A stretch of 64,000 nucleotides of DNA from assembly GCF_013167455.1 (NCBI RefSeq), contig NZ_CP038328.1; one strand, given 5' to 3'. The notes below the pieces were generated by a model. That model had not been told where the DNA came from and made no database searches. It was given only the letters and a program-made list of their open reading frames with translations. A program made the translations under genes and the position numbers. Every line of letters starts with the position of its first letter. Positions within the stretch are counted from its first letter, which is position 1. The stretch is from Escherichia coli O157:H7. Lineage in GTDB: Bacteria; Pseudomonadota; Gammaproteobacteria; Enterobacterales; Enterobacteriaceae. Below are positions 1 to 64,000 of this stretch, piece by piece.

Positions 1-126
1 CATAATCTGGTATTCCGAAGGAATGCGATCGTCTTCCACCAGATCTCCGGTATAAATACTTTCTCTTATCCACTCCACCACTTGTTGATAGAGCGGTATT
101 TGTGACGACTTACTTAATGATTTCAT
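1..126 (-). CDS. GntR-family HTH transcriptional regulator, N-terminal 42 codons only (gene runs off the window start)
   Basis: Reverse complement of 1..126 begins with ATG (124..126) and translates MKSLSKSSQIPLYQQVVEWIRESIYTGDLVEDDRIPSEYQIM, a typical GntR-type winged-helix N-terminus. Absent from the ORF track because no stop lies inside the window. Confidence 0.4.
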   Translation of the reverse strand, partial: MKSLSKSSQIPLYQQVVEWIRESIYTGDLVEDDRIPSEYQIM

Positions 127-324
127 GGCGCGCACCTGAACATTTACAGTTGTCTATGGACAATCATGGACAACTTCAAGCGTATAGTAGGTGAACGGGA
201 GAAAAAGAGGATCGAAGCGTCTCACATTTTGAGGGACCAAATCGTGATCAAAAAAATGTGACGTGAGTCGATATTTGTCAGAAGTTTACTGCGCCGTAAG
301 GAAATAACGGCGCGTTGGTAGGTG

Positions 325-3128
<2,804 letters not shown>

Positions 3129-3132
<4 letters not shown>

Positions 3133-4073
3133 GCGTGCGCTCCTTCATGACGACGAATGCGTGGGTCCAGTGCGGCGTTGAGCAAATCGACAATCAAATT
3201 ACAGACCACAAAAACCACCACCATCATCAGCGTAAAGCACTGGATCACCGGATAGTCACGGTTAAAAATCGCCGACACCGCATAGCGCCCGACGCCGGGC
3301 CAGGTAAAGATGTTTTCGATAATCATCGTCCCGCCAATCAGTTCGCCAATGTGCATCCCCACGGCGGTGATCATCGGCAGCGAGGCATTGCGCAGAATAT
3401 GACGACGCTCGGTCTGTTTGTCATTCAGGCCGCGTAGCCGCGCCCAGGTGACGTGACGCTGACCGGCGACGTCCAGCATACTGGCGCGCAGCAGCCGTGC
3501 GTTAATCGCCAGCGACATAAAGGCAATGGAAACCGCAGGCAAAATGATGTGCTGCCAGCCGCCGTAGCCCATCGCGGGTAGCCATTGCAGATACACCGAA
3601 AACGCCATCACCAGTAAAAATGCCAGCCAGAAGTTGGGCATCGACACGCCGAGAAACGCGATGAAACGTACGGCGAAATCCGGCAGACGGTCACGATGGC
3701 GCGCCGCCCAGATACCGAGCGGTACGGAAGTGAGCAGAATTAATACCAGCGCCGCACCCGCCAGTTCCAGCGTGGCGGGCAGGAAGTTCAGCATATCGTC
3801 CAGCACCGGGCGCTGCGTGGCAAATGAGATGCCGAAATCAAGATGCAGCGCCTTCCACAACCAGGTGCCGTACTGCACATACAGCGGCTGATCCAGTCCC
3901 AGCATGGTGCGGGTAGAGGCCAGCATCTCCGGCGTCGGCGGCAGGTTAGACAGACGCAAATAATCGAGCGCCGGGTCGCCGGTACCGAGGCGCAGCATCA
4001 GAAAAATGATCACCGAGGCGGCGAGCACCATCGGGATCAGCAGCAGAAAGCGGCGTAATACGTAACGCAACAT
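3129..4073 (-). CDS. nikB: Nickel ABC transporter permease NikB
   Basis: 314-aa DppB/OppB-type permease; tightly packed in the operon. Confidence 0.93.
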
Positions 4074-5647
4074 TAAGGTTTCACCGGTTTAATCTGTTCG
4101 AACGGAATTTCGGTGGCGATCGGCGCGTAGGGGATGTTACCCAGCTCCGGTTTTGATACCACCATCATTGAGATGTAACTGATAGGCAGATAAACCGCCT
4201 CGTCATGCAGACGGGTCAGAATGTCGCGATACAGTGCCTGACGTTGTGCTTCGTCATGGGTCGCCAGCACTTCGCCGATCTCTTTATCAATCAGCGGCTT
4301 GTCGGCTAATCCTTGCTGTGCCTGGAAGTCAGCGTGCGACGGTACGCGCATTGAACTCAGGAAGGCGTGTGGATCGTATGGCGCGCCCCAGGTGCGGTGG
4401 AAAATCATGCCAAAACGACCGTCGCGCTGACGCGCATAGATACTGCTCTCTTCTTCGCCAATCAGCGAGACATCTGCGCCAATCTGGCGCATATCAGCCT
4501 GAATGATTTCCGCCATCGATTTGCTTAACGCATCGGTGCCGATGAACGAAAGTTCAATGTGCAGCGGCTGACCATTTTTCTCGCGGATGTCTTTGCCCGC
4601 AGGCAGCGTCCAACCGGCTTTTTCCAGCAACGCTTTCGCTTTCTGCGGATCGTACTGGCGCGGTTTCAGGCCGAGGTTGGCGTAGGGCACAGAAGGGGCA
4701 AACAGGGTGTCGGCGACCTGCTGGGTGCCATACAACGCGTTATCAATCAGCGATTTTTTGTTTACCGCGTAATTAAGAGCTTCACGTACTGCCAGCTCAT
4801 TGGTGGGGGCTTTGGCGGTATTAAGCGCCAGCATCACGGTTTCGATCGGCTGTGACAGTTGGGTATGGTAAGCCGGGTTCTGGCTAAAGCGGGCGAAGGT
4901 ATCGAGCGGTAATAACCCTTCGTTTCCGTACAGCAGGTCGATATCGCCAGTTTCAAACGCCACCGCGCGGGTAGTCGGGTCTGGGATGACGTTAAAAGTG
5001 ATCTTCTTAATTGCCGGCTTTTCGCCCCAGTAGTTTTCGTTACGGACGAAGACATCGTACTGATTCAGTTTCGATTCCTGCAAAACCCACGGTCCGGTGC
5101 CAATCGGCGCTTTAATCCCGTTCATGGTTTCATGGTTTTTAAACTGCGAGGGGGCGATAAAGCGGAAAGGGCGCGGCAGGGCCAGTTCTTGCAGGAAAGG
5201 ATAGTAGGCGCTTTTCAGGGTGATTTGCAGCTCTGTTTTACTGAGTGCTTTAACATCAACAATCTGGTTTGCCAGCTCCAGCCAGGCGTGACGTTGACGG
5301 TTATCGAGCACTGCGCGGAAGTTTTCTGCCGCCGCCTCTGCATCAAACGGTTCGCCGTTAGAGAATTTCACGTCATCACGCAGGGTGAAGGTCCAGATTT
5401 TACCATCTTCTGAATGAGTCCAGCTTTTTGCCAGCCACGGGATCACCGAACCGTCTGCCTGATATTTCACCAATGGTTCATAAACCATGCTCTGGGCGAA
5501 CATCTGGTTAGGCGTGTAAAGGTGCGGGTTTAGTGGCCCGACATTCACCGGCCAGGCGGTGGTGATTTCATCTGGTGCAGCGGCATGGACGATAAAAGAC
5601 GCACAAGCCAGCAGCGCAAATAGAGTGCGGCGGAGTGTGGAGAGCAT
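4073..5647 (-). CDS. nikA: Periplasmic nickel-binding protein NikA
   Basis: 524 aa with N-terminal signal peptide; family-5 solute-binding protein; first gene of the nik operon. Confidence 0.93.
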
Positions 5648-5685
5648 GGTAACCCCAATGGATTAAAATAGATGGCGGAAATAAG

Positions 5686-5713
5686 TATGACGATTTTAAG
5701 TATTCGTCATACT
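5686..5713 (-). promoter_or_regulatory. NikR operator in the nikA promoter (GTATGA-N16-TCATAC)
   Basis: Perfect dyad GTATGA(5686..5691)-16 nt-TCATAC(5708..5713), about 40 bp upstream of the nikA start; matches the established NikR operator architecture. Confidence 0.8.
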
Positions 5714-5757
5714 GATTACCTGTTCTGGATCAATAGATGGGCAGTCGGGTGGGCGGA

Positions 5758-6345
5758 TCAGTTAACTGAATCGATCCATTGCACACTGTCGGCGGTGAGC
5801 GTAAAGGGAGTAGGGGTGCAGATCGCCAGGCTTAAATTTTCTAGCTGACAATGGCTGACTGACAGCGAGGAGTGATAGGTGCTGTCTACGCTGACGATTT
5901 GCCAGGCGCTGCCACCACGCTGTTTAACGATGGCTTCTTTGCGCGTCCAGATGCGCCAGAACATTTCCAGTTGCTGATCAGGATGCACGGCGTCCATCTC
6001 AGCATGTTCCCCGAGGCTGAACACGGCGTTCGCCAGCCAGCGCCAGTTGGCGCGCGGGCGAATCACTTCGATATCGCAGCCGACTTCGCCTTCATCACTC
6101 AACAGCAGGGCGATATCGTCACCGCTATGGCTTAAGTTGAACCATAGCGGCGTTTCCGGCGCAAATGCAGGTTTGCCTTGTTCGCCATAGATGATCTCCG
6201 GTAGCGGGGAAAGCGTGTGCGAAAGCAATGCACGCCCCGCCAGCCAGCGTTCGCGTCGTGGACCTTGCGGTGCTTGCTCGCGTAAACCCGGTGGCAGTGG
6301 AGCTGCGCTTAAGGTCGAAACTTTCCCCAGAACTATCCGATACAT
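5758..6345 (-). CDS. acpT: 4'-phosphopantetheinyl transferase AcpT (195 aa)
   Basis: Translation from the internal ATG at 6345 (MYRIVLGKV...) gives 195 aa matching AcpT. The longer ORF-track start at 6465 would overlap the upstream KS gene and is rejected. Confidence 0.88.
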   Translation of the reverse strand: MYRIVLGKVSTLSAAPLPPGLREQAPQGPRRERWLAGRALLSHTLSPLPEIIYGEQGKPAFAPETPLWFNLSHSGDDIALLLSDEGEVGCDIEVIRPRANWRWLANAVFSLGEHAEMDAVHPDQQLEMFWRIWTRKEAIVKQRGGSAWQIVSVDSTYHSSLSVSHCQLENLSLAICTPTPFTLTADSVQWIDSVN

Positions 6346-6346
6346 A

Positions 6347-7576
6347 TCAGGGCCAACGTTTAATGATGATGGATGTATTAATGCCGCCAAAGGCAAAGTT
6401 GTTACTCTGCAAAAACTCACAATCAACCTTGCGGGCTTCATGCATGATGTAATCCAGCGCGCCACAATTCGGGTCTGGTTTATTCAGGTTTAGCGTAGGC
6501 GCAAACCAACCTTCGCGCATCATTTGCAGACTCATCCAGGCTTCGAGCGCGCCACAGGCACCAAGCGTATGACCAAAATAACTTTTCAGCGAGGAGAGCG
6601 GCACATTATCACCGTAAATGGTTGCTGTCGCCAGACTTTCTGCCATATCACCGCGATCGGTCGCCGTACCATGCGCTGAAATATAGCCGATATCTTGTGC
6701 GCTTAACCCGGCGATTTTCAGCGATTGCTCCATACAATACTGCATGGTTTCGCGCTGCGGCTGGGTAATATGTGCCGCGTCGCAGTTAGTCGCAAAGCCG
6801 ACGATTTCACCGTAAATGGTCGCGCCGCGCGCTTTGGCGTGCTCCAGTTCTTCGAGAATGAGCGTACCTGCGCCTTCACCAATCACCAGCCCGTCGCGGT
6901 TTTCATCGAACGGTGAAGGTGTGGTTTTCGGCGCATCATTGTGCTGGCTGGTGGCGAAAAGCGTATCAAATACCGCTGCTTCTGAAGGACATAACTCTTC
7001 GGCACCACCAGCAACCATCACCGTTTGATAACCGTGGCGAATGGCTTCCCACGCATAACCGATTGCCTGGCTGCCGGAAGTACAGGCGCTGGAGGTTGGG
7101 ATCACCCGCCCGCGCAGGCCGAAAAAGAGGCCAGTATTAACGGCGGTGGTGTGCGGCATCATCTGCACATAGGTGGTGCCAGTGATGTTATTGGTGTGCT
7201 TTTCCGTCAGCATGGTGGCGAACTCGCTTACCGGGCCGGTACTGCCGGTCGATGAACCGTACGCAATGCCCGTTTCGCCGCTGGTTAATATCGGATCGCC
7301 AATCAACCCTGCCTGCTCTAACGCCAGCTCGCTGGCACGGGTCGACATTTGCGACACGCGGCCCATCGCACGGATACGCTTGCGGGTGTAGTGCTCCGGT
7401 AGCGTGAAATCATCAACAGGCGCGCCAAGCAGGGTGTGCAGCCCATCGTAGACCTGCCACTCCGGCATTTTGCGCACCGCATTTTCATATGCCAGTAAGC
7501 GTGCAGAAACGTCCTGCCAGTTTTCACCAAAGGCAGTCACGCCGCCCATTCCTGTAATCACTACGCGACGTGTCAT
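6347..7576 (-). CDS. apeR: Beta-ketoacyl-ACP synthase (FabB/FabF-like elongating KS) of the APE-type cluster
   Basis: 409 aa; active-site SSACTSG Cys plus ISAHGTAT and FGHTLGA His motifs. Ape letter assigned from position in a colinear 17-gene cluster, tentative. Confidence 0.8.
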   Translation of the reverse strand: MTRRVVITGMGGVTAFGENWQDVSARLLAYENAVRKMPEWQVYDGLHTLLGAPVDDFTLPEHYTRKRIRAMGRVSQMSTRASELALEQAGLIGDPILTSGETGIAYGSSTGSTGPVSEFATMLTEKHTNNITGTTYVQMMPHTTAVNTGLFFGLRGRVIPTSSACTSGSQAIGYAWEAIRHGYQTVMVAGGAEELCPSEAAVFDTLFATSQHNDAPKTTPSPFDENRDGLVIGEGAGTLILEELEHAKARGATIYGEIVGFATNCDAAHITQPQRETMQYCMEQSLKIAGLSAQDIGYISAHGTATDRGDMAESLATATIYGDNVPLSSLKSYFGHTLGACGALEAWMSLQMMREGWFAPTLNLNKPDPNCGALDYIMHEARKVDCEFLQSNNFAFGGINTSIIIKRWP

Positions 7577-8304
7577 AACATCCCTCCGTTGATGGAAATA
7601 ACCTGGCGGGTGACGTAACCCGCAATATCAGACATTAAATAGCTGGCAAGCCCGGCAACTTCTTCCGCCTGGCCCATGCGTTTCATGGGGATCATCGACA
7701 TTGCCTCTTTCAGGGCGCTCTCTTCCATTTCGATCATCCCGGTATCAATAAGCCCCGGCGCGATGCAGTTGACGGTGATTTTGCGCTTCGCGAGTTCGAT
7801 AGCCAGCGCTTTTGTTGCGCCGATAATTCCGGCTTTGGCAGCGCTGTAATTCACCTGGCCGCGATTGCCCATTACGCCGGAAACCGAGGATAGCGTGATG
7901 ATGCGCCCACCCTGGCGTGCGCCGATCATCGGCATAATGCACGGCTGAATGACGTTGTAGAAACTGTCGAGGTTGGTGTGGATCACCGCATCCCAGTCGT
8001 CATCGCTTAAAGCCGGAAAAGCGGCATCGCGGGCGATCCCGGCGTTACTGACCACGCCGTACCAGGCACCGTGTTGCGCGATTTCGTGCTCCAGCACTTC
8101 CCGACACTGTTCGCGGTTTGCGACGTCGAAACTGAGCAAACGCCCGTTACCCCCATTGGCGACAATGGCATTCAGCGTTTCCTGAGCGCCTGTGGCGTCA
8201 CGGTGATAGTGAACGCCAATGTTAAAGCCGTCTGCCGCCAGTTGGCAGGCGATGGCGCGACCAATGCCTTTGCTGGCACCAGTAACCAGAACTGAACGAC
8301 TCAT
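7573..8304 (-). CDS. apeQ: 3-oxoacyl-ACP reductase (FabG-like SDR ketoreductase)
   Basis: 243 aa; N-terminal TGASKGIG Rossmann motif and SDR catalytic YSAAK; 4-bp overlap with the downstream KS. Confidence 0.8.
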   Translation of the reverse strand: MSRSVLVTGASKGIGRAIACQLAADGFNIGVHYHRDATGAQETLNAIVANGGNGRLLSFDVANREQCREVLEHEIAQHGAWYGVVSNAGIARDAAFPALSDDDWDAVIHTNLDSFYNVIQPCIMPMIGARQGGRIITLSSVSGVMGNRGQVNYSAAKAGIIGATKALAIELAKRKITVNCIAPGLIDTGMIEMEESALKEAMSMIPMKRMGQAEEVAGLASYLMSDIAGYVTRQVISINGGML

Positions 8305-8768
8305 CAGGACGCTCCTTGTTGAAACAGGGTGGTAAGTTCTTCCGCGGTCGGCTGGAAGGTGTTAATGCGGCCCGTCGCCTCGCCGTCGTTGATGCTGCAC
8401 TCAAAACTGCCGAAGCGATCGTCTTGCATCAGCAGTTTGACGGTAATGGTCAGTGTCTGGCCTGCGGGCAGAATGCCAGTGGTGCAAAGCAATTCACGCG
8501 CGCCCAGTATCATCCCTAACTCAATACTGTTTTTGCCCTGCTGGTGGCGATGCCAGCCAGACCAGACGCCGACGGTTTGCGCCATCAGTTCAAGGGTAAA
8601 CCAGCCGGGGAGATTGCCGTCCGGGTCGAGAAACGGTGCCAGTACGCCACTGGGCGAAACCGTCACGCGGCACACCGCGCTGTCATCGCTGACGCTCACC
8701 ACGTCTTCCAGCAGTAACATGGGCGCGTCGTGGGGCAGATAAGCGCCGGGGGATAAATAGTGGCTCAC
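8304..8768 (-). CDS. apeP: Hotdog-fold 3-hydroxyacyl-ACP dehydratase (FabA/FabZ-like)
   Basis: 154-aa hotdog-sized ORF inside the PKS-like cluster; overlaps neighbours by 1 to 4 bp. Confidence 0.7.
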   Translation of the reverse strand: MSHYLSPGAYLPHDAPMLLLEDVVSVSDDSAVCRVTVSPSGVLAPFLDPDGNLPGWFTLELMAQTVGVWSGWHRHQQGKNSIELGMILGARELLCTTGILPAGQTLTITVKLLMQDDRFGSFECSINDGEATGRINTFQPTAEELTTLFQQGAS

Positions 8769-9943
8769 GAAACCCTCCCGAGCAGAATGCTGGCGTTATT
8801 GCCGCCAAAGGCGAAGGAATTGGACAGGATCACCGGACGTGCCAGCGGCTGCGGTTTTTCGATAATGCCACACGGTGGCAGCGTGGGATCGCGCGGCGAC
8901 AGGCTGAAGTCCTGAGCGGGCAGCGGTAAATCACGCTGTAAAATCAACATACTAATTGCCGCCTCGGTAATGCCCGCTGTGCCCAGCGTGTGTCCGGTCA
9001 AATGTTTGGTGGAGCTGCACGGTACGCGTTCGCCAAACAGGGCGTTAACCACCATTGATTCAATCTGATCGTTGAGTTGTGTGGCGGTGCCGTGCAGGTT
9101 GATATAGCCGACGTCATCTGGCGTAAGCTGCGCATCGGTCAGCGCCTGATTAATAGCGCGGATCGCTCCTTCGCCCTGCGGATGCGGGGCTGAAATATGG
9201 TAAGCGTCGCTCGATTCACCAACGCCCAGCAACGCGATGGGCTGCGGTTCCCGGGTCAGCAGCATTAGCCCCGCCCCTTCACCAATGGTGATACCTGCGC
9301 GGTCACGACCAAACGGCTGACATAAGGTTGGCGACAGCGATTCGAGGCTGTGAAAACCGTTAATCGGCATCCGGCTCAGGGTGTCTGCGCCACCCACAAT
9401 GGCGGCATCGACCAGCCCCGCTTCGATAAGCCTGCGCCCGCTGATTATCGCTCTGGCGCTGGAAGAGCAGGCGGTTGAAAGGGTATAGGCCGGGCCGTCG
9501 AGCGCCAGCCAGTGGCTGAGAAAACGCGACGGATCGCCGAGTTCCTGTTGCGCGTAGTGCCATGTGGTGCTCGGCTGCCCGTGGGTGCGCAGGTTAACGT
9601 GCGTGTCGCCTTCATGCAGGCCGGAGGTGCTGGTACCAAGCACAATCGCAATGCGCTCGCGGCCATATTTCGCAATGGCGTCATCAACCTGCGGCTGGAT
9701 CTGCGCCAGCGCCGCCAGCAGGATCTGATTGTTGCGCGAGCGGTGCGCAGCGAATTTTTCCGGGATAAGCGGAAGCTCGCCATCCACGCCAGCCAGGACC
9801 GCCTGCGGATGCCCCTGCAACCAGCCTGCGCGCGGGCGCATGCCGGGAGCAACACCGCGAGTCAGGTTGGTTGCGATTTCGTCAAGGTTATTTCCCAGGG
9901 CGTTGATCATGCCGACGGCGGAAATATAAATCATATCAGTCAC
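8765..9943 (-). CDS. apeO: Beta-ketoacyl synthase (KS partner of the chain-length-factor-like protein)
   Basis: 392 aa; active-site TACSSS Cys with HGTAT and GHTLG His motifs. Confidence 0.8.
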   Translation of the reverse strand: MTDMIYISAVGMINALGNNLDEIATNLTRGVAPGMRPRAGWLQGHPQAVLAGVDGELPLIPEKFAAHRSRNNQILLAALAQIQPQVDDAIAKYGRERIAIVLGTSTSGLHEGDTHVNLRTHGQPSTTWHYAQQELGDPSRFLSHWLALDGPAYTLSTACSSSARAIISGRRLIEAGLVDAAIVGGADTLSRMPINGFHSLESLSPTLCQPFGRDRAGITIGEGAGLMLLTREPQPIALLGVGESSDAYHISAPHPQGEGAIRAINQALTDAQLTPDDVGYINLHGTATQLNDQIESMVVNALFGERVPCSSTKHLTGHTLGTAGITEAAISMLILQRDLPLPAQDFSLSPRDPTLPPCGIIEKPQPLARPVILSNSFAFGGNNASILLGRVS

Positions 9944-10520
9944 CTAAGTATTGAATGGTGATGTGGTATTTAAAGACATGCTGCTCAATGCTGATTGGCA
10001 CGCGTTTGCCCTTGCGATTCAGATAGGTGATTTCCGTGACCAGTTTGCCGCTGGCGTTACGCAGCTCGCGTTTGTCACCGTTGTCGCGAAGTGTCCATCC
10101 TGCGGGAAGTTGCGGTTGCCAGGCGCTAATCGGCCAGTGGCTGAGCATCACGTCAGCCAGTACCTGACTTGCGGGCGGTAACTGTGGGACGACGATGGAT
10201 TGCTCGGCGCGTAGCCCTTGCGCATCGTAGGTCACCAGAAACAGGCGAATGCCGACCGACGACAGCCCGGCAAGGGTGATTTTCTGATCGTCGGCGTTAA
10301 GCATCACTAACAGCGACTGGGTTTTGCCGTTGAAGCTGCCGGTCAACAGTTGCTGCGAATTGACTGCGGGTGAAATCCCTGGTGCCGGCAGCGTGATGCG
10401 CGTGCCAGGTTGCAGCCACGCCTGCGGGCGGCCTTCCTGTTCTGGTTGCGAGTGGCTACAGCCGGTGAGGATAAGCGTAGCGGTCAGGGCGAACGCTCGC
10501 CAGAATGTGGATTTGATCAT
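9936..10520 (-). CDS. apeN: Lipoprotein of the APE export module (DUF3261-like)
   Basis: 194 aa; signal peptide with lipobox LTGC; sits between the MMPL exporter and a KS. Confidence 0.65.
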   Translation of the reverse strand: MIKSTFWRAFALTATLILTGCSHSQPEQEGRPQAWLQPGTRITLPAPGISPAVNSQQLLTGSFNGKTQSLLVMLNADDQKITLAGLSSVGIRLFLVTYDAQGLRAEQSIVVPQLPPASQVLADVMLSHWPISAWQPQLPAGWTLRDNGDKRELRNASGKLVTEITYLNRKGKRVPISIEQHVFKYHITIQYLGD

Positions 10521-12835
10521 TTTTTTGTTCTCTTTTTATCGGGCATAGCCAGCGGCGAAAGCAGGAAGGCGGTGAAAATACCGCTCACCAGCACAATGCC
10601 AAAACTGCTGATGGCCTGGGTGGCGCTGAATACCAGCATACCCAGCGTCAGCAAGGTGGTGAGCATTGCCAGCGCGATCGCCAGTAGCGAAGTTAACGGT
10701 GTACCGCGCGGATTACTGAAAAACAGCGTGTAGTTGATACCGATGCCAAGCACCAGCACCAGCGCCAGCAGCGAAAAGAGATTCACCGCCTGCCCGCTCA
10801 TCGCCAGCACCGCCAGACCACAGCCCAGCGAAAGCACCGAAGGCACCAGGCTGATAAGCCCTTTGCGCCAGCCGAGACGGGCCACTGCGCCGCAGGCAAT
10901 CACTGCCAGCGCCACCAGCAACAAGCCGGTTAAGACGTAGCGGTAAAGTGCGAACAATTCATCAAAGGTGCTTTTGCGATCAACCCAGGCAATGCCGCAA
11001 GGGTAATATGTGGCGATTTCCTGCATCAACGCGCTACTTTTAACCCCTTCAACCGGCACCAGTACGCCGCTTTCGCCGTTTTCCAGCGTCAGCCACAGCA
11101 GACGCCAGCCTTCACTGGCGGGGCTTGCCAGCCATTCATCAACGTTCACTGGCATGGCGTTGAGATCCGGGTTCACTGCCGTCAGCCCGGCATTTTGCAG
11201 CGCTTTTGTTACTGTCGGGGCCGCCGTTTTCAGCAGTTGTAAATCTTCCTCCTGCCGCGCAAGGGAGTTCAGCGGAATGGTGCGGTAGTTGCTGATAAGC
11301 CCCTCTTTTTTCGCATACTCAAGTGAGGCGGTATATTTCTCCAGTCGCCGCAATGTTTGCTGTGGCGAATCGCCGTAAACCACAAACCATTTTTGATCGA
11401 CGCTCTGCCCGGTCAGGGCGGTAATGGCTTTTTCCTGCGCCAGAATATGCTGCGGTAGCGCCTGTAACTGCGAGATATCGTCATCGACGCGTAGCATTGA
11501 CATCCCCGCCAGCGAAAACAGCGCCAGCGCGACGGGCAGACCCAGCGACAGTTTTTTATTACGCCGCCACGCTGCCAGCCAGCGTAGCATCAGCGCCATC
11601 GCCGGAACCGGACGCACCGGCAGGCCACGGCACAGCCACGGATGCCAGAACAGGACGGTCAGACAGGAGGCGCTCAACCCGACGGCGGCAAAAATCGCCA
11701 TCTGGCGAATGCCGGGGAAGGGGGCGAGCATCATAATCAGATACGCCGCCACGGTGGTGAGCAGCGCCAGTAGCAAGGCATTGCGTACTTTCGCCAGGCT
11801 TTGCCACGGCGAAACGTCGTTGCCGTGAACCATCCGCTCGGTGAGATAATAGAGCGTGTAGTCAGCGGAAATGCCGATAACGCTCATGCTCATCACCAGC
11901 GTCATCAGGTGTAATTCACCGAAAATCAATAAAGTGGCGACCGTTCCCGCCAGCGCGCCGATGCCGATGGAAATCACGCAAAGCAGCAACGGGCGTAAAG
12001 AGCGGAACACCGCCACAATCAGCAATATCACCCCCAGCAGCGTAGCCACGCCCAGGGTGGAGATATCCTGCTTCGCCTGTTGGCTGGCGTAATCGCTGTA
12101 AAACACCGTGCCGCGCGAGAGCAACTGTGCCTGCGGGTAACGCGTTTTCAGATCCTTTTCCAGCGTATTCAGGGTCGTGATCAGCTGGTGGGTTTGCTGC
12201 ATATCAAACGACGATCCCGCCAGTTCGCCGTGCAGCAGATACCAGTAGTTGCCCTGGGGATCCTGCGTCACCAGCCAACCGTCCATCAGCCGCAAACGCT
12301 GGCCGTTTTTCGCCATTGCCAGCTGCGAGCCGCGCATTAACATCAGCGGATCGTTTTGCAGCTCCTTGCCGCTTACGCCGGAGAATGCGGAATAAAGCTG
12401 GGAGAGGATCCACTGTGCCTGCGCTTCGCCGCCGTTTTGCAGGCGGGCGCGGGTGTTGGGGTCAATCAGGCCGTTGCGATGCTGCCAGAAAAACGCTCCC
12501 CACGCCTGCTGGCTGGCGGCATCCATTGGCCCTTTAACGTCGCCGAGCGCAGCGGATTTTTGCAGCAGCGTCAGCCACTCCTGAGCGACCAAAGGATTAG
12601 CCTCTTTACCGGGGCTGACCAGCCACACCAGTTGGCGGTCAAGACGCTGCATAAAGCCGTCATTCAGCGCCGGAGGAATATCGCCCATCGTCTGTTTGGG
12701 TAACATAGCCAGCACGCTACTGTTCAGCCGTGATTGCGGCAGCAGGATCAGCAACGCCACCGCCATGACCAGGCAGACTAGCCCCCATAACAGCGCGGGG
12801 CGTTTACTGGGCGGCAAAACGTTGGCGTTCGTCAT
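10517..12835 (-). CDS. apeM: MMPL/RND-family membrane exporter
   Basis: 772-aa polytopic protein with two hydrophobic bundles separated by a large soluble loop, the typical MMPL layout. Confidence 0.75.
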   Translation of the reverse strand: MTNANVLPPSKRPALLWGLVCLVMAVALLILLPQSRLNSSVLAMLPKQTMGDIPPALNDGFMQRLDRQLVWLVSPGKEANPLVAQEWLTLLQKSAALGDVKGPMDAASQQAWGAFFWQHRNGLIDPNTRARLQNGGEAQAQWILSQLYSAFSGVSGKELQNDPLMLMRGSQLAMAKNGQRLRLMDGWLVTQDPQGNYWYLLHGELAGSSFDMQQTHQLITTLNTLEKDLKTRYPQAQLLSRGTVFYSDYASQQAKQDISTLGVATLLGVILLIVAVFRSLRPLLLCVISIGIGALAGTVATLLIFGELHLMTLVMSMSVIGISADYTLYYLTERMVHGNDVSPWQSLAKVRNALLLALLTTVAAYLIMMLAPFPGIRQMAIFAAVGLSASCLTVLFWHPWLCRGLPVRPVPAMALMLRWLAAWRRNKKLSLGLPVALALFSLAGMSMLRVDDDISQLQALPQHILAQEKAITALTGQSVDQKWFVVYGDSPQQTLRRLEKYTASLEYAKKEGLISNYRTIPLNSLARQEEDLQLLKTAAPTVTKALQNAGLTAVNPDLNAMPVNVDEWLASPASEGWRLLWLTLENGESGVLVPVEGVKSSALMQEIATYYPCGIAWVDRKSTFDELFALYRYVLTGLLLVALAVIACGAVARLGWRKGLISLVPSVLSLGCGLAVLAMSGQAVNLFSLLALVLVLGIGINYTLFFSNPRGTPLTSLLAIALAMLTTLLTLGMLVFSATQAISSFGIVLVSGIFTAFLLSPLAMPDKKRTKK

Positions 12836-13409
12836 CGGTCAGTTGCGCTGGCGTCAGTTGATGTTGGGTAAGAGCAATATCGGTGCGATCGCCCTGTTTA
12901 TCATTAAGTTGAATGCTCTCCAGATAGGTTTTCCCGGCGAGATCGATGGTGTTGAAAATTTTATCCAGCGGCGTGGTGGTCGGCGTCAGGCGCAGCGTCC
13001 AGCGGCCTTCGCCTTTGTCAGCAAATTCGACGCGGAAGTTTTGTTCCAGCACTTTGCGATCGGCCTGGAACAACGCGCGCAGCAGGTGGTTAAACTGGAA
13101 CATCTGCGGGTTGTTTTCTGCCGTGATGATTTGCGGCGGCTGACCGTTGATCACCTGCACCATGCGTTTATCGTCCAGTAATAGTTGCATGGGGAACGGT
13201 GAGGTTTGATCCCACAACAGCCCCTGGTCGCGGGCGATCAACATCTGGCCCTGAGATCGCAGCGGCTGCGGCAGATCTTTAATCGTCCGGGTTTGATCGA
13301 AATGGGCGCGGATCACCGGTTGTTCGGTAAAGCGTTGCTGAAGATCGTCCAGGGTCAGGGCGCTCACAAACGGGCTAATCAGCAGCGCCAGCAGCGGTAA
13401 AAATTTCAT
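12804..13409 (-). CDS. apeL: LolA-like outer-membrane lipoprotein carrier protein
   Basis: 201 aa with signal peptide; size and position match the LolA-like component of APE clusters. Confidence 0.65.
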   Translation of the reverse strand: MKFLPLLALLISPFVSALTLDDLQQRFTEQPVIRAHFDQTRTIKDLPQPLRSQGQMLIARDQGLLWDQTSPFPMQLLLDDKRMVQVINGQPPQIITAENNPQMFQFNHLLRALFQADRKVLEQNFRVEFADKGEGRWTLRLTPTTTPLDKIFNTIDLAGKTYLESIQLNDKQGDRTDIALTQHQLTPAQLTDDERQRFAAQ

Positions 13410-13828
13410 GGTTTGACTCCCATGCGTTCAAACAGAATATCGGGGCTGACAAAGCACAGTTCGCGACTTTGCTCGTCGACCGCGACCTGAATGGTGTATC
13501 CGGTGGTGGCGCGTTTGCCCGTTTCGGCATCGAAAATCTGATAGCCAATCCGCAGACGGTTTTCGAACTCTTCGATATGCGCACGCACGCGGATGCGTTG
13601 CTCAAAGGTGAGGGCGTGGCGATATTTCACCCGCGCATCGACCACTGGCCACAAATAACCGGACTCTTTCATTTGCCGATAGCCGTAATTGAACTGGTTG
13701 AGCAGCGCCTCGCGAGCCACTTCAAAGTAGCGAAAATAGTTACCGTGCCAGGCCACGCCCATCATATCGACGTCGTGAAAGGGAATGGTCAGCTCGACTT
13801 CTGCGGTAAATCGGGGATCGTTCAGCAC
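13406..13828 (-). CDS. apeK: Hotdog-fold acyl-CoA/acyl-ACP thioesterase (4HBT-like)
   Basis: 140-aa small thioesterase-sized ORF, translationally coupled (ATGA overlap) to the next gene. Confidence 0.65.
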   Translation of the reverse strand: MLNDPRFTAEVELTIPFHDVDMMGVAWHGNYFRYFEVAREALLNQFNYGYRQMKESGYLWPVVDARVKYRHALTFEQRIRVRAHIEEFENRLRIGYQIFDAETGKRATTGYTIQVAVDEQSRELCFVSPDILFERMGVKP

Positions 13829-13831
13829 CCT

Positions 13832-15508
13832 TTACTCCTTGTCCTGAATTTCCGGCAGTTGCCAGAAATCGAAAAAATTAAACCAGTCGAGAGGCGACTG
13901 GAGCGCGTAATGTTCCAGACGCGCGGCGTAATGATCGATAGCGTTTTGCAGCGCCTGTTGGCGTTCGCCGCGCGGCAGCTGCAGTGGGTCGGCAAAGCTT
14001 TCGCAGTGAATATGCAGCTTGCCGTGCTGGCGCAGGGCGAAAATCAGATTCACCGGGCAGCGCAAAATAGAGGCGAGAATAAACGGCCCCTGTGGGAAAG
14101 GCGCAGGCTGGCCCATAAACGAACTCCAGCAGACGCGCCAGTCGCCGCCGCGTTGCGGGTTGACGGCGATGCGGTCACCGACAATCGCCACCCATTCGCC
14201 GTTATCCAGCTTCTCTTTCAGCAGGATGGCGGTTTCTGGGCCGATATCTGTTACCGGCATCAGGTTAATGCCTGCCTGAGGAGCCATCTCCTGCATTATC
14301 TGTTTAAAGCGTTGGGCGTTTTCGCTAAACACCAGCGCGTTAATGGTTTTGTAGCCCTGAATTTTTGCCAGCGCCCGGCACACTTCCACATCGCCAAGAT
14401 GCGAGGCCAGCAGCAATTTGCCGCGCGGATCGCGGACGTCAAGCGCTGCTTCTGCGCCTGGCGCAAACAGCACATCACGCCCTGGTTGTAGCTCGCCGCG
14501 CCAGCTGGCGATTTTGTCGAGCATGGCATTACCGAAACGTAGAAAGTGCTGATAGCTGTTGAGTTTTGCCGCCTGTGGTTGATGCTGTCGTACACGGGCG
14601 AGCCAGTCTTGCGACGCTTTGCGCGCACGAGAAGCAGTGAGCCAGTAGACGCCCACCACCGGGTAAAGCAGCGCGCTAAACGCCGTTCTTCCCAGCAGAC
14701 GCCAGACCAGCAGCATCAGGCGCATTCCCCATAATCCTTTCACTTCACTCTGCCGCGCCCAGTGGCAGGAAGAGCGGCGCATCAGCAGTGAAGGAATACG
14801 CGGCAACATGCCGAAAAACAGACGCGTGTGCATGAGCGAGATGCGGACGTTATCTTTCAGGGCATCAAAATGCGAAAGCCCGTCCAGTGGATAGGTGACG
14901 CGGGTCGGCACGAAATAGCTGGTATTTCCCTGCCAGTAGAGGCGCACCATCACTTCGGTGTCGAAATCCATCCGCTTGCCGATGGTGGCGTGTTTTGCCA
15001 GTTGCAGCGTTGGCGCAACCGGATAAACGCGAAAACCGCACATGCTGTCTTTCAGTTGCAGGGAGAGCGTTTCGATCCATACCCAGACGTGGGTGACCCA
15101 GCGCCCGTAAAGCCGTGAGCGGGGGATGGAGTCATCGTAAATTGGCTGGCCGGAGATCAGTGCCGCAGGTTGTTGTTCAGCGAGAGCCAGCAGTTTAGGG
15201 ATATCTTCAATCGCGTGCTGACCGTCAGCATCCACCTGCACCGCATGGCTGAACCCTGCGTCTGCCGCTGCCTGTAAGCCACGCATCACCGCCGCGCCTT
15301 TGCCTGCGTTTTCTGCCAGGCGAATTAAGGTCACGCCAGGCTGTTCGGCAAGCAGACTGTCCAGTTGCTGTTGTGTGGTGGCATCGCTGCCGTCATCCAC
15401 CACAATACAGGGCAGATTAAATGGCTTAAGACGCGCCAGCACGCCCGGCATCATCGCGCCGTGGTTGTAGCAGGGTATCAACACGCAGGGAGAAAAGTTT
15501 ACCGACAT
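13832..15508 (-). CDS. apeJ: Bifunctional family-2 glycosyltransferase / acyltransferase
   Basis: 558 aa; N-terminal GT2 motif VVDDGSD, followed by a membrane segment and a C-terminal acyltransferase-like domain. Confidence 0.7.
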   Translation of the reverse strand: MSVNFSPCVLIPCYNHGAMMPGVLARLKPFNLPCIVVDDGSDATTQQQLDSLLAEQPGVTLIRLAENAGKGAAVMRGLQAAADAGFSHAVQVDADGQHAIEDIPKLLALAEQQPAALISGQPIYDDSIPRSRLYGRWVTHVWVWIETLSLQLKDSMCGFRVYPVAPTLQLAKHATIGKRMDFDTEVMVRLYWQGNTSYFVPTRVTYPLDGLSHFDALKDNVRISLMHTRLFFGMLPRIPSLLMRRSSCHWARQSEVKGLWGMRLMLLVWRLLGRTAFSALLYPVVGVYWLTASRARKASQDWLARVRQHQPQAAKLNSYQHFLRFGNAMLDKIASWRGELQPGRDVLFAPGAEAALDVRDPRGKLLLASHLGDVEVCRALAKIQGYKTINALVFSENAQRFKQIMQEMAPQAGINLMPVTDIGPETAILLKEKLDNGEWVAIVGDRIAVNPQRGGDWRVCWSSFMGQPAPFPQGPFILASILRCPVNLIFALRQHGKLHIHCESFADPLQLPRGERQQALQNAIDHYAARLEHYALQSPLDWFNFFDFWQLPEIQDKE

Positions 15509-15852
15509 AGGCGGATCTTCCCGCTACTGGCGGTGTGGCGGGCGTCACCGTCGTGACGCTGATAGCTAAAGCTCAGAATCTGGCGTTCTTCCTGCCAGTT
15601 AAGCGCGAGCGTGACGCGGTTTTCCGGCAGCAACGGAGACTGGAATTTTATGTTCTGAATGGAGTGAAAACGCCAGCCAGGCGCGAGCAGATTGAGCGCG
15701 TAGCTCATCGCCCAGTCGATTTGCGCAACTCCTGGGAGTAATGGTTGCACGGCAAAATGACCGCGAAACCAGAACAGATCCGCCCTGAGATGCAGAACAA
15801 TTTCAAGGTGATTCGTTTGTGCCTGATGGCGCTCGATTTCATGGGGCTTCAT
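15499..15852 (-). CDS. apeI: Hotdog-fold dehydratase (second DH subunit)
   Basis: Start set at the ATG at 15852, which has an AGGAG ribosome-binding site 9 nt upstream, giving 117 aa. The ORF track extends it to 15882. Confidence 0.65.
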   Translation of the reverse strand: MKPHEIERHQAQTNHLEIVLHLRADLFWFRGHFAVQPLLPGVAQIDWAMSYALNLLAPGWRFHSIQNIKFQSPLLPENRVTLALNWQEERQILSFSYQRHDGDARHTASSGKIRLCR

Positions 15853-17200
15853 GAAATAACTCCTGTAATTGCGCATAGACACGCTTGTTCATACTGTTTA
15901 CTGGCATTTCATCAATAACGCGCCAGTAACGCGGAATAGCAACTGGCTCCAGCGTCGGGCGCAGTAAACGCCGCCAGGTCATTTCCTGGCTATGCCCGCC
16001 GCCGTTCTGCCATTGCAGATGAGCTTCGTCATCCAGCACCAGCAAAACGCCTATGCTCTGACGCCCGCCGCGCGTAACGGGAACTGCCGCCGCCTCGCGA
16101 ATGCCGTCCAGCGCCAGTAGACGTTGTTCTACTTCCTGGAGTGAAATACGTTTTTCTTCAATCTTAACGATGCGCCCACGACGCCCCATCAGATGGAACT
16201 GACCATCTTCGCTAAACTGTAAGATATCGTCGAGTAACATGCCGTTATCTTCCGCTATCAGCGGTGAAAAGAGGCGAAAGGCATCGCCTTCGGCCTGGAA
16301 CTGCATACCTGGGAGGGGTAGCCAGCGGCGTTGCTCTTGTTCGCGGTAGCGCCAGGCGATGACGCCAGTTTCCGTGCTGCCGTAGATTTCATCAGGCCAG
16401 ACGCGCAGCCAGCTCGCGGTATGTTGTACATCCTGCCACGGCAGCTCACCGCCAGCAGAGAGAAGCACCTGAACGGGTGGCGGAGAAAGCTGGGTATCCA
16501 GGCGCTTCAAAAATGCCGGGCTGCTGATGAAGATATAGCGATGCTGATGACTCAACGCGGCAAACTGTTCGACATACCAGAGCATGGCGGCGTGCAGCGG
16601 TAATCCCAACGCCATGGGCAGGAAAACGCGAAAAGTCAGGCCGTACAAATGCTGCGGCAATACGGAACCGACGACACGACAACCCGCCAGACGTGCGCCT
16701 AATCGTTCAGCCAGCAGTTCTGCTTCACGATCCAGCAAATGAACAGGTTTAATCGCCCGTTTCGGCTGTCCCGTGGAACCGGAGGTAAACAGCTCGATAA
16801 AAGCCTCTGGCGCTATAGCGGCAAAGGTGAAGGATTGTGTCGCGATTTGTGGAGAACTTGCTACCAACAGCAATGAACCTTGCCAGTTAAGTTCGCTGTC
16901 GCTAAGCACACCATCAAAAAGTTCACGTTGCTCGTTAAGCTGGATAACACGGTTATGCCCCGGAAGCACCGGCGTTTTTCCGGCGTGTAGCGTGGCGAGC
17001 AGGGCAACGATAAACAGATAGCTGTTCTCAAAGCACAGCGCCCAGCGTTCACCCGGCTGTTGCTGCAAGCGGCAGATAAGTTGCGCGACATCGTGACGCA
17101 AATCGCCCAGCGTCCAGGTACTTTCGTTCAGCCACGCAATGGGTGTGTCATCAGGGCGTGGCGCAGTCAGCCAGCGTGCAAGCGGTAAGGTCTGCTTCAT
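15839..17200 (-). CDS. apeH: AMP-dependent synthetase/ligase (adenylating starter-unit ligase, acyl-ACP synthetase-like)
   Basis: AMP-binding motif TSGSTGQPK; start placed at the ATG at 17200, which forms an ATGA overlap with the upstream gene's stop, giving 453 aa. Confidence 0.8.
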   Translation of the reverse strand: MKQTLPLARWLTAPRPDDTPIAWLNESTWTLGDLRHDVAQLICRLQQQPGERWALCFENSYLFIVALLATLHAGKTPVLPGHNRVIQLNEQRELFDGVLSDSELNWQGSLLLVASSPQIATQSFTFAAIAPEAFIELFTSGSTGQPKRAIKPVHLLDREAELLAERLGARLAGCRVVGSVLPQHLYGLTFRVFLPMALGLPLHAAMLWYVEQFAALSHQHRYIFISSPAFLKRLDTQLSPPPVQVLLSAGGELPWQDVQHTASWLRVWPDEIYGSTETGVIAWRYREQEQRRWLPLPGMQFQAEGDAFRLFSPLIAEDNGMLLDDILQFSEDGQFHLMGRRGRIVKIEEKRISLQEVEQRLLALDGIREAAAVPVTRGGRQSIGVLLVLDDEAHLQWQNGGGHSQEMTWRRLLRPTLEPVAIPRYWRVIDEMPVNSMNKRVYAQLQELFHEAP

Positions 17201-17778
17201 GCGCGATCTCTTTTCATCACCTGACGGCGCAGCAGCCATTCACCAGCCATTAACGTCCCCATCAACAAATAAGCAATCATGCCGTTCCAGGCGGTCCATA
17301 ACGACATATCGGCATAAAGCGCGGTAAAGAGGGCAATTCCACCGTTAATGATGAAAAAGCCGCACCAGATTTGCGTGACGTGGCGGGTATAGCGCACGCC
17401 CTTTTCCGGGAGGTCTGGCTCCTGCAACCGCGCCAGCCGCTCAACTATCGGCATTGCCGACCACAGCGAACCGCCAAAAACCGCCAGCATGACCGCGTTA
17501 ACCACTACCGGGTAAAACAGCAGTAGCTGGTGCGTTTTCAACATAAAGCTGGCGACACATAATGCGATGCCCACGACAGCGACGAGTTGCGTGACGGCTT
17601 GTAAAGGCCCCGCCTGGCGACGGGTCTGGCGCAGACGCAACAAAAGCAGCAACGCCATTAGCGGTAACAGCCAGTGCAGGCCGTTATGCGCTAAGCCAAA
17701 CCAAATCACAAACGGCCAGGCGAGCAGCAATAATCCAGTCAGCAGCTTAATCATCGGTAGCGAGCGAATGCCCGACAT
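17197..17778 (-). CDS. apeG: Integral membrane protein of the APE cluster
   Basis: 193 aa with about 5 predicted transmembrane helices. Confidence 0.6.
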   Translation of the reverse strand: MSGIRSLPMIKLLTGLLLLAWPFVIWFGLAHNGLHWLLPLMALLLLLRLRQTRRQAGPLQAVTQLVAVVGIALCVASFMLKTHQLLLFYPVVVNAVMLAVFGGSLWSAMPIVERLARLQEPDLPEKGVRYTRHVTQIWCGFFIINGGIALFTALYADMSLWTAWNGMIAYLLMGTLMAGEWLLRRQVMKRDRA

Positions 17779-17782
17779 CAGA

Positions 17783-18034
17783 TCAGGCTTCTTGTAGCAG
17801 GCGTTCTACAGCCTCGACGACATCCTGGACTGTACGCACTGCTTTAAACTCTTCCGGCTTGATTTTCTTACCGGTTTTCTTTTGCAGGTGCACAATCATG
17901 TCAACGGCGTCGATGCTGTCCAGTTCCAGATCTTCGTACAGGCGCGTTTCAGGTTTGATGTCCTGCGGATCGATTTCAAACAGCTTAACCAGCAGGGCTG
18001 AGACTTCCTGATAGACGGTTTGTTGTTCTGTCAT
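17783..18034 (-). CDS. apeF: Acyl carrier protein
   Basis: 83 aa; phosphopantetheine attachment motif LELDSIDAVDM; GAGGAA ribosome-binding site upstream. Confidence 0.85.
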   Translation of the reverse strand: MTEQQTVYQEVSALLVKLFEIDPQDIKPETRLYEDLELDSIDAVDMIVHLQKKTGKKIKPEEFKAVRTVQDVVEAVERLLQEA

Positions 18035-18045
18035 GATGGCTTTCC

Positions 18046-18303
18046 TCAGGCACGTTGCGCAGCAATGAAAGAGGCCAGAGTGGCGACGGAGAAAAAGTGC
18101 TGACGCATCTCTTCGCTTTCCGCAGAGAGCACGATGCCGTACTCATTTTTTACTGCCAGTCCCAGTTCCAGGGCATCGATAGAGTCCAGCCCTAAACCGT
18201 CGCCAAACAGCGGCGCGTCGGTATCGATATCATCAGGCGTCAACTCGTCCAGATTGAGGGTGCTGATGATGAGGTTTTTAATTTCCAGATAAAGCGCTTG
18301 CAT
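18046..18303 (-). CDS. apeE: Acyl carrier protein
   Basis: 85 aa; motif LGLDSIDALEL; AGGA ribosome-binding site upstream. Confidence 0.85.
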   Translation of the reverse strand: MQALYLEIKNLIISTLNLDELTPDDIDTDAPLFGDGLGLDSIDALELGLAVKNEYGIVLSAESEEMRQHFFSVATLASFIAAQRA

Positions 18304-19099
18304 TATTTATTCCTGAGAGAGGTAAACAACCTTGTTGTAATTGAAGCAAAAGATGCCGGTTTAACTGCCTTGCTGCCAGCGCCGGTTCTTGTGAAGTTGC
18401 ATCGTAAAATTTATTGATTTCAACCCGACCATGGACTGCAACCGTAAAAAACGGCCGGTCAGGTGGAACGTCATACCATTTACTTTGTTTATCCAGCAGA
18501 TGCTCGCTACAGCCGATTGTCACGATGCGTAAATCGCTGGCGCAGCGCACGGCAATATTCGCCGCCCCGCGCTGCAGCGTCATTTTTTCACCGGGCTTCG
18601 TTCGTGTGCCTTCGGGGAAAATCAGGATAGTGTCACCCTGTGCCAGTCGCTGTTGGCAGCGGGGTAACAGAGTTTCAGCTTCGCTGTTGATTAAATAATC
18701 TGTCGCCCGCACGACGCCGCCAAGAAAAGGATTTTTTAACAGCGCGCTTTTCACCAGGCAGTCAGTTTCTGGCATGACTGACGCCAGCAGCACGTAATCG
18801 ATCAGCGTGGGATGATTGGCTACGACGAGGCAACCGCGTTCCTGATGTAAGATTTCAGCGCCATCAATACGATAATCCAGTACGCCAAGCCCTTTCGCGA
18901 CAGTTAAAAACAGGCGAAAACTGGCGGCAATGCTGCGACGCGCCAAACGACGGCGGCGGGAAGTATCCCACACCAAAACTAACAATATGTTAAACCACAC
19001 GACAGAAAGCAGCAGGCCGCCGAGACCAAACAGGGCAAAACATAACCCGGTCATGACCAGTCGCCAGGTCCACTCCAGACGTGACATCAGCTTACTCAT
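18278..19099 (-). CDS. apeD: Lysophospholipid (PlsC-type) acyltransferase
   Basis: N-terminal membrane anchor and acyltransferase-sized body; start placed at the ATG at 19099 (ATGA coupling with the upstream stop), giving 273 aa. Confidence 0.7.
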   Translation of the reverse strand: MSKLMSRLEWTWRLVMTGLCFALFGLGGLLLSVVWFNILLVLVWDTSRRRRLARRSIAASFRLFLTVAKGLGVLDYRIDGAEILHQERGCLVVANHPTLIDYVLLASVMPETDCLVKSALLKNPFLGGVVRATDYLINSEAETLLPRCQQRLAQGDTILIFPEGTRTKPGEKMTLQRGAANIAVRCASDLRIVTIGCSEHLLDKQSKWYDVPPDRPFFTVAVHGRVEINKFYDATSQEPALAARQLNRHLLLQLQQGCLPLSGINNASALSGN

Positions 19100-19818
19100 C
19101 TGTGGCTCCAGCGCCATTGCACGCGCTCGCCAGGCAGTGAAAATGTGTCTACATTTTGTAAATAGTGCTGTAAAAACAACATGCTTTGCGGCAGTGTTGT
19201 TTCATTGCCCGCAATGGCTGACTGCGTTTCACATTGCCAGTCATCGCCAGCTTCAATCACCAGCGCGACGGCGTACGGCCAGGTCGGCATTTCTGATGGC
19301 AGTTGTGGGTGATAAAACTCGGGCAGGAAACCGTCAAAATCGACCATCAGCACGCGCTGGTATCCCGCTTGTAGCAGGCTAAGCACTTCACACAAACCTT
19401 GCTGGAAACTATCGCGACCAGCCGAAAGCGATGACGAAACGCTCGGCTGTTTGGCCGCAATGGTCAGGTTACCCACGGAAGAGTTGTGTACGGAGAGCGC
19501 GAAGTCCGTCGGAGAAAGCGCCTGTTCGGTTGCCAGTGCATGAACAATGCGGTAATTGCGCTCCAGTTCGCCATGACGACTGGTATACAAAACGGCGTCT
19601 GGTTGATGGCGGCGTAGCATTGCCAGACCGCATTCAACAGCCAGTTTGCTCCCGGAGCTGAGGCGGCGGGCGGTCATCATTGGCAGTTCACTTAATTTTG
19701 CCAACGGTGCTGTCGGGTCAATTGCCTGAGGCTGACGTGACCACTCCTGCCATTGCAGCGTTTCACTAAGTCCAGGCGCTCTTGCCTGCCAGTCGAGAAT
19801 GTTTAATGCAAATTTCAT
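19096..19818 (-). CDS. apeC: KS-like protein lacking the active-site Cys (chain-length-factor-like KS partner)
   Basis: Ketosynthase-like by cluster context, but no Cys/His/His triad is visible. Start ambiguous: ATG at 19818 (240 aa) or TTG at 19842 (248 aa). Confidence 0.6.
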   Translation of the reverse strand: MKFALNILDWQARAPGLSETLQWQEWSRQPQAIDPTAPLAKLSELPMMTARRLSSGSKLAVECGLAMLRRHQPDAVLYTSRHGELERNYRIVHALATEQALSPTDFALSVHNSSVGNLTIAAKQPSVSSSLSAGRDSFQQGLCEVLSLLQAGYQRVLMVDFDGFLPEFYHPQLPSEMPTWPYAVALVIEAGDDWQCETQSAIAGNETTLPQSMLFLQHYLQNVDTFSLPGERVQWRWSHR

Positions 19819-19858
19819 CAACGCGCGCCCGCGGTAAACCAAAATTATTAAGTGACGA

Positions 19859-20926
19859 TTATTTCTTTTGGCATATCAAAAGTGTATGCCCAACGCCTAA
19901 ATTATCGTGGCGCTCTGCTACCTGGAATCCTGCTTTATTCAGATAGTCGTAAAATTTCTCTGCACTATAGAAACGGCTGTTACCGTTTGCCATGCAGGTA
20001 AAATAAAGTGAGGACGCGTTCAGGCTAAACGATGCTGCTTCAAACCGCTGCGCATCCCAGAACAACTCCATGATGCAAACTTTTGCGCCAGGCTTCATTA
20101 CGCTGGCAATTTTGCTGAGTATGCTAATTATTTGTTCGGGTGAAAAACAGTCTAAAAATTGGCTCATCCACCAGATATCAGCCTCGCCCGGTAATGGGGC
20201 ATCGCTTAGCATATCCACCGCATGGAAATCTATGCGATCAGAAAAACCTGCATTCGCGATATTTTCTTTCGCTAGTACGATTTGTTGTGGCAGATCTAAT
20301 AACGTAACGGCGATGTTTTCATTGTATTTGCAGCAACGCAAAGCCCACTTACCCGTATTGCCGCCTACATCGTACAATGTTGTGGGGTTGTTGGCGAATA
20401 CATAAGGCAGTGCGGCGTTAAATGCGCCATCTGAATAGTAATGATCAAACGCAAACCAGCTTTCACGAGCGGCGTCTGGTAATTGCGAAAGTGCCGGATA
20501 TATCGTCGACCAGTCGCCAAATACTTTTAACCCGGAAGGTTTTCCTTCATTGAGTGAATCGGCGAGGAAGAAGAGCCCCTGGTAACAGACATCCTGGGTG
20601 AAATCCATATTCACGCGAGTCATAGTGTCATGCAGGAGGTAATGACCGATTTTCGCCAGGTAATAAATTCCCTCTTTACAGGTAATAATTCGCCCGCTTA
20701 AGCCCATATCTAACAGAACGCTGGTAGCATATTCGTTGATATGGCTATGTTCGGTGATATCAGCCAGCGTTGCGCCATGTTTGCCTTGCCGATCCAGATA
20801 TGAAAGTACACCCGCATTACGTAGGCAGAGTGCTGTTTGAAAAAGCATAGGGGCAAAGGCAATGCGTTGAGCTTCGGTAATCGCATCCAGTGCGCTAAGA
20901 GAATCCTGTTCGTACATGTTGGGCAC
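19859..20926 (-). CDS. apeB: Class I SAM-dependent O-methyltransferase
   Basis: 355 aa; SAM-binding motif LYDVGGNTG; first gene of the 17-gene block. Confidence 0.8.
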   Translation of the reverse strand: MPNMYEQDSLSALDAITEAQRIAFAPMLFQTALCLRNAGVLSYLDRQGKHGATLADITEHSHINEYATSVLLDMGLSGRIITCKEGIYYLAKIGHYLLHDTMTRVNMDFTQDVCYQGLFFLADSLNEGKPSGLKVFGDWSTIYPALSQLPDAARESWFAFDHYYSDGAFNAALPYVFANNPTTLYDVGGNTGKWALRCCKYNENIAVTLLDLPQQIVLAKENIANAGFSDRIDFHAVDMLSDAPLPGEADIWWMSQFLDCFSPEQIISILSKIASVMKPGAKVCIMELFWDAQRFEAASFSLNASSLYFTCMANGNSRFYSAEKFYDYLNKAGFQVAERHDNLGVGHTLLICQKK

Positions 20927-20985
20927 AACCTGTTAAGAGGGAATTAAATTATTATCGGACCGCAACGGCCCGACTTTAGGAAGAA

Positions 20986-21375
20986 TTATAAATCTGCGCC
21001 CGCTGACAAATTCAGTTGAATATCTTTGTCGAGATTGCGGACCCAGCGATTGTAGTTTTTATGAATTTGTCCGCCTGACGCTTGTAGGTTCTGGCTATTT
21101 TCATAATTGATATCGTAGCTGGATGCCGTGTAGTTAATGCGTATTTCCGCTGAATGATCGCGTGACTGTTGACGTGCTTTAATTATGCCTTGTCCGGCTT
21201 CGGACATAATCCATTTGCGTTCAACGCCAGCTTTCAGAATCGCTTTTTTCACTTGTTCCTGGGTATGACCAGCGCTGACGGTTGAGTGAACCTGATCAAT
21301 TGGCGCAGTACGCGCGCAACCTGCTAAAGCACCCACAACAGCAATAGCCGCAAACCATTTCATGTAATGTCTCAT
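20986..21375 (-). CDS. Small secreted lipoprotein, function unknown (possibly the first gene of the APE operon)
   Basis: 129 aa; signal peptide with lipobox LAGC; GGGG ribosome-binding site; sits between the AT-rich region and the methyltransferase gene. Confidence 0.55.
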   Translation of the reverse strand: MRHYMKWFAAIAVVGALAGCARTAPIDQVHSTVSAGHTQEQVKKAILKAGVERKWIMSEAGQGIIKARQQSRDHSAEIRINYTASSYDINYENSQNLQASGGQIHKNYNRWVRNLDKDIQLNLSAGADL

Positions 21376-21704
21376 TAGAACCCCATTAAAGTATTGTTTT
21401 TACGAGTAAAGCAAGTTTTAACTGTAATTGCTGGCATCACTATTCTTTATTTAGAGAAAAAATTACTTGTGAGATAAGTCAGTAAGTGCACATCAGAGTA
21501 AAAATCTCTGAAATGACTAAATTACTGCCAGCAGGGACCAACTATAAGTGAGTGAGAAAAATGAGGCAATAAAAATAACACAATGTTATCAGTGCATTCT
21601 TTGAGAAGGATTTAATCGCTATTCGGCGTTTATATATATTTGACTTAAGGAATGGTTTTTTTAAATTAATTTTCTGAATAATGTTTCATCATTTCCTCAA
21701 ATCA

Positions 21705-21735
21705 AATGGCCACTGTTAGATAAACGGTGGCCATT
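21705..21735 (-). terminator. Hairpin downstream of yhhT (9-bp perfect stem AATGGCCAC/GTGGCCATT)
   Basis: Inverted repeat directly after the yhhT stop, followed on the minus strand by a T-rich stretch. Confidence 0.45.
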
Positions 21736-21754
21736 GCCTGCTCAGGAGGTGCTA

Positions 21755-22804
21755 TTAACCCGGTAACCGACTTTTCGGTCTGCCCGGCCCCAGTAAAATC
21801 GCCAGTTTGCTGCCGCCTTTCGTCGTTTCCATCCAGATTTTACACACGCTGGTTAATGGCACCGAAAGTAGCATCCCTACCGGGCCGAGCAGCCATCCCC
21901 AAATTAACAATGAAAGAAATACCACCATGGTGGACATCCCCAGGCGATGGCCCATCATCCGTGGTTCTAAAATATTGCCGATGACCATATGGACCACTAA
22001 AAACAATGCGCCGACCAGAATACATTCGTAAACACCATTAAACAGCAGCACCTGAATCATTGGCGGTACGGCGGAAATTACCGCGCCGATATTGGGCACG
22101 TAGTTAAGCAAAAACGCCAGTACTGCCCACATCAGCGCAAACTGTACCCCCATCAGCTCCAGCCCCAGCCAGACGATGACACCCGTCCATAAACTGAGTA
22201 GCGTCTTTAACGCCAGATAATGCGAAACGCCTTTAAGTGCGCGGTGTAATCCCGCGATGTGAATCTGTGGGTTATTCAGCGCAAAACGCATTTTGTAAGG
22301 GACGTGGCGCACTTCAAACAGCATAAAAACTACGGTCATCACCAGCAAAAGCACGCTCGCCATTGCCCCGGAAAGCCCGGTCATTAGCGCTGTGGTGAAG
22401 GTAACCACTTTTTCCGAGTCCATCCGCTGCAGCATTCGCTCCGGCGACATATGCAAATTAAGAAAAGGCAACATCTCCTGCAATTTAAAAAGTTTGCGCG
22501 TCAGCTCCTTATTAAACTTCGGCAGCATAGAGATAAATTCGTTAAACGATGCCGCCAGTACGCCGACCAGCGCGGTTAGTGCGATCAGCATCACCACCAC
22601 TACAATCGTAATGGCAACGGGGCGTTGTACTCCCCGACGAATAAACCAGGTGACGAGCGGGTTGAGGACGATGGCAAAAAACAGCGCCAGTAACAGCTGC
22701 ACAATGATATCTGCCGCTGCGTGAATGCCCGCGAGGATCACTACCAGCGAGGCCAGCTTGAGCAGAATGTGCATGCCCGTTTTATCGGGTTGAGGGGTTT
22801 CCAT
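21755..22804 (-). CDS. yhhT: AI-2E-family inner-membrane transporter YhhT
   Basis: Start at the internal ATG (METPQPDKTGMH...) gives 349 aa matching YhhT. Confidence 0.88.
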   Translation of the reverse strand: METPQPDKTGMHILLKLASLVVILAGIHAAADIIVQLLLALFFAIVLNPLVTWFIRRGVQRPVAITIVVVVMLIALTALVGVLAASFNEFISMLPKFNKELTRKLFKLQEMLPFLNLHMSPERMLQRMDSEKVVTFTTALMTGLSGAMASVLLLVMTVVFMLFEVRHVPYKMRFALNNPQIHIAGLHRALKGVSHYLALKTLLSLWTGVIVWLGLELMGVQFALMWAVLAFLLNYVPNIGAVISAVPPMIQVLLFNGVYECILVGALFLVVHMVIGNILEPRMMGHRLGMSTMVVFLSLLIWGWLLGPVGMLLSVPLTSVCKIWMETTKGGSKLAILLGPGRPKSRLPG

Positions 22805-22935
22805 TGGGGCTTCCTTGTGACTTTTTGTATTAAGTGTAGCGGGAGTCACGACGGCAATATTCTGATTCTTACTGCTGATTTTCACGTCAGCACGTGGTAA
22901 AAATGAAACACTGTTGTAAAAATGTGGTGATCCTC

Positions 22936-24153
22936 ATGCCCGAACCCGTAGCCGAACCCGCGCTAAACGGATTGCGCCTGAATTTGCGCATTCTCTCCAT
23001 TGTCATGTTTAACTTCGCCAGCTACCTCACCATCGGGTTGCCGCTCGCTGTATTACCGGGCTATGTCCATGATGTGATGGGCTTTAGCGCTTTCTGGGCA
23101 GGATTGGTTATCAGCCTGCAATATTTCGCCACCTTGCTGAGCCGTCCTCATGCCGGACGTTACGCCGATTTGCTGGGCCCCAAAAAGATTGTCGTCTTCG
23201 GTTTATGCGGCTGCTTTTTGAGCGGTCTGGGATATCTGACGGCAGGATTAACCGCCAGTCTGCCCGTCATCAGCCTGTTATTACTTTGCCTGGGACGCGT
23301 CATCCTTGGGATTGGGCAAAGTTTTGCCGGAACGGGATCGACCCTGTGGGGTGTTGGCGTGGTTGGCTCGCTGCATATCGGGCGGGTGATTTCGTGGAAC
23401 GGCATTGTCACTTACGGGGCGATGGCGATGGGTGCGCCGTTAGGCGTCGTGTTTTATCACTGGGGCGGCTTGCAGGCGTTAGCGTTAATTATTATGGGCG
23501 TGGCGCTGGTGGCCATTTTGTTGGCGATCCCGCGTCCGACGGTAAAAGCCAGTAAAGGCAAACCGCTGCCGTTTCGCGCGGTGCTTGGGCGCGTCTGGCT
23601 GTACGGTATGGCGCTGGCACTGGCTTCCGCCGGATTTGGCGTCATCGCCACCTTTATCACGCTGTTTTATGACGTTAAAGGTTGGGGCGGTGCGGCTTTC
23701 GCGCTGACGCTGTTTAGCTGTGCGTTTGTCGGTACGCGTTTGTTATTCCCTAACGGCATTAACCGTATCGGCGGCTTAAACGTAGCGATGATTTGCTTTA
23801 GCGTTGAGATAATCGGCCTGCTACTGGTTGGCGTGGCGACTATGCCGTGGATGGCGAAAATCGGCGTCTTACTGGCGGGGGCCGGGTTTTCGCTGGTGTT
23901 CCCGGCATTGGGTGTAGTGGCGGTAAAAGCGGTTCCGCAGCAAAATCAGGGGGCGGCGCTGGCAACCTACACCGTATTTATGGATTTATCGCTTGGCGTG
24001 ACCGGACCACTGGCTGGGCTGGTGATGAGTTGGGCGGGCGTACCGGTGATTTATCTGGCGGCGGCGGGACTGGTCGCAATCGCGTTATTACTGACGTGGC
24101 GATTAAAAAAACGGCCTCCGGAACACGTCCCTGAGGCCGCCTCATCATCTTAA
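22936..24153 (+). CDS. yhhS: MFS transporter YhhS
   Basis: Start at MPEPVAEPALNG gives 405 aa; 12-TM MFS topology; divergent from yhhT. Confidence 0.88.
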   Translation: MPEPVAEPALNGLRLNLRILSIVMFNFASYLTIGLPLAVLPGYVHDVMGFSAFWAGLVISLQYFATLLSRPHAGRYADLLGPKKIVVFGLCGCFLSGLGYLTAGLTASLPVISLLLLCLGRVILGIGQSFAGTGSTLWGVGVVGSLHIGRVISWNGIVTYGAMAMGAPLGVVFYHWGGLQALALIIMGVALVAILLAIPRPTVKASKGKPLPFRAVLGRVWLYGMALALASAGFGVIATFITLFYDVKGWGGAAFALTLFSCAFVGTRLLFPNGINRIGGLNVAMICFSVEIIGLLLVGVATMPWMAKIGVLLAGAGFSLVFPALGVVAVKAVPQQNQGAALATYTVFMDLSLGVTGPLAGLVMSWAGVPVIYLAAAGLVAIALLLTWRLKKRPPEHVPEAASSS

Positions 24154-24156
24154 AAC

Positions 24157-24714
24157 TTACTGAATAACCAGCGTATTAATGATGTTTTCTGCGGTGGTCT
24201 GCGCTTTTTGCTGATCGTCAGCTGGCAGAGTAATTTGCATGGTCAGCAGTTGATTACCCACGTTACCCAGAATAACGGAAGAGTACGCCGTCTGGCCTTT
24301 CGCGGAGATAATACTGTCTAACTGCTGCATTTTGTGACCTTTCAGCTCAATGGCTTTATTGGTGACCACTTGCAGCTGTGGATCGCGGCTACGTTGCTGA
24401 TCTTCCAGACGCTTCGCCAGCACCGCCAGATCTTCTTTCGGATCATCGCCCATGATGACGATGACTGCTTTCTGCCCGGTGGCGTCGGACCAGACATGCA
24501 TGTTATTGGCCTGCGTTCCCAGCTTACCGCTCTGGTCGGTCATATCCGCTGGCAGCGAGAAACTTAACTTGCCATCAAGCAGGTTGACGGGATTCCCGGT
24601 AGCGTTACTTTCCGCGACCGAACCCTGCGCCGTAGCGTTAGTGTCTTTATCATCACAGGCCGCAAGCCCCATAACCAGCAGGCCAATTCCGACATATTTA
24701 ACCAGATTGCGCAT
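24157..24714 (-). CDS. dcrB: Periplasmic lipoprotein DcrB
   Basis: Start at [20 protein letters not shown] gives 185 aa with lipobox LAAC. Confidence 0.85.
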
Positions 24715-24786
24715 TGACTTCTTCCTTTCGATAAACGGCCATAACGGCTCATTCATCCATCTTATCACAACTCTGATAACGAACCT

Positions 24787-25452
24787 TTAACTCGCCTGCA
24801 AAGCGTTGATTTCGGATTTATCTGCCAGTCTTTTCAACAGCATATTGAGTAATACGCCATACATTGGCAGGAAGAAAACGATACTGATTAACACTTTGAA
24901 ACAGTAATCGACCAGCGCGATTTCCATCCAGTGTTCAGCCATAAAGGCATCCGGGCTACGCCAGAAGGCAATGAAGAAAAAGGCCAGCGTGTCGCTGACG
25001 TTACCGAACAGTGTGGACGCTGTCGGTGCCAGCCACCAGCGGCGACTCTGACGCAGGCGGTTAAAAACGTGCACGTCGAGGATCTGTCCCAGCGCGTAGG
25101 CCATGAAACTGGCGGTGGCGATACGGGCGACAAACAGGTTGAAGTGGGAGAGTGCGCCGAATCCCTGCCATGAACCCATATAGAATAGCGACGAGATGAC
25201 GTAGGAGATCAGCAATGCCGGGATCATCACCGCAAAGATGATACGACGGGCCAGCGGTGCGCCAAAAATACGTACGGTCAGGTCGGTAGCGAGAAAGATA
25301 AACGGAAAGCTAAACGCGCCCCAGGTGGTATGGAAACCAAAAATGGAGACGGGAAGCTGAACCAGATAGTTACTGGAGGTGATCACCAGCAGATGAAATA
25401 ACGATAACCAGAACAACGCCTTATAGCGTTGAGTTTGCGAGAAAACGTTCAT
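24787..25452 (-). CDS. yhhQ: Queuosine-precursor transporter YhhQ
   Basis: 221-aa polytopic membrane protein matching YhhQ. Confidence 0.88.
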   Translation of the reverse strand: MNVFSQTQRYKALFWLSLFHLLVITSSNYLVQLPVSIFGFHTTWGAFSFPFIFLATDLTVRIFGAPLARRIIFAVMIPALLISYVISSLFYMGSWQGFGALSHFNLFVARIATASFMAYALGQILDVHVFNRLRQSRRWWLAPTASTLFGNVSDTLAFFFIAFWRSPDAFMAEHWMEIALVDYCFKVLISIVFFLPMYGVLLNMLLKRLADKSEINALQAS

Positions 25453-25672
25453 ATTGTACCTTTTTGATTAACCATTGGGGTGAGGGAACCCAATACGTAC
25501 GACACGTCTGTTACCTTAACATAATAACGTGCTTACCCTTTTTTCGAGCCGCCGCATGATACTGCTTTACGTTGACAATGCAATGGTTAATTTTCACGCA
25601 ATCGTTAACCTGGTTTGCTTACGGACTCACAGGGCGTAAACTAGCGCCGTTTTTTTATGTGATGAGAAGAAA

Positions 25673-25918
25673 ATGACCGATCTCTTTTCCAGCCCTGACC
25701 ACACACTCGACGCACTTGGCCTGCGCTGCCCGGAACCAGTCATGATGGTGCGCAAAACAGTGCGCAATATGCAGCCAGGTGAAACATTGCTGATTATTGC
25801 TGACGATCCGGCGACGACCCGCGATATCCCTGGGTTTTGTACCTTTATGGAACACGAACTGGTTGCCAAAGAGACGGATGGACTGCCTTATCGTTATTTG
25901 ATTCGTAAAGGCGGTTGA
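25673..25918 (+). CDS. tusA: Sulfurtransferase TusA
   Basis: 81 aa with the conserved LGLRCPEP active-site Cys motif. Confidence 0.92.
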
Positions 25919-25986
25919 CGGGGGCAGATTGGCTTCGATGCCGCCTTTTCCCCTCACCCTAACCCTCTCCCCAGAGGAGCGAGGGG

Positions 25987-26014
25987 ACCGATCGCGCTCA
26001 ATGTTGCGATCGGT
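25987..26014. terminator. Hairpin between convergent tusA and zntA (9-bp stem ACCGATCGC/GCGATCGGT)
   Basis: Perfect inverted repeat with a 10-nt loop between two convergent stops; only a weak T-run follows on the plus strand. Confidence 0.4.
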
Positions 26015-26019
26015 TTGCC

Positions 26020-28218
26020 TTATCTCCTGCGCAACAATCTTAACGCATTCGCTGTCACCAGCACCGTCGCACCCGTATCTGCCAGCACTGCCAGCCATAG
26101 TCCGGTCATCCCTAACAGCGTGGTGACGAGGAAGATCCCTTTCAGCCCCAGCGCAATAGTGATGTTCTGGCGGATATTGGCGTGAGTGGCGCGTGCCAGT
26201 TCAATCATTTGCACCAGACCGCGCAGGTGGTTATGGGTTAATGCTGCGTCGGCGGTTTCCAGCGCCACGTCTGTGCCGCTGCCCATTGCAATCCCGATGG
26301 CGGCAGCTTTCATCGCTGGCGCGTCGTTAATACCGTCACCGACCATCGCCAGCGGCGCATGTTGATTCAGCTCGGTCACCGCTTTGACTTTATCTTCCGG
26401 CAACAGGCCCGCTTTAAACTCCAGCCCCAGCTCCCCGGCAATTGCCGCCGCTGCGCGTGGATTATCGCCGGTGAGGATCACCCCTTTGACGCCCAGCGCG
26501 TTCAGTTCACTGATGGCAGTTGCAGCATCGGCGCGCAGGGTATCCTGCAATGCAATGATACCCAGCACGTCATCATTACGTACTACCAGCACAACCGTTT
26601 GCCCGGCGCTTTCCAGTTCATTAATCAAACCAGCAAATGCATCAGCGGGATGTTTCCCGGCAGCGCATATCAACACGCGCTCACCGTTAACCTGCGCTTC
26701 AATGCCAGACCCGACCAGCGCCCGCTGTGATTCGGCGGCGGGAATGGCGAGTGCAGCAACCTGTGCTTCGCGCACGATGGCCTGCGCCAGTGGATGCGTC
26801 GCGCCTTGCTCGACCGCCGCCGCCAGTGTCAGCAGTTCAGATTCACTAATACCCGTTGCCGGATGAATCGCGGTAACGCGCGGTTTACCGACGGTCAGCG
26901 TACCGGTTTTATCAAACGCCACCTGGGTAACACGACCCAGCTGTTCCAGCGCCGCTCCGCCTTTAATCAACGCCCCACGACGCGCTGCCGCCGCCAGCCC
27001 GGAGGTAATCGCCGCAGGCGTTGAGATAACTAACGCACACGGGCAGCCAATCAGCAGCAGCGTCAGCCCTTTATAAATCCACTCCTGCCAGCTGGTGGCA
27101 AACAGCAGCGGTGGCACCAGCGTCACCAGCAGAGCGACGGCCATAATCGCGGGCGTGTAAATACGGCTGAAACGGTCGATAAACCGCTCAATGGGTGCGC
27201 GACGCTCTTCGGCTTCTTCGATCAGTTTCAGAATCCGGTCAATGGCGCTGGCACCCGGTTCTGACAGCACTTCCAGCGTTACCAGACGGTCTACGCTGGT
27301 GGCTCCTGCAGGAACTTTATCGCCCGTTGCGCGCTCCACCGGAATAGATTCGCCGGTCAGGGCGCTTTCATCAAAACTGGCAAACGGTGAGAGCAGTTTA
27401 CCGTCGGCAGGCAAACGTCCACCTGCGGCGACTTCAATCACATCGCCAGGGCGCAGGCTGTTAATCGCCACCTCTTCCCGCTCACCGTTACGCAGGCGCG
27501 TGGCGGTTTCTGGTTTCAGCGCCATTAACGCGCTGACCTCTTGACGCGCGCGGCTGGCGGCCCAGCCTTCCAGTCGTTCACCAATCAAAAACAGCAGCAA
27601 CACCATCGCAGCTTCAGCCGTTGCGCCAATAAACAGTGCACCAATAGCGGCTACGCTCATTAAGGTTTCAATGGCGAAGTAGCTGCCGGATTTGATCAGC
27701 CGTAATGCCTGACGAGCAATCGGGTACAGCCCAACCAGCGTGGTCGCGATAAACGCCAGTTGCCCGAACGGATGATTAAATTGCTCCAAACCCCAGCTGA
27801 TTGCCATCATCACGATAAGCGTAATCAGCGGCAGATTCTCTTTCAGGCGCGATGCTTGTGGCTCGTCGGCGGCCTGCTCATCGCGCAGGGAATAGCCCGC
27901 TTTTTGCACCGCAGATTCAACTTGTGCACGGATGTCATTGTCGGCATCAACCACCAGTTTTTCGGTGGCGAACAACACCTGTACCTGATTCACGCCTGCA
28001 AGCTGGCGCACGGCATTTTCTACCTTGCGCGCACAGGCGGCGCAGTCCATGCCGCTGACTTTCCAGCTATAGCGGGTGCCGGAGACGTTTTCAGAGAGAG
28101 TTGGCGTGCTGGAACATGCGCCGTCGCAGCAACAGTCGTTGGCGTTCTGTACCGTGGTTAGCGGTTTGAACGCAGCAAATTGAGGGGCTTTCTTGCCGTG
28201 ATTGTCAGGAGTCGACAT
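26020..28218 (-). CDS. zntA: Zn/Cd/Pb-exporting P1B-type ATPase ZntA
   Basis: 732 aa; N-terminal metal-binding GMDCAAC, transmembrane CPC motif, phosphorylation motif DKTGTLT. Confidence 0.95.
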   Translation of the reverse strand: MSTPDNHGKKAPQFAAFKPLTTVQNANDCCCDGACSSTPTLSENVSGTRYSWKVSGMDCAACARKVENAVRQLAGVNQVQVLFATEKLVVDADNDIRAQVESAVQKAGYSLRDEQAADEPQASRLKENLPLITLIVMMAISWGLEQFNHPFGQLAFIATTLVGLYPIARQALRLIKSGSYFAIETLMSVAAIGALFIGATAEAAMVLLLFLIGERLEGWAASRARQEVSALMALKPETATRLRNGEREEVAINSLRPGDVIEVAAGGRLPADGKLLSPFASFDESALTGESIPVERATGDKVPAGATSVDRLVTLEVLSEPGASAIDRILKLIEEAEERRAPIERFIDRFSRIYTPAIMAVALLVTLVPPLLFATSWQEWIYKGLTLLLIGCPCALVISTPAAITSGLAAAARRGALIKGGAALEQLGRVTQVAFDKTGTLTVGKPRVTAIHPATGISESELLTLAAAVEQGATHPLAQAIVREAQVAALAIPAAESQRALVGSGIEAQVNGERVLICAAGKHPADAFAGLINELESAGQTVVLVVRNDDVLGIIALQDTLRADAATAISELNALGVKGVILTGDNPRAAAAIAGELGLEFKAGLLPEDKVKAVTELNQHAPLAMVGDGINDAPAMKAAAIGIAMGSGTDVALETADAALTHNHLRGLVQMIELARATHANIRQNITIALGLKGIFLVTTLLGMTGLWLAVLADTGATVLVTANALRLLRRR

Positions 28219-28253
28219 GGCATCCTCCGGTTAAGTTTTTTCTCATTAACCGA

Positions 28254-28285
28254 AGGATACACTCTGGAGTCGACTCCAGAGTCAA
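28254..28285 (-). promoter_or_regulatory. zntA promoter with ZntR (MerR-type) operator
   Basis: On the minus strand: TTGACT, a 20-bp spacer containing the perfect palindrome ACTCTGGAGTCGACTCCAGAGT (28261..28282), then TATCCT. Confidence 0.8.
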
Positions 28286-28291
28286 GTTTTA

Positions 28292-28918
28292 TCAGAGATA
28301 CAGCGAGCGGACGATGAGGAAGTGACCGGCAAAGTAGCAGGCCGCAGCAATCGCGTTGTCCGCACGGAAGCGTCGGCGATAGTGACTACCCAGCCAGACA
28401 AAGTTACTGATAAACAGCAACGAAGCGCCGACAAACGCAGAGAGTGCCGGAGCGGTCGGACGGAAGAACCACAGTTCACCTGCCAGCCACACCATCACCA
28501 GCGTCATGCCGATAAACGTGCAGATAGGCCAACGATACTCTTCCAGCCGCGTCCAGATAATCGCCAGTAACAGCGCACCCAGAACCAGCAACACCAGTGG
28601 CAGAGGCCAGAAGAAAGAGAGCGTCATCTGACTGGCGAAATAGATGGTGTACAGCAGGTGCGAGAGGAAAAACGCGCCGATGGCGTACATCAGACGTTGA
28701 CGTGGCAACAGGGTTAGCGCATCGCCCAGCAGTGAGGCGCACAGCCCTGCCAGCACCAGATAGCTAATGGCGTCGAACATCGGCGCTTGCCAGGCCAGTA
28801 ACAGCAGGAGAAGAAGGGTTAACGGTTTAAACACCCAGCGTTGCCAGGTTGGCCCACGATACGATGCATCCACAGATAGCCATGCGGAAAGACAGACAGC
28901 GATAAACGACCAAAGCAT
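28292..28918 (-). CDS. yhhN: YhhN-family membrane protein
   Basis: 208-aa polytopic membrane protein matching YhhN. Confidence 0.85.
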
Positions 28919-29058
28919 CTTAGTTCCTTGAATTCGTTATTTTTTCGTAAGCGGAATGCCTACGGTCTTGCTTCCAGTTTAGTGGCGAGGGTGGACGGAT
29001 GACAACACCATAACTGGCAGGGTATGCTTATTTCCGCATTTTCCGATGAGGGATAAAG

Positions 29059-29418
29059 ATGAGCAAACCACCTCTTTTCTTTATTGTTATCATTGGCTTA
29101 ATCATCGTCGCCGCATCGTTTCGTTTTATGCAACAGCGACGGGAAAAAGCTGATAATGATATGGCACCACTCCAGCAAAAGCTGGTGTTGGTGAGCAACA
29201 AGCGGGAAAAACCGATTAACGATCGCCGTTCGCGCCAGCAGGAAGTGACTCCGGCAGGCACCAGTATGCGCTATGAGGCAAGCTTCAAACCGCAAAGCGG
29301 AGGAATGGAGCAGACGTTTCGCCTCGACGCCCAGCAGTACCACGCCCTGACAGTGGGCGATAAAGGTACGCTGAGCTATAAAGGAACGCGCTTTGTTAGC
29401 TTTGTTGGCGAACAATAA
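29059..29418 (+). CDS. yhhM: DUF2500 membrane-anchored protein YhhM
   Basis: 119 aa with a single N-terminal transmembrane helix. Confidence 0.8.
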   Translation: MSKPPLFFIVIIGLIIVAASFRFMQQRREKADNDMAPLQQKLVLVSNKREKPINDRRSRQQEVTPAGTSMRYEASFKPQSGGMEQTFRLDAQQYHALTVGDKGTLSYKGTRFVSFVGEQ

Positions 29419-29420
29419 GG

Positions 29421-29690
29421 TTATTTTTTAACTTTAAATTTCTTCTGCCAGACCAGCAGTTCAAACACGCCGAAAAGGAAAATCCGCACCTTTTCGGCGG
29501 TGGTCATCTGCGGGCCATCTTTCGGTAAAGTGGATTTCAATAGCGCCAGTTGCATACCATGCATCAGCACGGTAAAAATCAGCGCCACGTTAACGAAAAT
29601 ATTCAGCGGGCGCGGGAAGGGATGCACCAGGTTGAGGATTAAAAATCCCCAAACACAGAGCATTAACAAACGACCAATATTAATCAGCAT
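29421..29690 (-). CDS. yhhL: Small membrane protein YhhL (DUF1145)
   Basis: Start at the internal ATG (MLINIGRLLML...) gives 89 aa with 2 to 3 TM helices; overlaps rsmD by 11 bp. Confidence 0.75.
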   Translation of the reverse strand: MLINIGRLLMLCVWGFLILNLVHPFPRPLNIFVNVALIFTVLMHGMQLALLKSTLPKDGPQMTTAEKVRIFLFGVFELLVWQKKFKVKK

Positions 29691-30276
29691 CACTTTCTCC
29701 TTGTGCTTCGCGTTGATACAGCCGATAAGCCACCTGACCCGCCACTTTTTCCCGATGTAACGACCAGTTTGCCGGAACGGTGGGCAGACCGTTTTCGACT
29801 TCGCTTTCGACATAAATCAGGGTTTCGTCAGCCAGCCAGCCGTTATCTTCCAGTAAATTTATCGTCTCTTCTAACAAACCACGGCGGAACGGTGGATCGA
29901 CAAACACGATATTATGCGGTGTGCCTTTTTGCGCCAGGAATGACATTGCGTTGCTGTTCACCACGCGTGCATTGCCTGCTTTTAGTGTCGCCAGATTCTT
30001 AATTAACTGCTGAGAAACTGCACGATCCATCTCAATTAACGTGGCCCCCGCAGCGTAGCGCGATAACGCTTCCAGCCCCAGCGCGCCGCTCCCGGCGAAG
30101 CAATCCAGACATTGGGCGTCAACAATGACCGGAGCCAGCCAGTTAAACAACGTTTCGCGTACGCGGTCGGTGGTGGGGCGCAGACCTGGGCTATCAGGAA
30201 CCGGGAGTTTACGGCCTCGCCACTGCCCGCCAATAATGCGGATTTGGCCGCTGCCGGAATGATTCGGTTTTTTCAT
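29680..30276 (-). CDS. rsmD: 16S rRNA m2G966 methyltransferase RsmD
   Basis: 198 aa; SAM motif LDCFAGSGALGLEALSR and DPPF catalytic motif. Confidence 0.9.
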   Translation of the reverse strand: MKKPNHSGSGQIRIIGGQWRGRKLPVPDSPGLRPTTDRVRETLFNWLAPVIVDAQCLDCFAGSGALGLEALSRYAAGATLIEMDRAVSQQLIKNLATLKAGNARVVNSNAMSFLAQKGTPHNIVFVDPPFRRGLLEETINLLEDNGWLADETLIYVESEVENGLPTVPANWSLHREKVAGQVAYRLYQREAQGESDAD

Positions 30277-30425
30277 GATAAATTGCTCAATCCGCCAGAT
30301 AACACATACTTGCAGGCGGTGATGTGAATTAAGTTAAGTGATAGACTATTTCATCATTTTTTTAGCTGCTATGTACATAGCGTTAACGCTGTGCCATGAA
30401 GCAACAGCGAGGAGTGTAGTCGCAA

Positions 30426-31922
30426 ATGGCGAAAGAAAAAAAACGTGGCTTTTTTTCCTGGCTGGGCTTTGGTCAAAAAGAGCAGACCCCGGAAAAAGAG
30501 ACAGAAGTTCAGAATGAACAAACGGTTGTAGAAGAAATCGTTCAGGCGCAAGAGCCTGTGAAGGCTTCTGAACAAGCCGTCGAAGAGCAGCCGCAGGCGC
30601 ATACTGAGGCCGAGGCGGAAACTTTTGCTGCCGACGTTGTGGAAGTCACTGAACAGGTTGCTGAAAATGAAAAAGCGCAGCCTGAAGCGGAAGTCGTTGC
30701 ACAACCGGAACCGGTCGTAGAAGAAACGCCGGAGCCAGTGGCTATCGAACGTGAAGAGCTGCCGTTGCCGGAAGACGTCAACGCCGAAGAGGTTTCGCCA
30801 GAAGAGTGGCAGGCTGAAGCGGAAACCGTAGAGATTGTCGAAGCGGCGGAAGAAGAAGCGGCTAAAGAAGAAATCACCGACGAAGAGCTGGAAGCACAGG
30901 CGCTGGCTGCCGAAGCAGCAGAAGAGGCGGTGATGGTGGTTCCTCCGGCAGAAGAAGAGCAGCCGGTGGAAGAAATCGCTCAGGAGCAGGAAAAACCGAC
31001 CAAAGAAGGTTTTTTCGCGCGCCTGAAACGCAGCCTGTTAAAAACCAAAGAAAATCTCGGTTCCGGATTTATCAGCCTGTTCCGCGGTAAAAAAATCGAC
31101 GATGATCTGTTTGAGGAGCTGGAAGAGCAGCTTTTGATCGCCGATGTGGGCGTGGAAACCACACGTAAAATTATCACCAATCTGACGGAAGGCGCATCCC
31201 GCAAGCAGCTTCGTGATGCCGAGGCGCTCTATGGCCTGCTGAAAGAAGAGATGGGTGAGATTCTGGCGAAAGTCGATGAGCCGCTGAATGTTGAAGGTAA
31301 AACGCCGTTCGTGATCCTGATGGTGGGCGTCAACGGTGTGGGTAAAACCACGACGATTGGTAAGCTGGCACGTCAGTTTGAGCAGCAGGGTAAATCGGTG
31401 ATGCTGGCGGCGGGCGATACTTTCCGTGCAGCAGCGGTTGAACAGCTTCAGGTCTGGGGGCAGCGCAACAATATTCCGGTGATTGCCCAGCATACCGGGG
31501 CGGATTCCGCCTCTGTTATCTTCGACGCCATTCAGGCGGCTAAAGCGCGTAATATCGACGTCCTGATTGCCGATACCGCCGGACGCCTGCAGAACAAATC
31601 GCACCTGATGGAAGAGTTGAAGAAAATCGTCCGCGTGATGAAGAAACTCGACGTTGAAGCGCCGCATGAAGTTATGCTGACTATCGATGCCAGCACCGGG
31701 CAGAACGCGGTAAGCCAGGCCAAACTGTTCCATGAAGCCGTTGGCTTAACCGGCATCACGCTAACGAAACTGGACGGCACGGCGAAAGGCGGGGTAATTT
31801 TCTCGGTGGCTGACCAGTTTGGTATCCCTATCCGCTACATTGGTGTCGGCGAACGTATTGAGGATTTGCGTCCGTTTAAGGCGGACGACTTTATAGAGGC
31901 ACTTTTTGCCCGAGAGGATTAA
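30426..31922 (+). CDS. ftsY: Signal-recognition-particle receptor FtsY
   Basis: 498 aa; acidic repetitive N-terminal domain followed by an SRP GTPase domain (GVNGVGKTTT, DTAGR). Confidence 0.95.
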   Translation: MAKEKKRGFFSWLGFGQKEQTPEKETEVQNEQTVVEEIVQAQEPVKASEQAVEEQPQAHTEAEAETFAADVVEVTEQVAENEKAQPEAEVVAQPEPVVEETPEPVAIEREELPLPEDVNAEEVSPEEWQAEAETVEIVEAAEEEAAKEEITDEELEAQALAAEAAEEAVMVVPPAEEEQPVEEIAQEQEKPTKEGFFARLKRSLLKTKENLGSGFISLFRGKKIDDDLFEELEEQLLIADVGVETTRKIITNLTEGASRKQLRDAEALYGLLKEEMGEILAKVDEPLNVEGKTPFVILMVGVNGVGKTTTIGKLARQFEQQGKSVMLAAGDTFRAAAVEQLQVWGQRNNIPVIAQHTGADSASVIFDAIQAAKARNIDVLIADTAGRLQNKSHLMEELKKIVRVMKKLDVEAPHEVMLTIDASTGQNAVSQAKLFHEAVGLTGITLTKLDGTAKGGVIFSVADQFGIPIRYIGVGERIEDLRPFKADDFIEALFARED

Positions 31923-31924
31923 CA

Positions 31925-32593
31925 ATGATTCGCTTTGAACATGTCAGCAAGGCTTATCTCGGTGGGAGACAGGCGCTGCAGGGCGTTACGTTCCATATGC
32001 AGCCGGGTGAGATGGCGTTTCTGACCGGTCATTCCGGCGCAGGGAAAAGTACCCTCCTGAAGCTGATCTGTGGGATTGAGCGGCCCAGCGCCGGGAAAAT
32101 CTGGTTTAGCGGCCATGACATCACGCGTCTGAAAAACCGTGAAGTTCCGTTTCTGCGCCGCCAGATTGGCATGATTTTCCAGGATCACCATCTACTGATG
32201 GACCGTACTGTCTACGATAACGTGGCGATCCCGCTGATTATCGCCGGTGCCAGCGGTGACGATATTCGCCGCCGGGTGTCGGCGGCACTGGATAAAGTCG
32301 GGCTACTGGACAAAGCGAAGAACTTCCCTATTCAGCTTTCTGGCGGTGAACAACAGCGTGTTGGCATTGCCCGCGCGGTGGTGAACAAGCCCGCGGTACT
32401 GCTGGCGGACGAACCGACTGGTAACCTGGACGACGCGTTGTCGGAAGGGATTCTACGTCTGTTTGAAGAGTTTAACCGCGTAGGGGTAACCGTATTGATG
32501 GCAACGCACGACATCAACCTGATTTCACGGCGTTCCTATCGCATGCTCACCCTGAGCGATGGTCACTTGCATGGAGGCGTGGGCCATGAATAA
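31925..32593 (+). CDS. ftsE: Cell-division ABC ATPase FtsE
   Basis: 222 aa; Walker [10 protein letters not shown] and signature LSGGEQQRV. Confidence 0.95.
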
Positions 32594-33644
32594 GCGCGAT
32601 GCAATCAATCATATTCGGCAGTTTGGCGGGCGTCTTGATCGCTTCCGTAAATCGGTCGGCGGCTCAGGCGACGGCGGTCGTAACGCACCGAAACGCGCGA
32701 AATCCTCGCCAAAACCGGTAAATCGCAAAACCAACGTTTTCAACGAACAGGTGCGCTATGCCTTCCACGGCGCATTGCAGGATCTGAAAAGCAAACCGTT
32801 CGCCACATTTTTAACGGTGATGGTTATCGCCATCTCCCTGACGCTGCCCAGCGTCTGTTATATGGTGTACAAAAACGTTAACCAGGCGGCGACGCAGTAT
32901 TATCCGTCACCGCAAATCACTGTTTATCTGCAAAAAACGCTGGACGATGACGCCGCTGCGGGCGTGGTGGCACAGTTGCAGGCCGAGCAAGGCGTAGAGA
33001 AAGTGAACTATCTTTCTCGTGAAGACGCACTGGGCGAGTTCCGTAACTGGTCTGGTTTTGGTGGCGCGCTGGATATGCTGGAAGAAAACCCGCTTCCGGC
33101 AGTGGCGGTGGTGATCCCGAAGCTCGACTTTCAGGGGACGGAGTCTCTGAATACGCTGCGTGATCGTATCACGCAGATTAACGGCATTGACGAAGTGCGG
33201 ATGGATGACAGCTGGTTTGCCCGTCTGGCGGCGTTGACCGGGCTGGTCGGGCGCGTTTCGGCGATGATCGGCGTGTTGATGGTGGCGGCAGTGTTCCTCG
33301 TCATCGGTAACAGTGTACGCCTGAGTATCTTTGCTCGTCGTGACTCCATTAACGTGCAGAAACTGATTGGTGCAACGGATGGTTTCATCCTGCGCCCGTT
33401 CCTGTACGGTGGCGCATTGCTGGGGTTTTCTGGCGCATTGTTGTCATTAATTTTATCAGAAATTCTGGTACTGCGATTGTCATCGGCGGTTGCGGAAGTG
33501 GCACAGGTTTTCGGAACGAAGTTTGATATCAATGGTTTATCGTTCGATGAATGCCTGCTGTTGCTGCTGGTATGCTCGATGATTGGCTGGGTGGCAGCGT
33601 GGCTTGCCACGGTACAACATTTACGCCACTTTACGCCTGAATAA
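32586..33644 (+). CDS. ftsX: Cell-division ABC permease-like protein FtsX
   Basis: Start at [12 protein letters not shown] gives 352 aa, overlapping the ftsE stop. Confidence 0.9.
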
Positions 33645-33660
33645 TAAAAGCGTGTTATAC

Positions 33661-33695
33661 TCTTTCCCTGCAATGGGTTCCGTAGCAGGGAAAGA
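33661..33695 (+). terminator. Strong hairpin after ftsX (11-bp stem TCTTTCCCTGC/GCAGGGAAAGA)
   Basis: Perfect 11-bp inverted repeat 17 nt after the ftsX stop with no U-run; terminator or processing/regulatory hairpin. Confidence 0.4.
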
Positions 33696-33768
33696 GACCC
33701 CGTTGTCTCTTCCCGGTATTTCATCTCTATGTCACATTTTGTGCGTAATTTATTCACAAGCCTGCATT

Positions 33769-33795
33769 GAACTTGTGGATAAAATCACGGTCTGA
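33769..33795 (+). promoter_or_regulatory. rpoH sigma-E-dependent promoter (P3) with overlapping DnaA box
   Basis: GAACTT (33769..33774), 16-nt spacer, TCTGA (33791..33795); TGTGGATAA (33774..33782) is the reverse complement of the DnaA box TTATCCACA. Confidence 0.7.
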
Positions 33796-33888
33796 TAAAA
33801 CAGTGAATGATAACCTCGTTGCTCTTAAGCTCTGGCACAGTTGTTGCTACCACTGAAGCGCCAGAAGATATCGATTGAGAGGATTTGA

Positions 33889-34743
33889 ATGACTGACAAA
33901 ATGCAAAGTTTAGCTTTAGCCCCAGTTGGCAACCTGGATTCCTACATCCGGGCAGCTAACGCGTGGCCGATGTTGTCGGCTGACGAGGAGCGGGCGCTGG
34001 CTGAAAAGCTGCATTACCATGGCGATCTGGAAGCAGCTAAAACGCTGATCCTGTCTCACCTGCGGTTTGTTGTTCATATTGCTCGTAATTATGCGGGCTA
34101 TGGCCTGCCACAGGCGGATTTGATTCAGGAAGGTAACATCGGCCTGATGAAAGCAGTGCGCCGTTTTAACCCGGAAGTGGGTGTGCGCCTGGTCTCCTTC
34201 GCCGTCCACTGGATCAAAGCAGAGATCCACGAATACGTTCTGCGTAACTGGCGTATCGTCAAAGTTGCGACCACCAAAGCGCAGCGCAAACTGTTCTTCA
34301 ACCTGCGTAAAACCAAGCAGCGTCTGGGCTGGTTTAACCAGGATGAAGTCGAAATGGTGGCCCGTGAACTGGGCGTAACCAGCAAAGACGTACGTGAGAT
34401 GGAATCACGTATGGCGGCACAGGACATGACCTTTGACCTGTCTTCCGACGACGATTCCGACAGCCAACCGATGGCACCGGTGCTCTATCTGCAGGATAAA
34501 TCATCTAACTTTGCCGACGGCATTGAAGATGATAACTGGGAAGAGCAGGCTGCAAACCGTCTGACCGACGCGATGCAGGGTCTGGACGAACGCAGCCAGG
34601 ACATCATCCGTGCGCGCTGGCTGGACGAAGACAACAAGTCCACGTTGCAGGAACTGGCTGACCGTTACGGTGTTTCCGCTGAGCGTGTGCGCCAGCTGGA
34701 AAAGAACGCGATGAAAAAACTGCGCGCTGCTATAGAAGCGTAA
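33889..34743 (+). CDS. rpoH: Heat-shock sigma factor RpoH (sigma-32)
   Basis: 284 aa with sigma-70-family regions 2 to 4. Confidence 0.96.
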
Positions 34744-34764
34744 TTTCCGCTATTAAGCAGAGAA

Positions 34765-34796
34765 CCCTGGATGCGAGTCCGGGGTTTTTGTTTTTT
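34765..34796 (+). terminator. rpoH intrinsic terminator
   Basis: Stem CCCTGGA/TCCGGGG with a 6-nt loop, followed by TTTTTGTTTTTT. Confidence 0.75.
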
Positions 34797-35013
34797 GGGC
34801 CTCTACAATAATCAATTTCCCCTCCGGCAAAACGCCAATCCCCACGCAGATTGTTAATAAACTGTCAAAATAGCTATTCCAATATCATAAAAATCGGGTA
34901 TGTTTTAGCAGAGTATGCTGCTAAAGCACGGGTAGTCATGCATAAAACGAAATAAAGTGCTGAACAACAACATCACAACACACGTAATAACCAGAAGAAT
35001 GGGGATTCTCAGG

Positions 35014-36117
35014 ATGAACATAAAGGGTAAAGCGTTACTGGCAGGATGTATCGCGCTGGCATTCAGCAATATGGCTCTGGCAGAAGATATTAAAGTCGCG
35101 GTCGTGGGCGCAATGTCCGGTCCGGTTGCGCAGTACGGTGACCAGGAGTTTACCGGCGCAGAGCAGGCGGTTGCGGATATCAACGCTAAAGGCGGCATTA
35201 AAGGCAACAAACTGCAAATCGTAAAATATGACGATGCCTGTGACCCGAAACAGGCGGTTGCGGTGGCGAACAAAGTCGTTAACGACGGCATTAAATACGT
35301 GATTGGTCACCTCTGTTCTTCATCAACGCAGCCTGCGTCTGACATCTACGAAGACGAAGGCATTTTAATGATCACCCCAGCGGCAACCGCGCCGGAGCTG
35401 ACCGCCCGTGGCTATCAGCTGATCCTGCGCACCACCGGCCTGGACTCCGACCAGGGGCCGACGGCGGCGAAATATATTCTTGAGAAAGTGAAACCGCAGC
35501 GTATTGCTATCGTTCACGACAAACAGCAATACGGCGAAGGTCTGGCACGAGCGGTGCAGGACGGCCTGAAGAAAGGCAATGCTAACGTGGTGTTCTTTGA
35601 TGGTATCACCGCCGGGGAAAAAGATTTCTCAACGCTGGTGGCGCGTCTGAAAAAAGAGAATATCGACTTCGTTTACTACGGCGGTTATCACCCGGAAATG
35701 GGGCAAATCCTGCGTCAGGCACGCGCGGCAGGGTTGAAAACTCAGTTTATGGGGCCGGAAGGCGTGGCTAACGTCTCGCTGTCTAACATTGCGGGCGAAT
35801 CAGCGGAAGGGCTGCTGGTGACCAAGCCGAAGAACTACGATCAGGTTCCGGCGAACAAACCCATTGTTGATGCGATCAAAGCGAAAAAACAGGACCCAAG
35901 CGGCGCATTCGTTTGGACCACCTACGCCGCGCTGCAATCTTTGCAGGCGGGCCTGAATCAGTCTGACGATCCGGCTGAAATCGCCAAATACCTGAAAGCG
36001 AACTCCGTGGATACCGTAATGGGACCGCTGACCTGGGATGAGAAAGGCGATCTGAAAGGCTTTGAGTTCGGTGTGTTTGACTGGCACGCCAACGGCACGG
36101 CAACCGATGCGAAGTAA
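35014..36117 (+). CDS. livJ: Leu/Ile/Val-binding periplasmic protein LivJ
   Basis: Start at [11 protein letters not shown] gives 367 aa with signal peptide; the sequence is a paralogue of the livK product downstream. Confidence 0.93.
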
Positions 36118-36137
36118 CAGATAGATAAATGAAAATG

Positions 36138-36169
36138 CCCGATGCGCTGAACTGCCATCGGGTTTTTTT
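36138..36169 (+). terminator. livJ intrinsic terminator
   Basis: Stem CCCGATG/CATCGGG with an 11-nt loop followed by TTTTTTT. Confidence 0.8.
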
Positions 36170-36219
36170 GTGTTTGTCGAAATGGTTGTAGAAAGATTAA
36201 ACAATCCAGGATATGCTTA

Positions 36220-36242
36220 ATGTACGGTGACATACCGTACAT
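36220..36242 (+). promoter_or_regulatory. Palindromic operator upstream of the toxin-antitoxin operon
   Basis: Perfect dyad ATGTACGGT-GACAT-ACCGTACAT directly upstream of a TATTAT -10-like hexamer and the antitoxin ribosome-binding site. Confidence 0.55.
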
Positions 36243-36266
36243 ATTATACGGAGCAGGAGAGTTCAC

Positions 36267-36533
36267 ATGTCTGCTGTTAAAAAGCAGCGTATCGATCTGC
36301 GTTTAACTGACGATGACAAAAGTATGATTGAGGAAGCGGCAGCGATATCTAATCAGTCCGTCAGCCAATTTATGTTGAACAGCGCTTCGCAGCGGGCTGC
36401 GGAAGTGATTGAACAGCATCGGCGGGTGATCCTCAATGAGGAATCCTGGACGCGGGTGATGGATGCGCTGAGTAATCCACCGTCACCAGGTGAAAAGCTA
36501 AAACGTGCGGCAAAACGTCTTCAGGGAATGTAA
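36267..36533 (+). CDS. DUF1778-family antitoxin (TacA/AtaR/ItaR-like) of a GNAT toxin-antitoxin module
   Basis: 88 aa, 6 nt upstream of a GNAT toxin gene; small charged protein typical of DUF1778 antitoxins. Confidence 0.8.
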   Translation: MSAVKKQRIDLRLTDDDKSMIEEAAAISNQSVSQFMLNSASQRAAEVIEQHRRVILNEESWTRVMDALSNPPSPGEKLKRAAKRLQGM

Positions 36534-36539
36534 TAATTT

Positions 36540-37067
36540 ATGGATGATCTGACGATAGAGATTCTGACCGATGATGCAGATTATGATCTACAGCGATTCG
36601 ACTGCGGCGAGGAAGCGTTAAATCTCTTTCTGACGACACATCTCGTTCGTCAACATCGCAACAAAATTCTGCGAGCGTATATCCTTTGTCGCAACACTCC
36701 AGAACGTCAGGTGCTGGGATATTACACATTATGCGGCAGTTGTTTTGAACGAGCCGCATTGCCCTCGAAATCGAAACAGAAAAAAATTCCCTACAAAAAT
36801 ATTCCCAGCGTTACTCTTGGGCGTCTGGCAATTGATCGTTCATTACAGGGGCAGGGATGGGGAGCAACACTGGTTGCTCATGCCATGAAAGTCGTCTGGT
36901 CAGCCTCTTTAGCGGTAGGTATTCACGGTCTTTTTGTCGAGGCGCTGAATGAAAAAGCCCATACGTTTTATAAATCGCTGGGCTTTATCCCTTTAGTCGG
37001 GGAAAACGAAAATGCGTTATTTTTCCCAACCAAATCCATTGAACTGCTTTTTACACAGAGCGATTAA
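36540..37067 (+). CDS. GNAT-fold acetyltransferase toxin (TacT/AtaT/ItaT-family tRNA-acetylating toxin)
   Basis: 175 aa; motifs FDCGEEALNLFL and LGRLAIDRSLQGQGWGATL are typical of aminoacyl-tRNA-acetylating GNAT toxins. Confidence 0.8.
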   Translation: MDDLTIEILTDDADYDLQRFDCGEEALNLFLTTHLVRQHRNKILRAYILCRNTPERQVLGYYTLCGSCFERAALPSKSKQKKIPYKNIPSVTLGRLAIDRSLQGQGWGATLVAHAMKVVWSASLAVGIHGLFVEALNEKAHTFYKSLGFIPLVGENENALFFPTKSIELLFTQSD

Positions 37068-37447
37068 CGCTTCTCCCAGCCGCCCTGCTGTGCCGTAAAT
37101 CCCAGTGCCTGCATAAACGCCGTCATCACACCGCGATCTTCCACGCCTGCATCCGCCATCCACCAGCATGAAACGCCAGGATTGTTACGCAAAACCTCTT
37201 CCAGCAGATATTGCCCCACACCGCGACGTCGAGTGACTTCCCGCACGCGCAGGGAATCCAGTGCCCCCTCGGTGCCGCTTAAGGTTACCCGCACGGCAGC
37301 AAGCAGGCGCTCGTTAAAACGCGCGGCGTAGATGCGGTGGTTATCGTCAACCTGTAAAGAGGAAGGGGAATACTCCGGCCAGATCTTTTGCAGGTCAATC
37401 CGGTCCTGGTCGCTAAATTTTTCTAATCGAATGATGGTCAGCTTCAT
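37064..37447 (-). CDS. panZ: PanD maturation factor PanZ (PanM/YhhK; GNAT fold)
   Basis: 127 aa matching PanZ; its 3' end overlaps the toxin gene's 3' end by 4 bp (convergent). Confidence 0.85.
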   Translation of the reverse strand: MKLTIIRLEKFSDQDRIDLQKIWPEYSPSSLQVDDNHRIYAARFNERLLAAVRVTLSGTEGALDSLRVREVTRRRGVGQYLLEEVLRNNPGVSCWWMADAGVEDRGVMTAFMQALGFTAQQGGWEKR

Positions 37448-37870
37448 GGGTAACCCGTGTAAATCACAAAAGTGGAACCAGTGTAGCGAAATAATTTAAT
37501 CGGAGGCTTTCTCTTTTTTATTTCTTTTGGCAGGTGATTAATTTCTTAACAGCAATAATTACAAAGTTAAAACATTAGAGAATGAAAAATACCCAGCATA
37601 ATCCCCTGAATGGTAGTGAATTATTCCGCCCTTTGTGCCGTTATTTTATGCTGACAAAGGCACTTTTTTCTGTTTATCTATCAATAAATTCAGAATATTA
37701 TCTGTTCTTAATCGACTGAAAAATAGGGACTTTAATCGCTATTATCACAAAATACTGCGCTAAACCCTTAATCAGACAGGCAAAAACAGTGCAGTATAAA
37801 AAAAGAACAGTCTGATTTGTTAACACATAAAAACAAAGCAACACAACATCACGAATGGGGATTTTTGACT

Positions 37871-38980
37871 ATGAAACGGAATGCGAAAACTATCATCGCA
37901 GGGATGATTGCACTGGCAATTTCACACACCGCTTTAGCCGACGATATTAAAGTTGCCGTTGTCGGCGCGATGTCCGGCCCGATTGCCCAGTGGGGCGATA
38001 TGGAATTTAACGGCGCGCGTCAGGCGATTAAAGACATTAATGCCAAAGGGGGAATTAAAGGCGATAAGCTGGTTGGCGTAGAATATGACGACGCCTGCGA
38101 CCCGAAACAAGCCGTTGCGGTCGCCAACAAAATCGTTAATGACGGCATTAAATACGTTATTGGTCATCTGTGTTCTTCTTCTACCCAGCCTGCGTCAGAT
38201 ATCTATGAAGACGAAGGTATTCTTATGATCTCGCCGGGAGCGACAAACCCGGAGCTGACCCAACGCGGTTATCAACACATTATGCGTACTGCCGGGCTGG
38301 ACTCTTCCCAGGGGCCAACGGCGGCAAAATACATTCTTGAGACGGTGAAGCCCCAGCGCATCGCCATCATTCACGACAAACAACAGTATGGCGAAGGGCT
38401 GGCGCGTTCGGTGCAGGACGGGCTGAAAGCGGCTAACGCCAACGTCGTCTTCTTCGACGGTATTACCGCCGGGGAGAAAGATTTCTCCGCGCTGATCGCC
38501 CGCCTGAAAAAAGAAAACATCGACTTCGTTTACTACGGCGGTTACTACCCGGAAATGGGGCAGATGCTGCGCCAGGCCCGTTCCGTTGGCCTGAAAACCC
38601 AGTTTATGGGGCCGGAAGGTGTGGGTAATGCGTCGTTGTCGAACATTGCCGGTGATGCCGCCGAAGGCATGTTGGTCACTATGCCAAAACGCTATGACCA
38701 GGATCCGGCAAACCAGGGCATCGTTGATGCGCTGAAAGCAGACAAGAAAGATCCGTCCGGGCCTTATGTCTGGATCACCTACGCGGCGGTGCAATCTCTG
38801 GCAACTGCCCTTGAACGTACCGGCAGCGATGAGCCGCTGGCGCTGGTGAAAGATTTAAAAGCTAACGGTGCAAACACCGTGATTGGGCCGCTGAACTGGG
38901 ATGAAAAAGGCGATCTTAAGGGATTTGATTTTGGTGTCTTCCAGTGGCACGCCGACGGTTCATCCACGGCAGCCAAGTGA
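37871..38980 (+). CDS. livK: Leucine-specific periplasmic binding protein LivK
   Basis: Start at [11 protein letters not shown] gives 369 aa with signal peptide; first gene of livKHMGF. Confidence 0.93.
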
Positions 38981-39027
38981 AAATCCCACCGCCCGTGAAA
39001 TGCGGGCGGGTTTAGAAAGGTTACCTT

Positions 39028-39954
39028 ATGTCTGAGCAGTTTTTGTATTTCTTGCAGCAGATGTTTAACGGCGTCACGCTGGGCAGTACTTACGCGCTGA
39101 TTGCCATCGGCTACACCATGGTTTACGGCATTATCGGCATGATCAACTTCGCCCACGGCGAGGTTTACATGATCGGCAGCTACGTCTCATTTATGATCAT
39201 CGCCGCACTGATGATGATGGGCATTGATACCGGCTGGCTGCTGGTAGCGGCGGGATTCGTCGGCGCAATCGTCATTGCCAGCGCCTACGGCTGGAGTATC
39301 GAACGGGTGGCTTACCGCCCGGTGCGTAACTCTAAGCGCCTGATTGCACTCATCTCGGCAATCGGTATGTCCATCTTCCTGCAAAACTACGTCAGCCTGA
39401 CTGAAGGTTCGCGCGACGTGGCGCTGCCCAGCTTGTTTAATGGTCAGTGGGTAGTGGGTCATAGCGAAAACTTCTCTGCCTCTATTACCACCATGCAGGC
39501 GGTGATCTGGATTGTCACCTTCCTCGCCATGCTGGCGCTGACGATTTTCATTCGTTATTCCCGTATGGGGCGCGCCTGCCGTGCCTGCGCCGAAGATCTG
39601 AAAATGGCGAGCCTGCTTGGCATTAACACCGACCGGGTGATTGCTTTGACCTTTGTGATTGGCGCGGCGATGGCGGCGGTGGCGGGCGTACTGCTCGGTC
39701 AGTTCTACGGCGTCATTAACCCCTATATCGGCTTTATGGCCGGGATGAAAGCCTTTACCGCTGCGGTGCTCGGTGGGATTGGCAGCATTCCGGGAGCGAT
39801 GATTGGCGGGCTGATTCTGGGGATTGCGGAGGCGCTCTCTTCTGCCTACCTGAGTACGGAATATAAAGATGTGGTCTCATTCGCCCTGCTGATTCTGGTG
39901 CTGCTGGTGATGCCGACCGGTATTCTGGGTCGCCCGGAGGTAGAGAAAGTATGA
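39028..39954 (+). CDS. livH: Branched-chain amino-acid ABC permease LivH
   Basis: 308-aa polytopic permease. Confidence 0.95.
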
Positions 39955-41228
39955 AACCGATGCATATTGCAATGGCGTTGCTCTCTGCCGCGATGTTTTT
40001 TGTCCTGGCGGGCGTCTTTATGGGCGTACAACTGGAGCTGGATGGCACCAAACTGGTGGTCGACACGGCTTCAGACATCCGTTGGCAGTGGGTGTTTATC
40101 GGCACGGCGGTGGTCTTTTTCTTCCAGCTTTTGCGACCGGCTTTCCAGAAAGGGTTGAAAAGCGTTTCCGGACCGAAGTTTATTCTGCCCGCCATTGATG
40201 GCTCCACGGTGAAGCAAAAGCTGTTTCTCGTGGCGCTGCTGGTGCTTGCGGTGGCGTGGCCGTTTATGGTCTCACGCGGGACGGTGGATATCGCCACCCT
40301 GACCATGATCTACATTATCCTCGGACTCGGGCTGAACGTGGTGGTAGGGCTTTCTGGTCTGCTGGTGCTGGGGTACGGCGGCTTTTACGCCATCGGCGCT
40401 TATACCTTTGCGCTGCTCAATCACTATTACGGCTTGGGCTTCTGGACCTGTCTGCCGATAGCCGGGTTGATGGCGGCGGCGGCGGGCTTCCTGCTCGGCT
40501 TCCCGGTGCTTCGCTTGCGCGGTGACTATCTGGCGATCGTTACCCTCGGTTTCGGCGAAATTGTGCGCATATTGCTACTCAATAACACCGAAATTACCGG
40601 CGGTCCGAACGGTATCAGTCAGATCCCGAAACCGACTTTTTTCGGCCTTGAGTTCAGCCGTACCGCTCGTGAAGGCGGCTGGGACACGTTCAGTAATTTC
40701 TTTGGCCTGAAATACGATCCCTCCGATCGTGTCATTTTCCTCTACCTGGTGGCGTTGCTGCTGGTGGTGCTAAGCCTGTTTGTCATTAACCGCCTGCTGC
40801 GGATGCCGCTGGGTCGCGCCTGGGAAGCGTTGCGTGAAGATGAAATCGCCTGCCGTTCGCTGGGCTTAAGCCCGCGTCGTATCAAGCTGACTGCCTTTAC
40901 CATCAGCGCCGCGTTTGCCGGTTTTGCCGGAACGCTGTTTGCTGCGCGTCAGGGCTTTGTCAGCCCGGAATCCTTCACCTTTGCCGAATCGGCGTTTGTG
41001 CTGGCGATAGTGGTGCTCGGCGGTATGGGCTCGCAATTTGCGGTAATTCTGGCGGCAATTTTGCTGGTGGTGTCGCGCGAGTTGATGCGTGATTTCAACG
41101 AATACAGCATGTTAATGCTCGGTGGTTTGATGGTGCTGATGATGATCTGGCGTCCGCAGGGCTTGCTGCCCATGACGCGCCCGCAACTGAAGCTGAAAAA
41201 CGGCGCAGCGAAAGGAGAGCAGGCATGA
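39951..41228 (+). CDS. livM: Branched-chain amino-acid ABC permease LivM
   Basis: 425-aa permease; 4-bp overlap with livH. Confidence 0.95.
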
Positions 41229-41992
41229 GTCAGCCATTATTATCTGTTAACGGCCTGATGATGCGCTTCGGCGGCCTGCTGGCTGTGAATAACGTCAATC
41301 TTGAATTGTACCCGCAGGAGATCGTCTCGTTAATCGGTCCTAACGGTGCCGGAAAAACCACGGTCTTTAACTGCCTGACCGGATTCTACAAACCCACCGG
41401 CGGCACTATTTTACTGCGCGATCAGCATCTGGAGGGTTTGCCGGGGCAGCAAATCGCCCGCATGGGCGTGGTGCGTACCTTCCAGCATGTGCGTCTGTTC
41501 CGCGAAATGACGGTAATTGAAAACCTGCTGGTGGCGCAGCATCAGCAACTGAAAACCGGGCTGTTCTCTGGCCTGTTGAAAACGCCTTCTTTCCGTCGCG
41601 CCCAAAGTGAAGCGCTCGACCGCGCCGCCACCTGGCTTGAGCGCATTGGTTTGCTGGAACACGCCAACCGTCAGGCGAGTAACCTGGCCTACGGTGACCA
41701 GCGCCGTCTGGAGATTGCCCGCTGCATGGTGACGCAGCCGGAGATTTTAATGATCGACGAACCTGCGGCAGGTCTTAACCCGAAAGAAACGAAAGAGCTG
41801 GATGAGCTGATTGCCGAACTGCGCAATCATCACAACACCACTATCTTGTTGATTGAACACGATATGAAGCTGGTGATGGGAATTTCGGACCGAATTTACG
41901 TGGTCAATCAGGGGACGCCGCTGGCAAACGGTACGCCGGAGCAAATCCGTAATAACCCGGACGTGATCCGTGCCTATTTAGGTGAGGCATAA
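41225..41992 (+). CDS. livG: Branched-chain amino-acid ABC ATPase LivG
   Basis: 255 aa; Walker [10 protein letters not shown]. Confidence 0.95.
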
Positions 41993-41993
41993 G

Positions 41994-42707
41994 ATGGAAA
42001 AAGTCATGTTGTCCTTTGACAAAGTCAGCGCCCACTACGGCAAAATCCAGGCGCTGCATGAGGTGAGCCTGCATATCAATCAGGGCGAGATTGTCACGCT
42101 GATTGGCGCGAACGGGGCGGGGAAAACCACCTTGCTCGGCACGTTATGCGGCGATCCGCGCGCCACCAGCGGGCGAATTGTGTTTGATGATAAAGACATT
42201 ACCGACTGGCAGACGGCGAAAATCATGCGCGAAGCGGTAGCGATTGTCCCGGAAGGGCGTCGCGTCTTCTCGCGGATGACGGTGGAAGAGAACCTGGCGA
42301 TGGGCGGCTTTTTTGCCGAACGTGATCAGTTTCAGGAGCGCATAAAGTGGGTGTATGAGCTGTTTCCACGTCTTCATGAGCGTCGTGTTCAGCGGGCAGG
42401 CACCATGTCCGGCGGTGAACAGCAGATGCTGGCGATTGGTCGCGCGCTGATGAGCAATCCGCGTTTGTTGTTGCTTGATGAGCCATCGCTCGGTCTTGCG
42501 CCGATTATCATCCAGCAAATTTTCGACACCATCGAGCAGCTGCGCGAGCAGGGGATGACTATCTTCCTCGTCGAGCAGAACGCCAACCAGGCGCTGAAGC
42601 TCGCTGATCGCGGCTACGTGCTGGAAAACGGCCATGTTGTGCTCTCCGATACTGGTGATGCGCTGCTGGCGAACGAAGCAGTGAGAAGTGCGTATTTAGG
42701 CGGGTAA
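41994..42707 (+). CDS. livF: Branched-chain amino-acid ABC ATPase LivF
   Basis: Start at MEKVMLSFDKV gives 237 aa; Walker A GANGAGKTT. Confidence 0.93.
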   Translation: MEKVMLSFDKVSAHYGKIQALHEVSLHINQGEIVTLIGANGAGKTTLLGTLCGDPRATSGRIVFDDKDITDWQTAKIMREAVAIVPEGRRVFSRMTVEENLAMGGFFAERDQFQERIKWVYELFPRLHERRVQRAGTMSGGEQQMLAIGRALMSNPRLLLLDEPSLGLAPIIIQQIFDTIEQLREQGMTIFLVEQNANQALKLADRGYVLENGHVVLSDTGDALLANEAVRSAYLGG

Positions 42708-42716
42708 ATTATCGAT

Positions 42717-42746
42717 AACCCGGCAGCTAAGTTCTGCCGGGTTATT
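42717..42746 (+). terminator. livF terminator hairpin
   Basis: Stem ACCCGGCAG/CTGCCGGGT with a 7-nt loop followed by TATTCG (short T-run). Confidence 0.55.
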
Positions 42747-42825
42747 CGTCCGTATACAGACTTGTTTCAACTGACCGGGAGGATTAAAACCAGACCACTT
42801 ATTTGCCACGGAAAGGTTCCCTCCC

Positions 42826-43572
42826 ATGCATTATGCCGTTGTTGTCATGCTTGAACTGCTTTGCTGTATTCACGCTTACCGTACCGGACAAGAGCGGTAC
42901 TGGATTTTTATCATTTTCTGTTTTCCGGTGATTGGCTGCGTGGCGTATTTCGTCATAGTGATGCTGCCTGAAACGGGCGCTGACCGTCACGGGCATACTT
43001 TGCTGATGCGCCTGCAGGACAAACTCAACCCTGAGCGCCACCTGCGCAAATTAACCGAAGAACTGGCGATTGCCGAGACGAATCAAAACCATTATGCGTT
43101 GGCTAATGAACTGGCGCGTCTGGGGCGTTATCACGAAGCTGTTCCCCATTATCAGCAGGCGTTAAGCGGGATATTCGCCCATGAAGCGGCAATGATGCTA
43201 AGCCTGGCGCAGGCACAGTTTGCTATTCAGGAGTTCGCCGCCTGTCAGCAGACGCTGGAAGATGTGATGCGTTATAACCCTGATTTTCAGTCGGCAGACG
43301 GGCATTTGTTATTTGCCAGAACGTTAGCCGCACAAGAAAAATACGCTGATGCGGAAAGCGAGTTTGAAGTATTGATTTCTTATTACCCCGGCCCGCAGGC
43401 GCGTATTTACTATGCGGAAATGTTGGCGAAAATGAGTCGGTTACGTGAAGCCAACGAGCAGTATGTTGCCGTGGTTGATACGGCTAAACGCTCAAGACCT
43501 CATTATAGAAAACACCACCGGGAATGGATTAAGACCGCCAATGAGCGGCTGAAGCAGAGTGTGGTGCAATGA
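42826..43572 (+). CDS. Hypothetical membrane-anchored protein: N-terminal PLD-N-like transmembrane hairpin plus C-terminal TPR-like helical domain
   Basis: 248-aa ORF with an AAAGG ribosome-binding site; hydrophobic N-terminus (YWIFIIFCFPVIGCVAYFVIVMLPE); helical repeat C-terminus; its own terminator at 43643..43680. Confidence 0.55.
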   Translation: MHYAVVVMLELLCCIHAYRTGQERYWIFIIFCFPVIGCVAYFVIVMLPETGADRHGHTLLMRLQDKLNPERHLRKLTEELAIAETNQNHYALANELARLGRYHEAVPHYQQALSGIFAHEAAMMLSLAQAQFAIQEFAACQQTLEDVMRYNPDFQSADGHLLFARTLAAQEKYADAESEFEVLISYYPGPQARIYYAEMLAKMSRLREANEQYVAVVDTAKRSRPHYRKHHREWIKTANERLKQSVVQ

Positions 43573-43642
43573 AAATCTTCTTTGCCGTTAGACCAGTGTC
43601 GCGGCAATCTTTTGTTAAAATTGAAAAATGTAGCTCTCATCG

Positions 43643-43680
43643 GGCAGCAAAATTGGACGCAGAATTTGCTGCCATTTTTG
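43643..43680 (+). terminator. Intrinsic terminator after the 248-aa ORF
   Basis: Perfect 9-bp stem GGCAGCAAA/TTTGCTGCC with a 13-nt loop followed by ATTTTTG. Confidence 0.65.
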
Positions 43681-43795
43681 CTCTTCATGGTAAGGAGTTC
43701 TGGCGATTAGCTGGCCGTTAATCGCCTCTTTTCAGTGCATTCTCGGGATATCCGTGCCCCATCTCCCATTTTCCCTCACCCGTACCGTCACCGCC

Positions 43796-43872
43796 TTGTC
43801 ATCTTTCTGACACCTTACTATCTTACAAATGTAACAAAAAAGTTATTTTTCTGTAATTCGAGCATGTCATGT
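43796..43872 (+). promoter_or_regulatory. ugpB promoter pho-box array (PhoB binding sites)
   Basis: Tandem TGTCA-type repeats (TTGTCATCTTTCTGACACC ... CATGTCATG) ending about 60 bp before the ugpB ATG. Confidence 0.7.
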
Positions 43873-43931
43873 TACCCCGCGAGCATAAAACGCGTGAATT
43901 CGCGCATTCGGTACAACAAGAGAGATAAACG

Positions 43932-45248
43932 ATGAAACCGTTACATTATACAGCTTCAGCACTGGCGCTCGGACTGGCGTTAATGGGGAATGCACAGGCA
44001 GTGACGACCATTCCGTTCTGGCATTCTATGGAAGGGGAACTGGGTAAAGAGGTGGATTCTCTGGCCCAACGTTTTAACGCCGAAAACCCGGATTACAAAA
44101 TTGTACCGACCTATAAAGGCAATTACGAACAGAATTTAAGCGCGGGGATTGCCGCATTTCGTACCGGCAATGCTCCGGCTATTTTGCAGGTTTATGAAGT
44201 TGGCACCGCCACCATGATGGCGTCGAAAGCCATTAAACCGGTTTATGACGTGTTTAAAGAGGCGGGGATTCAATTCGATGAGTCGCAGTTTGTGCCGACG
44301 GTTTCCGGTTACTACTCCGACAGCAAAACGGGCCACTTACTCTCCCAGCCATTCAACAGCTCGACTCCCGTTCTCTATTACAACAAAGACGCCTTCAAGA
44401 AAGCGGGGTTAGACCCGGAACAACCGCCGAAAACCTGGCAGGATCTGGCGGACTATGCCGCAAAACTAAAAGCCTCCGGCATGAAGTGCGGCTACGCCAG
44501 CGGCTGGCAGGGCTGGATCCAACTGGAAAACTTTAGCGCCTGGAACGGTCTGCCGTTTGCCAGCAAAAACAACGGCTTTGACGGCACGGATGCGGTGCTG
44601 GAGTTCAACAAGCCGGAGCAGGTGAAACACATCGCCATGCTCGAAGAGATGAACAAGAAGGGCGATTTCAGCTACGTCGGGCGTAAGGATGAATCCACCG
44701 AGAAGTTCTATAACGGTGATTGCGCTATGACCACCGCCTCTTCCGGTTCTCTCGCTAATATTCGCGAGTACGCCAAATTCAACTATGGCGTAGGCATGAT
44801 GCCTTACGACGCCGATGCGAAAGATGCACCGCAAAACGCCATTATCGGCGGGGCCAGCCTGTGGGTGATGCAGGGCAAAGATAAAGAAACGTATACCGGC
44901 GTGGCGAAGTTCCTCGACTTCCTCGCGAAGCCAGAAAACGCTGCCGAGTGGCATCAGAAAACCGGTTATCTGCCAATCACCAAAGCAGCGTATGACCTGA
45001 CCCGTGAGCAGGGCTTTTATGAGAAAAACCCAGGGGCGGATACCGCGACGCGTCAGATGCTGAATAAGCCGCCGTTGCCGTTCACCAAAGGGCTGCGTCT
45101 GGGCAACATGCCGCAGATCCGCGTGATTGTGGATGAAGAGCTGGAGAGCGTGTGGACCGGTAAGAAGACACCACAGCAGGCACTGGATACCGCCGTTGAG
45201 CGTGGAAATCAGTTGCTGCGCCGCTTTGAGAAATCGACGAAGTCTTAA
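43932..45248 (+). CDS. ugpB: sn-glycerol-3-phosphate periplasmic binding protein UgpB
   Basis: 438 aa with signal peptide. Confidence 0.95.
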
Positions 45249-45258
45249 TCAGTGTAAT

Positions 45259-45326
45259 GTCGGATGCGTTTCGCTTATCTGACCTGGCATCGCGTGTAGG
45301 CCGGATAAGCGAAGCGCATCCGGCAC
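45259..45326. repeat. REP/BIME element (two inverted REP copies) between ugpB and ugpA
   Basis: GTCGGATGCGTTTCGCTTATCTGACC and GTAGGCCGGATAAGCGAAGCGCATCCGGCAC match the REP consensus in opposite orientations. Confidence 0.85.
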
Positions 45327-45345
45327 AGTTCAGGAATTAACCGTA

Positions 45346-46233
45346 ATGTCATCATCCCGTCCGGTGTTCCGCTCGCGCTGGCTGCCTTATCTGCTGGTCG
45401 CGCCGCAGCTCATCATCACCGTTATCTTTTTTATCTGGCCTGCGGGCGAAGCGTTGTGGTACTCGCTGCAAAGCGTCGATCCGTTTGGTTTCTCCAGCCG
45501 GTTTGTCGGCCTGGATAACTTCGTCGCGCTGTTTCATGACAGCTACTATATCGACTCCTTCTGGACGACGATAAAATTCAGCACCTTTGTCACCGTCAGC
45601 GGTTTGCTGGTATCGCTGTTCTTTGCGGCGCTGGTGGAGTACATCGTGCGCGGCAGTCGTTTCTATCAAACCTTGATGCTGCTGCCGTATGCCGTGGCTC
45701 CCGCCGTTGCCGCCGTATTGTGGATCTTCCTGTTTAACCCCGGTCGCGGGCTGATCACCCATTTTCTCGCTGAGTTCGGCTACGACTGGAACCACGCGCA
45801 AAACAGCGGTCAGGCAATGTTTCTGGTGGTGTTTGCCTCAGTATGGAAGCAAATCAGCTACAACTTCCTGTTCTTCTATGCCGCGCTGCAATCCATTCCC
45901 CGTTCGTTGATCGAAGCCGCAGCCATCGACGGTGCAGGGCCGATTCGCCGCTTCTTTAAGATTGCGCTGCCGCTTATCGCCCCGGTGAGTTTCTTCCTGC
46001 TGGTAGTGAACCTGGTGTATGCCTTCTTCGACACCTTCCCGGTGATCGACGCCGCCACGTCCGGCGGGCCGGTTCAGGCCACCACTACGCTGATTTATAA
46101 GATCTACCGCGAAGGCTTTACCGGACTGGATCTGGCTTCGTCTGCCGCACAGTCGGTGGTGTTGATGTTCCTCGTCATCGTGCTGACGGTGATGCAGTTC
46201 CGCTATGTTGAAAGCAAGGTGCGTTACCAATGA
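45346..46233 (+). CDS. ugpA: sn-glycerol-3-phosphate ABC permease UgpA
   Basis: 295-aa MalF-type permease. Confidence 0.95.
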
Positions 46234-47075
46234 TTGAGAACCGTCCGTGGCTGACGATATTCAGCCATACCATGCTGATCCTCGGGATCGCGGTGATCCT
46301 ATTCCCGCTGTACGTGGCGTTTGTCGCGGCGACGCTGGATAAACAGGCCGTCTACGCCGCGCCGATGACGCTCATCCCCGGCACGCATCTGCTGGAAAAC
46401 ATCCACAACATCTGGGTAAACGGGGTAGGCACAAATAGTGCGCCGTTCTGGCGGATGTTGCTTAACAGCTTCGTGATGGCGTTCAGCATTACGCTCGGCA
46501 AAATTACCGTCTCGATGCTCTCGGCATTCGCCATTGTCTGGTTTCGTTTTCCGCTGCGTAACCTCTTTTTCTGGATGATTTTTATCACCCTGATGTTGCC
46601 GGTTGAAGTACGTATCTTCCCGACGGTGGAAGTCATCGCCAACCTGAAGATGCTCGACAGCTACGCAGGTTTAACGCTGCCGCTGATGGCCTCGGCGACC
46701 GCGACGTTTCTTTTCCGCCAGTTCTTTATGACCCTACCGGATGAACTGGTGGAAGCCGCGCGGATCGACGGCGCGTCGCCAATGCGCTTCTTTTGCGACA
46801 TCGTTTTTCCGTTGTCCAAAACTAATCTGGCGGCGTTGTTTGTGATCACCTTTATTTACGGCTGGAACCAGTATTTGTGGCCGTTGTTGATTATTACCGA
46901 CGTGGATCTCGGCACCACCGTGGCAGGGATCAAAGGGATGATCGCCACTGGCGAAGGCACCACAGAATGGAACTCAGTGATGGCGGCGATGTTGTTAACC
47001 CTGATCCCACCAGTAGTGATTGTTTTAGTGATGCAGCGTGCCTTCGTGCGCGGCCTGGTCGATAGTGAGAAATAA
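46230..47075 (+). CDS. ugpE: sn-glycerol-3-phosphate ABC permease UgpE
   Basis: 281-aa MalG-type permease; 4-bp overlap with ugpA. Confidence 0.95.
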
Positions 47076-47076
47076 G

Positions 47077-48147
47077 ATGGCAGGACTGAAATTACAGGCA
47101 GTAACCAAAAGCTGGGATGGCAAAACCCAGGTGATTAAACCGCTGACCCTTGATGTGGCGGATGGCGAATTTATCGTGATGGTCGGGCCGTCAGGCTGCG
47201 GGAAATCGACGCTGCTGCGCATGGTTGCCGGGCTGGAGCGGGTGACGGAAGGCGATATCTGTATCAACGACCAGCGGGTGACCGAAATGGAGCCGAAAGA
47301 TCGCGGGATTGCGATGGTGTTCCAGAACTACGCGCTTTATCCGCATATGAGTGTTGAAGAAAACATGGCGTGGGGGCTGAAAATTCGCGGCATGGGCAAG
47401 CAGCAAATTGCCGAGCGCGTTAAAGAGGCGGCGCGCATTCTGGAACTGGACGGTCTGCTTAAGCGCCGCCCGCGCGAGCTTTCCGGCGGTCAGCGTCAGC
47501 GTGTGGCGATGGGCCGGGCGATTGTGCGCGATCCGGCGGTGTTCCTGTTTGATGAGCCACTCTCTAACCTCGATGCCAAGCTGCGCGTACAGATGCGTCT
47601 TGAACTGCAACAGCTGCACCGTCGCCTGAAAACGACTTCACTCTACGTTACTCACGATCAGGTTGAGGCGATGACCCTCGCCCAGCGAGTAATGGTGATG
47701 AACGGCGGCGTTGCCGAACAGATTGGCACACCAGTTGAAGTCTACGAAAAGCCCGCCAGCCTGTTTGTGGCGAGTTTTATTGGCAGCCCGGCGATGAATC
47801 TGCTGACAGGCCGCGTGAATAACGAAGGCACGCACTTCGAGCTGGACGGCGGCATTGCGCTGCCGCTAAACGGTGGCTACCGTCAGTATGCAGGGCGTAA
47901 AATGACTCTCGGCATTCGCCCGGAACATATCGCGCTAAGCTCGCAGGCAGAAGGCGGCGTGCCGCTGGTGATGGACACGCTGGAGATCCTCGGCGCAGAT
48001 AACCTGGCGCACGGACGCTGGGGCGAACAGAAGCTGGTGGTACGGCTGGCGCATCAGGAGCGCCCGACGGCAGGCAGCACGCTGTGGCTGCATCTGCCGG
48101 AAAATCAGCTACATCTTTTTGATGGTGAAACAGGACAACGAGTATGA
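47077..48147 (+). CDS. ugpC: sn-glycerol-3-phosphate ABC ATPase UgpC
   Basis: Start at [13 protein letters not shown], the ATG directly after the ugpE stop, gives 356 aa; Walker [10 protein letters not shown]. Confidence 0.93.
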
Positions 48148-48887
48148 GTAACTGGCCTTATCCCCGCATCGTCGCCCACCGTGGCGGCGGTAAACTGGCC
48201 CCGGAAAACACCCTGGCGGCAATCGACGTCGGGGCAAAATACGGTCATAAGATGATCGAATTTGACGCGAAGTTGTCGAAAGATGGCGAAATCTTCCTGC
48301 TCCATGACGACAATCTCGAACGTACCAGCAACGGCTGGGGCGTCGCGGGTGAACTGAACTGGCAGGATTTACTACGTGTGGATGCAGGCAGTTGGTACGG
48401 CAAAGCGTTTAAAGGTGAGCCGCTGCCGTTGCTTTCGCAGGTGGCGGAACGCTGTCGCGAACATGGGATGATGGCGAATATCGAAATCAAACCCACCACT
48501 GGCACTGGGCCATTAACGGGCAAAATGGTGGCGCTGGCGGCACGCGAGCTGTGGGCCGGTATGACGCCGCCGCTACTGTCATCGTTTGAGATTGATGCTT
48601 TAGAAGCCGCACAACAGGCAGTACCAGAACTGCCGCGCGGTTTGTTGCTGGATGAGTGGCGCGACGACTGGCGAGAACTGACCGCGCGGCTGGGCTGCGT
48701 CTCTATTCATCTCAATCATAAGTTGCTCGATAAAGCGCGAGTGATGCAGTTGAAAGACGCCGGATTACGGATTCTGGTTTATACCGTCAATAAACCCCAG
48801 CGCGCGGCAGAGTTGCTGCGCTGGGGCGTGGATTGCATCTGTACCGATGCGATTGATGTGATTGGTCCGAACTTTACGGCCCAATAG
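48144..48887 (+). CDS. ugpQ: Glycerophosphodiester phosphodiesterase UgpQ
   Basis: 247 aa; GDPD-family N-terminal motif VAHRGGG. Confidence 0.93.
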
Positions 48888-49314
48888 TTTTCAACGGTAT
48901 ATCAGGCTGCGGCGTGCCGGGCTGATTCAGCATGTCGCCGTTTCTCCTCTCCGGCAACATATGCTGCTGATTCAACGAACTATCCGGATTACGGTTGCTG
49001 TTTAACATCCCGCCATTGGTGTTGGGCAGCATTTGCTGCCGGGCGGGATTTCGCTCCCCCGGCTGTGACTGCAACACCCGCTGAGAATTATTGTTTATCT
49101 GGTTTTCTAAATGCTGTTGTTGCAACTGAGTTTGCGTTTTCAGTTGCTGATTCAGCATCCCTTTTTGCTGGATTTGCTGCGTTTGCATCTGGGTTTGCAT
49201 CCGCTGCTGACTGGGGATCTGATACCCCGGCTGGTTAGGGTTGTTCAGAGTATTAATGGGCTGTGCAAAGCCGACAAACGGCAGGAGTGCCGTAAGAATC
49301 AGAAGTCGTTTCAT
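48874..49314 (-). CDS. yhhA: Secreted Gln-rich protein YhhA (DUF2756)
   Basis: 146 aa with signal peptide and a Q-rich low-complexity body; its 3' end overlaps ugpQ by 14 bp (convergent). Confidence 0.8.
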
Positions 49315-49433
49315 CGCGTATCCTCCTCTGAAGATATTCTTTAAGTTTACTCCTTTCCTGCAATCATCAGGATTAATTCAGAGTTATATACCAGGCTTAG
49401 CTGGGGTTGCCCCTTAATCTCTGGAGAATAACG

Positions 49434-51179
49434 ATGATAAAACCGACGTTTTTACGCCGGGTGGCCATTGCTGCTCTGTTCACAGGAAGTTGTTTTAGTA
49501 CGGTAGCCGCGCCACCTGCGCCGTCTCCTGTTTCTTACGGCGTGGAGGAAGATGTCTTTCATCCGGTACGCGCGAAACAGGGGATGGTGGCATCTGTAGA
49601 TGCTACTGCCACTCAGGTGGGGGTGGATATCCTCAAGGAGGGCGGGAATGCCGTTGATGCCGCCGTGGCTGTGGGCTACGCGCTGGCGGTAACGCATCCG
49701 CAGGCAGGGAATCTGGGCGGTGGTGGTTTTATGCTGATCCGCTCGAAAAATGGCAATACCACCGCTATCGATTTCCGCGAAATGGCACCCGCCAAAGCGA
49801 CCCGCGATATGTTCCTTGATGACCAGGGCAACCCGGACAGCAAAAAATCACTCACTTCGCATCTGGCTTCCGGCACGCCCGGTACGGTCGCTGGTTTCTC
49901 GCTGGCGTTGGATAAATACGGCACAATGCCGTTGAACAAAGTGGTGCAGCCAGCGTTTAAACTGGCACGCGATGGTTTTATCGTTAACGACGAGCTGGCT
50001 GACGATCTCAAAACCTACGGGAGCGAAGTGCTGCCGAATCACGAAAACAGCAAGGCTATCTTCTGGAAAGAGGGCGAGCCGCTGAAAAAGGGCGACAAGC
50101 TGGTGCAGGCGAACCTGGCAAAGAGCCTGGAGATGATTGCCGAAAACGGCCCGGACGAATTCTACAAAGGCACGATAGCGGAACAGATTGCCCAGGAGAT
50201 GCAGAAAAACGGTGGCCTGATCACTAAAGAAGATTTAGCGGCGTATAAAGCGGTCGAACGCACACCGATAAGCGGCGATTATCGCGGGTATCAGGTTTAC
50301 TCCATGCCACCGCCATCCTCCGGCGGGATCCATATCGTACAAATCCTCAATATTCTGGAAAACTTCGATATGAAGAAATACGGTTTTGGCAGCGCCGACG
50401 CGATGCAGATCATGGCAGAAGCGGAGAAATATGCCTACGCTGACCGCTCGGAATATCTTGGCGACCCGGATTTTGTGAAAGTCCCGTGGCAGGCGCTGAC
50501 CAATAAAGCCTATGCCAAATCTATTGCCGAGCAAATCGATATCAATAAAGCGAAACCGTCCAGCGAGATTCGCCCCGGCAAGCTTGCGCCTTATGAGAGT
50601 AATCAAACTACCCATTATTCGGTGGTGGATAAAGACGGTAACGCGGTGGCGGTGACCTATACGCTGAACACCACCTTCGGTACGGGTATTGTCGCGGGCG
50701 AGAGCGGTATTTTGCTCAATAACCAAATGGATGATTTCTCTGCCAAACCGGGCGTACCGAACGTTTACGGGCTGGTGGGCGGTGATGCCAACGCCGTCGG
50801 GCCGAACAAACGCCCGCTGTCATCGATGTCACCAACCATTGTGGTGAAAGACGGTAAAACCTGGCTGGTCACCGGTAGCCCTGGCGGGAGCCTGATCATC
50901 ACTACAGTGCTTCAAATGGTGGTGAATAGCATCGATTATGGCATGAACGTCGCCGAAGCGACCAATGCGCCGCGTTTCCACCATCAGTGGTTGCCGGACG
51001 AGCTGCGTGTCGAAAAAGGGTTTAGCCCGGATACGCTCAAGCTGCTGGAAGCAAAAGGTCAGAAAGTGGCGCTGAAAGAGGCGATGGGCAGTACACAAAG
51101 CATTATGGTTGGGCCGGACGGTGAGTTGTACGGCGCATCCGACCCGCGCTCGGTGGATGATTTAACGGCGGGGTACTAA
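49434..51179 (+). CDS. ggt: Gamma-glutamyltranspeptidase Ggt
   Basis: Start at MIKPTFLRRVAIAALF gives 580 aa with signal peptide. Confidence 0.93.
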   Translation: MIKPTFLRRVAIAALFTGSCFSTVAAPPAPSPVSYGVEEDVFHPVRAKQGMVASVDATATQVGVDILKEGGNAVDAAVAVGYALAVTHPQAGNLGGGGFMLIRSKNGNTTAIDFREMAPAKATRDMFLDDQGNPDSKKSLTSHLASGTPGTVAGFSLALDKYGTMPLNKVVQPAFKLARDGFIVNDELADDLKTYGSEVLPNHENSKAIFWKEGEPLKKGDKLVQANLAKSLEMIAENGPDEFYKGTIAEQIAQEMQKNGGLITKEDLAAYKAVERTPISGDYRGYQVYSMPPPSSGGIHIVQILNILENFDMKKYGFGSADAMQIMAEAEKYAYADRSEYLGDPDFVKVPWQALTNKAYAKSIAEQIDINKAKPSSEIRPGKLAPYESNQTTHYSVVDKDGNAVAVTYTLNTTFGTGIVAGESGILLNNQMDDFSAKPGVPNVYGLVGGDANAVGPNKRPLSSMSPTIVVKDGKTWLVTGSPGGSLIITTVLQMVVNSIDYGMNVAEATNAPRFHHQWLPDELRVEKGFSPDTLKLLEAKGQKVALKEAMGSTQSIMVGPDGELYGASDPRSVDDLTAGY

Positions 51180-51187
51180 GGTTAGCG

Positions 51188-51218
51188 GCCCTCTTCGTGG
51201 GAAGAGGGCTGTTTTCTT
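51188..51218 (+). terminator. ggt intrinsic terminator
   Basis: Perfect 9-bp stem GCCCTCTTC/GAAGAGGGC with a GTGG loop, followed by TGTTTTCTT. Confidence 0.8.
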
Positions 51219-51547
51219 GAACAAGATAAATTAGTGTCTGGATTGCTTTTACTATTGCTCCGTAATATATAATCATAATTATCCTGAATGCTTTTAAGGG
51301 GCTTAGGTTATGCTTTCTTTTCAAGAGTATGCAGAATAGTCTTTCATTTACCGTGAAAATAGGACGTGCGATAATTACTTCCTGATATTCAGGAAAGGAA
51401 TTAACTATGCTATTAAATAAACTGTAGTTATAGTTCATTTTAGAGTGTAATTTATTGATTTAAATATCACGCTTTGTGTTGTTTATGTGCATAATGGCAT
51501 TCATCATGACTTTGATCGATTTTGTAAAGTGTTTTTAAGGGGGAATA

Positions 51548-51964
51548 ATGAAAGCAAAATACGTGATTCTCTCTGTACTTAATAAACAAGAACTCTTCTA
51601 TTTAAAATCAAGATACAAAGAAATGAAGAAACTTGCTAATAAGCATGAAGTCTCTCTCGTAGAACAAAATTTCATTGATGCTATTATTTCAATGGTGGGT
51701 TATTGCTCTTTGGGGTTTGGGTTGGTAAGTATAGTTAATGGGATATTGCTTGTATTCTCATTTTTTCAGGATAATATGTTGAAAAGTTTTTTTCTGTCTT
51801 CAATCGTTAGTATTGCCATGTTCGCTATTCTTATCATACACAGAAAACTGGATACTAAATTCTCTTACCAATTATGCCTCAAAATGTTTTATCTTAAAAT
51901 TAAGTTATTCTGTTATTGTATTCCTGCACCAGTTGTAGTTCCTGATATATTCATTAATAATTGA
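51548..51964 (+). CDS. Hypothetical small membrane protein in the low-GC islet
   Basis: 138-aa ORF with an AGGGGG ribosome-binding site 5 nt upstream; two predicted TM helices; very AT-rich codon usage. Confidence 0.4.
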   Translation: MKAKYVILSVLNKQELFYLKSRYKEMKKLANKHEVSLVEQNFIDAIISMVGYCSLGFGLVSIVNGILLVFSFFQDNMLKSFFLSSIVSIAMFAILIIHRKLDTKFSYQLCLKMFYLKIKLFCYCIPAPVVVPDIFINN

Positions 51965-52824
51965 TGTGGCATATGATTATTGAGGCCATGTTTTATCCTC
52001 AAATTTGTATTTTCATCATAAAATGTAACCTTGAATTTTTTTACAGTAGAACTAATTTGTATGATTTTTAAAGGGGTAGGTTTTAATGAGAATTTATTTT
52101 TAAAATCAACTGATGTGTAATGAAATAATCGTCCTGTACCAGGTCTATTTCCTAATGAAGGACGAATCAATCTATTATACTTAGGTACGATTTTCATGCC
52201 TGAATATCCACCATATGCAGTAATCGAAAAGTCCACGATGCTGTATGCATAATCAGCAGAATTAATATCACCTCCCATTTTTTTTGCTATTACTCTGTAG
52301 AGTTCACGTATTGGACCTGAATCATACTCGTTAAAAAATAAAGGTGATAAGCTTTCATAAAAATTATTCGCCCCATGAGCAACTAATGTGACGCCTATAC
52401 CTTTTATTCGGTTTGAATGCACTACCTTACCAAATTTCAACGCGCCAACCCCGCCTACGACCTGTCCTACAGATGCAACAATATCGAAACTTAAGTTCAC
52501 ATATTTTATCAAACCATGTTCTTCGAAAATATCAGTAGTGATATATTTATCATAATTTCCTTGTCTGAAAAGTTGATATTCTTTTCTTGCTGTTTCTGAC
52601 TCCATTTTTAATTCATTGATAAGTCGTGCTTTTTCATTGATGTCATATGAAGAATTGAATCTGTGAGTAATATCATTAATAGTATTTTCTATTTCTTGCA
52701 GATACTCGAATCTAACTAATGGGGACTCAATAAAAAATGTTGAAGCAAGTGTTGCGGTTTTGCGTAAAGAAAGGGCATATTTGTTAAGATCATATCGTAA
52801 ATGACTTATAGCTGCTGTACCCAT
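51913..52824 (-). CDS. Hypothetical protein in the low-GC islet (occupies the position of the K-12 yhhZ/yrhA variable segment)
   Basis: 303-aa ORF; AT-rich; Gly-rich segments (VVGGVGALKFGKV, TAYGGYSGMK); no recognisable family from the sequence alone. Confidence 0.5.
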   Translation of the reverse strand: MGTAAISHLRYDLNKYALSLRKTATLASTFFIESPLVRFEYLQEIENTINDITHRFNSSYDINEKARLINELKMESETARKEYQLFRQGNYDKYITTDIFEEHGLIKYVNLSFDIVASVGQVVGGVGALKFGKVVHSNRIKGIGVTLVAHGANNFYESLSPLFFNEYDSGPIRELYRVIAKKMGGDINSADYAYSIVDFSITAYGGYSGMKIVPKYNRLIRPSLGNRPGTGRLFHYTSVDFKNKFSLKPTPLKIIQISSTVKKFKVTFYDENTNLRIKHGLNNHMPHQLLMNISGTTTGAGIQ

Positions 52825-53034
52825 TAAGTAGACTCTCTATCCATAAACAAACAGTAATAACTATTGCTTGCGAAAATATGTTCTCTTTAATAAGAAATAT
52901 TAACGAGTAATGATTCAAAGGTCTCTTGATGTTACAAATTGTTTCAAAATGATGGTGGTAATATAAGGAAAAACTCAAATTAGATGAACAAAACTAATTA
53001 TTCACATTGGTAACAGGCAATTTGAGAATATTCT

Positions 53035-53523
53035 TTACTTCACCCGCGCCATAAAATACGCATCAACATATTCACCATTACGTAATGCGTACTTCTTGCC
53101 AGTCCCTTCAATCTCAAAGCCGAATTTTTTATAGACCTTAATTGCTGGCGCGTTATCGACGAACACCGTTAGCTCAATACGATCTACCCGCAACCAGTTG
53201 TCGCACATTTCAATCATCTCTCGCATCAGGGCGCTGGCGACGCCGCGATTCTTCCAGCGGGCGTCGACACAGATACCAAAATCGGCAACATGACTGCGGC
53301 GTGGGCGCTGTTGCACGTCAATGGTGAGATGGCCCACGACGTCTCCATCAATACAGGCGACGAGTTGCTTGATGCCGGGACGATCGGCGAGTCGCTCCTG
53401 CCACATATGATCGGAAGGATGAGGCACCTGTAGTGTGTTGTAATACACCTCCGGCTGGGCGTGAATCTGCCTGATGGCCTCGTAATCCCGTGTTTCAGCA
53501 TGGCGTATCACTATCTCACTCAT
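53035..53523 (-). CDS. yhhY: GNAT N-acetyltransferase YhhY
   Basis: Start at MSEIVIRHAETRDYEAIRQ gives 162 aa. Confidence 0.88.
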   Translation of the reverse strand: MSEIVIRHAETRDYEAIRQIHAQPEVYYNTLQVPHPSDHMWQERLADRPGIKQLVACIDGDVVGHLTIDVQQRPRRSHVADFGICVDARWKNRGVASALMREMIEMCDNWLRVDRIELTVFVDNAPAIKVYKKFGFEIEGTGKKYALRNGEYVDAYFMARVK

Positions 53524-53607
53524 TCCTTTGTCCTCTTTGGGGTAAATGTCCCTTTCAACATCATTGACTTTCGAATGCGAGTCAAATGCATTTTTTTGCA
53601 AAAAGTG

Positions 53608-53640
53608 TTGGACAAGTGCGAATGAGAATGATTATTATTG
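53608..53640 (+). promoter_or_regulatory. ryhB promoter with Fur box
   Basis: TTGGAC -35-like hexamer, then AATGAGAATGATTATTATT (Fur-box-like) overlapping the -10 region, directly upstream of the RyhB 5' end. Confidence 0.7.
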
Positions 53641-53644
53641 TCTC

Positions 53645-53734
53645 GCGATCAGGAAGACCCTCGCGGAGAACCTGAAAGCACGACATTGCTCACATTGCTT
53701 CCAGTATTACTTAGCCAGCCGGGTGCTGGCTTTT
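53645..53734 (+). ncRNA. ryhB: RyhB small RNA (Fur-repressed, Hfq-dependent iron-sparing sRNA)
   Basis: 90-nt sequence GCGATCAGGAAGACCCTCGCGGAGAACCTGAAAGCACGACATTGCTCACATTGCTTCCAGTATTACTTAGCCAGCCGGGTGCTGGCTTTT matches RyhB, including the terminal hairpin AGCCAGC/GCTGGCT plus U-run; lies between yhhY and yhhX. Confidence 0.9.
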
Positions 53735-53856
53735 TTTTTGATCTTTCGTTCTCAATTTATCCTCGGGAAGTGCTTGTGTTCGTTATGCGCACTCCAGTAG
53801 GAACCACGTCCGCTTTGCGCTAAGGTGTAAATAACCACCTTAAAAAGGACGAAATC

Positions 53857-54894
53857 ATGGTCATCAACTGCGCCTTTATTGGCTTCGGCAAAAGCACCAC
53901 CCGTTACCATCTGCCGTATGTACTTAACCGCAAGGATAGCTGGCATGTCGCGCATATTTTTCGCCGCCATGCAAAGCCGGAAGAACAAGCTCCCATTTAC
54001 TCTCATATCCATTTCACCAGCGATCTCAACGAAGTGCTAAACGATCCCGATGTTAAGCTGGTTGTTGTCTGCACCCATGCGGACAGCCACTTCGAGTACG
54101 CGAAGCGCGCGATGGAAGCCGGGAAAAATGTGCTGGTCGAAAAACCGTTCACTCCGACACTTGCGCAGGCGAAAGAGCTGTTTGCACTGGCGAAAAGCAA
54201 AGGGCTGACCGTCACGCCATATCAGAATCGTCGCTTTGATTCCTGCTTCCTGACGGCGAAAAAAGCGATTGAAAGCGGCAAGCTGGGAGAGATTGTCGAA
54301 GTGGAAAGCCATTTTGACTATTACCGCCCGGTGGCAGAAACCAAACCTGGGCTGCCGCAGGATGGCGCGTTCTATGGCCTTGGTGTGCATACGATGGACC
54401 AGATTATTTCTCTGTTCGGTCGCCCGGATCACGTCGCTTATGACATCCGCAGCCTGCGCAATAAAGCCAATCCTGACGATACTTTCGAAGCGCAACTGTT
54501 TTATGGCGATCTAAAAGCCATCGTCAAAACCAGCCATCTGGTGAAAATCGATTATCCGAAATTTATCGTTCACGGTAAGAAAGGTTCGTTTATTAAATAT
54601 GGTATCGACCAGCAGGAAACCAGCCTGAAGGCTAATATTATGCCGGGCGAACCGGGATTCGCAGCGGATGATTCGGTCGGTGTGCTGGAGTATGTCAATG
54701 ACGAGGGCGTGACGGTCAGAGAAGAGATGAAGCCGGAGATGGGCGATTACGGGCGCGTTTATGATGCGTTGTATCAAACCATCACCCACGGTGCGCCAAA
54801 TTACGTCAAGGAATCTGAAGTTCTTACGAATCTGGAAATACTTGAACGTGGATTCGAGCAAGCCTCTCCCTCCACAGTGACTCTCGCGAAGTAA
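53857..54894 (+). CDS. yhhX: Gfo/Idh/MocA-family NAD(P)-dependent oxidoreductase YhhX
   Basis: 345 aa with N-terminal Rossmann fold. Confidence 0.9.
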   Translation: MVINCAFIGFGKSTTRYHLPYVLNRKDSWHVAHIFRRHAKPEEQAPIYSHIHFTSDLNEVLNDPDVKLVVVCTHADSHFEYAKRAMEAGKNVLVEKPFTPTLAQAKELFALAKSKGLTVTPYQNRRFDSCFLTAKKAIESGKLGEIVEVESHFDYYRPVAETKPGLPQDGAFYGLGVHTMDQIISLFGRPDHVAYDIRSLRNKANPDDTFEAQLFYGDLKAIVKTSHLVKIDYPKFIVHGKKGSFIKYGIDQQETSLKANIMPGEPGFAADDSVGVLEYVNDEGVTVREEMKPEMGDYGRVYDALYQTITHGAPNYVKESEVLTNLEILERGFEQASPSTVTLAK

Positions 54895-55016
54895 GTTTGA
54901 TGGCCCCTCGAATAGTTCAATTTTTTTGAACAGAGGGGTCAATTTTCACCCTCTATCATCCCAGGCAGATCGGGTCCACACTAAGCCCATCGAAATCATT
55001 CAGGGGGCGAATACAA

Positions 55017-55712
55017 ATGATCTACTTACGCAAAGCAAATGAACGTGGTCATGCAAATCATGGCTGGCTGGACTCCTGGCATACTTTCTCTTTTGCCAAC
55101 TATTACGATCCGAACTTTATGGGCTTCTCCGCGCTGCGCGTGATTAACGACGACGTGATTGAAGCAGGGCAGGGCTTCGGCACTCACCCGCATAAAGATA
55201 TGGAAATTTTGACCTACGTGCTGGAAGGTACTGTTGAGCACCAGGACAGCATGGGCAATAAAGAGCAGGTTCCGGCGGGCGAGTTCCAGATTATGAGTGC
55301 GGGTACGGGTATTCGTCACTCAGAGTACAACCCAAGCAGCACCGAGCGTCTGCACCTGTATCAGATCTGGATCATGCCGGAAGAAAACGGCATTACGCCG
55401 CGTTATGAACAGCGTCGCTTCGATGCAGTGCAGGGCAAACAACTGGTGCTTTCGCCAGATGCGCGTGATGGTTCATTGAAAGTGCATCAGGATATGGAAC
55501 TGTACCGCTGGGCGTTGCTGAAAGATGAGCAGTCGGTGCATCAGATTGCCGCTGAACGCCGCGTCTGGATCCAGGTGGTGAAAGGCAATGTCACCATTAA
55601 CGGCGTGAAAGCCTCGATCAGCGATGGTCTGGCAATCTGGGATGAGCAGGCAATCTCCATCCATGCGGATAGCGACAGCGAAGTGTTACTGTTCGATCTG
55701 CCGCCGGTTTAA
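55017..55712 (+). CDS. yhhW: Pirin-like quercetin 2,3-dioxygenase YhhW
   Basis: 231-aa cupin/pirin fold with metal-binding His residues. Confidence 0.9.
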   Translation: MIYLRKANERGHANHGWLDSWHTFSFANYYDPNFMGFSALRVINDDVIEAGQGFGTHPHKDMEILTYVLEGTVEHQDSMGNKEQVPAGEFQIMSAGTGIRHSEYNPSSTERLHLYQIWIMPEENGITPRYEQRRFDAVQGKQLVLSPDARDGSLKVHQDMELYRWALLKDEQSVHQIAAERRVWIQVVKGNVTINGVKASISDGLAIWDEQAISIHADSDSEVLLFDLPPV

Positions 55713-55935
55713 AGCTCAACGGCATCTTTGAAGCCTGCCTTTTTGCAGGCTTCCTCGCTCGCTCCGGTCGCGTGCTGATGTACGCTTCCGGGGTTTTGCA
55801 GCGTCGTTAGCACAATGCGATGCAATTGATTTAGTGTATATCTAATAATTGTAAACAAGCACTGTTTTCCCCGGGAAGGTTCTGATGCGTCCGTGTTAAA
55901 CTAAGAGAATCTATCTCTTTTGTACCTTCAGGACG

Positions 55936-56931
55936 ATGAAAAAGAAAAGACCCGTACTTCAGGATGTGGCTGACCGTGTAGGCGTGACCAAAATGACGGT
56001 CAGCCGTTTTTTACGCAACCCGGAGCAGGTTTCCGTCGCTCTACGCGGCAAGATTGCCGCGGCTCTTGATGAACTGGGCTATATTCCCAATCGTGCGCCC
56101 GATATCCTCTCTAACGCCACCAGCCGGGCGATTGGCGTCCTGTTACCTTCTCTCACCAACCAGGTTTTCGCGGAAGTATTACGCGGAATCGAAAGCGTCA
56201 CCGACGCGCACGGTTATCAGACCATGCTGGCCCACTACGGTTATAAACCGGAAATGGAGCAAGAACGTCTCGAATCAATGCTCTCATGGAATATCGACGG
56301 ACTGATCCTCACCGAACGTACCCACACGCCGCGCACCTTAAAGATGATTGAAGTGGCGGGGATCCCGGTGGTGGAGTTGATGGACAGCCAGTCGCCGTGT
56401 CTCGATATCGCCGTCGGTTTTGATAACTTTGAAGCGGCACGCCAGATGACCACAGCCATTATTGCTCGCGGGCATCGCCACATTGCCTATCTCGGCGCAC
56501 GTCTCGACGAACGTACTATCATCAAACAGAAGGGATACGAACAGGCGATGCTGGATGCAGGCCTGGTGCCATATAGCGTGATGGTTGAGCAATCTTCTTC
56601 TTACTCTTCCGGTATTGAACTGATTCGCCAGGCACGGCGGGAATATCCGCAGCTGGATGGCGTGTTCTGTACTAATGATGATCTGGCGGTCGGCGCGGCG
56701 TTTGAATGTCAGCGTCTGGGGTTAAAAGTTCCTGACGATATGGCGATTGCCGGTTTCCACGGTCATGACATTGGTCAGGTGATGGAGCCACGACTTGCGA
56801 GCGTGCTGACGCCGCGTGAGCGGATGGGCAGTATTGGCGCTGAACGCCTGCTGGCGCGTATTCGTGGCGAATCTGTGACACCGAAAATGTTAGATTTAGG
56901 TTTCACCTTGTCACCGGGCGGATCTATTTAA
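55936..56931 (+). CDS. gntR: Gluconate repressor GntR (LacI family)
   Basis: 331 aa; N-terminal HTH (LQDVADRVGVTKMTVSRFL) plus periplasmic-binding-protein-like domain. Confidence 0.93.
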   Translation: MKKKRPVLQDVADRVGVTKMTVSRFLRNPEQVSVALRGKIAAALDELGYIPNRAPDILSNATSRAIGVLLPSLTNQVFAEVLRGIESVTDAHGYQTMLAHYGYKPEMEQERLESMLSWNIDGLILTERTHTPRTLKMIEVAGIPVVELMDSQSPCLDIAVGFDNFEAARQMTTAIIARGHRHIAYLGARLDERTIIKQKGYEQAMLDAGLVPYSVMVEQSSSYSSGIELIRQARREYPQLDGVFCTNDDLAVGAAFECQRLGLKVPDDMAIAGFHGHDIGQVMEPRLASVLTPRERMGSIGAERLLARIRGESVTPKMLDLGFTLSPGGSI

Positions 56932-57010
56932 GCCCACAAATTTGAAGTAGCTCACACTTATACACTTAAGGCACGGATGGATATTGCTTCTGATATTGTC
57001 CGGCTGGACA

Positions 57011-57039
57011 ATGTTACCGATAACAGTTACCCGTAACAT
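57011..57039 (+). promoter_or_regulatory. GntR operator pair in the gntK promoter
   Basis: Two adjacent dyads, ATGTTACCGATAACA and GTTACCCGTAACAT, 30 to 60 bp upstream of gntK. Confidence 0.6.
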
Positions 57040-57069
57040 TTTTAATTCTTGTATTGTGGGGGCACCACT

Positions 57070-57597
57070 TTGAGCACGACTAACCATGATCACCACATTT
57101 ACGTCTTGATGGGCGTATCGGGCAGCGGCAAATCTGCGGTCGCAAGTGAAGTGGCGCATCAACTTCATGCCGCGTTTCTTGATGGCGATTTCCTCCATCC
57201 ACGGCGCAATATCGAAAAAATGGCGTCTGGCGAACCGCTGAATGACGACGATCGCAAACCGTGGTTGCAGGCGCTGAACGACGCCGCGTTTGCTATGCAG
57301 CGCACTAATAAAGTGTCGCTGATCGTCTGTTCTGCATTGAAAAAACACTATCGTGACTTGCTGCGTGAAGGTAATCCGAATCTCTCTTTCATCTACCTGA
57401 AAGGCGATTTTGATGTGATTGAAAGCCGCCTGAAAGCGCGCAAAGGCCATTTCTTTAAAACCCAAATGTTGGTGACGCAGTTTGAAACGCTGCAGGAGCC
57501 GGGTGCGGACGAAACCGATGTACTGGTGGTGGATATCGATCAACCGCTGGAAGGTGTTGTGGCAAGCACCATTGAGGTTATTAAAAAAGGCAAATAA
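57070..57597 (+). CDS. gntK: Thermoresistant gluconokinase GntK
   Basis: Start at the TTG at 57070 (MSTTNHDHHIYVLMGVSGSGKS) gives 175 aa with a P-loop. Confidence 0.9.
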   Translation: MSTTNHDHHIYVLMGVSGSGKSAVASEVAHQLHAAFLDGDFLHPRRNIEKMASGEPLNDDDRKPWLQALNDAAFAMQRTNKVSLIVCSALKKHYRDLLREGNPNLSFIYLKGDFDVIESRLKARKGHFFKTQMLVTQFETLQEPGADETDVLVVDIDQPLEGVVASTIEVIKKGK

Positions 57598-57600
57598 GTA

Positions 57601-58941
57601 GTGACTACATTAACGCTTGTTTTAACAGCAGTAGGGTCTGTTTTACTGCTGCTGTTTTTAGTCATGAAGGCGCGTATGCACGCTTTCCTGGCTTTAATGG
57701 TGGTGTCCATGGGGGCTGGCCTTTTTTCCGGTATGCCGCTCGATAAAATCGCAGCGACGATGGAAAAAGGGATGGGAGGCACCCTCGGCTTCCTGGCGGT
57801 GGTTGTCGCCCTGGGAGCTATGTTTGGCAAGATCTTACATGAAACCGGCGCAGTCGATCAGATTGCCGTCAAAATGCTTAAATCCTTCGGTCACAGCCGC
57901 GCGCATTATGCCATCGGCCTTGCGGGGCTGGTCTGTGCGCTACCGCTGTTCTTTGAAGTGGCGATTGTTCTGCTGATTAGCGTTGCTTTCTCAATGGCGC
58001 GCCACACCGGTACGAACCTGGTGAAGCTGGTAATCCCATTATTCGCAGGCGTGGCGGCCGCGGCGGCGTTCCTGGTGCCAGGGCCAGCGCCAATGCTGCT
58101 GGCATCGCAGATGAACGCCGATTTTGGCTGGATGATCCTGATTGGCCTGTGTGCGGCAATTCCGGGAATGATTATTGCCGGGCCGCTGTGGGGTAACTTC
58201 ATCAGCCGTTACGTTGAGCTGCATATTCCTGACGACATCAGCGAACCGCATCTCGGCGAAGGCAAAATGCCATCCTTCGGATTCAGCCTGTCGCTGATCC
58301 TGCTGCCGCTGGTGCTGGTAGGGCTGAAAACCATTGCCGCGCGTTTTGTGCCGGAAGGCTCTACCGCTTACGAATGGTTCGAGTTTATTGGTCATCCGTT
58401 TACCGCGATTCTGGTTGCTTGTCTGGTAGCGATTTATGGCCTGGCAATGCGTCAGGGCATGCCAAAAGACAAAGTGATGGAGATTTGCGGTCACGCGCTG
58501 CAACCGGCGGGGATCATTCTGCTGGTGATTGGTGCGGGCGGCGTGTTCAAACAGGTGCTGGTTGACTCTGGCGTAGGTCCGGCACTGGGCGAAGCGTTAA
58601 CCGGCATGGGCCTGCCGATTGCCATCACCTGCTTCGTGCTGGCCGCTGCAGTGCGCATCATTCAGGGTTCTGCAACCGTTGCCTGTTTAACGGCGGTGGG
58701 ACTGGTGATGCCGGTTATTGAACAACTGAACTACTCCGGTGCGCAAATGGCGGCGCTGTCGATTTGTATCGCCGGTGGTTCGATTGTTGTCAGCCACGTT
58801 AACGACGCTGGTTTCTGGTTGTTCGGTAAATTTACCGGCGCGACCGAAGCCGAAACGCTGAAAACCTGGACCATGATGGAAACCATCCTCGGCACTGTCG
58901 GTGCCATCGTTGGGATGATTGCGTTCCAGCTGTTGAGTTAA
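57601..58941 (+). CDS. gntU: Low-affinity gluconate transporter GntU (GntP family)
   Basis: 446-aa polytopic GntP-family permease with a GTG start. Confidence 0.9.
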   Translation: MTTLTLVLTAVGSVLLLLFLVMKARMHAFLALMVVSMGAGLFSGMPLDKIAATMEKGMGGTLGFLAVVVALGAMFGKILHETGAVDQIAVKMLKSFGHSRAHYAIGLAGLVCALPLFFEVAIVLLISVAFSMARHTGTNLVKLVIPLFAGVAAAAAFLVPGPAPMLLASQMNADFGWMILIGLCAAIPGMIIAGPLWGNFISRYVELHIPDDISEPHLGEGKMPSFGFSLSLILLPLVLVGLKTIAARFVPEGSTAYEWFEFIGHPFTAILVACLVAIYGLAMRQGMPKDKVMEICGHALQPAGIILLVIGAGGVFKQVLVDSGVGPALGEALTGMGLPIAITCFVLAAAVRIIQGSATVACLTAVGLVMPVIEQLNYSGAQMAALSICIAGGSIVVSHVNDAGFWLFGKFTGATEAETLKTWTMMETILGTVGAIVGMIAFQLLS

Positions 58942-58952
58942 TTACTGCGACA

Positions 58953-58995
58953 AATTACTGCGAGCTTGCTCGCAGTAATTCATTTCTCTTTTCTC
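58953..58995 (+). terminator. gntU terminator hairpin (12-bp perfect stem)
   Basis: AATTACTGCGAG-CTTG-CTCGCAGTAATT followed by a pyrimidine-rich tract. Confidence 0.6.
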
Positions 58996-59080
58996 CTCTC
59001 TTCATCTTTTTGATCTCTCTCGCAAATTTACCTGCAAATAATCCGTTCTAATCACTGCCTAAAGATCGCAGGAGATAAAG

Positions 59081-61205
59081 ATGGAAAAGCACGCAGCTGA
59101 ATTGCTTTTACAGCGGATGTTAGGAAATACCACCGCTACTTTCAGGGAAGGGCAATGGGAAGCCATAGACGCGGTGGTGAACCAACGGCGAAAACTGCTG
59201 GTTGTCCAACGCACTGGCTGGGGGAAAAGTGCTGTGTACTTCATCGCCAGTAAAATCTTCCGCGATCGCGGCGCTGGCCCGACAATTATCATCTCTCCTT
59301 TGCTTGCCCTGATGCGTAACCAGGTTGCCGCCGCTGAACGGTTAGGTATTACGGCTGAAACGTTGAATTCTACAAACAGAGAAGAATGGCAGCGCATTAG
59401 CGATAAGTTGCTGCAAGGTGAGGTCGATTGCTTGCTGGTTTCCCCGGAACGTTTGGCAAACCAGGACTTTATCGAAACGGTTTTATATCCTATAGCCGAT
59501 CATATTGGCTTGCTTGTGGTCGACGAGGCGCACTGCATCTCTGATTGGGGCCACGATTTTCGCCCGGATTACCGACGTATATTAGATATTTTGCGCAACT
59601 ACCTGCGAATACCCCTGTTCTGGGTACAACCGCGACAGCGAATAACCGTGTCGTTGAGGATATCCGTCAGCAATTGGGTGACATTGTGATTCAGCGTGGA
59701 ACGCTGGCTCGCGAAAGTTTGGCGCTTGATGCCTTAGTCTTAGGTGAACACTCATCCCGTCTGGCATGGTTAGCAACGGTTATCCCTCAGTTTTCCAAAT
59801 CGGGAATTGTTTATACCCTGACTACTCGCGATGCCGAACTTGTCGCCGAGTGGTTAAGGAAAAATGGTATCAGTGCATTTGCTTACTACAGCGGCGTGAC
59901 TTGTGAAGGCGCGGAAGATTCTAATACTGCCAGGGAATATCTGGAGCAGGCGTTGCTGGCAAATAAAATTAAAGTGCTGGTTGCGACAACGGCGCTGGGA
60001 ATGGGCTTTGACAAACCGGATTTGGGGTTTGTTATTCATTACCAGATGCCAGGTTCGATAGTTGGTTACTACTAACAGGTGGGGCGTGCCGGTCGCGGTA
60101 TCGATTCTGCTGTTGGCATACTGCTTTGCGGCAGTGAAGACCGTGCTATTCATAAATTCTTCCGTGAAAGCGCCTTTCCTGCGGAGGCGCAAATTCATGA
60201 AATACTCAACGTACTTAGCGTGAATGACGGTCTTACCTTACGAGGCATTGAACAACGGACGAATCTCCGTTATGGGCAAATAGAAAAAGCACTGAAATTA
60301 TTGGTAGCTGAAAATCCATCGCCTGTGGTGTATACCGAGAAATTATGGCGCAGAACAATTGTCAGTTTTTCTCCTGACCATGAACGAATTAACCATTTGA
60401 TGAATCAGAGAAAAAGTGAGCTGGCAGACGTTGAAAGCTATATCACGACCAAGGAGTGCAAAATGCAATTTCTGCGCCGCGCACTCGATGAGCCAGGTGC
60501 CGAACATTGTGGTAAATGTAGCAGTTGTCTTCAGCATCCGTTGTTGTCGCCCGACATTGATAGCGGCTTACTCCATGCGGCAAACTTATTTATTAAACAC
60601 GCTGACCTGTCATTAAATCTCAATAAACAGGTGGCAGCTGGGGCTTTTACGCAATACGGATTTAAAGGGAACTTGCCTGCGAGTTTACAAGGATCTACGG
60701 GGCGAATCCTTTCTCGTTGGGGATATTCCGGGTGGGGAAAGCAGGTAGCACAGGAGAAAAAAACGGGGCGATTCAGTGATGAACTGGTGGAGGCATGTGC
60801 GGAAATGGTTCGCCAACGCTGGAATCCGCATCCTGAACCAACCTGGGTATGCTGCGTTCCTTCATTAAAGCACCTCGACCTGGTTCCTGATTTTGAAAGC
60901 ACCTCGACCTGGTTCCTGATTTTGCCCGGCGACTGGCGGCGAAACTTGGCTTACCTTTTATTGATGCCATTGAAAAAGTCGTGGACAATCCACCGCAGAA
61001 AATGCAGCAAAACCGTTTCCACCAGTGTCAAAATCTCGACGGGGCGTTTGTGATTACCCCTCCTTTGATGCCTGGTCCGGCGTTGCTGGTTGACGATATC
61101 GTGGATTCTGCATGGACGCTGACAGTTCTAACAGCACTGTTACGCCAGGCAGGTTGCCCGACGGTTTATCCTCTTGCCCTTGCTTCTACCTCGGTAAAAA
61201 ATTGA
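59081..61205 (+). pseudogene. Disrupted RecQ-family DNA helicase fused to a C-terminal ComF-like phosphoribosyltransferase domain
   Basis: Three ORF-track fragments belong to one gene: Walker A GWGKS and RecQ motifs [19 protein letters not shown] and GYY*QVGRAGRG, a Cys-rich RQC-like region, and a PRTase motif ALLVDDIVDSAWT at the C-terminus. Lesions: frameshift near 59597..59612, in-frame TAA at 60073..60075, 29-bp tandem duplication at 60896..60924. Reconstructed ancestral product about 698 aa. Confidence 0.75.
60867..60924 (+). repeat. Perfect 29-bp tandem duplication inside the RecQ-like gene
   Basis: AAAGCACCTCGACCTGGTTCCTGATTTTG occurs twice back to back (60867..60895 and 60896..60924); 29 is not a multiple of 3, so the reading frame shifts. 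Confidence 0.95.
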
Positions 61206-62407
61206 TGAATCTTTCAGCCAATGCACAAGCAACTCTCCTGCTAACCAGCGATTTTTCTCGCGCGGCGGCGAGTAAGTATAAACCTCTTAGTAATAGTGAA
61301 TGGGGGAAGTTTGCATTATGGCTGAAGCACCAACGTATCAGTCCCGCCGAGCTTCTGGTGCCGCAACCGCAAGAGAAACTTACAGGCTGGAGCGATCCGC
61401 GTATTTCTCAGGAGCGTATTCTTGGCTTGCTGGCGCGTGGTCATAGTCTGGCGTTGGCGGTAGATAAGTGGCAACGCGCCGGTTTATGGATCTTAACCCG
61501 CGGAGATGCTGATTATCCCGTTCGCTTGAAAAACCGATTGCGAACGGATGCACCTCCCGTTTTATTTGGCTGCGGGAATAAAGCATTACTGCAAGCGGAA
61601 GGTATGGCGATTGTTGGCTCGCGAGATGCTCCGACTGACGATTTGCGCTATACCCAACAACTGGCCGCGAAACTGGCCCAACAGGGGATTTGCGTTATCT
61701 CTGGTGGTGCGCGAGGTATTGATGAATGTGCAATGGCGTCGGCACTGGAGGCCGGGGGAACTGCCGTTGGCGTATTAGCTGATAGCTTGTTAAAAACGAG
61801 TACGTTAGTGAAATGGCGTGAAGGGCTTATAGCAGGCAACCTGGTGTTGATTTCGCCGTTTTACCCAGAGGTACGTTTCACCGTCGGCAATGCGATGGCG
61901 CGAAATAAATATATTTATTGCCTTGCTGAAAGCGCAATGGTTGTACGTGCGGGAATGACCGGTGGAACGATAACCGGGGCGATGGAGGCATTAAAACATC
62001 AGTGGCTGCCTGTGCAGGTTAAACCAAATCAGGATATGCAATCAGCCAATTCACGATTAGTAGAAAATGGGGCGTCATGGAGTGCTGAACAGGCTGAGAA
62101 TGTGACGATCAGACTGCCAGACGTTCCTGGGCTGATGTATGACAGAGCACTCCGTAACGCTCAACCAGAACTGTTTTCGCTGCATGAAGATGACGCAAAT
62201 TACGCAGTAATGCCCGCGTATACGCCTGTCGATTTTTATCAACTCTTTGTGGCGGAACTGGCGATCCTTGCAAAGGAATCGATAAGTATTGAAAGGCTGG
62301 CGTCTTGTACTGGTTTAACCATCGAACAAATTAGTGTGTGGCTGAACCGCGCAGAAGAAGAGGGAAGGGTTATCCGATTGGGCGAAGGTCATTATCAGTT
62401 CAGGTAA
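61205..62407 (+). CDS. DprA/Smf-family (SLOG Rossmann) protein, a paralogue of the DNA-processing protein DprA
   Basis: 400 aa from the ATG at 61205, which shares a base with the TGA stop of the upstream helicase frame; Rossmann motifs AIVGSRDAPTDD and VISGGARGIDE; C-terminal winged-helix-like tail. Confidence 0.75.
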   Translation: MNLSANAQATLLLTSDFSRAAASKYKPLSNSEWGKFALWLKHQRISPAELLVPQPQEKLTGWSDPRISQERILGLLARGHSLALAVDKWQRAGLWILTRGDADYPVRLKNRLRTDAPPVLFGCGNKALLQAEGMAIVGSRDAPTDDLRYTQQLAAKLAQQGICVISGGARGIDECAMASALEAGGTAVGVLADSLLKTSTLVKWREGLIAGNLVLISPFYPEVRFTVGNAMARNKYIYCLAESAMVVRAGMTGGTITGAMEALKHQWLPVQVKPNQDMQSANSRLVENGASWSAEQAENVTIRLPDVPGLMYDRALRNAQPELFSLHEDDANYAVMPAYTPVDFYQLFVAELAILAKESISIERLASCTGLTIEQISVWLNRAEEEGRVIRLGEGHYQFR

Positions 62408-62410
62408 TAA

Positions 62411-62446
62411 AACAGGTGCCGCGTCTGGTTGTGTGCAGCACCTGTT
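62411..62446. terminator. Hairpin between convergent DprA-like gene and yhgN
   Basis: Perfect 9-bp stem AACAGGTGC/GCACCTGTT with an 18-nt loop between the two stop codons. Confidence 0.45.
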
Positions 62447-62452
62447 TGAACC

Positions 62453-63046
62453 TTACCCCTTCATCCACATTCGAATGCCGTCGAGGAACATCTGGGTTGC
62501 CATCATCACCAGAATCAATCCCATCAGGCGTTCAAGTGCGTTCACCCCTTTCTCGCCCAGCAGACGTAAAAATAGCGAAGACTGTAGCAGGATGACAAAG
62601 GTGCCGCCCCAGGCCAGCAGCAGAGCAATCACCAGATGTCCCATCTGATTCGGGTACTGATGAGACAACAACATCAGCGTGGCGAGAATAGTTGGCCCGG
62701 CGACCAGCGGAATTGCCAGCGGCACGATAAATGGCTCTTCACCTGCCGGAAGCCCGCTGCTATTTCCTGAAGCGCTGGGGAAAATCATCTTAATGGCAAT
62801 TAGAAACAGAATGATGCCGCCAGAAATGGAGACGGTTTCTGCTCGCAGGCTGAGAAATGCCAGAATTTTCTCACCCGCAAACAGGAACACCAGCATCACC
62901 AGGAGAGCAATAAGCAACTCTCGCACCATGATTGCCCGCCGTCTTTTCGGTTCAGTATGTTTCAGTACGGACATGAAAATAGGTAGGTTTCCGAGCGGAT
63001 CCATAATCAGGATCAATAAAACTGCTGCAGAAATGATTTCATTCAT
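62453..63046 (-). CDS. yhgN: MarC-family inner-membrane protein YhgN
   Basis: 197-aa polytopic membrane protein matching YhgN; divergent from asd. Confidence 0.88.
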   Translation of the reverse strand: MNEIISAAVLLILIMDPLGNLPIFMSVLKHTEPKRRRAIMVRELLIALLVMLVFLFAGEKILAFLSLRAETVSISGGIILFLIAIKMIFPSASGNSSGLPAGEEPFIVPLAIPLVAGPTILATLMLLSHQYPNQMGHLVIALLLAWGGTFVILLQSSLFLRLLGEKGVNALERLMGLILVMMATQMFLDGIRMWMKG

Positions 63047-63237
63047 AACTCAAATTCCCTGATAATTGCCGCGGACTTTCTGCGTGCTAACAAAGCAGGA
63101 TAAGTCGCATTACTGATGGCTTCGCTATCATTGATTAATTTCACTTGCGACTTTGGCTGCTTTTTGTATGGTGAAAGATGTGCCAAGAGGAGACCGGCAC
63201 ATTTATACAGCACACATCTTTGCAGGAAAAAACGCTT

Positions 63238-64000
63238 ATGAAAAATGTTGGTTTTATCGGCTGGCGCGGTATGGTCGGCTCCGTTCTCATGCAACGCATG
63301 GTTGAAGAGCGCGACTTCGACGCCATTCGCCCTGTCTTCTTTTCTACTTCTCAGCTTGGTCAGGCTGCGCCGTCTTTTGGCGGAACCACTGGCACACTTC
63401 AGGATGCCTTTGATCTGGAGGCGCTAAAGGCCCTCGATATCATTGTGACCTGTCAGGGCGGCGATTATACCAACGAAATCTATCCAAAGCTTCGTGAAAG
63501 CGGATGGCAGGGTTACTGGATTGACGCAGCATCGTCTCTGCGCATGAAAGATGACGCCATCATCATTCTTGACCCCGTCAATCAGGACGTCATTACCGAC
63601 GGATTAAATAATGGCATCAGGACTTTTGTTGGCGGTAACTGTACCGTAAGCCTGATGTTGATGTCGTTGGGTGGTTTATTCGCCAATGATCTTGTTGATT
63701 GGGTGTCCGTTGCAACCTACCAGGCCGCTTCCGGCGGTGGTGCGCGGCATATGCGTGAGTTATTAACCCAGATGGGCCATCTGTATGGCCATGTAGCAGA
63801 TGAACTCGCGACCCCGTCCTCTGCTATTCTCGATATCGAACGCAAAGTCACAACCTTAACCCGTAGCGGTGAGCTGCCGGTGGATAACTTTGGCGTGCCG
63901 CTGGCGGGTAGCCTGATTCCGTGGATCGACAAACAGCTCGATAACGGTCAGAGCCGCGAAGAGTGGAAAGGGCAGGCGGAAACCAACAAGATCCTCAACA
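63238..64000 (+). CDS. asd: Aspartate-semialdehyde dehydrogenase Asd, 5' part (about 254 codons; continues beyond the window end)
   Basis: ATG at 63238; translation [45 protein letters not shown]... with active-site region GGNCTVSLM; no stop before the window end, so absent from the ORF track. Confidence 0.92.

Follow-up and report, generated by a model that had tools for sequence, protein, structure and literature searches.

At the left edge of the window, by which we mean the whole 64,000-nucleotide stretch of the Escherichia coli O157:H7 chromosome analysed here, a gene begins on the minus strand just downstream of nikR and is cut off after 42 codons. The locus raises the question of what this gene encodes, how it comes to stand at a place occupied by other genes in K-12, and what it may control. 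An annotated gene cut by the edge of a window is in itself ordinary. The gene, its family assignment, the island that carries it and a partial crystal structure are already in public databases, and the difference from K-12 has featured in genome comparisons of O157:H7 since 2001. What can now be offered is a specific promoter and operator model for a regulator-headed operon, one that encodes a carbohydrate pathway induced in bovine gut contents.

The truncated gene and its relatives

The reading frame runs on the minus strand from an ATG at 126..124, is open to base 1 and has the product MKSLSKSSQIPLYQQVVEWIRESIYTGDLVEDDRIPSEYQIM. Its ATG is separated by a spacer of 198 bp (127-324) from the stop codon of nikR, upstream of which lie nikE, nikD, nikC and nikB (Table 1). 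The first-pass annotation, which had placed a GntR-type gene start on this strand about 200 bp downstream of nikR, is borne out in this respect. Three codons before the ATG there is an in-frame GTG, which was rejected as an alternative start, as it sits within the Shine-Dalgarno sequence AGGTG and is not preceded by a separate ribosome-binding site; the position of the ATG is kept across genera in an alignment of the upstream regions. Taken by itself, the 42-aa fragment scores 19 bits (E = 1.1e-3) against the Pfam GntR profile PF00392, which has a gathering score of 27 bits, and a GntR assignment made from the fragment alone is only suggestive.

Table 1. Features at the left end of the window and in the gene cluster beyond it. 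Positions are those of the window unless a locus is named; L001 is the O157:H7 locus.
Feature	Position	Strand	Remarks
Regulator gene, codons 1-42 of 248	1..126	-	Remainder past the left edge of the window; Z4874 / ECs4349 / WP_001301676.1
Shine-Dalgarno AGGTG	133..137	-	6 nt before ATG; inside leader ATGTTCAGGTGCGCRCC-ATG
Candidate operator AGTTGTCCATGATTGTCCATAGACAACT (coding strand)	148..175	-	Near-invariant in about 15 genera; flanks diverge
-10-like hexamer TACTAT	184..189	-	TAYNAT across genera (alignment columns 102-107); preceded by C
Proximal CRP-like site TGTGAGACGCTTCGAT	211..226	-	TGTGA half alone invariant; block AAA-N-TGTGA
Distal CRP-like site ATCGACTCACGTCACA	257..272	-	Upstream half degraded in Escherichia and C. 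amalonaticus
GC-rich hairpin GCGCCGU-N9-ACGGCGC	291..313	-	11 nt after the nikR stop; lacks a U tract
nikR	325..726	-	Upstream neighbour of the regulator gene; 133-aa ORF; stop TAA 327..325
Full regulator gene	L001 14380-15126	-	
PTS IIA			24-nt gap after the regulator gene
PTS IIB			Overlaps IIA
PTS IIC, galactitol family			77-nt gap before
FGGY kinase			Overlaps IIC
HPr paralogue	L001 10409-12176		Overlaps 3' end of kinase gene by 11 nt
Class II ketose-bisphosphate aldolase			Last gene of the cluster
hicA/hicB	L001 8836-9467		Type II toxin-antitoxin pair
nikR-yhhJ interval	L001 8764-15324		
nikR-yhhJ interval	L002 6991-13679		
nikR-yhhJ interval	L049 8176-8998		

The rest of the gene can be read from other chromosomes. 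Many O157:H7 chromosomes match positions 1-330 of the window with 100% identity and about 1000 others match with 95-99% identity, and in all matches listed for this stretch the RefSeq annotation gives a 'GntR family transcriptional regulator' next to nikR. Compared with strain Sakai, the window has 2 differences in 14044 bases; against PV15-279 there are 6 in 15330. Extension to the left in identical O157:H7 genomes gives an intact, stop-free protein of 248 aa (WP_001301676.1; ECs4349 in Sakai; Z4874 in EDL933), which is the same in Sakai and PV15-279. This protein contains a GntR winged helix-turn-helix (PF00392; 58.3 bits against a cut-off of 27) at residues 12-75, covering profile positions 1-64 of 64, and a UTRA domain (PF07702; 95.6 bits against 23.8) at residues 98-236, covering positions 2-140 of 141. 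Neither an early stop nor a missing GntR domain came to light, and the truncated reading frame is confirmed as that of a GntR-family regulator.

Because the GntR winged helix-turn-helix is joined to a UTRA domain, the protein is placed in the HutC subfamily rather than with FadR, MocR or YtrA, and the Pfam domain tests make it a bona fide member by sequence. A chorismate-lyase-like fold of the effector domain and release from DNA in response to an effector are further hallmarks of the HutC/FarR subfamily. UTRA is the sole C-terminal Pfam domain; the FCD, aminotransferase-like or short C-termini of the FadR, MocR and YtrA types were not matched. NCBIfam models for FadR, MocR and PdhR match mostly the N-terminal ~80 residues (FadR to ~140), with scores far under their cut-offs. 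The best-scoring curated models are all of HutC type, and again the scores fall far below the cut-offs: 124 against 275 for NF041547 (LSA1692 subfamily), 116.7 against 156.8 for PhnF, 102.3 against 220 for HutC and 102.6 against 211.95 for TreR. The cut-off of the PhnR equivalog is likewise not reached, and by these scores the regulator is the equivalog of no named regulator. The first-pass annotation was right that the gene is truncated by the window; its view that no further classification was possible gave way to a HutC (UTRA) assignment once the sequence was extended leftwards. Window 1-126 is almost certainly the 5' end of Z4874/ECs4349, encoding a GntR/HutC regulator.

The closest solved structure, PDB 3HFI ('Putative regulator'), is a 170-residue chain that aligns to residues 79-248 with E = 5e-106 and 7 substitutions in 170, and by sequence is a ~96%-identical allelic variant of the C-terminal effector-binding domain of the regulator. 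It lacks the DNA-binding domain, the part that the window fragment encodes. As a literature search on 3HFI found neither an associated paper nor ligand information, the structure adds no functional assignment.

After 3HFI, the best matches among solved structures are the HutC repressors NagR/YvoA and DasR. NagR/YvoA of Bacillus subtilis (PDB 2WV0, 4U0V and 4WWC), a repressor of GlcNAc utilisation, shares the two-domain architecture over its full length (E = 5e-23, residues 3-238), but the match is a distant one of 85 bits over 236 residues, with an identity of roughly 25-30% by eye. DasR of Streptomyces coelicolor (PDB 4ZS8 and 9I0V) also belongs to the HutC subfamily and is more distant still (E = 2e-14). 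In PMC4918961 it is described as a repressor that a sugar phosphate releases. DasR regulates globally, whereas the E. coli protein apparently has a single local target.

The names in the window invite confusion, as 'GntR' occurs in it twice. The gluconate repressor GntR of E. coli, encoded at window 55936-56931 on the plus strand upstream of gntK and gntU, is a LacI/GalR-type protein and not one of the GntR family, which takes its name from a B. subtilis protein. The two have the name alone in common and their genes are unrelated.

A variable site between nikR and yhhJ

In K-12 MG1655 the gene order is nikR-rhsB-yhhH-yrhC'-yhhI-yhhJ, with rhsB directly after nikR as the first-pass annotation had it, and its surmise that the neighbour of nikR differs in this strain is correct. 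In O157:H7 the order is nikR-GntR-IIA-IIB-IIC-FGGY kinase-HPr-aldolase-hicB-hicA-yhhJ. The rhsB element of K-12 occupies the same site, between the nikR stop codon and yhhJ, and its content (Rhs toxin, YhhH and an ISAs1-type transposase) is unrelated to the regulator, PTS and catabolic operon with hicAB found here. When K-12 and the window are aligned, homology runs out at the nikR stop codon itself (TAA in the window, TGA in K-12); therefore the whole 198-bp spacer lies in the variable segment. The hairpin that follows nikR in the spacer likewise arrives with the island and not with nikR, and therefore nikR of K-12 has a different 3' flank. This hairpin has a 7-bp stem and a 9-nt loop (-13.1 kcal/mol, z = -3.8 by RNA folding), is conserved in Escherichia spp. 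and absent in C. amalonaticus, and may mark where the nik transcript ends or act on it as a weak terminator.

Searches specific to each junction, run over 5426 complete E. coli genomes, distinguish four states of the site. nikR is followed by rhsB in 2118 genomes, by the GntR gene of the sugar operon in 1637, and by hicB, with hicAB only and no sugar operon, in 1491. A near-empty site, in which about 8 bp or less (at most ~800 bp) separate nikR from yhhJ, is found in a further 167. Together the four states account for 5413 of the 5426. The nikR-yhhJ junction is a clean polymorphism, and it breaks precisely at the stop codon of nikR. Outside E. coli, nikR is likewise followed by the GntR gene in E. 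whittamii, in two cryptic Escherichia clades and in Citrobacter amalonaticus, where the complete loci are without hicAB, and in E. albertii a contig ends 42 codons into a GntR gene beside nikR. Because the GntR-PTS genes stand beside nikR in other Escherichia and in C. amalonaticus as well, rhsB is more likely derived than the reference state; by this comparison the sugar operon was probably at the site before E. coli arose, and rhsB would have replaced it.

Several minor observations concern the same site. The hicA/hicB pair lies between the aldolase gene and yhhJ in O157:H7, is not at this site in E. whittamii or C. amalonaticus and is the sole occupant in about 27% of E. coli genomes; strain RS571 carries an internal stop in hicA. 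In the O157:H7 strain TR01 (NZ_CP033605.1) matching to positions 1-330 of the window breaks off at base 286, which suggests an insertion or rearrangement between the promoter region of the regulator and nikR. NZ_CP045209.1 has a 1.4-kb nikR-yhhJ interval with HicB and a 'hexulose-6-phosphate synthase' fragment, and could represent a fifth, rare state or a remnant.

The seven genes of the sugar operon are co-directional and all intact, and are separated by gaps of 24 to 77 nt or overlap. From this tight arrangement the regulator gene is predicted to be the promoter-proximal gene of a seven-gene operon. A hairpin with a 9-bp stem follows the aldolase gene and faces the convergent hicB-hicA pair, beyond which lies yhhJ; promoter and terminator consensus scans of the operon gave match counts equal to shuffle expectation. 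NCBIfam and PDB searches group the aldolase with the GatY/AgaY/FBA ketose-bisphosphate aldolases and find only remote kinship of the FGGY kinase to xylulo-, glycerol- and fuculokinases. The HPr paralogue retains His15 and Ser46, and a dedicated HPr beside an FGGY kinase recalls the HPr-dependent control of glycerol kinase in Firmicutes. In other genera the HPr gene follows the aldolase gene.

The gene set is conserved in about 15 genera of Enterobacterales. The seven-gene module, with minor changes of order, is found at unrelated chromosomal sites in Winslowiella, Pantoea, Izhakiella, Mangrovibacter, Klebsiella oxytoca and Cedecea, and also in Phytobacter, Rahnella, Trabulsiella and Enterobacter, with regulator identities of 83-89%. 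A literature search on ECs4349-4355 and on combinations of FGGY, PTS, aldolase and GntR returned nothing relevant. The 'vpe' PTS operon of uropathogenic strains was considered and rejected as a counterpart: in NCTC 86 it lies on ROD 40 with deoK (PMC5382810), a location not given as the nikR site, and the evidence is indirect.

Published expression data cover several genes of the operon. In EDL933, Z4874 (mapped to WP_001301676.1) is up by log2 3.4 and 2.1 in bovine digestive contents compared with M9-glucose, and Z4875, Z4876, Z4877 and Z4879 are up by log2 2.1 to 3.8 in the same comparison (PMC6199705). This co-induction is compatible with one autoregulated operon on which glucose repression has been lifted. 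In stationary phase, Z4874 shows 60-fold RpoS dependence and is listed as 'Unknown' (PMC2907692). A search of the literature for binding, transcription-start or mutant data on the Z4874 regulator found none.

The idea that the gene is a decaying remnant or pseudogene of the island, functionless in O157:H7, would suit both that 'Unknown' label and the dispensability of the locus, which 70% of E. coli genomes are without. It is nonetheless highly improbable and is already largely refuted, since all seven genes of the operon are intact, the regulator is an unbroken 248-aa frame identical in Sakai and PV15-279, its identity is 97-98% in other Escherichia species and 83-93% in other genera, and Z4874 is transcribed and regulated (PMC6199705, PMC2907692).

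Promoter and candidate operator

An alignment of the 167 bp upstream of the start codon from 16 loci, across about 15 genera, reveals five conserved blocks in the 16 upstream regions, with diverged flanks. The leader running up to and including the ATG (window 124-147) is almost invariant across about 15 genera. Its conservation exceeds what the Shine-Dalgarno sequence alone would explain, and no obvious structure was found in it.

The candidate operator is a 28-bp element that reads AGTTGT(A/C)CATGATTGTC(C/T)ATAGACAACT across genera. It contains three half-sites of the TTGTCCAT type, two of them direct and 10 bp apart and the third inverted, so that a palindrome TTGTC-N4-GACAA results (150-163). 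In the 64-kb window, as in the 30-kb locus, there is a single exact copy of the palindrome. A second operator-like site with two mismatches, at 42009-42022, was rejected as being at chance level (4 observed against 1.7 expected; 13 of 100 shuffles as good). The operator consensus of the HutC subfamily is reportedly GT-N-TA-N-AC. The candidate operator has the GT...AC arms of this consensus but not its spacing, having GTC...GAC arms around a longer centre. In this it can be likened to the system of NagR, where sugar-PTS-linked catabolic genes are again combined with a palindromic operator with GTC...GAC arms, although the NagR dre site is of 16 bp whereas the candidate in E. coli consists of TTGTC-N4-GACAA and a third half-site.

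Upstream of this element lies the -10-like hexamer, and transcription would be predicted to start near window 177, about 7 nt after it. A C immediately 5' of the -10 hexamer favours sigma-S. The proximal CRP-like site is centred 41.5 bp upstream of the predicted start; -41.5 is the class II position for CRP, whose consensus is TGTGA-N6-TCACA. The distal site, centred near -87.5, is at no canonical class I position. Both sites in E. coli have three mismatches to the consensus in one half, and in most other genera the distal site is a perfect or near-perfect TGTGA-N6-TCACA. A strict sigma-70 consensus scan of window 1-800 found no promoter, and no sigma-70 call is made in the spacer because there is no good -35. 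The missing -35 fits an activator-dependent promoter, without being evidence for one. Over the same 800 positions, a terminator scan gave only a chance-level match inside nikR, and an Rfam search (E <= 1) gave no match.

The best overall explanation of these features, with a probability of roughly 0.75, is that a HutC regulator heads the PTS operon and acts as an autoregulated repressor released by a sugar phosphate. By analogy with NagR and DasR, a local repressor of this kind combined with activation by CRP is a reasonably probable mechanism. A dimer of the regulator, or two dimers, would bind the triple half-site of the candidate operator. Since this element begins about 2 nt downstream of the likely start, binding would repress the operon that includes the gene of the regulator itself. 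A phosphorylated sugar intermediate from the PTS, kinase and aldolase pathway would then bind the UTRA domain and release the repressor, and cAMP-CRP at the conserved TGTGA sites would activate transcription when glucose is absent.

The published co-induction of Z4874 with Z4875-77 and Z4879 would look the same under positive autoregulation, and activation fits the data as well as autoregulated repression does. As a promoter with no recognisable -35 also needs some activator, the regulator could act on the PTS operon as an activator, or in a dual role, and not as its repressor. The arrangement of the promoter makes this improbable: the conserved candidate operator follows the -10 hexamer and covers about +3 to +30 relative to the predicted start, which is the position of a repressor, the positions of an activator are already taken by the CRP-like sites, and the closest characterised relatives, NagR/YvoA and DasR, are repressors.

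Repression through the candidate operator can also be judged from a related but split cluster found in Raoultella, Superficieibacter and some Enterobacter (L023-L031, about 3900-12100, e.g. L024). There, a PTS-FGGY-Zn-dehydrogenase unit is separate from a GntR-aldolase-HPr-Zn-dehydrogenase unit, with two Zn-dependent dehydrogenases in all. A motif of the E. coli type, (T/G)TTGA(A/G)CAT(G/A)GTTGTACATAGACAA, stands upstream of the IIA gene in these clusters, again behind TGTGA-N6-CACAA, and the promoter of the regulator itself carries a related motif, TTGTTCATACTTGTATACAGA. This occurrence before a separate PTS unit is the strongest support, at the level of sequence, for the operator model.

It also bears on the possibility that the 28-bp element is bound by some other factor, or is an RNA leader element, and that the targets of the GntR protein lie elsewhere, for example in nik or among distant genes. 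Such a reading would account for the unusual invariance of the leader between the candidate operator and the ATG, and the departure of the element from the classical HutC operator consensus speaks for it too. Against this, the element accompanies the regulator gene into different chromosomal contexts in about 15 genera and recurs upstream of the PTS unit where that unit is separated from the regulator. For an RNA element there is no match to an Rfam family, and as a target nik is disfavoured in that nikR and the nik genes are not beside the cluster in most genera. We consider this second alternative unlikely, and a repressor acting at the candidate operator remains the preferred reading.

Candidate effector and pathway

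The Raoultella-type clusters also offer a hint as to the signal. Compared with E. coli, their regulators are 66-70% and their aldolases 79-90% identical, whereas the PTS components are only 28-57% and the kinases 35-38% identical. The clusters suggest that in them an orthologous regulator controls a variant of the pathway for polyols. With the regulator and aldolase held in common and the PTS and kinase diverged, the likely signal, to speculate, is a common downstream ketose phosphate or bisphosphate. The same comparison suggests, again speculatively, that the substrate imported by the E. coli system is a ketose and not a polyol.

The effector pocket can be compared with that of NagR by way of a HMMER alignment, with the contacts taken from PMC4333415. 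The phosphate ligands Arg133 and Arg135 of NagR align with Arg135 and Arg137 of the E. coli regulator, Ser88-Phe89 corresponds to Ser90-Phe91, and the stacking Tyr167 is replaced by Phe170. Thr90 and the sugar-contacting Glu145 are not conserved, being Ala92 and Ile147 here. The comparison suggests a phosphorylated ligand with a sugar moiety unlike that of NagR, although the alignment is distant (~25-30% identity) and the reading of the pocket is soft.

Together these observations allow the tentative proposal, which we would put forward as a possibility rather than an expectation, that the regulator senses a ketose phosphate or bisphosphate of a gut carbohydrate pathway. This pathway, which only about 30% of E. 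coli possess and which is induced in bovine intestinal contents, would comprise the galactitol-family PTS, the GatY/AgaY-like aldolase and the FGGY kinase, translationally coupled to its own HPr paralogue. If the proposal is true, knowing the effector would put a name to a new route of catabolism and to what may be a determinant of niche.

Elsewhere in the window, acpT and yhhT are separated by a large fatty-acid or aryl-polyene-like biosynthetic cluster (about 6350-21360) with ketosynthases, FabG2, an ApeP dehydratase, an MMPL transporter, a LolA-like protein, acyl carrier proteins, a glycosyltransferase and a methyltransferase. It is absent in K-12, where acpT directly follows yhhT. Z4850-Z4861 are listed as O-island 138 (PMC2907692). 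A DprA-like gene and a frameshifted pseudogene of a RecQ-family helicase lie at 59081-62407, between gntU and yhgN, and an acetyltransferase-type toxin-antitoxin pair, ataR-ataT, lies at 36267-37067 between livJ and panM.

Follow-up and report, generated by a model that had tools for sequence, protein, structure and literature searches.

The closest described relative of the locus analyzed here is the nikABCDE promoter of Escherichia coli K-12. We take this promoter and its NikR operator to be the system of Chivers and Sauer (2000, 2002), and PDB 2HZV to be the NikR-operator crystal structure of Schreiter et al. (2006). The NikR footprint and the nikA start are said to have been mapped in the work of Chivers and Sauer (2000), de Pina (1999), Rowe (2005) and Schreiter (2006). 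The sequence GTATGA-N16-TCATAC in the nikABCDE promoter is the palindromic operator of Ni(II)-NikR and is bound with nanomolar affinity, with the antiparallel beta-strands of the ribbon-helix-helix domains of the NikR tetramer filling the major groove at each half-site (PMC7055735; PMC4486848). More generally, NikR signals are inverted repeats of 27 to 28 bp, which take the form GTATGAT-N13/14-ATCATAC in enterobacteria and GTGTTAC-N13/14-GTAACAC in delta-proteobacteria (Rodionov et al. 2004, PMC545781). The K-12 nikABCDE promoter also has an FNR ChIP-seq peak with one site at -40.5 and is directly activated by FNR (Myers et al. 2013, PMC3688515, Table 1). All three ChIP-seq peak callers, and ChIP-chip as well, detected that peak, with a PatSer ln(p) of -9.55 (PMC3688515, Table S5).

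The window, i.e., the whole 64,000-nucleotide stretch of E. coli O157:H7 DNA that was analyzed, carries the same system. Over a 151-bp stretch across the acpT-nikA gap, it matches E. coli K-12 MG1655 at every base (100% identity), which means that experimental data from K-12 apply directly. The operator, the -10 hexamer, the FNR site, the leader and the operon order nikABCDE-nikR are all the same as in K-12; the regulatory region is without any difference, and only the neighborhood differs. The NikR encoded in the window is likewise 100% identical to K-12 NikR and is a full-length match to the crystallized protein (PDB 1q5v/2hza/2hzv/3od2), and nikR and nikABCDE are intact in cis with the operator. 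The element is the K-12 nikABCDE promoter in an O157:H7 background, which is already known and ordinary. The value of finding an intact, K-12-identical control region for nickel uptake in this O157:H7 window lies in correct annotation only. Typical O157:H7 strains match the window; 17B6-2, for instance, has 3 mismatches in 64,000 positions, and its RefSeq annotation gives the same gene coordinates. Strain TR01 is 100% identical over 701 bp and only ~98.3% identical over the whole window. The features of the region are listed here with their coordinates in the window.

325-726, minus strand: nikR; NF002815/TIGR02793 NikR equivalogs (NF002815 at 235 bits, cutoff 83)
732-1538, minus strand: nikE; NCBIfam equivalog above cutoff
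1535-2299, minus strand: nikD; NCBIfam equivalog above cutoff
2299-3132, minus strand: nikC; NCBIfam equivalog above cutoff
3129-4073, minus strand: nikB; NCBIfam equivalog above cutoff
4073-5647, minus strand: nikA, first gene of the operon; TIGR02294 nickel_nikA (836 bits, cutoff 393)
5677-5720, no strand: extended imperfect palindrome around the operator, found by repeat search; 17-nt arms with 88% complementarity and a 10-nt center
5685-5712, minus strand: NikR operator; half-site 1 GTATGA at 5712-5707 (about -26 to -21), N16, half-site 2 TCATAC at 5690-5685 (about -4 to +2)
5686, minus strand: predicted nikA start (A), from the FNR center at 5726.5 minus the published 40.5 (PMC3688515); gives a 39-nt leader
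5698-5693, minus strand: -10 hexamer TAAAAT, read from the sequence; -12 to -7 relative to the predicted start, inside the operator spacer
5733-5720, minus strand: FNR site TTGATCCAGAACAG, matching TTGAT-N4-ATCAA at 8 of 10 positions; center at -40.5 from the predicted start, a class II position
5758-6345, minus strand: acpT, upstream of nikA, with its stop codon at 5758-5760; the intergenic region is 110 bp

A motif search of the 64-kb window returned a single exact GTATGA-N16-TCATAC, at 5685-5712, and the motif was absent from all 100 dinucleotide-preserving shuffles. Elsewhere in the window there were no near-matches with fewer than three mismatches, and matches with three mismatches occurred at chance level (18 found, 15.5 expected). 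The earlier note had reported this dyad at 5686-5713; the sequence it gave is exact and unique, but its coordinates were one base too high. Its reading of the dyad as the NikR operator in the nikA promoter is well founded, given a promoter identical to that of K-12, a published operator sequence and a cognate NikR identical to that of K-12. Full-text searches with the exact operator and FNR-site strings found no paper, and the strings are absent from the supplements of PMC3688515.

The operator lies 37 bp upstream of the nikA ATG (5647, minus strand), inside the 110-bp acpT-nikA gap. On the nikA sense (minus) strand the upstream part reads CCATCTA TTGATCCAGAACAG GTAATCA GTATGA, followed by the operator spacer, and from the operator to the start codon the sequence is GTATGA CGAATACT TAAAAT CG TCATAC TTATTTCCGCCATCTATTTTAATCCATTGGGGTTACC ATG. 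The symmetry is longer than the two hexamers: perfect 10-nt arms, AGTATGACGA-N10-TCGTCATACT, span 5684-5713, and the 17-nt arms of the imperfect palindrome occupy 5677-5693 and 5704-5720.

Such a palindrome might act mainly as an RNA hairpin, serving as an intrinsic terminator or stabilizer at the 3' end of the acpT transcript rather than as an operator. It lies 46 to 73 nt downstream of the acpT stop codon, is followed by UUAUUUCC, and as RNA has a folding energy of -15.6 kcal/mol (z = -4.9 compared with shuffles), with outer pairs added to a 10-bp stem. However, good RNA folding is a property of any perfect DNA palindrome, and here the hairpin loop has 10 nt and the U-tract is broken. A terminator consensus scan of 5560-5860 found nothing. 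The dyad also stands before nikA or nikR at loci without a detected AcpT homolog, for example in Superficieibacter, Pluralibacter, Bradyrhizobium and Halomonas, and what is conserved is the sequence of the half-sites, not covarying stem pairs. In addition, binding of NikR to the operator DNA is published (PMC7055735; PMC4486848), and a transcript from the predicted start at 5686 would be without the hairpin. We therefore consider it very improbable that the palindrome works mainly at the RNA level, though a minor, secondary terminator role for acpT is conceivable. The operator reading is the one we follow below.

What, then, activates the promoter? The earlier note had seen no convincing FNR site in 5714-5757, yet a consensus search with mismatches allowed finds an 8-of-10 match at 5720-5733, CTGTTCTGGATCAA on the plus strand. 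On the sense strand it reads TTGAT-CCAG-AACAG, with a perfect left half and a weak right half, AACAG, that agrees with the consensus at 3 of 5 positions. A strict search for TTGAT-N4-ATCAA missed the site because the AACAG half is imperfect. The site ends 7 nt upstream of the NikR box and is the only FNR-consensus match with two or fewer mismatches in the acpT-nikA intergenic region; the sole other intergenic match with up to three mismatches is centered at +20.5. Since the match is weak by sequence alone, we base its assignment on three independent lines, namely position, conservation and published ChIP data.

The center of the FNR site, 5726.5, lies 29 to 34 bp upstream of TAAAAT, and it would be at -40.5 if transcription began at 5686, the start that we infer. 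In class II promoters the FNR center is expected near -41.5 (±4). By chance, only ~0.002 sites with two or fewer mismatches are expected in the four allowed class II positions. To compare positions with published maps of K-12, we assume an offset of 1,977 bp between U00096.2 and U00096.3, based on record length and on the length changes all falling before 3.56 Mb. With this assumed offset, the center of the FNR site maps to 3,611,610.5 in K-12 U00096.2, which is 5.5 bp from the FNR ChIP-seq peak at K-12 3,611,605 (PMC3688515). In an expression-ratio table of that paper, nikA to nikE have values of 0.03 to 0.06, which would fit lost expression in an fnr mutant and the classing of the operon as FNR-activated (PMC3688515).

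It could instead be argued that anaerobic induction of nikA does not run through 5720-5733, and that FNR acts indirectly or at another site. The match is only 8 of 10, and matches with two or fewer mismatches occur at chance density across the window (38 found, 28 expected). Table 1 of PMC3688515 also lists earlier in vitro FNR binding at nikA as 'None'. Yet within the intergenic region this match has no competitor of equal quality, it falls at a position where chance would rarely put one, and the published peak lies almost on top of it, with a single site reported at -40.5 (PMC3688515). Its cross-genus conservation, described below, adds to this, and we give an indirect or displaced action of FNR little credence. 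FNR activation through 5720-5733 is thus the reading that we adopt. Real FNR sites often match at 8 of 10 positions, one of the two half-sites being strong, and a search restricted to the strict consensus therefore overlooks some of them. Such imperfect sites can be recovered through their position relative to the -10 hexamer together with conservation across genera.

The published FNR position of -40.5 puts the nikA start at about 5686, and NikR would then cover -26 to +2. This geometry is self-consistent, as a start at 5686, 7 nt downstream of the TAAAAT hexamer, gives both a hexamer at exactly -12 to -7 and an FNR center at -40.5. With the same assumed 1,977-bp offset, 5686 corresponds to K-12 U00096.2 3,611,651, which is the position of an anaerobically induced sigma-70 ChIP-seq peak. 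The signal there rises 28-fold, from 68.7 aerobically to 1896.9 anaerobically (PMC3688515, Table S2). The start, and with it the distances from operator to start, should be read as predicted values. A sigma-70 consensus scan of 5560-5860 returned no promoter and no -35 hexamer, as expected for a class II activator-dependent promoter. The operator overlaps this core promoter, with TAAAAT in its spacer and the predicted start inside half-site 2. Cappable-seq cultures were reportedly aerobic. The available part of the Cappable-seq supplement (PMC4782308) has no entry for a nikA start at K-12 3,613,626-3,613,630, which we regard as uninformative.

In several respects the promoter resembles other class II FNR promoters (such as dmsA, narG, pykA, ynfE and yfiD): the FNR center would be at -40.5 from the predicted start, there is no recognizable -35, and sigma-70 occupancy is higher without oxygen. 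With a PatSer score of -9.55, the site falls within the range of dmsA (-10.34), pyrD (-10.14) and pykA (-8.9). In contrast to these promoters, the second half-site at nikA is weak (AACAG, compared with ATCAA), and the core promoter is overlain by the operator of a metal-dependent repressor directly downstream.

We next consider how far this arrangement is conserved. Within E. coli, the 49-bp module of FNR site plus NikR operator is at least 99% identical in 5167 of 5425 E. coli genomes carrying the module. In the most divergent E. coli variants examined, which were sampled independently of the dyad, the NikR half-sites are invariant. Where these variants differ, the change is in the 7-nt linker, upstream of TTGAT, or at a single position of the spacer that does not touch the -10 hexamer. 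Beyond E. coli, the 14-base extended dyad was scanned against one genome per species (298 Gb), which returned 120 loci. In 26 of the 120, from other species, the dyad lies 10 to 132 bp upstream of nikR- or nikA-like genes, and only these 26 were used. Most of the remaining loci, which have no nikR or nikA neighbor, are probably fortuitous, since a pattern of 14 bases should recur by chance in 298 Gb.

The nikA loci retrieved were from Escherichia albertii, Superficieibacter electus (NikA 85% identical) and Pluralibacter gergoviae (82%). Both NikR half-sites are invariant in these three nikA promoters, and because the loci were found via the dyad, they test its context and not the presence of the box. 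That context is well preserved. The sequence TTGATCCAG(A/G)(A/G)CAG stands exactly 7 nt upstream of GTATGA in E. coli, E. albertii, S. electus and P. gergoviae, while the flanks have diverged, and TAAAAT or TAGAAT occurs at the same position of the operator spacer in all three relatives. Conserved across genera are thus TTGAT, the key C in the other FNR half and the spacing, but not the flanks. FNR site, -10 hexamer and NikR operator are all conserved across these genera, together with their spacing.

Outside the Enterobacterales, to whose loci the search for a partner FNR site was confined, the dyad is found by nikR or nikA homologs in alpha- and gamma-proteobacteria, including Pseudomonas asuensis, Halomonas/Vreelandella, Devosia, Pannonibacter, Tardiphaga and many Bradyrhizobium. 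The E. coli operator is like other proteobacterial NikR boxes in being a 27- to 28-bp inverted repeat upstream of nickel-uptake genes or nikR, in agreement with PMC545781. It differs in arrangement: in many other genomes the box precedes nikR or a divergent pair of nikR and a nik-like transporter, whereas in E. coli it precedes nikA and nikR is the last gene. The same extended NikR dyad was seen in Citrobacter werkmanii (locus L011, 4603-4632) and Citrobacter sp. FP75 (locus L025, 3145-3174). It lies ~120 to 130 bp upstream of an ABC-transporter binding protein that is 24 to 26% identical to NikA and is accompanied by a NikB-like permease. Citrobacter may therefore have a second type of NikR-controlled transporter.

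We are highly confident that the dyad serves as the operator through which Ni(II)-NikR acts on the FNR-dependent nikABCDE(-nikR) promoter and that the two sites form a compact 49-bp module. For NikR binding, FNR occupancy, FNR-dependent expression and the anaerobic increase in sigma-70 we draw on the literature on the identical K-12 sequence. The module would read, in order, FNR site at -40.5, 7-nt linker, half-site 1 at -26 to -21, a 16-bp spacer holding TAAAAT at -12 to -7, and half-site 2 at -4 to +2. When oxygen is absent, FNR at its class II position would recruit RNA polymerase with sigma-70 to this promoter, which lacks a -35. Once the cytoplasm holds enough nickel, the tetrameric NikR would set its two ribbon-helix-helix domains on the GTATGA half-sites, two helical turns apart. 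Ni-NikR lying over the -10 element and the start would then exclude or stall the polymerase, and we infer that repression works by steric occlusion. Because NikR would cover both the -10 hexamer and the start, repression should be dominant over FNR activation. The control region would in this way provide FNR activation for anaerobic [NiFe]-hydrogenase synthesis, overridden at the core promoter by Ni-NikR repression.

Could the promoter hold more than these two textbook sites? Three candidates can be named, the 17-nt arms, a 9-nt direct repeat and a NarL-type heptamer, and we think it unlikely that they add functional sites. The repeat, AATAGATGG (CCATCTATT on the sense strand), occurs at 5667-5675 and 5732-5740, on either side of the operator with a spacing of 65 bp. 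Its upstream copy overlaps the FNR half-site, and neither Superficieibacter nor Pluralibacter has conserved the downstream one; by chance, 151 bp should contain ~0.04 direct repeats of 9 nt. The heptamer TACTTAT (consensus TACYYMT) lies at 5687-5681 on the minus strand and overlaps half-site 2 and the predicted start. NarL heptamers occur in the window at chance frequency (22 found, 25 expected). None of the three candidates is above chance or conserved across genera, and we treat them as minor leads. The NikR footprint is enlarged at high nickel. Repression of nikABCDE by nitrate is reportedly NarLX-dependent, in work attributed to Rowe et al. (2005). The extended symmetry, the repeat and the heptamer could be the sequence basis of the enlarged NikR footprint and of NarLX nitrate repression.

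The neighborhood is where the O157:H7 window departs from K-12. The window has a ~15-kb cluster separating yhhT from acpT and a GntR-family regulator after nikR, whereas in K-12 yhhT abuts acpT and rhsB follows nikR. The GntR-family regulator is at 1-126 (minus strand), downstream of nikR, and in strain TR01 genes of PTS galactitol type come next. The ~15-kb cluster (6347-21363, minus strand), which K-12 does not have, resembles aryl-polyene or fatty-acid-synthesis clusters. Its genes encode ketosynthases, a chain-length factor, FabG2, an ApeP-family dehydratase, two acyl carrier proteins, an acyl-CoA synthetase, an MMPL transporter, a LolA-like protein, a glycosyltransferase and a methyltransferase. 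Coverage of window positions 1-24000 reaches at least 80% in only 566 of 5425 E. coli genomes. The cluster would be in keeping with the O157:H7 island in which AcpT has the carrier proteins as its substrates.

Further along the window, a type II toxin-antitoxin pair, ataR-ataT, with an acetyltransferase toxin, is annotated at 36267-37067 (plus strand) between livJ and panM. A RecQ-family helicase at 59081-62407 (plus strand), between gntU and yhgN, is annotated as a pseudogene (frameshifted, with an internal stop) and overlaps a DprA-like gene; it is annotated as intact in strain TR01. Two small accessory genes also lie among core genes, a tetratricopeptide-repeat gene at 42826-43572 (plus strand), between livF and ugpB, and a DUF4225 gene at 51913-52824 (minus strand), between ggt and yhhY.

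Follow-up and report, generated by a model that had tools for sequence, protein, structure and literature searches.

The gene acpT is very probably the 3'-terminal, nineteenth gene of the aryl polyene (APE) operon of Escherichia coli O157:H7, located in O-island 138 (OI-138), its product activating the carrier proteins encoded there. The analysis covered a stretch of 64,000 nucleotides of O157:H7 DNA, referred to here as the window. AcpT, a 4'-phosphopantetheinyl transferase (PPTase) of the Sfp type, would transfer the 4'-phosphopantetheine arm from CoA to ApeE (at Ser41) and ApeF (at Ser40); both proteins would become the holo form, and the polyene chain would be built on these holo carrier proteins. 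Transcription that starts in the ape promoter region, ahead of apeA, would most likely read through into acpT, whose message would probably be translated largely by ribosomes that end on apeR and then re-initiate; re-initiation is proposed because acpT has almost no Shine-Dalgarno sequence and starts 1 nt past the apeR stop codon.

The cluster upstream of acpT corresponds to OI-138, an island resembling a fatty-acid synthase locus, and comprises 18 genes on the same strand, from apeA (20986..21363) to apeR. The features of the locus, in window positions, are as follows.

5648..5757, minus strand: acpT-nikA spacer, 110 nt, marking the 3' limit of the ape-acpT unit
5758..6345, minus strand: acpT, Sfp-type 4'-phosphopantetheinyl transferase, 195 aa (PF01648, NF007676; RefSeq annotation identical)
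6346..6346, minus strand: single-nucleotide spacer between the apeR stop and the acpT start (direct sequence read)
6346..6365, minus strand: spacer and final ~19 nt of apeR (the match of K-12-type genomes to the window reaches 6365); probably the site where translation of acpT is initiated
6347..7576, minus strand: apeR, last beta-ketoacyl-ACP synthase, 409 aa (PF00109, PF02801; NF006587, 778 bits)
7573..8304, minus strand: apeQ, 3-ketoacyl-ACP reductase (FabG2), with a 4-nt overlap with apeR
8304..8768, minus strand: apeP, dehydratase (PF22817 ApeP-like, E=6.9e-41)
8765..9934, minus strand: apeO, ketosynthase
9936..13409, minus strand: export module, apeN (DUF3261), apeM (MMPL transporter) and apeL (LolA-like)
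13406..17778, minus strand: apeK (thioesterase), apeJ (GT2 glycosyltransferase), apeI (dehydratase; PF22818 ApeI-like, E=1e-39), apeH (AMP-ligase) and apeG (membrane protein)
17783..18034, minus strand: apeF, acyl carrier protein, 83 aa, Ser40 in LDSID (PF00550, E=1.2e-13; NF003757, 144 bits)
18046..18303, minus strand: apeE, acyl carrier protein, 85 aa, Ser41 in LDSID (PF00550, E=5.7e-8; NF006617, 90.8 bits)
18278..21363, minus strand: first cluster genes, apeD (acyltransferase), apeC (chain-length factor), apeB (methyltransferase) and apeA (lipoprotein)
21364..21754, minus strand: yhhT-apeA spacer, AT-rich, 391 nt; likely promoter region of the ape operon

The Pfam content of the cluster (PF22817, PF22818, PF13723, PF00550 twice, PF00501, PF03548, PF03176 and PF11659) is that of an Enterobacteriaceae-type APE cluster, with both dehydratases, a ketosynthase and a chain-length factor, two ACPs, the adenylating enzyme ApeH and an export module, and the O157 cluster is collinear with the characterised cluster of CFT073. 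An earlier note, made from the sequence alone, had taken the ketosynthase gene upstream of acpT to be the last of an APE cluster and had placed two ACP genes at 17783..18303; the domain content and the 18-gene arrangement bear out the former, and the latter are the two PF00550 genes listed above, named Z4853 and Z4854 in EDL933. Beyond apeA lies yhhT, and the next gene after acpT is nikA. The yhhT-apeA spacer contains a terminator-like hairpin of yhhT at 21735..21705 and, upstream of apeA, a -35/-10-like site TTGCCT-17-TATAGT at 21569..21541, which is a consensus match only and the only promoter-like match that the consensus scan found in a true intergenic region on the minus strand. Within the acpT-nikA spacer lie the palindromic NikR operator, GTATGA-N16-TCATAC, at 5712..5685 and a 10-bp hairpin followed by UUAUUU.

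The family assignment of AcpT is unambiguous. The product, which the earlier note had called a phosphopantetheinyl transferase, matches the AcpT equivalog NF007676 of NCBIfam along its entire length (residues 1-195 of 195) with 396 bits against a cutoff of 174; the PF01648 (ACPS) match is confined to residues 88-164 (E=2.4e-11, 44.1 bits, cutoff 25), and a Pfam search revealed no match for the N-terminal half. Both motifs defining the Sfp type, (V/I)G(I/V/C)D..E and (W/F)(S/T/C)xKE(A/S)xxK, are present, as VGCDIE (88-93) and WTRKEAIVK (133-141), and residues G89, C90, D91, E93, W133, T134, K136, E137, A138 and K141 are invariant in the AcpT alignment. AcpT also resembles the solved structures of Sfp, 1QR0 and 4MRT (E=6e-9); Sfp is longer (228 aa vs 195 aa), and the motifs and a detectable sequence similarity are common to both proteins.

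The activity on the O157 carrier proteins comes from the literature. According to the summary in Johnston 2021 (PMC8253772), which cites De Lay & Cronan 2006, AcpT of O157:H7 EDL933 activates the homologues of ApeE and ApeF in vitro; the title of the latter paper (Mol Microbiol 61:232, PMID 16824108) states that a genome rearrangement orphaned K-12 AcpT from its cognate O157:H7 substrates. As far as this title and summary go, the earlier note was right to treat AcpT as the cognate PPTase of such carrier proteins as an established idea. EntD (enterobactin), ClbA (colibactin; its role is mentioned in PMC9125672) and Sfp (surfactin) are likewise enzymes of the Sfp type, each encoded alongside the synthase whose carrier proteins depend on it for activation. 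Unlike these three, AcpT serves free-standing type II ACPs, is encoded by the last cistron, separated by a 1-nt gap, and has been kept after loss of the cluster; the identity between EntD and AcpT was reported to be only 28%.

A direct read of the minus strand across the apeR-acpT junction gives ...AAACGTTGGCCC TGA T ATG TAT CGG..., where the apeR 3' end before the TGA is AAA CGT TGG CCC. The apeR stop codon occupies 6349..6347 and the acpT ATG 6345..6343, with a single nucleotide (T, 6346) between them, exactly as the earlier note had described. Positions 5400..7600 of the window are 100% identical to E. coli O157:H7 chromosomes, and the RefSeq annotation of such a 100%-identical genome contains the same 1-nt gap between acpT and the beta-ketoacyl-ACP synthase gene. 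A mechanical call extends the open reading frame of acpT upstream to a GTG at 6465; the ATG at 6345 is supported as the true start because the residues M1-Y2 are invariant in the AcpT alignment, which covers 14 genera. An Rfam search found no match in or near the junction region.

The juxtaposition of apeR and acpT is too widespread to be an accident of a single genome. A scan based on the AcpT alignment, with one genome per species, gave 80 loci from Enterobacteriaceae, and in 52 of them, belonging to more than 15 genera, an intact apeR lies directly upstream of acpT; the apeR products of these linked loci show 85-98% amino-acid identity, and apeR is preceded by apeQ and apeP. The stop-to-start spacer measures 1-3 nt in all 52 intact loci, being 1 nt in Escherichia, Citrobacter, Raoultella, Klebsiella and Kluyvera, 2 nt in Enterobacter, Leclercia, Lelliottia and their relatives, and 3 nt in one Kosakonia. 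An exhaustive profile-free search extended the comparison to full-length AcpT homologues of only 32-50% identity, eight of which, at 32-48% identity, had a readable context (Cronobacter dublinensis, Atlantibacter hermannii, Buttiauxella and five metagenomic contigs). Each of the eight directly follows an ApeR-type C-terminus, with a spacer of 1-3 nt and, in one of the eight, a 10-nt overlap. In the four with recovered flanks, the downstream neighbours are unlike those of the O157 locus (NlpC/P60 in two, Macro/PLD in one and another gene in one), and some of these loci are other chromosomal sites; since the adjacency is kept with other flanks, it belongs to the cluster and not to the yhhT/nikA locus. 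These comparisons show the apeR-acpT adjacency to be the ancestral layout across Enterobacteriaceae.

The 19 genes from apeA to acpT have the appearance of a single operon, all lying on one strand at very short or negative distances (gaps of -32 to +68 nt, most neighbours overlapping by 1-32 nt), with no terminator found between genes; the 1-nt gap before acpT is a junction of the same type as that of apeO and apeN. Consensus scans, which miss non-canonical promoters, detected nothing resembling a promoter or a terminator on the minus strand around the apeR-acpT junction, and no sigma-70-like site on that strand within 5400..8400; a stable RNA structure was likewise not detected at the junction (z=+0.64). 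Gene pairs of E. coli at such short distances are nearly always co-transcribed, according to operon-distance statistics. The 1-nt gap, the scans free of a junction promoter or terminator, the lack of RNA structure and the family-wide conservation of the junction together make the co-transcription of apeR and acpT likely. In an array study of an EDL933 rpoS mutant, seven OI-138 genes (Z4851-Z4861) were co-regulated, up 2-6 fold; acpT, yhhU and nikA are absent from the supplements of that paper, and acpT is also absent from its tables.

An arrangement in which a stop codon lies 1 nt from a start codon lacking a ribosome-binding site is the classical one for termination-reinitiation. The calculated Shine-Dalgarno pairing energy of acpT is -1.5 kcal/mol, among the weakest of the 19 genes, compared with -10.0 for apeR and -10.8 for apeP. 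A weak Shine-Dalgarno sequence alone is no proof of coupling, since apeM, apeG and apeC also have one. Taken together with the position of the apeR stop 1 nt from the acpT start, the almost absent Shine-Dalgarno sequence makes it an evenly balanced proposition that translation of acpT is coupled to that of apeR.

The distribution of acpT in E. coli is wider than that of the cluster. The gene was found in 5425 of 5426 complete genomes and the ACP genes, representing the APE cluster, in 824 of them; in 569 of these 824 the cluster lies between yhhT and acpT, and in about 255, including CFT073 and ABU 83972, it lies elsewhere, on an island, without acpT. The APEEc cluster of CFT073 (Cimermancic 2014; Johnston 2021, PMC8253772) has the same 18 genes in the same order, with ~95-97% nucleotide identity to O157, in a pathogenicity-island context at ~1.15 Mb, but CFT073-type clusters are homologous to O157 precisely as far as the apeR stop codon and no further, and there is no PPTase gene nearby. 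A PPTase gene within the APE cluster is a feature of O157:H7 and of most Enterobacteriaceae genera examined, unlike CFT073. Linkage of acpT in cis is dispensable, since some 255 of the 824 clusters lie elsewhere without it and the CFT073 cluster, which has no acpT, yields pigment in the K-12 host Top10.

The genomes that have acpT without the cluster retain traces of its loss. K-12-type genomes match the window up to 6365, so that acpT, 54 nt downstream of yhhT, is still preceded by the 3'-most ~19 nt of apeR (…I K R W P stop) and by the 1-nt spacer; this relic means that the cluster-less state arose by deletion, and the statement of the earlier note that K-12 has lost the cluster thus stands. 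Relics of apeR are kept in all 24 orphan acpT loci of the survey, and they take different forms. Orphans of Escherichia, Salmonella and Citrobacter have a homologous spacer of 51-63 nt with an apeR relic of 20-30 nt, and this shared junction is probably the result of one old event; in two Enterobacter species the 134-nt spacer is identical in 131 of 134 positions to the apeR 3' end of E. cloacae, while the Leclercia orphan has a 149-nt relic, one decayed Enterobacter MAG has a 144-nt relic, and apeR codons 218-408 remain in one E. asburiae. The variety of these forms indicates at least four independent deletions, each sparing acpT. An island bounded by direct repeats was considered and rejected, as a word-size-7 BLAST search found no second copy of the 19-nt relic at the yhhT end of the window; the relic is the plain 3' end of apeR, which points to deletion and not to excision. 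In K-12, the stretch of ~34 nt that separates yhhT from the relic showed no match to the yhhT-apeA spacer of O157 or to that of an intact Citrobacter locus. Among the surveyed loci, no orphan acpT was found away from a decayed ape locus.

All 24 orphan reading frames are intact, and 23 of them keep both catalytic motifs; the exception, the orphan of Enterobacter sp. RIT418, has lost catalytic residues (D91S and E137G). Pairwise dN/dS is 0.065-0.107 in the orphan clades, no higher than the 0.095-0.143 of the linked clades, with the caveat that an orphan lineage might, like B2 E. coli, possess a cluster at another site. By this measure, orphan acpT is not decaying and is under purifying selection as strong as that on linked acpT, which speaks for continued use of AcpT in bacteria without the cluster; the APE carrier proteins may not be its sole substrates. 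The pigment produced from the CFT073 cluster in Top10 fits such continued use.

These properties of the orphans are what would be expected if acpT were a housekeeping or backup PPTase gene of the chromosomal backbone, with its own expression and other substrates, whose place beside apeR merely reflects its history and for which the APE carriers are one, possibly minor, group of clients. The near-universal presence of acpT in E. coli, its listing as an acpS isozyme in the E. coli metabolic model and the conservation of ~17 nt ahead of the ATG in orphans of three genera are in accord with this explanation as well. However, a backbone gene would not be expected to lie directly after apeR in all context-readable homologues down to 32% identity, some of them at other sites, or to occur as an orphan only at decayed ape loci; moreover, the RIT418 orphan has lost its catalytic residues, and the literature, as summarised in PMC8253772, gives the O157 carrier proteins as the cognate substrates. 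The housekeeping explanation is considered unlikely. That acpT merely adjoins the ape operon and is transcribed from its own promoter inside the 3' part of apeR is very improbable: orphans are evidently expressed enough for selection, several of them keep 134-149 nt of the apeR 3' end and non-canonical promoters escape consensus scans, but no sigma-70-like site was detected on the minus strand around the junction, the 20-30 nt of apeR left in Escherichia, Salmonella and Citrobacter orphans are too little for a promoter, read-through from the same-strand yhhT, 51-63 nt upstream, is the simplest source of their mRNA, and 60 loci share the conserved gap of 1-3 nt or short overlap.

The preferred reading, with acpT as the last gene of the APE operon, can be extended by a tentative suggestion that AcpT began as the coupled last cistron of an ancestral APE operon and acquired, or always had, a second substrate. 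If true, such a history would account for the way in which at least four independent deletions, each removing the 15-kb cluster, ended immediately upstream of acpT. It would also account for the retention of acpT and its ~17-nt leader in K-12, Salmonella and the C. freundii complex, where purifying selection is no weaker than in lineages that have the cluster.

To judge from the title of the 2006 paper and the summary in Johnston 2021, the link between acpT and OI-138 is already known, and in the literature searched only Johnston 2021 mentions AcpT and aryl polyenes together. Beyond that title and citing summary, the present analysis makes modest additions, namely the family-wide conservation of the junction, the repeated orphaning of acpT and the purifying selection on the orphans. 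Most APE clusters of Enterobacteriaceae carry their own terminal PPTase gene, which is useful to know both for heterologous expression and for calls of the cluster boundary, usually modelled on the CFT073 copy, which has none. The presence of an intact, selected acpT in thousands of cluster-less genomes raises the question of further AcpT targets, and the link of AcpT to the O157:H7 island explains the third, apparently purposeless phosphopantetheinyl transferase of K-12.

Homology between the O157 aryl-polyene (APE) cluster and its counterparts in the B2 strains ABU 83972 (locus L003, about 5960..6003) and CFT073 (locus L084, 2420..2652) stops exactly at the apeR stop codon; the apeR relic, i.e., the 3' end of this last ketosynthase gene, is also kept before the strains' own acpT. 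The surroundings of the APE cluster in both strains are of the pathogenicity-island type and include pseudogenes and remnants of IS elements. In K-12, about 34 nt of the yhhT–acpT spacer (locus L002, 4967..5000), together with the last codon and the stop codon of yhhT, have no match in the O157 window (cf. 21755..21758), nor do they have one in an intact Citrobacter locus. This stretch (GGCGACAAGTGATAC...) is homologous among the orphan acpT loci of Escherichia, Salmonella and Citrobacter.

Both catalytic motifs carry substitutions in the orphan acpT of Enterobacter sp. RIT418 (locus L081, 4001..4600), where they read VGCSLE and WTRKGA; this gene is the sole one among the 24 orphans that looks inactivated. 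Enterobacter asburiae INSAq146 (locus L072) retains apeA (10..384) and, of apeR, codons 218–408, its 3' half (3420..3992), separated by ~3 kb of other sequence; here the interior of the cluster has been replaced and not cleanly deleted.

The following non-coding features were located in the O157 window:
5685..5712, minus strand: perfect NikR operator-type palindrome, GTATGA-N16-TCATAC, in the acpT–nikA spacer
21705..21735, minus strand: inverted repeat AATGGCCAC...GTGGCCATT, then TGATTTGA, ~20 nt 3' of the yhhT stop codon
53674..53738, plus strand: RyhB small RNA (Rfam RF00057, 83.1 bits)

RyhB has no relation to the apeR–acpT junction. At the RNA level, the palindrome forms a 10-bp hairpin, then UUAUUU, and this hairpin could have an additional role as a weak terminator of read-through from acpT into nikA. 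In the acpT–nikA interval of one Citrobacter locus (L085), two genes are inserted (11778..13277): one is phenolic-acid-decarboxylase-like, the other encodes a LysR regulator. The decarboxylase-like gene, encoded on the opposite strand, overlaps the 3' end of acpT.

On the other side of the cluster, upstream of apeA, the 700-nt AT-rich yhhT–apeA spacer of another Citrobacter locus (L086) contains two copies of a ~140-nt repeat (CACTATGCTCTAAATAATTCGAGTTGCGGGACAAAACGCG...AAGTATGACGAGTATA; about 2190..2340 and 2500..2640), which is not present in the O157 yhhT–apeA spacer. The yhhT–acpT interval of K-12 is without a counterpart of the inverted repeat that follows yhhT in O157. This inverted repeat is likely the terminator of yhhT and would shield the ape operon against read-through out of yhhT.

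Follow-up and report, generated by a model that had tools for sequence, protein, structure and literature searches.

Gene content of the acpT-yhhT interval

The window, a stretch of 64,000 nucleotides from Escherichia coli O157:H7 that is 100% identical to O157:H7 genomes, carries 18 minus-strand genes (apeA to apeR, 6347-21375) between acpT and yhhT, according to RefSeq, which annotates an identical O157:H7 genome, and to the list of open reading frames (ORFs). These sources, together with the gene junctions, bear out the coordinates, strand, colinearity and tight packing given in the initial annotation. Its count of 17 genes has to be raised to 18. ApeG, a membrane protein of COG4648 type (17197-17778), and ApeA, a small lipoprotein with the lipobox LAGC (20986-21375), had been left out, and the ketosynthase/chain-length-factor (KS/CLF) pair plus two more ketosynthases reduce to three KS-fold proteins: the ketosynthases ApeR and ApeO and a truncated CLF, ApeC. 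Six junctions are 4-nt ATGA or GTGA overlaps, the remaining overlaps measure 1, 10, 14, 26 and 32 nt, and the gaps separating genes measure 1, 3, 4, 11, 40 and 68 nt. The ORFs are free of internal stops, and all catalytic motifs checked (Cys/His/His, ACP serine, HX4D, SDR and adenylation) are present.

Two ketosynthases are assigned to chain elongation. ApeR (6347-7576) is a FabB/F-like homodimeric ketosynthase predicted to act in early or short polyene elongation (NF006587, 778 bits, cutoff 470); it retains Cys165 (SSACTSG), His302 (AHGTAT) and His336 and is 99.8% identical to ApeR of E. coli CFT073. ApeO (8765-9934; NF006618, 557 bits, cutoff 407; Cys156, His281 and KHLTGH; 99.5% identity to CFT073) is the ketosynthase that would elongate the chain in partnership with ApeC (19096-19818), a truncated chain-length factor matching PF13723 (Ketoacyl-synt_2, E=1.1e-66), named "beta-ketoacyl synthase chain length factor" in RefSeq and lacking the active-site Cys/His KS motifs. 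ApeQ (7573-8304) is a 3-ketoacyl-ACP reductase (FabG2; TIGR01831, 476 bits, cutoff 339) with the motifs TGASKGIG, NAG and YSAAK and 99.2% identity to CFT073. Two hotdog dehydratases with weak FabZ matches are encoded: ApeP (8304-8768; RefSeq "ApeP family dehydratase"; 98.7% identity to CFT073) and ApeI (15499-15852), whose orthologues are named "ApeI family dehydratase" in RefSeq and which is only 71.8% identical to its CFT073 counterpart. ApeF (17783-18034; NF003757, 144.5 bits, cutoff 65; serine motif ELDSI) and ApeE (18046-18303; NF006617, 90.8 bits, cutoff 70; serine motif GLDSI) are acyl carrier proteins, the latter being the predicted starter carrier. The aryl starter would be placed on ApeE by the adenylating enzyme ApeH (15839-17200), which matches adenylate-forming families, carries TSGSTGQPK and YGSTE and retains 68 of the 69 positions conserved to 90% or more among 75 other ApeH sequences; its identity to CFT073 ApeH is only 66.2%.

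The remaining proteins are assigned to tailoring, attachment and export. ApeB (19859-20917) is a predicted SAM-dependent methyltransferase of the aryl head group that scores 473 bits, below the cutoff of 560, against the FlxJ-family model NF053543 and is 94.3% identical to CFT073. ApeK (13406-13828), a 4HBT/YbgC-type thioesterase (TIGR00051, E=1.3e-16), is 100% identical to its CFT073 counterpart and shares its WP accession. ApeD (18278-19099; 96.7% identity to CFT073) is a PlsC/lysophospholipid acyltransferase with a TIGR00530 domain (E=1.7e-15) and HX4D at H96. In ApeJ (13832-15508; 96.8% identity to CFT073), an N-terminal GT2 domain (PF00535, residues 8-130 only) is followed by an uncharacterised C-terminal stretch of ~300 aa, which is named an acyltransferase in the literature and for which a PDB search returned no sequence relative. 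ApeG is polytopic, hydrophobic throughout and 80.8% identical to CFT073; it had no match in Pfam or NCBIfam, and its E500002 orthologue is named "COG4648 family protein" in RefSeq. ApeM (10517-12835; 96.4% identity to CFT073) is an MMPL/RND-family exporter ("MMPL family transporter" in RefSeq) whose matches to the HAE3, HpnN and MMPL families all fall below the cutoffs. ApeL (12804-13409; 99.5% identity to CFT073) is a LolA-like periplasmic carrier (TIGR00547, LolA, E=1.6e-16; flexirubin LolA2 model, E=8.7e-15), and ApeN (9936-10520; RefSeq DUF3261; lipobox LTGC; 96.9% identity to CFT073) is a LolB-like DUF3261 lipoprotein. ApeA, the product of the cluster's first gene, has a signal peptide in addition to its lipobox and is 63.6% identical to CFT073 ApeA; its start lies at 21375 rather than at the 21363 of RefSeq, as an ATG and ribosome-binding site conserved across genera align there. 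On the same strand, 1 nt past the apeR stop codon (TGAtATG), acpT (5758-6345) encodes a group II 4'-phosphopantetheinyl transferase (NCBIfam NF007676, 395.9 bits, cutoff 174) and can be counted, by function, as the unit's 19th gene.

This gene content and order, described from the outset as of aryl-polyene (APE) type, equal those of apeA-apeR in CFT073, an APE cluster characterised by experiment (Johnston 2021, Table 1). We read 5758-21375 as a chromosomal operon for APE biosynthesis, lipid attachment and export (O-island 138), with acpT, which encodes its cognate phosphopantetheinyl transferase, as its last gene, at an ancestral locus lost from K-12-type strains, and assign this reading a probability of about 0.9. 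The O157:H7 cluster is already known, as O-island 138 or ECs_4324-4341, and its detection by antiSMASH as an APE cluster in strain Sakai (ECs_4324-ECs_4341) has been published (PMC9205054). The present additions are modest, comprising its frequency in E. coli, its ancestral state, the scar in K-12 and the mosaic nature of the CFT073 copy.

Distribution and probable loss of the locus

The ape genes occupy the acpT site in ~566-590 of 5426 complete E. coli genomes (~10%), and ~5% of the complete genomes carry a copy elsewhere. As stated in the initial annotation, yhhT lies beside acpT in K-12, the two being 54 bp apart in K-12-type genomes. Alignment to K-12 delimits the block as an indel from 6366 to ~21759 (15.39 kb), and comparison of the junctions shows this segment (6366-21759) to be replaced by 35 nt of unrelated filler. 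Upstream of acpT, the final 19 nt of apeR survive as a relic in K-12-type genomes (6347-6365, minus strand; ...IKRWP and stop); other genera conserve both this C-terminus of ApeR (KRWP/KRWA) and the TGAnATG junction. Neither the ape cluster nor other genera contain a source of the filler; therefore, the loss in K-12-type genomes was not a clean deletion. A single old deletion of 15.4 kb probably removed the genes from the majority of E. coli, K-12 among them, and left acpT orphaned.

A spacing of a few nucleotides between apeR and acpT recurs in more than 20 loci from ~12 other Enterobacteriaceae genera, and acpT also follows apeR, more distantly, in Hafnia and Yersinia. The yhhT gene lies immediately upstream of ape in at least 14 loci, and Superficieibacter has the complete yhhT-ape-acpT-nikA arrangement. 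The yhhT-apeA..R-acpT-nik locus is probably ancestral in Enterobacteriaceae. Because many enterobacterial genera share the yhhT-ape-acpT order and K-12-type genomes still carry the 3' end of apeR, the block is accessory, as initially proposed, in being variable within E. coli, through loss from K-12-type strains and not through insertion. Since other Escherichia species have no representative genomes among the best 80 ape loci, it is possible that homologous recombination across its conserved flanks brought the cluster back.

The opposite polarity, in which the O157 lineage gained a genomic island horizontally between acpT and yhhT and the K-12 site is the ancestral empty state, is improbable. 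It would accommodate the ~10% frequency at the site, the GC content of 55.3% against ~52% elsewhere in the window, and the mobility implied by the integrase-bearing island that houses the CFT073-type copy. However, the apeR coding end retained at the empty site and the identical synteny across many genera argue against it, and the GC of the cluster exceeds that of its flanks in nearly every genus; 55.3% GC is therefore a trait of the cluster family. Between strains of phylogroups E and D (O157 and 042), the dS of the ape genes (0.119) is similar to that of the flanking core genes acpT (0.076) and yhhT (0.115). Mobility genes and target duplications are likewise absent, annotation and a repeat check having revealed neither an integrase, a tRNA or an IS element at the locus nor direct repeats at its flanks.

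The CFT073 cluster (APE_Ec; apeA-apeR, c1204-c1186; Cimermancic 2014, Johnston 2021) has the same 18 genes, order and overlaps as that of O157, with 92-100% identity for 14 of the encoded proteins. Unlike the O157 copy at the core acpT-yhhT site, however, it lacks an adjacent PPTase gene. The acpT-site cluster is set apart from the CFT073 type by an apeI-apeH-apeG cassette (15580-17400, minus strand), in which nucleotide identity falls to 54-73%, against 92-100% on either side (100-nt windows); the O157 version of the cassette is common to E. coli 042 and E500002. The end comprising the 5' part of apeB, apeA and the promoter also differs sharply. The CFT073 copy is a relocated mosaic.

Upstream region and expression

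The intergenic region upstream of apeA (21376-21754) is AT-rich (42% GC), poorly conserved between genera and the presumed site of a promoter on the minus strand. It contains one sigma-70-like match (21569-21541), the number of such matches not being above chance, and a hairpin immediately past the yhhT stop codon (21705-21735; -22.2 kcal/mol, z -2.2). O157:H7 is not known for visible pigmentation, and native ape expression may for this reason be low. Z4853 and Z4854, putative acyl carrier protein genes of O157:H7, presumably encode the O-island 138 carrier proteins. Their induction on host epithelia (2.2-2.5-fold) has been published, as has induction of cluster transcripts on spinach roots.

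The absence of a dedicated regulator, promoter-like matches at chance frequency in AT-rich DNA and the loss of the cluster from most E. coli lineages might suggest a silent or decaying remnant that is now functionless in O157:H7. We consider this quite unlikely, as none of the 18 ORFs is disrupted and their catalytic motifs are present, dN/dS over all ape genes is 0.09 (O157 versus strain 042), conservation of the cluster among many O157:H7 genomes is 100%, and its transcripts are reportedly induced on epithelial cells and spinach roots.

Predicted product and related systems

The product could alternatively be an unusual fatty acid or an ordinary membrane lipid in modified form. O-island 138 was first annotated for "fatty-acid biosynthesis", and the best named matches of many of its proteins are FAS II families (FabF, FabG2, FabZ, ACP and PlsC). 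This reading is highly improbable, however, given the APE features of the cluster (truncated PF13723 CLF, stand-alone starter-adenylating enzyme, lack of an enoyl reductase and O-methyltransferase-like ApeB) and the APE pigment obtained by heterologous expression of the near-identical CFT073 cluster (PMC8253772). Because ApeH, ApeI, ApeG and ApeA are just 64-81% identical to their CFT073 counterparts, the two products can only be presumed equivalent.

For this O157:H7 strain, a pathway to an aryl polyene can be outlined from the literature on homologues and from domain predictions. AcpT would convert apo-ApeE and apo-ApeF into their holo forms, an activation reported in vitro for the O157 homologues, as cited in PMC8253772. 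As shown for Xenorhabdus, ApeH would adenylate 4-hydroxybenzoate (from UbiC) and load it directly onto ApeE. On the model of the Xenorhabdus and Acinetobacter homologues, ApeR and the ApeO:ApeC KS:CLF heterodimer would then extend the chain with malonyl units, with reduction by ApeQ and dehydration by ApeI/ApeP in each round, to give a conjugated hexaene. CFT073 genetics and domain predictions suggest that ApeB methylates the ring, that ApeK acts in acid release or proofreading, that ApeD and ApeJ join the acid to a lipid anchor, and that ApeG, ApeM, ApeL, ApeN and ApeA take the lipid to the outer membrane.

The O157 cluster shares its enzyme folds and iterative logic with type II FAS (FabF/FabG/FabZ/AcpP) but differs from it in its adenylation-loaded aryl starter, CLF partner and own attachment and export module, as well as in having no enoyl reductase. 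The flexirubin and xanthomonadin clusters are related aryl-polyene pathways, and the FlxB, FlxJ and LolA2 models match O157 proteins significantly, at scores below the curated cutoffs (FlxJ, 473 against 560; LolA2, 54.6 against 125; FlxB, 266 against 340, with FabG2 scoring higher); unlike those clusters, that of O157 lacks both a DarA/DarB dialkylresorcinol module and a halogenase. An in vitro reconstitution has been reported for the APE cluster of Xenorhabdus doucetiae (Grammbitter 2019, cited in PMC8253772). Five loci from related species of Xenorhabdus match O157 in their apeA-R gene set and order, with protein identities of 45-83%; unlike in O157, acpT does not lie downstream of apeR. Crystal structures are available for the ApeO-ApeC and ApeR ketosynthases of Acinetobacter baumannii (PMC8358021), which are distant orthologues of the O157 enzymes, likened to them by design and motif: both systems combine a heterodimeric KS:CLF with a FabB-like homodimer and share the motif that holds the active-site Cys.

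Gene organisation and predicted products of the aryl-polyene locus

Aryl polyenes, lipids of the outer membrane, have been linked to protection from oxidative stress and to the formation of biofilms. The aryl-polyene (APE) locus, apeA–apeR, comprises 18 consecutive minus-strand genes at 6347–21375, according to both the ORF list and the genes annotated by RefSeq on an O157:H7 chromosome of 100% identity, and is flanked by acpT (5758–6345) and yhhT (21755–22804). None of the 18 genes contains an internal stop. Neighbouring genes overlap by 4 nt (ATGA or GTGA) at six junctions and by 1 to 32 nt at five further ones, and the other gaps measure 1, 3, 4, 11, 40 and 68 nt. The apeR stop codon is followed after 1 nt by the acpT start codon on the same strand; thus, acpT is positioned as a nineteenth cistron. 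Its product, a group II PPTase, scores 395.9 bits against the AcpT equivalog model NF007676 (cutoff 174), and its position would allow co-transcription with the genes of its carrier proteins. The initial annotation was right about the coordinates and strand and in describing a polycistronic unit. It counted 17 genes instead of 18 and four ketosynthases where three ketosynthase-fold proteins are present, and two products, ApeG (a membrane protein) and ApeA (a lipoprotein), are absent from its inventory. In RefSeq, O157 apeA begins at 21363; an ATG at 21375 aligns with the start codon and RBS conserved in other genera and also agrees with the 129-aa apeA annotation in CFT073. The longer form, starting at 21375, is probably correct.

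Products were assigned from NCBIfam, Pfam and motif checks; the names apeA to apeR follow the order of transcription. The ketosynthase ApeO (NF006618, 557 bits; Cys/His/His) is paired with ApeC, a truncated chain-length factor (PF13723, E=1.1e-66) without catalytic residues, and a second, FabB/F-like ketosynthase, ApeR, scores 778 bits against NF006587 (cutoff 470) and carries a Cys-His-His triad (C165, H302 and H336). The tandem carrier proteins ApeE and ApeF, both above the NCBIfam cutoff, possess a phosphopantetheine-accepting serine in the motifs GLDSI and ELDSI, respectively. ApeH, with its adenylation motifs present, including the P-loop TSGSTGQPK, is predicted to adenylate the aryl starter as a stand-alone enzyme. 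The ketoreductase is the FabG2 reductase ApeQ (TIGR01831, 476 bits), and the two hotdog dehydratases are ApeP and ApeI, each designated a dehydratase by its RefSeq name; no enoyl reductase was found among the 18 cluster products. The attachment and export module is intact throughout, consisting of ApeD, a PlsC-type acyltransferase (LPLAT) with an HX4D motif; ApeJ, in which a GT2 domain is joined to a C-terminal half without assignment; the polytopic membrane protein ApeG (COG4648); the LolA-like protein ApeL; the MMPL transporter ApeM; and the DUF3261 lipoprotein ApeN (lipobox LTGC). The remaining products are the lipoprotein ApeA (lipobox LAGC), the methyltransferase ApeB and the thioesterase ApeK. 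A PDB sequence search with the C-terminal 315 aa of ApeJ gave no match, and a Pfam search of ApeA and ApeG returned nothing significant.

The gene order is that of the experimentally validated cluster of CFT073 (c1204–c1186), with protein identities of 64–100%. The O157 gene list matches the published apeA–apeR list of that strain exactly (PMC8253772, Table 1), bearing out the APE gene content and order that had been claimed for this block. A flexirubin-type cluster can be dismissed, as FlxJ (473 against a cutoff of 560), FlxB (266 against 340), LolA2 (54.6 against 125) and DarB (22 against 550) all score too low and no DarA/DarB dialkylresorcinol module was recovered.

Z4853 and Z4854 are presumably the carrier proteins of O-island 138. 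These O157:H7 carrier-protein genes are induced on host epithelia (PMC2654852). The cluster itself is O-island 138, an island that distinguishes EHEC lineages (PMC3893438), and the same block is ECs_4324–ECs_4341 of O157 Sakai, where antiSMASH calls an APE cluster (PMC9205054). The cluster is already known and its O157:H7 copy catalogued; confirmatory or incremental additions are the exact junctions, the relic of apeR, the synteny across genera and the mosaic relation to CFT073.

Ancestry of the locus and the K-12-type state

Among 5426 complete E. coli genomes, 840 carry an aryl-polyene cluster of any kind. Matches over at least 80% of the query, flanks included, occur in 566 of the 5426 and the CFT073 type, at another site, in 254, while about 587 records match the window with an identity of 95% or more. 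Every example examined at this last level of identity (H1–H4, L005 and L006) is located between acpT and yhhT. In K-12-type genomes, acpT and yhhT lie 54 bp apart and the segment equivalent to window 6366 to ~21759 is absent. The block is accessory, as the initial annotation held, in the sense that K-12-type genomes lost it from an ancestral locus, not that O157 gained it by insertion.

The empty site retains the last 19 nt of apeR (IKRWP plus stop), followed by a TGAtATG junction with acpT, and both the ApeR C-terminus and this junction are conserved across many other genera. In a cross-genus survey using ApeJ as query and one genome per species, acpT was located a few nucleotides past apeR in Citrobacter, Superficieibacter, Raoultella, Leclercia, Lelliottia, Enterobacter, Pluralibacter, Kosakonia, Kluyvera, Cedecea and others. 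At the opposite end, yhhT lies immediately 5' of apeA in at least 14 loci, and the complete yhhT-ape-acpT-nikA order was found in Superficieibacter. Between O157 and strain 042, the ape genes have a dS of 0.119, close to the values of 0.076 and 0.115 for the core-gene flanks, and a dN/dS of 0.09.

Two readings would instead make the cluster a newcomer. Its GC content of 55.3% might be taken as a sign of foreign origin; however, in hosts from Gilliamella to Aeromonas the cluster nearly always exceeds its flanks in GC content, and the value is therefore no evidence of recent import. A mobile genomic island is likewise rejected, as integrase or transposase genes, a tRNA or attachment site and direct repeats are all missing and synteny is conserved across genera. 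Neither the annotation nor a repeat search turned up an integrase gene, tRNA gene, IS element or flanking repeat at the cluster, and the search for island-boundary repeats gave no flanking direct repeats, only short matches such as chance would produce.

Taken together, the apeR relic, the cross-genus synteny, the flank-like dS, the lack of mobility features and the host-wide GC excess show, at the level of genome comparison, an ancestral locus from which the K-12-type state arose by deletion. This reading agrees with the claim in the title of De Lay and Cronan (2006), as cited in PMC8253772 and PMC4103896, and provides a sequence-level demonstration that the orphan acpT of K-12 results from deletion. 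At the K-12-type junction, 35 nt (2866–2900 of L002, a K-12-type locus) stand in for the cluster; searches of the cluster and of 80 related loci found no match to this filler.

Mosaic relation to the CFT073 cluster

The cluster proteins of CFT073 and Nissle 1917 are identical (same WP accessions). Fourteen O157 proteins are 92.5–100% identical to these counterparts, and the four lower identities are those of ApeG (81%), ApeI (72%), ApeH (66%) and ApeA (64%). Nucleotide divergence is limited to two sharp-edged blocks. The first (window ~15580–17400) is the apeI-apeH-apeG cassette, with 54–73% identity, and the second runs from window ~20700 past the cluster end to 21754, covering the apeB-5'/apeA/promoter end. 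Outside these blocks, the two clusters are 95–99% identical. The O157 version is shared by other acpT-site copies, namely those of E. coli 042 and E500002.

The divergence of apeI-apeH-apeG is explained by a putative allelic cassette replacement. The closest relative of the CFT073-type ApeH outside E. coli, from an unclassified Enterobacteriaceae bacterium, is only 87% identical, so the donor of the cassette is evidently unsampled. The O157 and CFT073 ApeH alleles each retain 68 of the 69 positions with a conservation of 90% or more among 75 ApeH proteins from other genera, a pattern that gives no sign of lost or altered predicted chemistry.

The genomic settings also differ. The CFT073 copy is relocated, on an integrase-bearing island beside a pseudogenised garD and a hemagglutinin gene, whereas the O157 copy has the gene for the activating enzyme AcpT in cis. 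In a combined reading, the acpT-site cluster would be the ancestral enterobacterial locus and the CFT073 cluster a relocated mosaic, its starter-loading and dehydratase cassette (apeI-apeH-apeG) and promoter end replaced from an unsampled lineage, and, since the choice of aryl starter falls to an enzyme of that cassette, the O157-type aryl polyene could differ chemically from the one characterised so far or be regulated differently; we give this reading as a whole roughly one chance in ten. Extrapolation from CFT073 to O157:H7 should take into account that identity is only 64–81% for four proteins, among them ApeH, which selects the starter, and that acpT lies in cis in O157.

In strain CFIAFB20190167 (L004 2482–2580), a 79-nt remnant of the 3' end of apeR adjoins a cobalamin riboswitch and btuB and carries the annotation 'beta-ketoacyl-ACP synthase IV' pseudogene; it apparently stems from the decay of an island-borne copy of the cluster.

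Proposed pathway and flanking signals

A pathway can be proposed whose steps are all drawn from homologue literature or domain predictions. AcpT would activate ApeE and ApeF; such activation of the O157 carrier proteins has been reported in vitro, as cited in PMC8253772. As in Xenorhabdus, ApeH would adenylate 4-hydroxybenzoate and load it onto ApeE, and the polyene would be built by ApeR, ApeO:ApeC, ApeQ and ApeI/ApeP, as shown for the Xenorhabdus and Acinetobacter homologues. On the basis of CFT073 genetics and domain-based proposals, ApeB would methylate the ring, ApeK would release the acid, ApeD and ApeJ would join it to a lipid, and ApeG, M, L, N and A would mediate export to the outer membrane. 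A yellow aryl-polyene product, as carboxylic acid or lipid, has been demonstrated for the CFT073 copy only (PMC8253772), and oxidative-stress protection and more biofilm are the published phenotypes of that cluster. ApeB, ApeA or both are without a match in many enterobacterial APE loci (L012, L017–L022, L028, L039, L043, L074 and others), belonging to Raoultella, Lelliottia, Enterobacter, Pseudocitrobacter, Kluyvera and Cedecea; unmethylated head groups are predicted in these genera.

A scan for promoter and terminator consensus sequences gave counts not clearly over those of shuffled controls, so no promoter could be assigned. When sequences upstream of apeA from different genera were aligned, no conserved operator emerged, conservation being limited to the RBS and start codon, and an Rfam scan of window 5000–23500 gave no matches. 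A hairpin at window 21705–21735 (-22 kcal/mol, z -2.2), immediately 3' of the stop codon of yhhT and with a weak U-tract behind it, is missing from the K-12-type junction with its 54-bp yhhT-acpT spacing; transcription of acpT may therefore differ between the cluster-bearing and K-12-type states. Between acpT and nikA, an inverted repeat at window 5677–5720 holds GTATGA-N16-TCATAC, which we take to match the NikR operator of the nik operon; this repeat is an ordinary feature with no connection to the cluster.

Follow-up and report, generated by a model that had tools for sequence, protein, structure and literature searches.

We find that the C-rich sequence lying between the convergent genes tusA and zntA is a copy of BoxC, a multi-copy intergenic repeat of Escherichia coli and related enterobacteria that has also been called PIT and TMECO. 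Our reading, to which we give a probability of about 0.85 as a whole, is that the C-rich segment is the tusA-zntA copy of this repeat, that the perfect hairpin beside it is a by-product, that the spacer is a deletion derivative of a longer form, and that BoxC sits here as a passive, tolerated repeat. The element is already known at this site, and it is real but ordinary.

Locus and contents of the tusA-zntA spacer

We analyzed a 64,000-nt stretch of E. coli O157:H7 DNA (the window), in which tusA and zntA form a convergent pair with a 101-nt spacer between them. The gene identities are taken from the K-12 MG1655 locus (b3470 for tusA and b3469 for zntA), which is 99% identical to the window, and O157:H7 genomes match the window with 100% identity over this region. 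Within the spacer, a three-block C-rich sequence comes first and a perfect 9-bp hairpin after it. The spacer as a whole shows only a modest gain in folding over shuffled sequences, with z-scores of -2.4 and -2.3 on the two strands. The features of the locus are as follows.

25673-25918, + strand: tusA coding sequence (sulfur transfer protein), from the ORF list and the K-12 locus; 5' flank of the spacer
25943-25999, no strand assigned: full BoxC unit of ~57 nt (left tail, core and right tail), from the 16-copy anchored alignment and the alignment of other copies
25943-25949: BoxC left tail GCCTTTT; family form GCCTKTT
25950-25959, + strand: block 1, CCCCTCACCC; its complement GGGTGAGGGG fits GGGNGAGGG of the TMECO consensus on the - strand
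25963-25972, + strand: block 2, CCCTCTCCCC; its complement GGGGAGAGGG is the central purine block
25976-25986, + strand: block 3, GGAGCGAGGGG; its complement CCCCTCGCTCC is the pyrimidine block
25987-25999: BoxC right tail ACCGATCGCGCTC; family form ACCGNYCGYGC
25987-26014, + strand: 9-bp hairpin with its loop at 25996-26005; RNA folding -15.7 kcal/mol
26020-28218, - strand: zntA coding sequence (Zn/Cd/Pb P-type ATPase), stop codon 26020-26022; 3' flank of the spacer

A 65-aa ORF on the + strand (MASMPPFPLTLTLSPEERGD..., 25929-26126) runs across BoxC into antisense zntA. It is almost certainly spurious, a product of the repeat rather than a gene, and should not be called as a gene in annotation.

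The C-rich sequence belongs to the BoxC family

The first-pass annotation of this DNA had described CCCCTCACCCTAACCCTCTCCCCAGAGGAGCGAGGGGA as C-rich with partial dyad symmetry, and we found it as stated at 25950-25987. Its three-block core, CCCCTCACCC-TAA-CCCTCTCCCC-AGA-GGAGCGAGGGG, occupies 25950-25986; on the + strand we read it as three blocks of 9-11 nt, two of them pyrimidine-rich and one purine-rich. One suggestion in the annotation was that this might be a small repeat-family element, with a genome-wide search for further copies as the check. The search bears this out, as the C-rich sequence is multi-copy and already catalogued as BoxC / PIT / TMECO. Among 5,426 complete E. coli genomes, the 50-nt core (25941-25990) was located in 5,425, at 91,916 places altogether; single genomes have 1-34 places (median 18; 14 in O157, 18-20 in K-12 derivatives and BL21). 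When the full 101-nt spacer is used as the query, about the same number of places is obtained, indicating that the repeated part is the C-rich core.

The best matches at other loci lie 3' of fabI, 3' of dusC, between fimH and gntP, and between aaeR and tldD, and alignment of these copies gives the consensus TTTTCCCCTCACCCTAACCCTCTCCCCAGAGGGGCGAGGGGACCGTTCGTGCAC. Both BoxC tails are confirmed in 16 anchored copies. The copies at fabI, phnP and tusA, together with that in locus L037, form a subfamily in which the similarity runs on via ...RATRTTG to ~26006. All 18 of the BoxC loci checked in K-12 MG1655 are intergenic. BoxC was reportedly first described beside envM (fabI), and it was the copy at fabI that led us to check the literature on BoxC.

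In the literature BoxC is a 56-bp element (range 51-59 bp) with 32-33 copies in K-12. It was described in the 1990s and, in the account summarized in PMC4666352, re-described in 2000 as the PIT (potential intrastrand triplex) element; Holder et al. 2015 (PMC4666352) renamed it TMECO and list 23 MG1655 copies in their Table 1. Number 16 of that table (CCCTCGCCCCTCTGGGGAGAGGGTTAGGGTGAGGGG, type 'A mm', 3,608,684-3,608,719) falls within the K-12 zntA-tusA spacer (3,608,650-3,608,750). As BoxC, PIT or TMECO, the element has been on record at this site since the 1990s. The window element shares with the published family its three blocks, loops (type A, TTA), tails, intergenic location and multi-copy state; it differs in having A at 25978, and is missed by the strict regular expression.

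The window copy carries one variant base

The loop TAA (25960-25962) makes the window copy type A. Its core is identical to the K-12 copy at the same locus at 36 of 37 positions, and both tails are conserved. The single base by which the two copies differ is 25978, where pairwise alignment shows A in the window and the family consensus G in K-12. Using regular expressions, we found that the strict motif, CCCTCNCCC N3-6 GGGNGAGGG N3 GGGNGAGGG on one strand, is fully matched in the K-12 ortholog and unmatched in the window, because A replaces G at 25978 and breaks CCCTCNCCC. Block 3 in the window reads CCCTCGCTC, while both G blocks match the strict motif exactly. Alleles missing the strict motif were counted as mutated TMECOs by Holder et al. 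2015 (PMC4666352). We treat the window copy as a BoxC / PIT / TMECO member with one mismatch, since among the sequence-based criteria only the strict motif excludes it.

On the G-rich strand (CCCTCGCTCC...), the A at 25978 is a C to T change, so that a T-G wobble joins the G-A mismatch typical of the family. The window 50-mer is matched at an identity of at least 99% by 2,718 of 5,468 E. coli records, including BL21, O104:H4 and O157; about half of the records thus share the variant, which is not peculiar to O157. The A/G difference would be either an old polymorphism or the result of recurrent change or gene conversion among copies.

The complement of block 1, GGGTGAGGGG, is the third-strand block in the published G-strand triplex (PMC4666352). 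By manual pairing, the two purine blocks keep purine-motif triplets (G.G-C, A.A-T, T.A-T) in the window variant; the published triplex CD and NMR work used consensus types, not this variant (PMC4666352). The triplex of BoxC / PIT / TMECO forms in vitro and was undetected by in vivo DMS footprinting (PMC4666352). When single-stranded, BoxC folds into a hairpin, and its G-rich strand goes on, in vitro, to an intrastrand triplex. Our search of the literature on intrastrand triplex repeats returned citing reviews only and no later functional work.

The hairpin is built partly from the BoxC tail

The perfect hairpin reported in the first-pass annotation is present: ACCGATCGC (25987-25995) and GCGATCGGT (26006-26014) are exact reverse complements, 10 nt apart. 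Its stem has nine pairs, six of them G-C, and its loop is 10 nt long, or 5 nt with an extra pair. The hairpin lies 69 nt past the tusA stop codon. On the + strand, the stem runs into TTGCCTTA (also UUGCCUUA) or, taken as an 8-bp stem, into TTTGCCTT (also UUUGCCUU); 4-5 of 8 tail nucleotides on the tusA strand are U. The window contains 18 perfect 9-mer arm pairs with loops of 3-12 nt (~11 distinct hairpins), compared with a mean of 3.3 in dinucleotide shuffles, and one such hairpin per 64 kb is therefore unremarkable. These counts suggest that only the position of the hairpin is notable and that the stem itself is within chance.

The annotation had treated the hairpin as a second, separate feature, which does not agree with the 16-copy alignment. 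There, the conserved 3' tail of BoxC supplies both the left arm and the loop, so the hairpin does not count as an element of its own; only its right arm is locus-specific and lies outside the BoxC family alignment.

Spacer alleles and the probable origin of the short spacer

We distinguished four spacer alleles in E. coli:

Allele A (window and K-12): full BoxC and the perfect hairpin; the 101-nt query is matched over at least 80% of its length in 5,098 genomes
Allele B (L006): full BoxC, then two REPs, without the perfect hairpin
Allele C (L007): BoxC without block 1, one REP, a 102-aa ORF (464-772, + strand) and a separate strong hairpin adjoining zntA
Allele D (L008): three-block core absent and only the tail present; two REPs and the same 102-aa ORF (534-842, + strand)

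The deletions differ among the four alleles: in three they fall inside BoxC, in one immediately downstream. TMECO loci are described as unusually variable and tied to local rearrangement (PMC4666352), and the varied deletions in or beside BoxC fit this published link with local variability. The 102-aa ORF encodes a membrane-like, hypothetical protein that gave no match in a Pfam search. Among 5,426 complete E. coli genomes, 318 have this ORF between tusA and zntA, as do E. albertii (L009) and L010, a divergent E. coli-like genome; it is missing from the window (26015-26019) and from K-12.

BoxC is decayed in E. albertii and full in L037, which comes from a metagenome-assembled genome (MAG). 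We compared the tails of these copies with that of the window:

Window: ...CAATGTTGC GATCGGTTTG
L037: ...CAGTATTGC GGTTTGC GATCGGCCTG
E. albertii: ...CAATATTGC GGCTTGC AATCGGTTTG

This comparison reveals a 7-nt deletion in allele A, flanked by TTGC direct repeats. Because the deletion brings the loop down to 10 nt, the predicted stability goes up; predicted folding gives -15.7 kcal/mol for allele A, whereas the long alleles and outgroups range from -3.7 to -10.5 kcal/mol. We also considered whether the right arm had been made by template switching (quasi-palindrome correction) and rejected this, as the arm is already present farther off in L037 and E. albertii. Since both already have the right arm, a plain 7-nt slippage deletion suffices.

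Taken from the sequences of these alleles, the long spacer would be ancestral and allele A, with its 101 nt, a deletion derivative; this polarity is based on two outgroup loci and one MAG. The ancestral spacer would have run from BoxC through REP elements and the 102-aa ORF to the separate hairpin adjoining zntA. The deletion between the TTGC direct repeats would then have moved the local right arm to within 10 nt of the BoxC tail, yielding the hairpin as a by-product. On the same model, BoxC would be a structure-prone repeat whose presence in a 3' region is tolerated, with local indel instability as its visible consequence at tusA-zntA. The locus history thus offers a small, clear case for the published claim that TMECO motifs mark unstable intergenic sites, comprising the deletions in or beside BoxC, the loss of the 102-aa ORF and the hairpin made by the 7-nt deletion.

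The tusA-zntA region in other Enterobacterales

We examined 80 tusA loci from Enterobacterales and found that the convergent tusA-zntA order is old. The length of the spacer ranges from -4 nt, where the stop codons overlap, to >2 kb. The two genes end within a few nucleotides of each other (-4 to +3 nt), with abutting or overlapping stop codons, in Pantoea, Kosakonia and others. Overlapping or abutting stops with spacers of -4 to -1 nt are seen in L056, L059, L062, L063, L067, L073, L076 and L083, at ~2743-2752. Spacers of -4 to -1 nt imply that tusA and zntA have no intergenic terminator in those genomes. Since relatives lack the spacer or vary in it, no particular structure is needed between the two genes.

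Spacers of Citrobacter and Klebsiella contain REP-type repeats in place of BoxC. In the Enterobacter cloacae complex, BoxC of type B lies directly 3' of tusA, in varied states of decay, and zntA is not adjacent. These tusA-proximal loci, with the two-block hairpins described below, are placed as follows.

L011, L012, L014 and L016: at ~2745-2810
L013 and L071: just after tusA

Shared flanks were considered as a sign of orthology between the Enterobacter and Escherichia copies, and rejected, as the shared bases are the element's own left tail. On present alignments, the tusA-proximal BoxC in both groups may reflect either old orthology or a preferred insertion site. In Enterobacter soli and in strain RIT691, the tusA-zntA spacer has only a two-block CCCTCTCCC/GGGAGAGGG hairpin.

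Does the spacer terminate transcription?

The first-pass annotation raised the possibility of a bidirectional terminator, which would be made up of the BoxC hairpin and the 9-bp hairpin and serve both genes. Two adjoining stable stem-loops do form on both strands, the position is a convergent one, and 7 of 18 K-12 BoxC loci lie between convergent genes. On the zntA strand, however, the two hairpins (-15.8 and -24.4 kcal/mol) are followed at their 3' sides by CCCCUCGC (also CCCCTCGC) and AAAAGGCGG, which are C-rich or A-rich and contain no U tract. A scan for consensus terminators and promoters reported nothing in the spacer. An earlier study of PIT elements, as relayed in PMC4666352, detected neither promoter nor terminator activity and saw RNA polymerase unaffected. 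Mapping of tusA and zntA transcript ends had been proposed as a check, and Adams et al. 2021 (PMC7815308) provide curated MG1655 Term-seq 3' ends from three conditions; none of these falls in 3,605,771-3,609,217, hence none in the spacer. Further published 3'-end mapping supplements, searched as text, have no entries for tusA or zntA. Low expression of tusA and zntA in the three sampled conditions may explain the absent 3' ends. Given also that many relatives have no spacer at all, we regard termination in both directions as improbable, and the spacer should not be labelled a bidirectional terminator. BoxC itself probably neither terminates nor starts transcription at tusA-zntA, and zntA transcripts would have no intrinsic terminator in the spacer.

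A one-way role for the hairpin deserves more weight. In this alternative, which is compatible with our main reading, the hairpin and its U-rich tail are a functional intrinsic terminator of tusA and BoxC is a mere neighbor. The stem is stable, with nine pairs and -15.7 kcal/mol; with the stem counted as 8 bp it is followed by the U-rich tail UUUGCCUU; it lies past the tusA stop where a terminator is expected; and a weak match to the Rfam family Hrs13 aligns it with that model's terminator hairpin. Yet the consensus scan does not report it, the perfect stem has a 10-nt loop, and the stable form is found in the short allele only. In addition to the lack of a Term-seq 3' end, a Rho termination region is mapped at K-12 3,607,955 (- strand), on the tusA strand and antisense in zntA (PMC7815308). 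This region is ~700 nt beyond the spacer, corresponding to ~26700-26720 (+ strand) of the window, and would fit with tusA read-through of the spacer or with an antisense transcript. As an intrinsic terminator the U-rich tail on the tusA side is borderline, and we hold a functional tusA terminator here to be possible, at somewhat lower odds than its absence. At most, the derived hairpin and its U-rich tail could serve tusA as a weak intrinsic terminator in one direction, or stabilize its 3' end. Compared with known intrinsic terminators, the spacer resembles them in having a G+C-rich stem-loop after a stop codon and a partly U-rich tail on the tusA side. It differs from them, bidirectional ones included, in lacking a U tract on the zntA side and an A tract upstream of the hairpin, in having no mapped 3' end, and in that its stable hairpin is recent, arose by deletion and is missing in the long alleles.

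Other identities for the C-rich sequence

The remark in the first-pass annotation that the C-rich sequence is not a REP agrees with our results, as REP patterns (GCCGGATGCGGCG...CGCCTTATCCGGCCTAC type) have no match in the spacer. The REPs noted elsewhere in the window were also found, as a BIME-like REP pair at ~45258-45330 (...tgtcggatgcgtttcgcttatctgacc...gtaggccggataagcgaagcgcatccggca) that is unrelated in sequence to the C-rich element. BoxC and REP / BIME elements are alike in being short, G+C-rich, hairpin-forming intergenic repeats, located mostly at gene 3' ends, and both Citrobacter and the long E. coli alleles have REPs between tusA and zntA. Unlike REPs, BoxC has a three-block asymmetric design and no similarity to the REP consensus. 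It is present in ~20 copies per genome, whereas REPs number hundreds per genome. BoxC is also similar to H-DNA and mirror-repeat triplex motifs in having homopurine and homopyrimidine blocks, in being triplex-capable and in its link to local rearrangement, and the deletions at tusA-zntA overlap or adjoin the motif. It differs from them in its intrastrand three-block design, which is not a long mirror repeat in duplex DNA, and in that its triplex was undetected in vivo (PMC4666352).

We also asked how well the sequence could be explained as a small RNA or by chance. With permissive thresholds, the Rfam search yielded just two matches, one to ylbH and one, below threshold, to Hrs13. The latter spans the full model at 25937-26020 (+ strand) with 19.7 bits and E = 0.006 in a 161-nt search, and would suit a spacer that encodes a Hrs13-related small RNA, either 3'-UTR-derived or independent. 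This score is far under the gathering score of 52, the E value becomes 0.077 at a larger search size, and the match follows a generic pattern of two hairpins and a U tail. Moreover, 16 tusA loci, including those of Pantoea, Erwinia, Dickeya and Serratia, have no Hrs13 match at the gathering score. We rejected the small-RNA reading on the basis of these loci from other genera, and consider it highly improbable. As for a chance low-complexity C-rich palindrome without relatives, the merely modest folding z-scores speak in its favor, but it is refuted by the copy count, with thousands of near-identical copies across E. coli genomes, and keeps practically no probability. Shuffles of the window give 0 expected matches for a 22-mer from the C-rich part, and the two-G-block motif is expected 0.01 times per window.

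Gene orientation around BoxC loci

Of the 18 BoxC loci of K-12 MG1655 (L001, L089-L102), 7 have convergent neighbors, 9 co-directional ones and 2 divergent ones; one of the co-directional loci is inside the pstA-pstB operon. Convergent pairs make up ~15-20% of gene pairs. With this share, which is an estimate and not a measured value, 7 of 18 convergent loci correspond to P ~0.01-0.05. This apparent excess of convergent sites could hint at a role of BoxC at 3' ends, beyond tolerance. The published motifs are said to lie upstream of ORFs more often than downstream (PMC4666352), and the apparent convergent excess in K-12 fits poorly with this upstream preference.

A more speculative proposal is that BoxC is preferentially kept between convergent genes, where hairpin- or triplex-prone DNA or RNA would insulate colliding transcription units. 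The deletion beside BoxC would then have given tusA a new terminator from the repeat's tail, and the tusA-proximal copies in Escherichia and the Enterobacter cloacae complex would reflect selection or target preference. We think this unlikely; if true, it would be an instance of terminator birth at a structure-prone repeat.

On the other side of tusA, a terminator-like hairpin, GGCGTAAACTAGCGCC then GTTTTTTTAT, is located at 25633-25648 (+ strand), ~25 nt 5' of the tusA start codon. It sits in the yhhQ-tusA divergent region and could be a 5'-UTR attenuator or a chance match.

Follow-up and report, generated by a model that had tools for sequence, protein, structure and literature searches.

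Positions 28254 to 28285 on the minus strand of the window (the whole 64,000-nucleotide stretch of DNA analysed here) almost certainly constitute PzntA, the sigma-70 promoter of zntA, whose MerR-type layout and operator mark it as a promoter that would be activated by ZntR. No feature of the sequence argues against this reading. The E. coli zntA promoter has been studied since 1999 (Brocklehurst et al. 1999; Outten et al. 1999), and its dependence on ZntR is already known; to that knowledge nothing is added here. The only element at PzntA that may be new is a predicted hairpin in read-through RNA, which is considered after the promoter itself.

Read 5' to 3' on the minus strand, the locus runs AAAAC-TTGACT-CTGGAGTCGACTCCAGAGTG-TATCCT-TCGGTTAATGAGAAAAAACTTAACCGGAGGATGCC-ATG, with TCGG directly 3' of TATCCT and the zntA start codon 35 nt past the -10 hexamer (Table 1). 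The preliminary description had seen in this segment TTGACT and TATCCT set 20 bp apart around a perfect 22-bp palindrome. A direct count bears out the spacing, with 28254 and 28285 bracketing the promoter exactly, and the inverted-repeat finder recovers the palindrome as two gapless arms of 11 nt each (28261-28271 and 28272-28282) that are 100% complementary. The description had also placed the palindrome inside the spacer, which has to be corrected, since 22 bp exceed the 20-bp spacer: the palindrome takes in ACT, the 3' half of the -35 hexamer, together with 19 of the 20 bases of the spacer, and ends 1 bp short of the -10. The same looseness of phrasing is met in the literature (PMC1526738). 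The dyad centre lies between 28271 and 28272, at about -24.5 from the inferred transcription start. As expected for an over-long spacer, a scan for sigma-70 promoters with 16-18 bp spacing made no call at PzntA. An extended -10 is ruled out, TATCCT being preceded by GTG and not by TGn.

Table 1. Features of the zntA promoter region, in positions of the window
Feature	Position	Strand	Basis and remarks
-35 hexamer, TTGACT	28280..28285	(-)	5/6 match to the TTGACA consensus; PMC3431237 gives the same PzntA -35
Spacer CTGGAGTCGACTCCAGAGTG, 20 bp	28260..28279	(-)	Direct count; 3 bp above the 17-bp optimum
-10 hexamer, TATCCT	28254..28259	(-)	4/6 match to TATAAT; T1, A2, T3 and T6 kept
ZntR operator, perfect 22-bp palindrome ACTCTGGAGTCGACTCCAGAGT	28261..28282	(.)	Inverted-repeat finder; equals the published consensus (PMC1526738)
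Transcription start (inferred), an A 7 nt past the -10	~28247	(-)	Standard -10 to +1 spacing
zntA 5' UTR, short	28219..28246	(-)	Shine-Dalgarno GGAGG at 28228..28224
zntA CDS, 732 aa, P1B-type Zn/Cd/Pb efflux ATPase	26020..28218	(-)	NF033775, RefSeq annotation
yhhN, 208 aa, lysoplasmalogenase, co-oriented with zntA	28292..28918	(-)	ORF list, RefSeq
15-bp RNA hairpin (predicted)	28220..28260	(-)	5' arm 28260..28246, 3' arm 28234..28220

The operator is the longest perfect palindrome of the window, the runner-up measuring 16 bp. When the bases of the window were shuffled 200 times, palindromes of at least 22 bp arose in 4 cases (about 0.02 per window); by length alone the operator palindrome is only moderately improbable, and the case therefore rests on its position and its identity. 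The full promoter 32-mer occurs a single time in the window, and shuffled windows held no match to it with up to 3 mismatches allowed. One other TTGAC[AT]-19/20-TANNNT arrangement is present in the window, TTGACT-20-TATCAT at 37865-37896 (+), the spacer of which is without a palindrome; it is most likely a product of chance.

From the yhhN stop codon to codon 9 of zntA, the sequence is identical to that of K-12 MG1655, and the window thus holds, base for base, the promoter of the published ZntR work. Alignment with the characterised zntA promoter, which had been proposed as a check, gave 100% identity over the whole intergenic region. The same -35, spacer, palindrome, -10 and downstream gene are found in both, with no difference in the promoter; what sets the window apart is that it comes from an O157:H7-like chromosome and carries one substitution inside yhhN, the single difference in the 141 nt aligned. 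The operator matches the ZntR consensus at 22 of 22 positions, and that consensus is described with a 20-bp spacer (PMC1526738). Together with the identity to K-12 PzntA, this match supports the assignment to a ZntR-dependent zntA promoter. The -35 of PzntA is given elsewhere as TTGACT with 20-bp spacing, as against 19 bp in the promoters of other metal-sensing MerR regulators (PMC3431237), and the passages on this promoter in PMC3431237 and PMC7911910 credit the hexamer and spacing to Brocklehurst 1999. In Enterobacter, too, the operator is the same and the spacer measures 20 bp (PMC7911910). A spacer of 19 bp is reported for PzntA in PMC9189660; this value is ruled out by the direct count together with PMC7911910, PMC1526738 and PMC3431237, and no other choice of hexamers yields a plausible -10. 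As to activity, PzntA shows very low constitutive expression without ZntR; with it, low zinc reduces expression by a factor of up to about 2, and high zinc raises it about 10-fold (PMC9189660). That ZntR binds the present site and responds there to metal is taken from such published work on the identical sequence.

The gene downstream is zntA, as had been claimed from the promoter: its product matches NCBIfam NF033775 ("Zn(II)/Cd(II)/Pb(II) translocating P-type ATPase ZntA") over the full length with 1446 bits, above an exception-level cut-off of 1240 bits, and RefSeq annotates the neighbours as yhhN and zntA. The orientation proposed earlier also agrees, promoter and zntA both lying on the minus strand. 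No significant match to ZntR was found in the window by tblastn (best E = 3.2), the query being a ZntR sequence that itself matched PDB 1q08 with 204.7 bits. The lack of zntR from the window is consistent with its reported non-linkage to zntA (PMC7911910, PMC1526738); we assume that the regulator is present in this genome, encoded elsewhere on the chromosome. A separate resemblance concerns the first codons of zntA (codons 1-5): GTCGACTCCTGA (28205-28216, minus strand), which overlaps the ATG, agrees with the operator's right half, GTCGACTCCAGA, in 11 of its 12 bases, and many other Enterobacteriaceae show full agreement there over 12-13 nt (ATGTCGACTCCAGAG). This element could be a stray half-site, a partner of the operator left half in read-through RNA, or the relic of a duplication.

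The yhhN stop codon lies only 6 nt upstream of the -35, and a terminator scan found none between yhhN and zntA on the minus strand. Given that yhhN has no other terminator and that the palindrome folds as a hairpin in read-through RNA, one might suppose that the palindrome serves chiefly as an RNA hairpin or terminator, ending or stabilising minus-strand yhhN RNA or stopping antisense transcription on the plus strand, and is not a protein operator. The plus-strand terminator scan does flag it, as a 9-pair stem followed by CAAGTTTTAT. In the direction of yhhN, however, the hairpin is followed by GUAUCCUUCGG, which contains no U-run, while the plus strand runs antisense to zntA over 2.2 kb, and nothing is known to transcribe towards the palindrome from that side. 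Moreover, the exact ZntR consensus and the fixed place of the palindrome between the hexamers are explained by an operator and not by a terminator. We regard a primarily terminator-like function as improbable; at most, termination would be a secondary effect of the palindrome. The terminator-like call itself, at 28261-28292 (+), where the palindrome precedes CAAGTTTTAT, is probably incidental, because nothing is known to be transcribed towards it.

Regulation at PzntA would proceed as in other members of the MerR family, which occupy the spacer in both states and distort the operator in the metal-bound form (PMC9909328, PMC9189660). The two hexamers come reasonably close to consensus, but at 20 instead of 17 bp apart, the -35 and -10 would be out of phase for RNA polymerase, leaving the bare promoter very weak. 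A ZntR dimer would sit on the 22-bp palindrome with one helix-turn-helix per 11-bp half-site; in its zinc-free form it would hold the promoter weak and slightly repressed, and upon binding Zn(II), Cd(II) or Pb(II) it would kink and underwind the operator DNA. Such distortion would shorten and re-phase the distance between -35 and -10, permitting open complex formation and transcription of zntA. The PDB copy searched holds no structure of ZntR on DNA, only a C-terminal fragment of the protein (1q08, 1q09, 1q0a), and CueR, MerR and BmrR therefore serve as the models from which the geometry of distortion over a 20-bp spacer is extrapolated.

The closest system with solved complexes of DNA and RNA polymerase is that of CueR (4wlw, 6ldi, 7c17, 6xh7). 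PcopA/CueR likewise pairs a chromosomal MerR-family metal sensor with a P1B-type efflux ATPase and a long-spacer promoter, but differs in its 19-bp spacer, its half-site and its specificity for monovalent metals. PmerT/MerR of Tn501 and Tn21 shares with PzntA the -35 TTGACT (PMC3431237) and the placing of a dyad operator in a spacer of excess length; it too is repressed in the metal-free state and activated when the metal-bound regulator distorts the DNA. Its spacer, in contrast, is 19 bp, and its palindrome is shorter and different (7-4-7). In addition, merR lies divergently adjacent to PmerT and is autoregulated, whereas zntR is unlinked from zntA and no ZntR site precedes it (PMC1526738).

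The long spacer and the palindrome placed in it are common to MerR-family operators (PMC1526738, PMC9189660), and the layout as such would also suit an operator for another regulator of the family, such as CueR, SoxR, MlrA or a plasmid-borne MerR or CadR. Against this stand a half-site identical to the ZntR consensus, a 20-bp spacing reported to be specific for ZntR among metal sensors (19 bp in the others), and a regulated gene that encodes a zinc exporter. Operation by a regulator other than ZntR is therefore very improbable.

Within the species, the promoter is close to invariant. Several E. coli O157:H7 chromosomes match the 401 bp around it at 100% identity, and the flanking genes are annotated there as yhhN and zntA. 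Among 5426 complete E. coli genomes, 5425 have a single copy of the 32-mer, with an identity of 99% or more in 5413, whereas the flanking 401 bp are only 95-99% identical in 4471 genomes, which indicates that the promoter is under stronger constraint than its surroundings. E. coli 14EC017 (NZ_CP024134.1; positions 121-152 of the extracted locus L202) has a natural variant of the -10, TATCTT for TATCCT, and is among the only 12 complete genomes with a 32-mer below 99% identity.

Beyond E. coli, a DNA-pattern scan of metagenomes for the exact -35 and operator retrieved 120 loci with 86 distinct downstream sequences, a set that is silent on operator variation by virtue of how it was selected. A -10-like hexamer is present exactly 20 bp from the -35 in all 86 of these enterobacterial sequences: TATCCT in 40, TATGCT in 34, CATACT in 5, TAGGAT in 3, and four singletons. 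Apart from the hexamers named, the variants at this position in relatives are TAGACT, TACGCT, TATTCT and TAAGAT. In 83 of the 86, a co-oriented ORF ends no more than 60 nt before the -35, mostly 5-8 nt before it. In a ZntA protein scan of the genome collection, at least 5 close relatives were among the matches listed. The more distant zntA loci were identified by protein and are not conditioned on the operator. Photorhabdus zntA is preceded by TTGACT-20-TAGAGT with an imperfect palindrome, and Vibrio zntA by TTGACC-20-TACACT with the operator ACCTTGGAGTAGGCTCCAAGGT. The Vibrio operator differs from that of E. coli at mirror-image positions of both half-sites, as expected for the site of a symmetric dimer. 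At the locus of Vibrio bivalvicida (L004, 2755-2765), the TGA stop of a 488-aa co-oriented upstream ORF falls inside the zntA -35 (gtTTGACC), so that an unterminated co-oriented gene abutting the promoter is not peculiar to yhhN.

Several further observations were made among these relatives. On two soil metagenome contigs (L084, at 7707-7800, and L116), the identical TTGACT and 22-bp operator precede not zntA but a MerR-like ORF, which reads MET..LRIGDVARKTGL. Here a ZntR-type promoter may drive the gene of the regulator, in contrast to enterobacteria, for which zntR is reported to lack autoregulation. Four metagenome contigs (L101, L120, L127 and L139) represent a second zntA lineage, with the protein start MHQHHACGCG and yhhN upstream; their -10 is TAGGAT or TAAGAT, their operator is the same as in E. 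coli, and between the -10 and the Shine-Dalgarno they carry a different, GC-rich hairpin of 12-14 bp, CAGTAACGGGCG...CGCCCGTTACTG. An element of other Enterobacteriaceae, TAATGAGAAAATTATCATTA, which is absent in E. coli, was considered as a Fur box; this reading was dropped, with about 10 of 19 Fur consensus positions matched in a hand alignment. In Y. pestis, yhhN-zntA is listed in a Fur-like cluster (PMC2231364).

That a chance palindrome should lie beside chance hexamers, without any regulatory role, can be dismissed as next to negligible: perfect palindromes of this length do arise in about 2% of shuffled 64-kb windows, and the arrangement at 37865 (+) illustrates how TTGACT-20-TATCAT can occur fortuitously without one, but coincidence is contradicted by the identity to a characterised operator, by the function published for it, by conservation of the promoter above that of its flanks in 5425 genomes, and by an architecture kept out to Vibrio with symmetric half-site changes.

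We now turn to the RNA structure predicted around the -10 and the Shine-Dalgarno. Its 5' arm, GUAUCCUUCGGUUAA, covers the -10 and the discriminator, and its 3' arm, UUAACCGGAGGAUGC, covers the Shine-Dalgarno; the stem comprises 15 pairs, including two G.U, and encloses an 11-nt loop. The predicted energy is -20.9 kcal/mol, as against -5.75 +/- 2.0 in shuffles (z = -7.5). RNA beginning at 28247 is predicted to have no significant structure (z = 0.2), with the Shine-Dalgarno free. Since the 5' arm includes the -10 hexamer, it would be absent from transcripts initiated at PzntA; by contrast, both arms would be present in read-through RNA from yhhN, a gene that stops 6 nt short of the -35 and lacks a terminator. 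On this prediction, the hairpin would be confined to RNA with a 5' end upstream of PzntA, for example read-through from yhhN.

Comparative support was sought with a hand-specified helix of 18 pairs on an alignment of 45 distinct enterobacterial sequences, which are phylogenetically related and come from the operator-matched set. In this alignment, 89% of the cells of the helix are paired, compared with 27-57% if the partner is shifted by 1-3 columns, and four pairs are altered on both sides. Among the two-sided changes, U-A is replaced by G-C in 8 sequences, at a column that lies upstream of the inferred start; another replaces G-C by A-U in 4. Covariation scores 0.122, as compared with 0.078 +/- 0.005 in shuffles, and none of 500 shuffles scored as high. 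Cells with G.U far outnumber those with A.C (69 versus 10), which points to sense-strand RNA rather than to a DNA palindrome. The C-to-T change at the -10 of E. coli 14EC017 would keep its pair in the hairpin, as G.U. The GGAG of the Shine-Dalgarno is invariant in all 45 sequences; the -10 and the Shine-Dalgarno, which make up the lower stem, are each conserved for a reason of their own, and in several lineages this part of the stem contains 2-3 mismatches. RNAalifold recovered only 6 pairs, with weak energy, from the same alignment. In the four contigs of the second zntA lineage, as well as in Photorhabdus and Vibrio, a hairpin also spans the -10/+1 region and leaves the Shine-Dalgarno largely free. 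A search of Rfam matched no family, the only match being a sub-threshold, chance one to an miRNA (20 bits versus a gathering threshold of 80), and our literature search found nothing on a zntA 5'-UTR hairpin or on yhhN-zntA read-through. In array data from Yersinia pestis, yhhN-zntA is handled as a single co-expressed unit (PMC2231364), in agreement with the occurrence of read-through.

We tentatively raise the possibility, doubtful as it is, that in yhhN read-through RNA the hairpin buries the ribosome-binding site and silences translation, such that ZntA would be made only from mRNA initiated under ZntR. A comparable device is known in IS10/Tn10, where, as reportedly described by Davis, Simons and Kleckner in 1985 (cited in PMC13181058), the ribosome-binding site pairs with sequence upstream of the element's own transcription start and read-through from outside is translationally silent. 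In zntA, too, the ribosome-binding site would pair with sequence upstream of the gene's own transcription start. The two cases differ in that the one at zntA is a prediction from structure and conservation, and in that the gene is a housekeeping metal exporter and not a transposase.

Whole-cell biosensors for zinc, cadmium and lead use PzntA as a standard part. For the present locus, the main finding secures the annotation, namely the identity of zntA, its strand, and its zinc-responsive control of the MerR type, and what is of practical use is the near-invariance of the promoter in more than 5400 E. coli genomes together with the fixed 20-bp spacing across Enterobacteriaceae. If the hairpin acts as proposed, reporter fragments that include upstream transcription would under-report the promoter, and the structure would explain how a tightly controlled promoter can sit 6 nt behind an unterminated gene without leaky production of ZntA.
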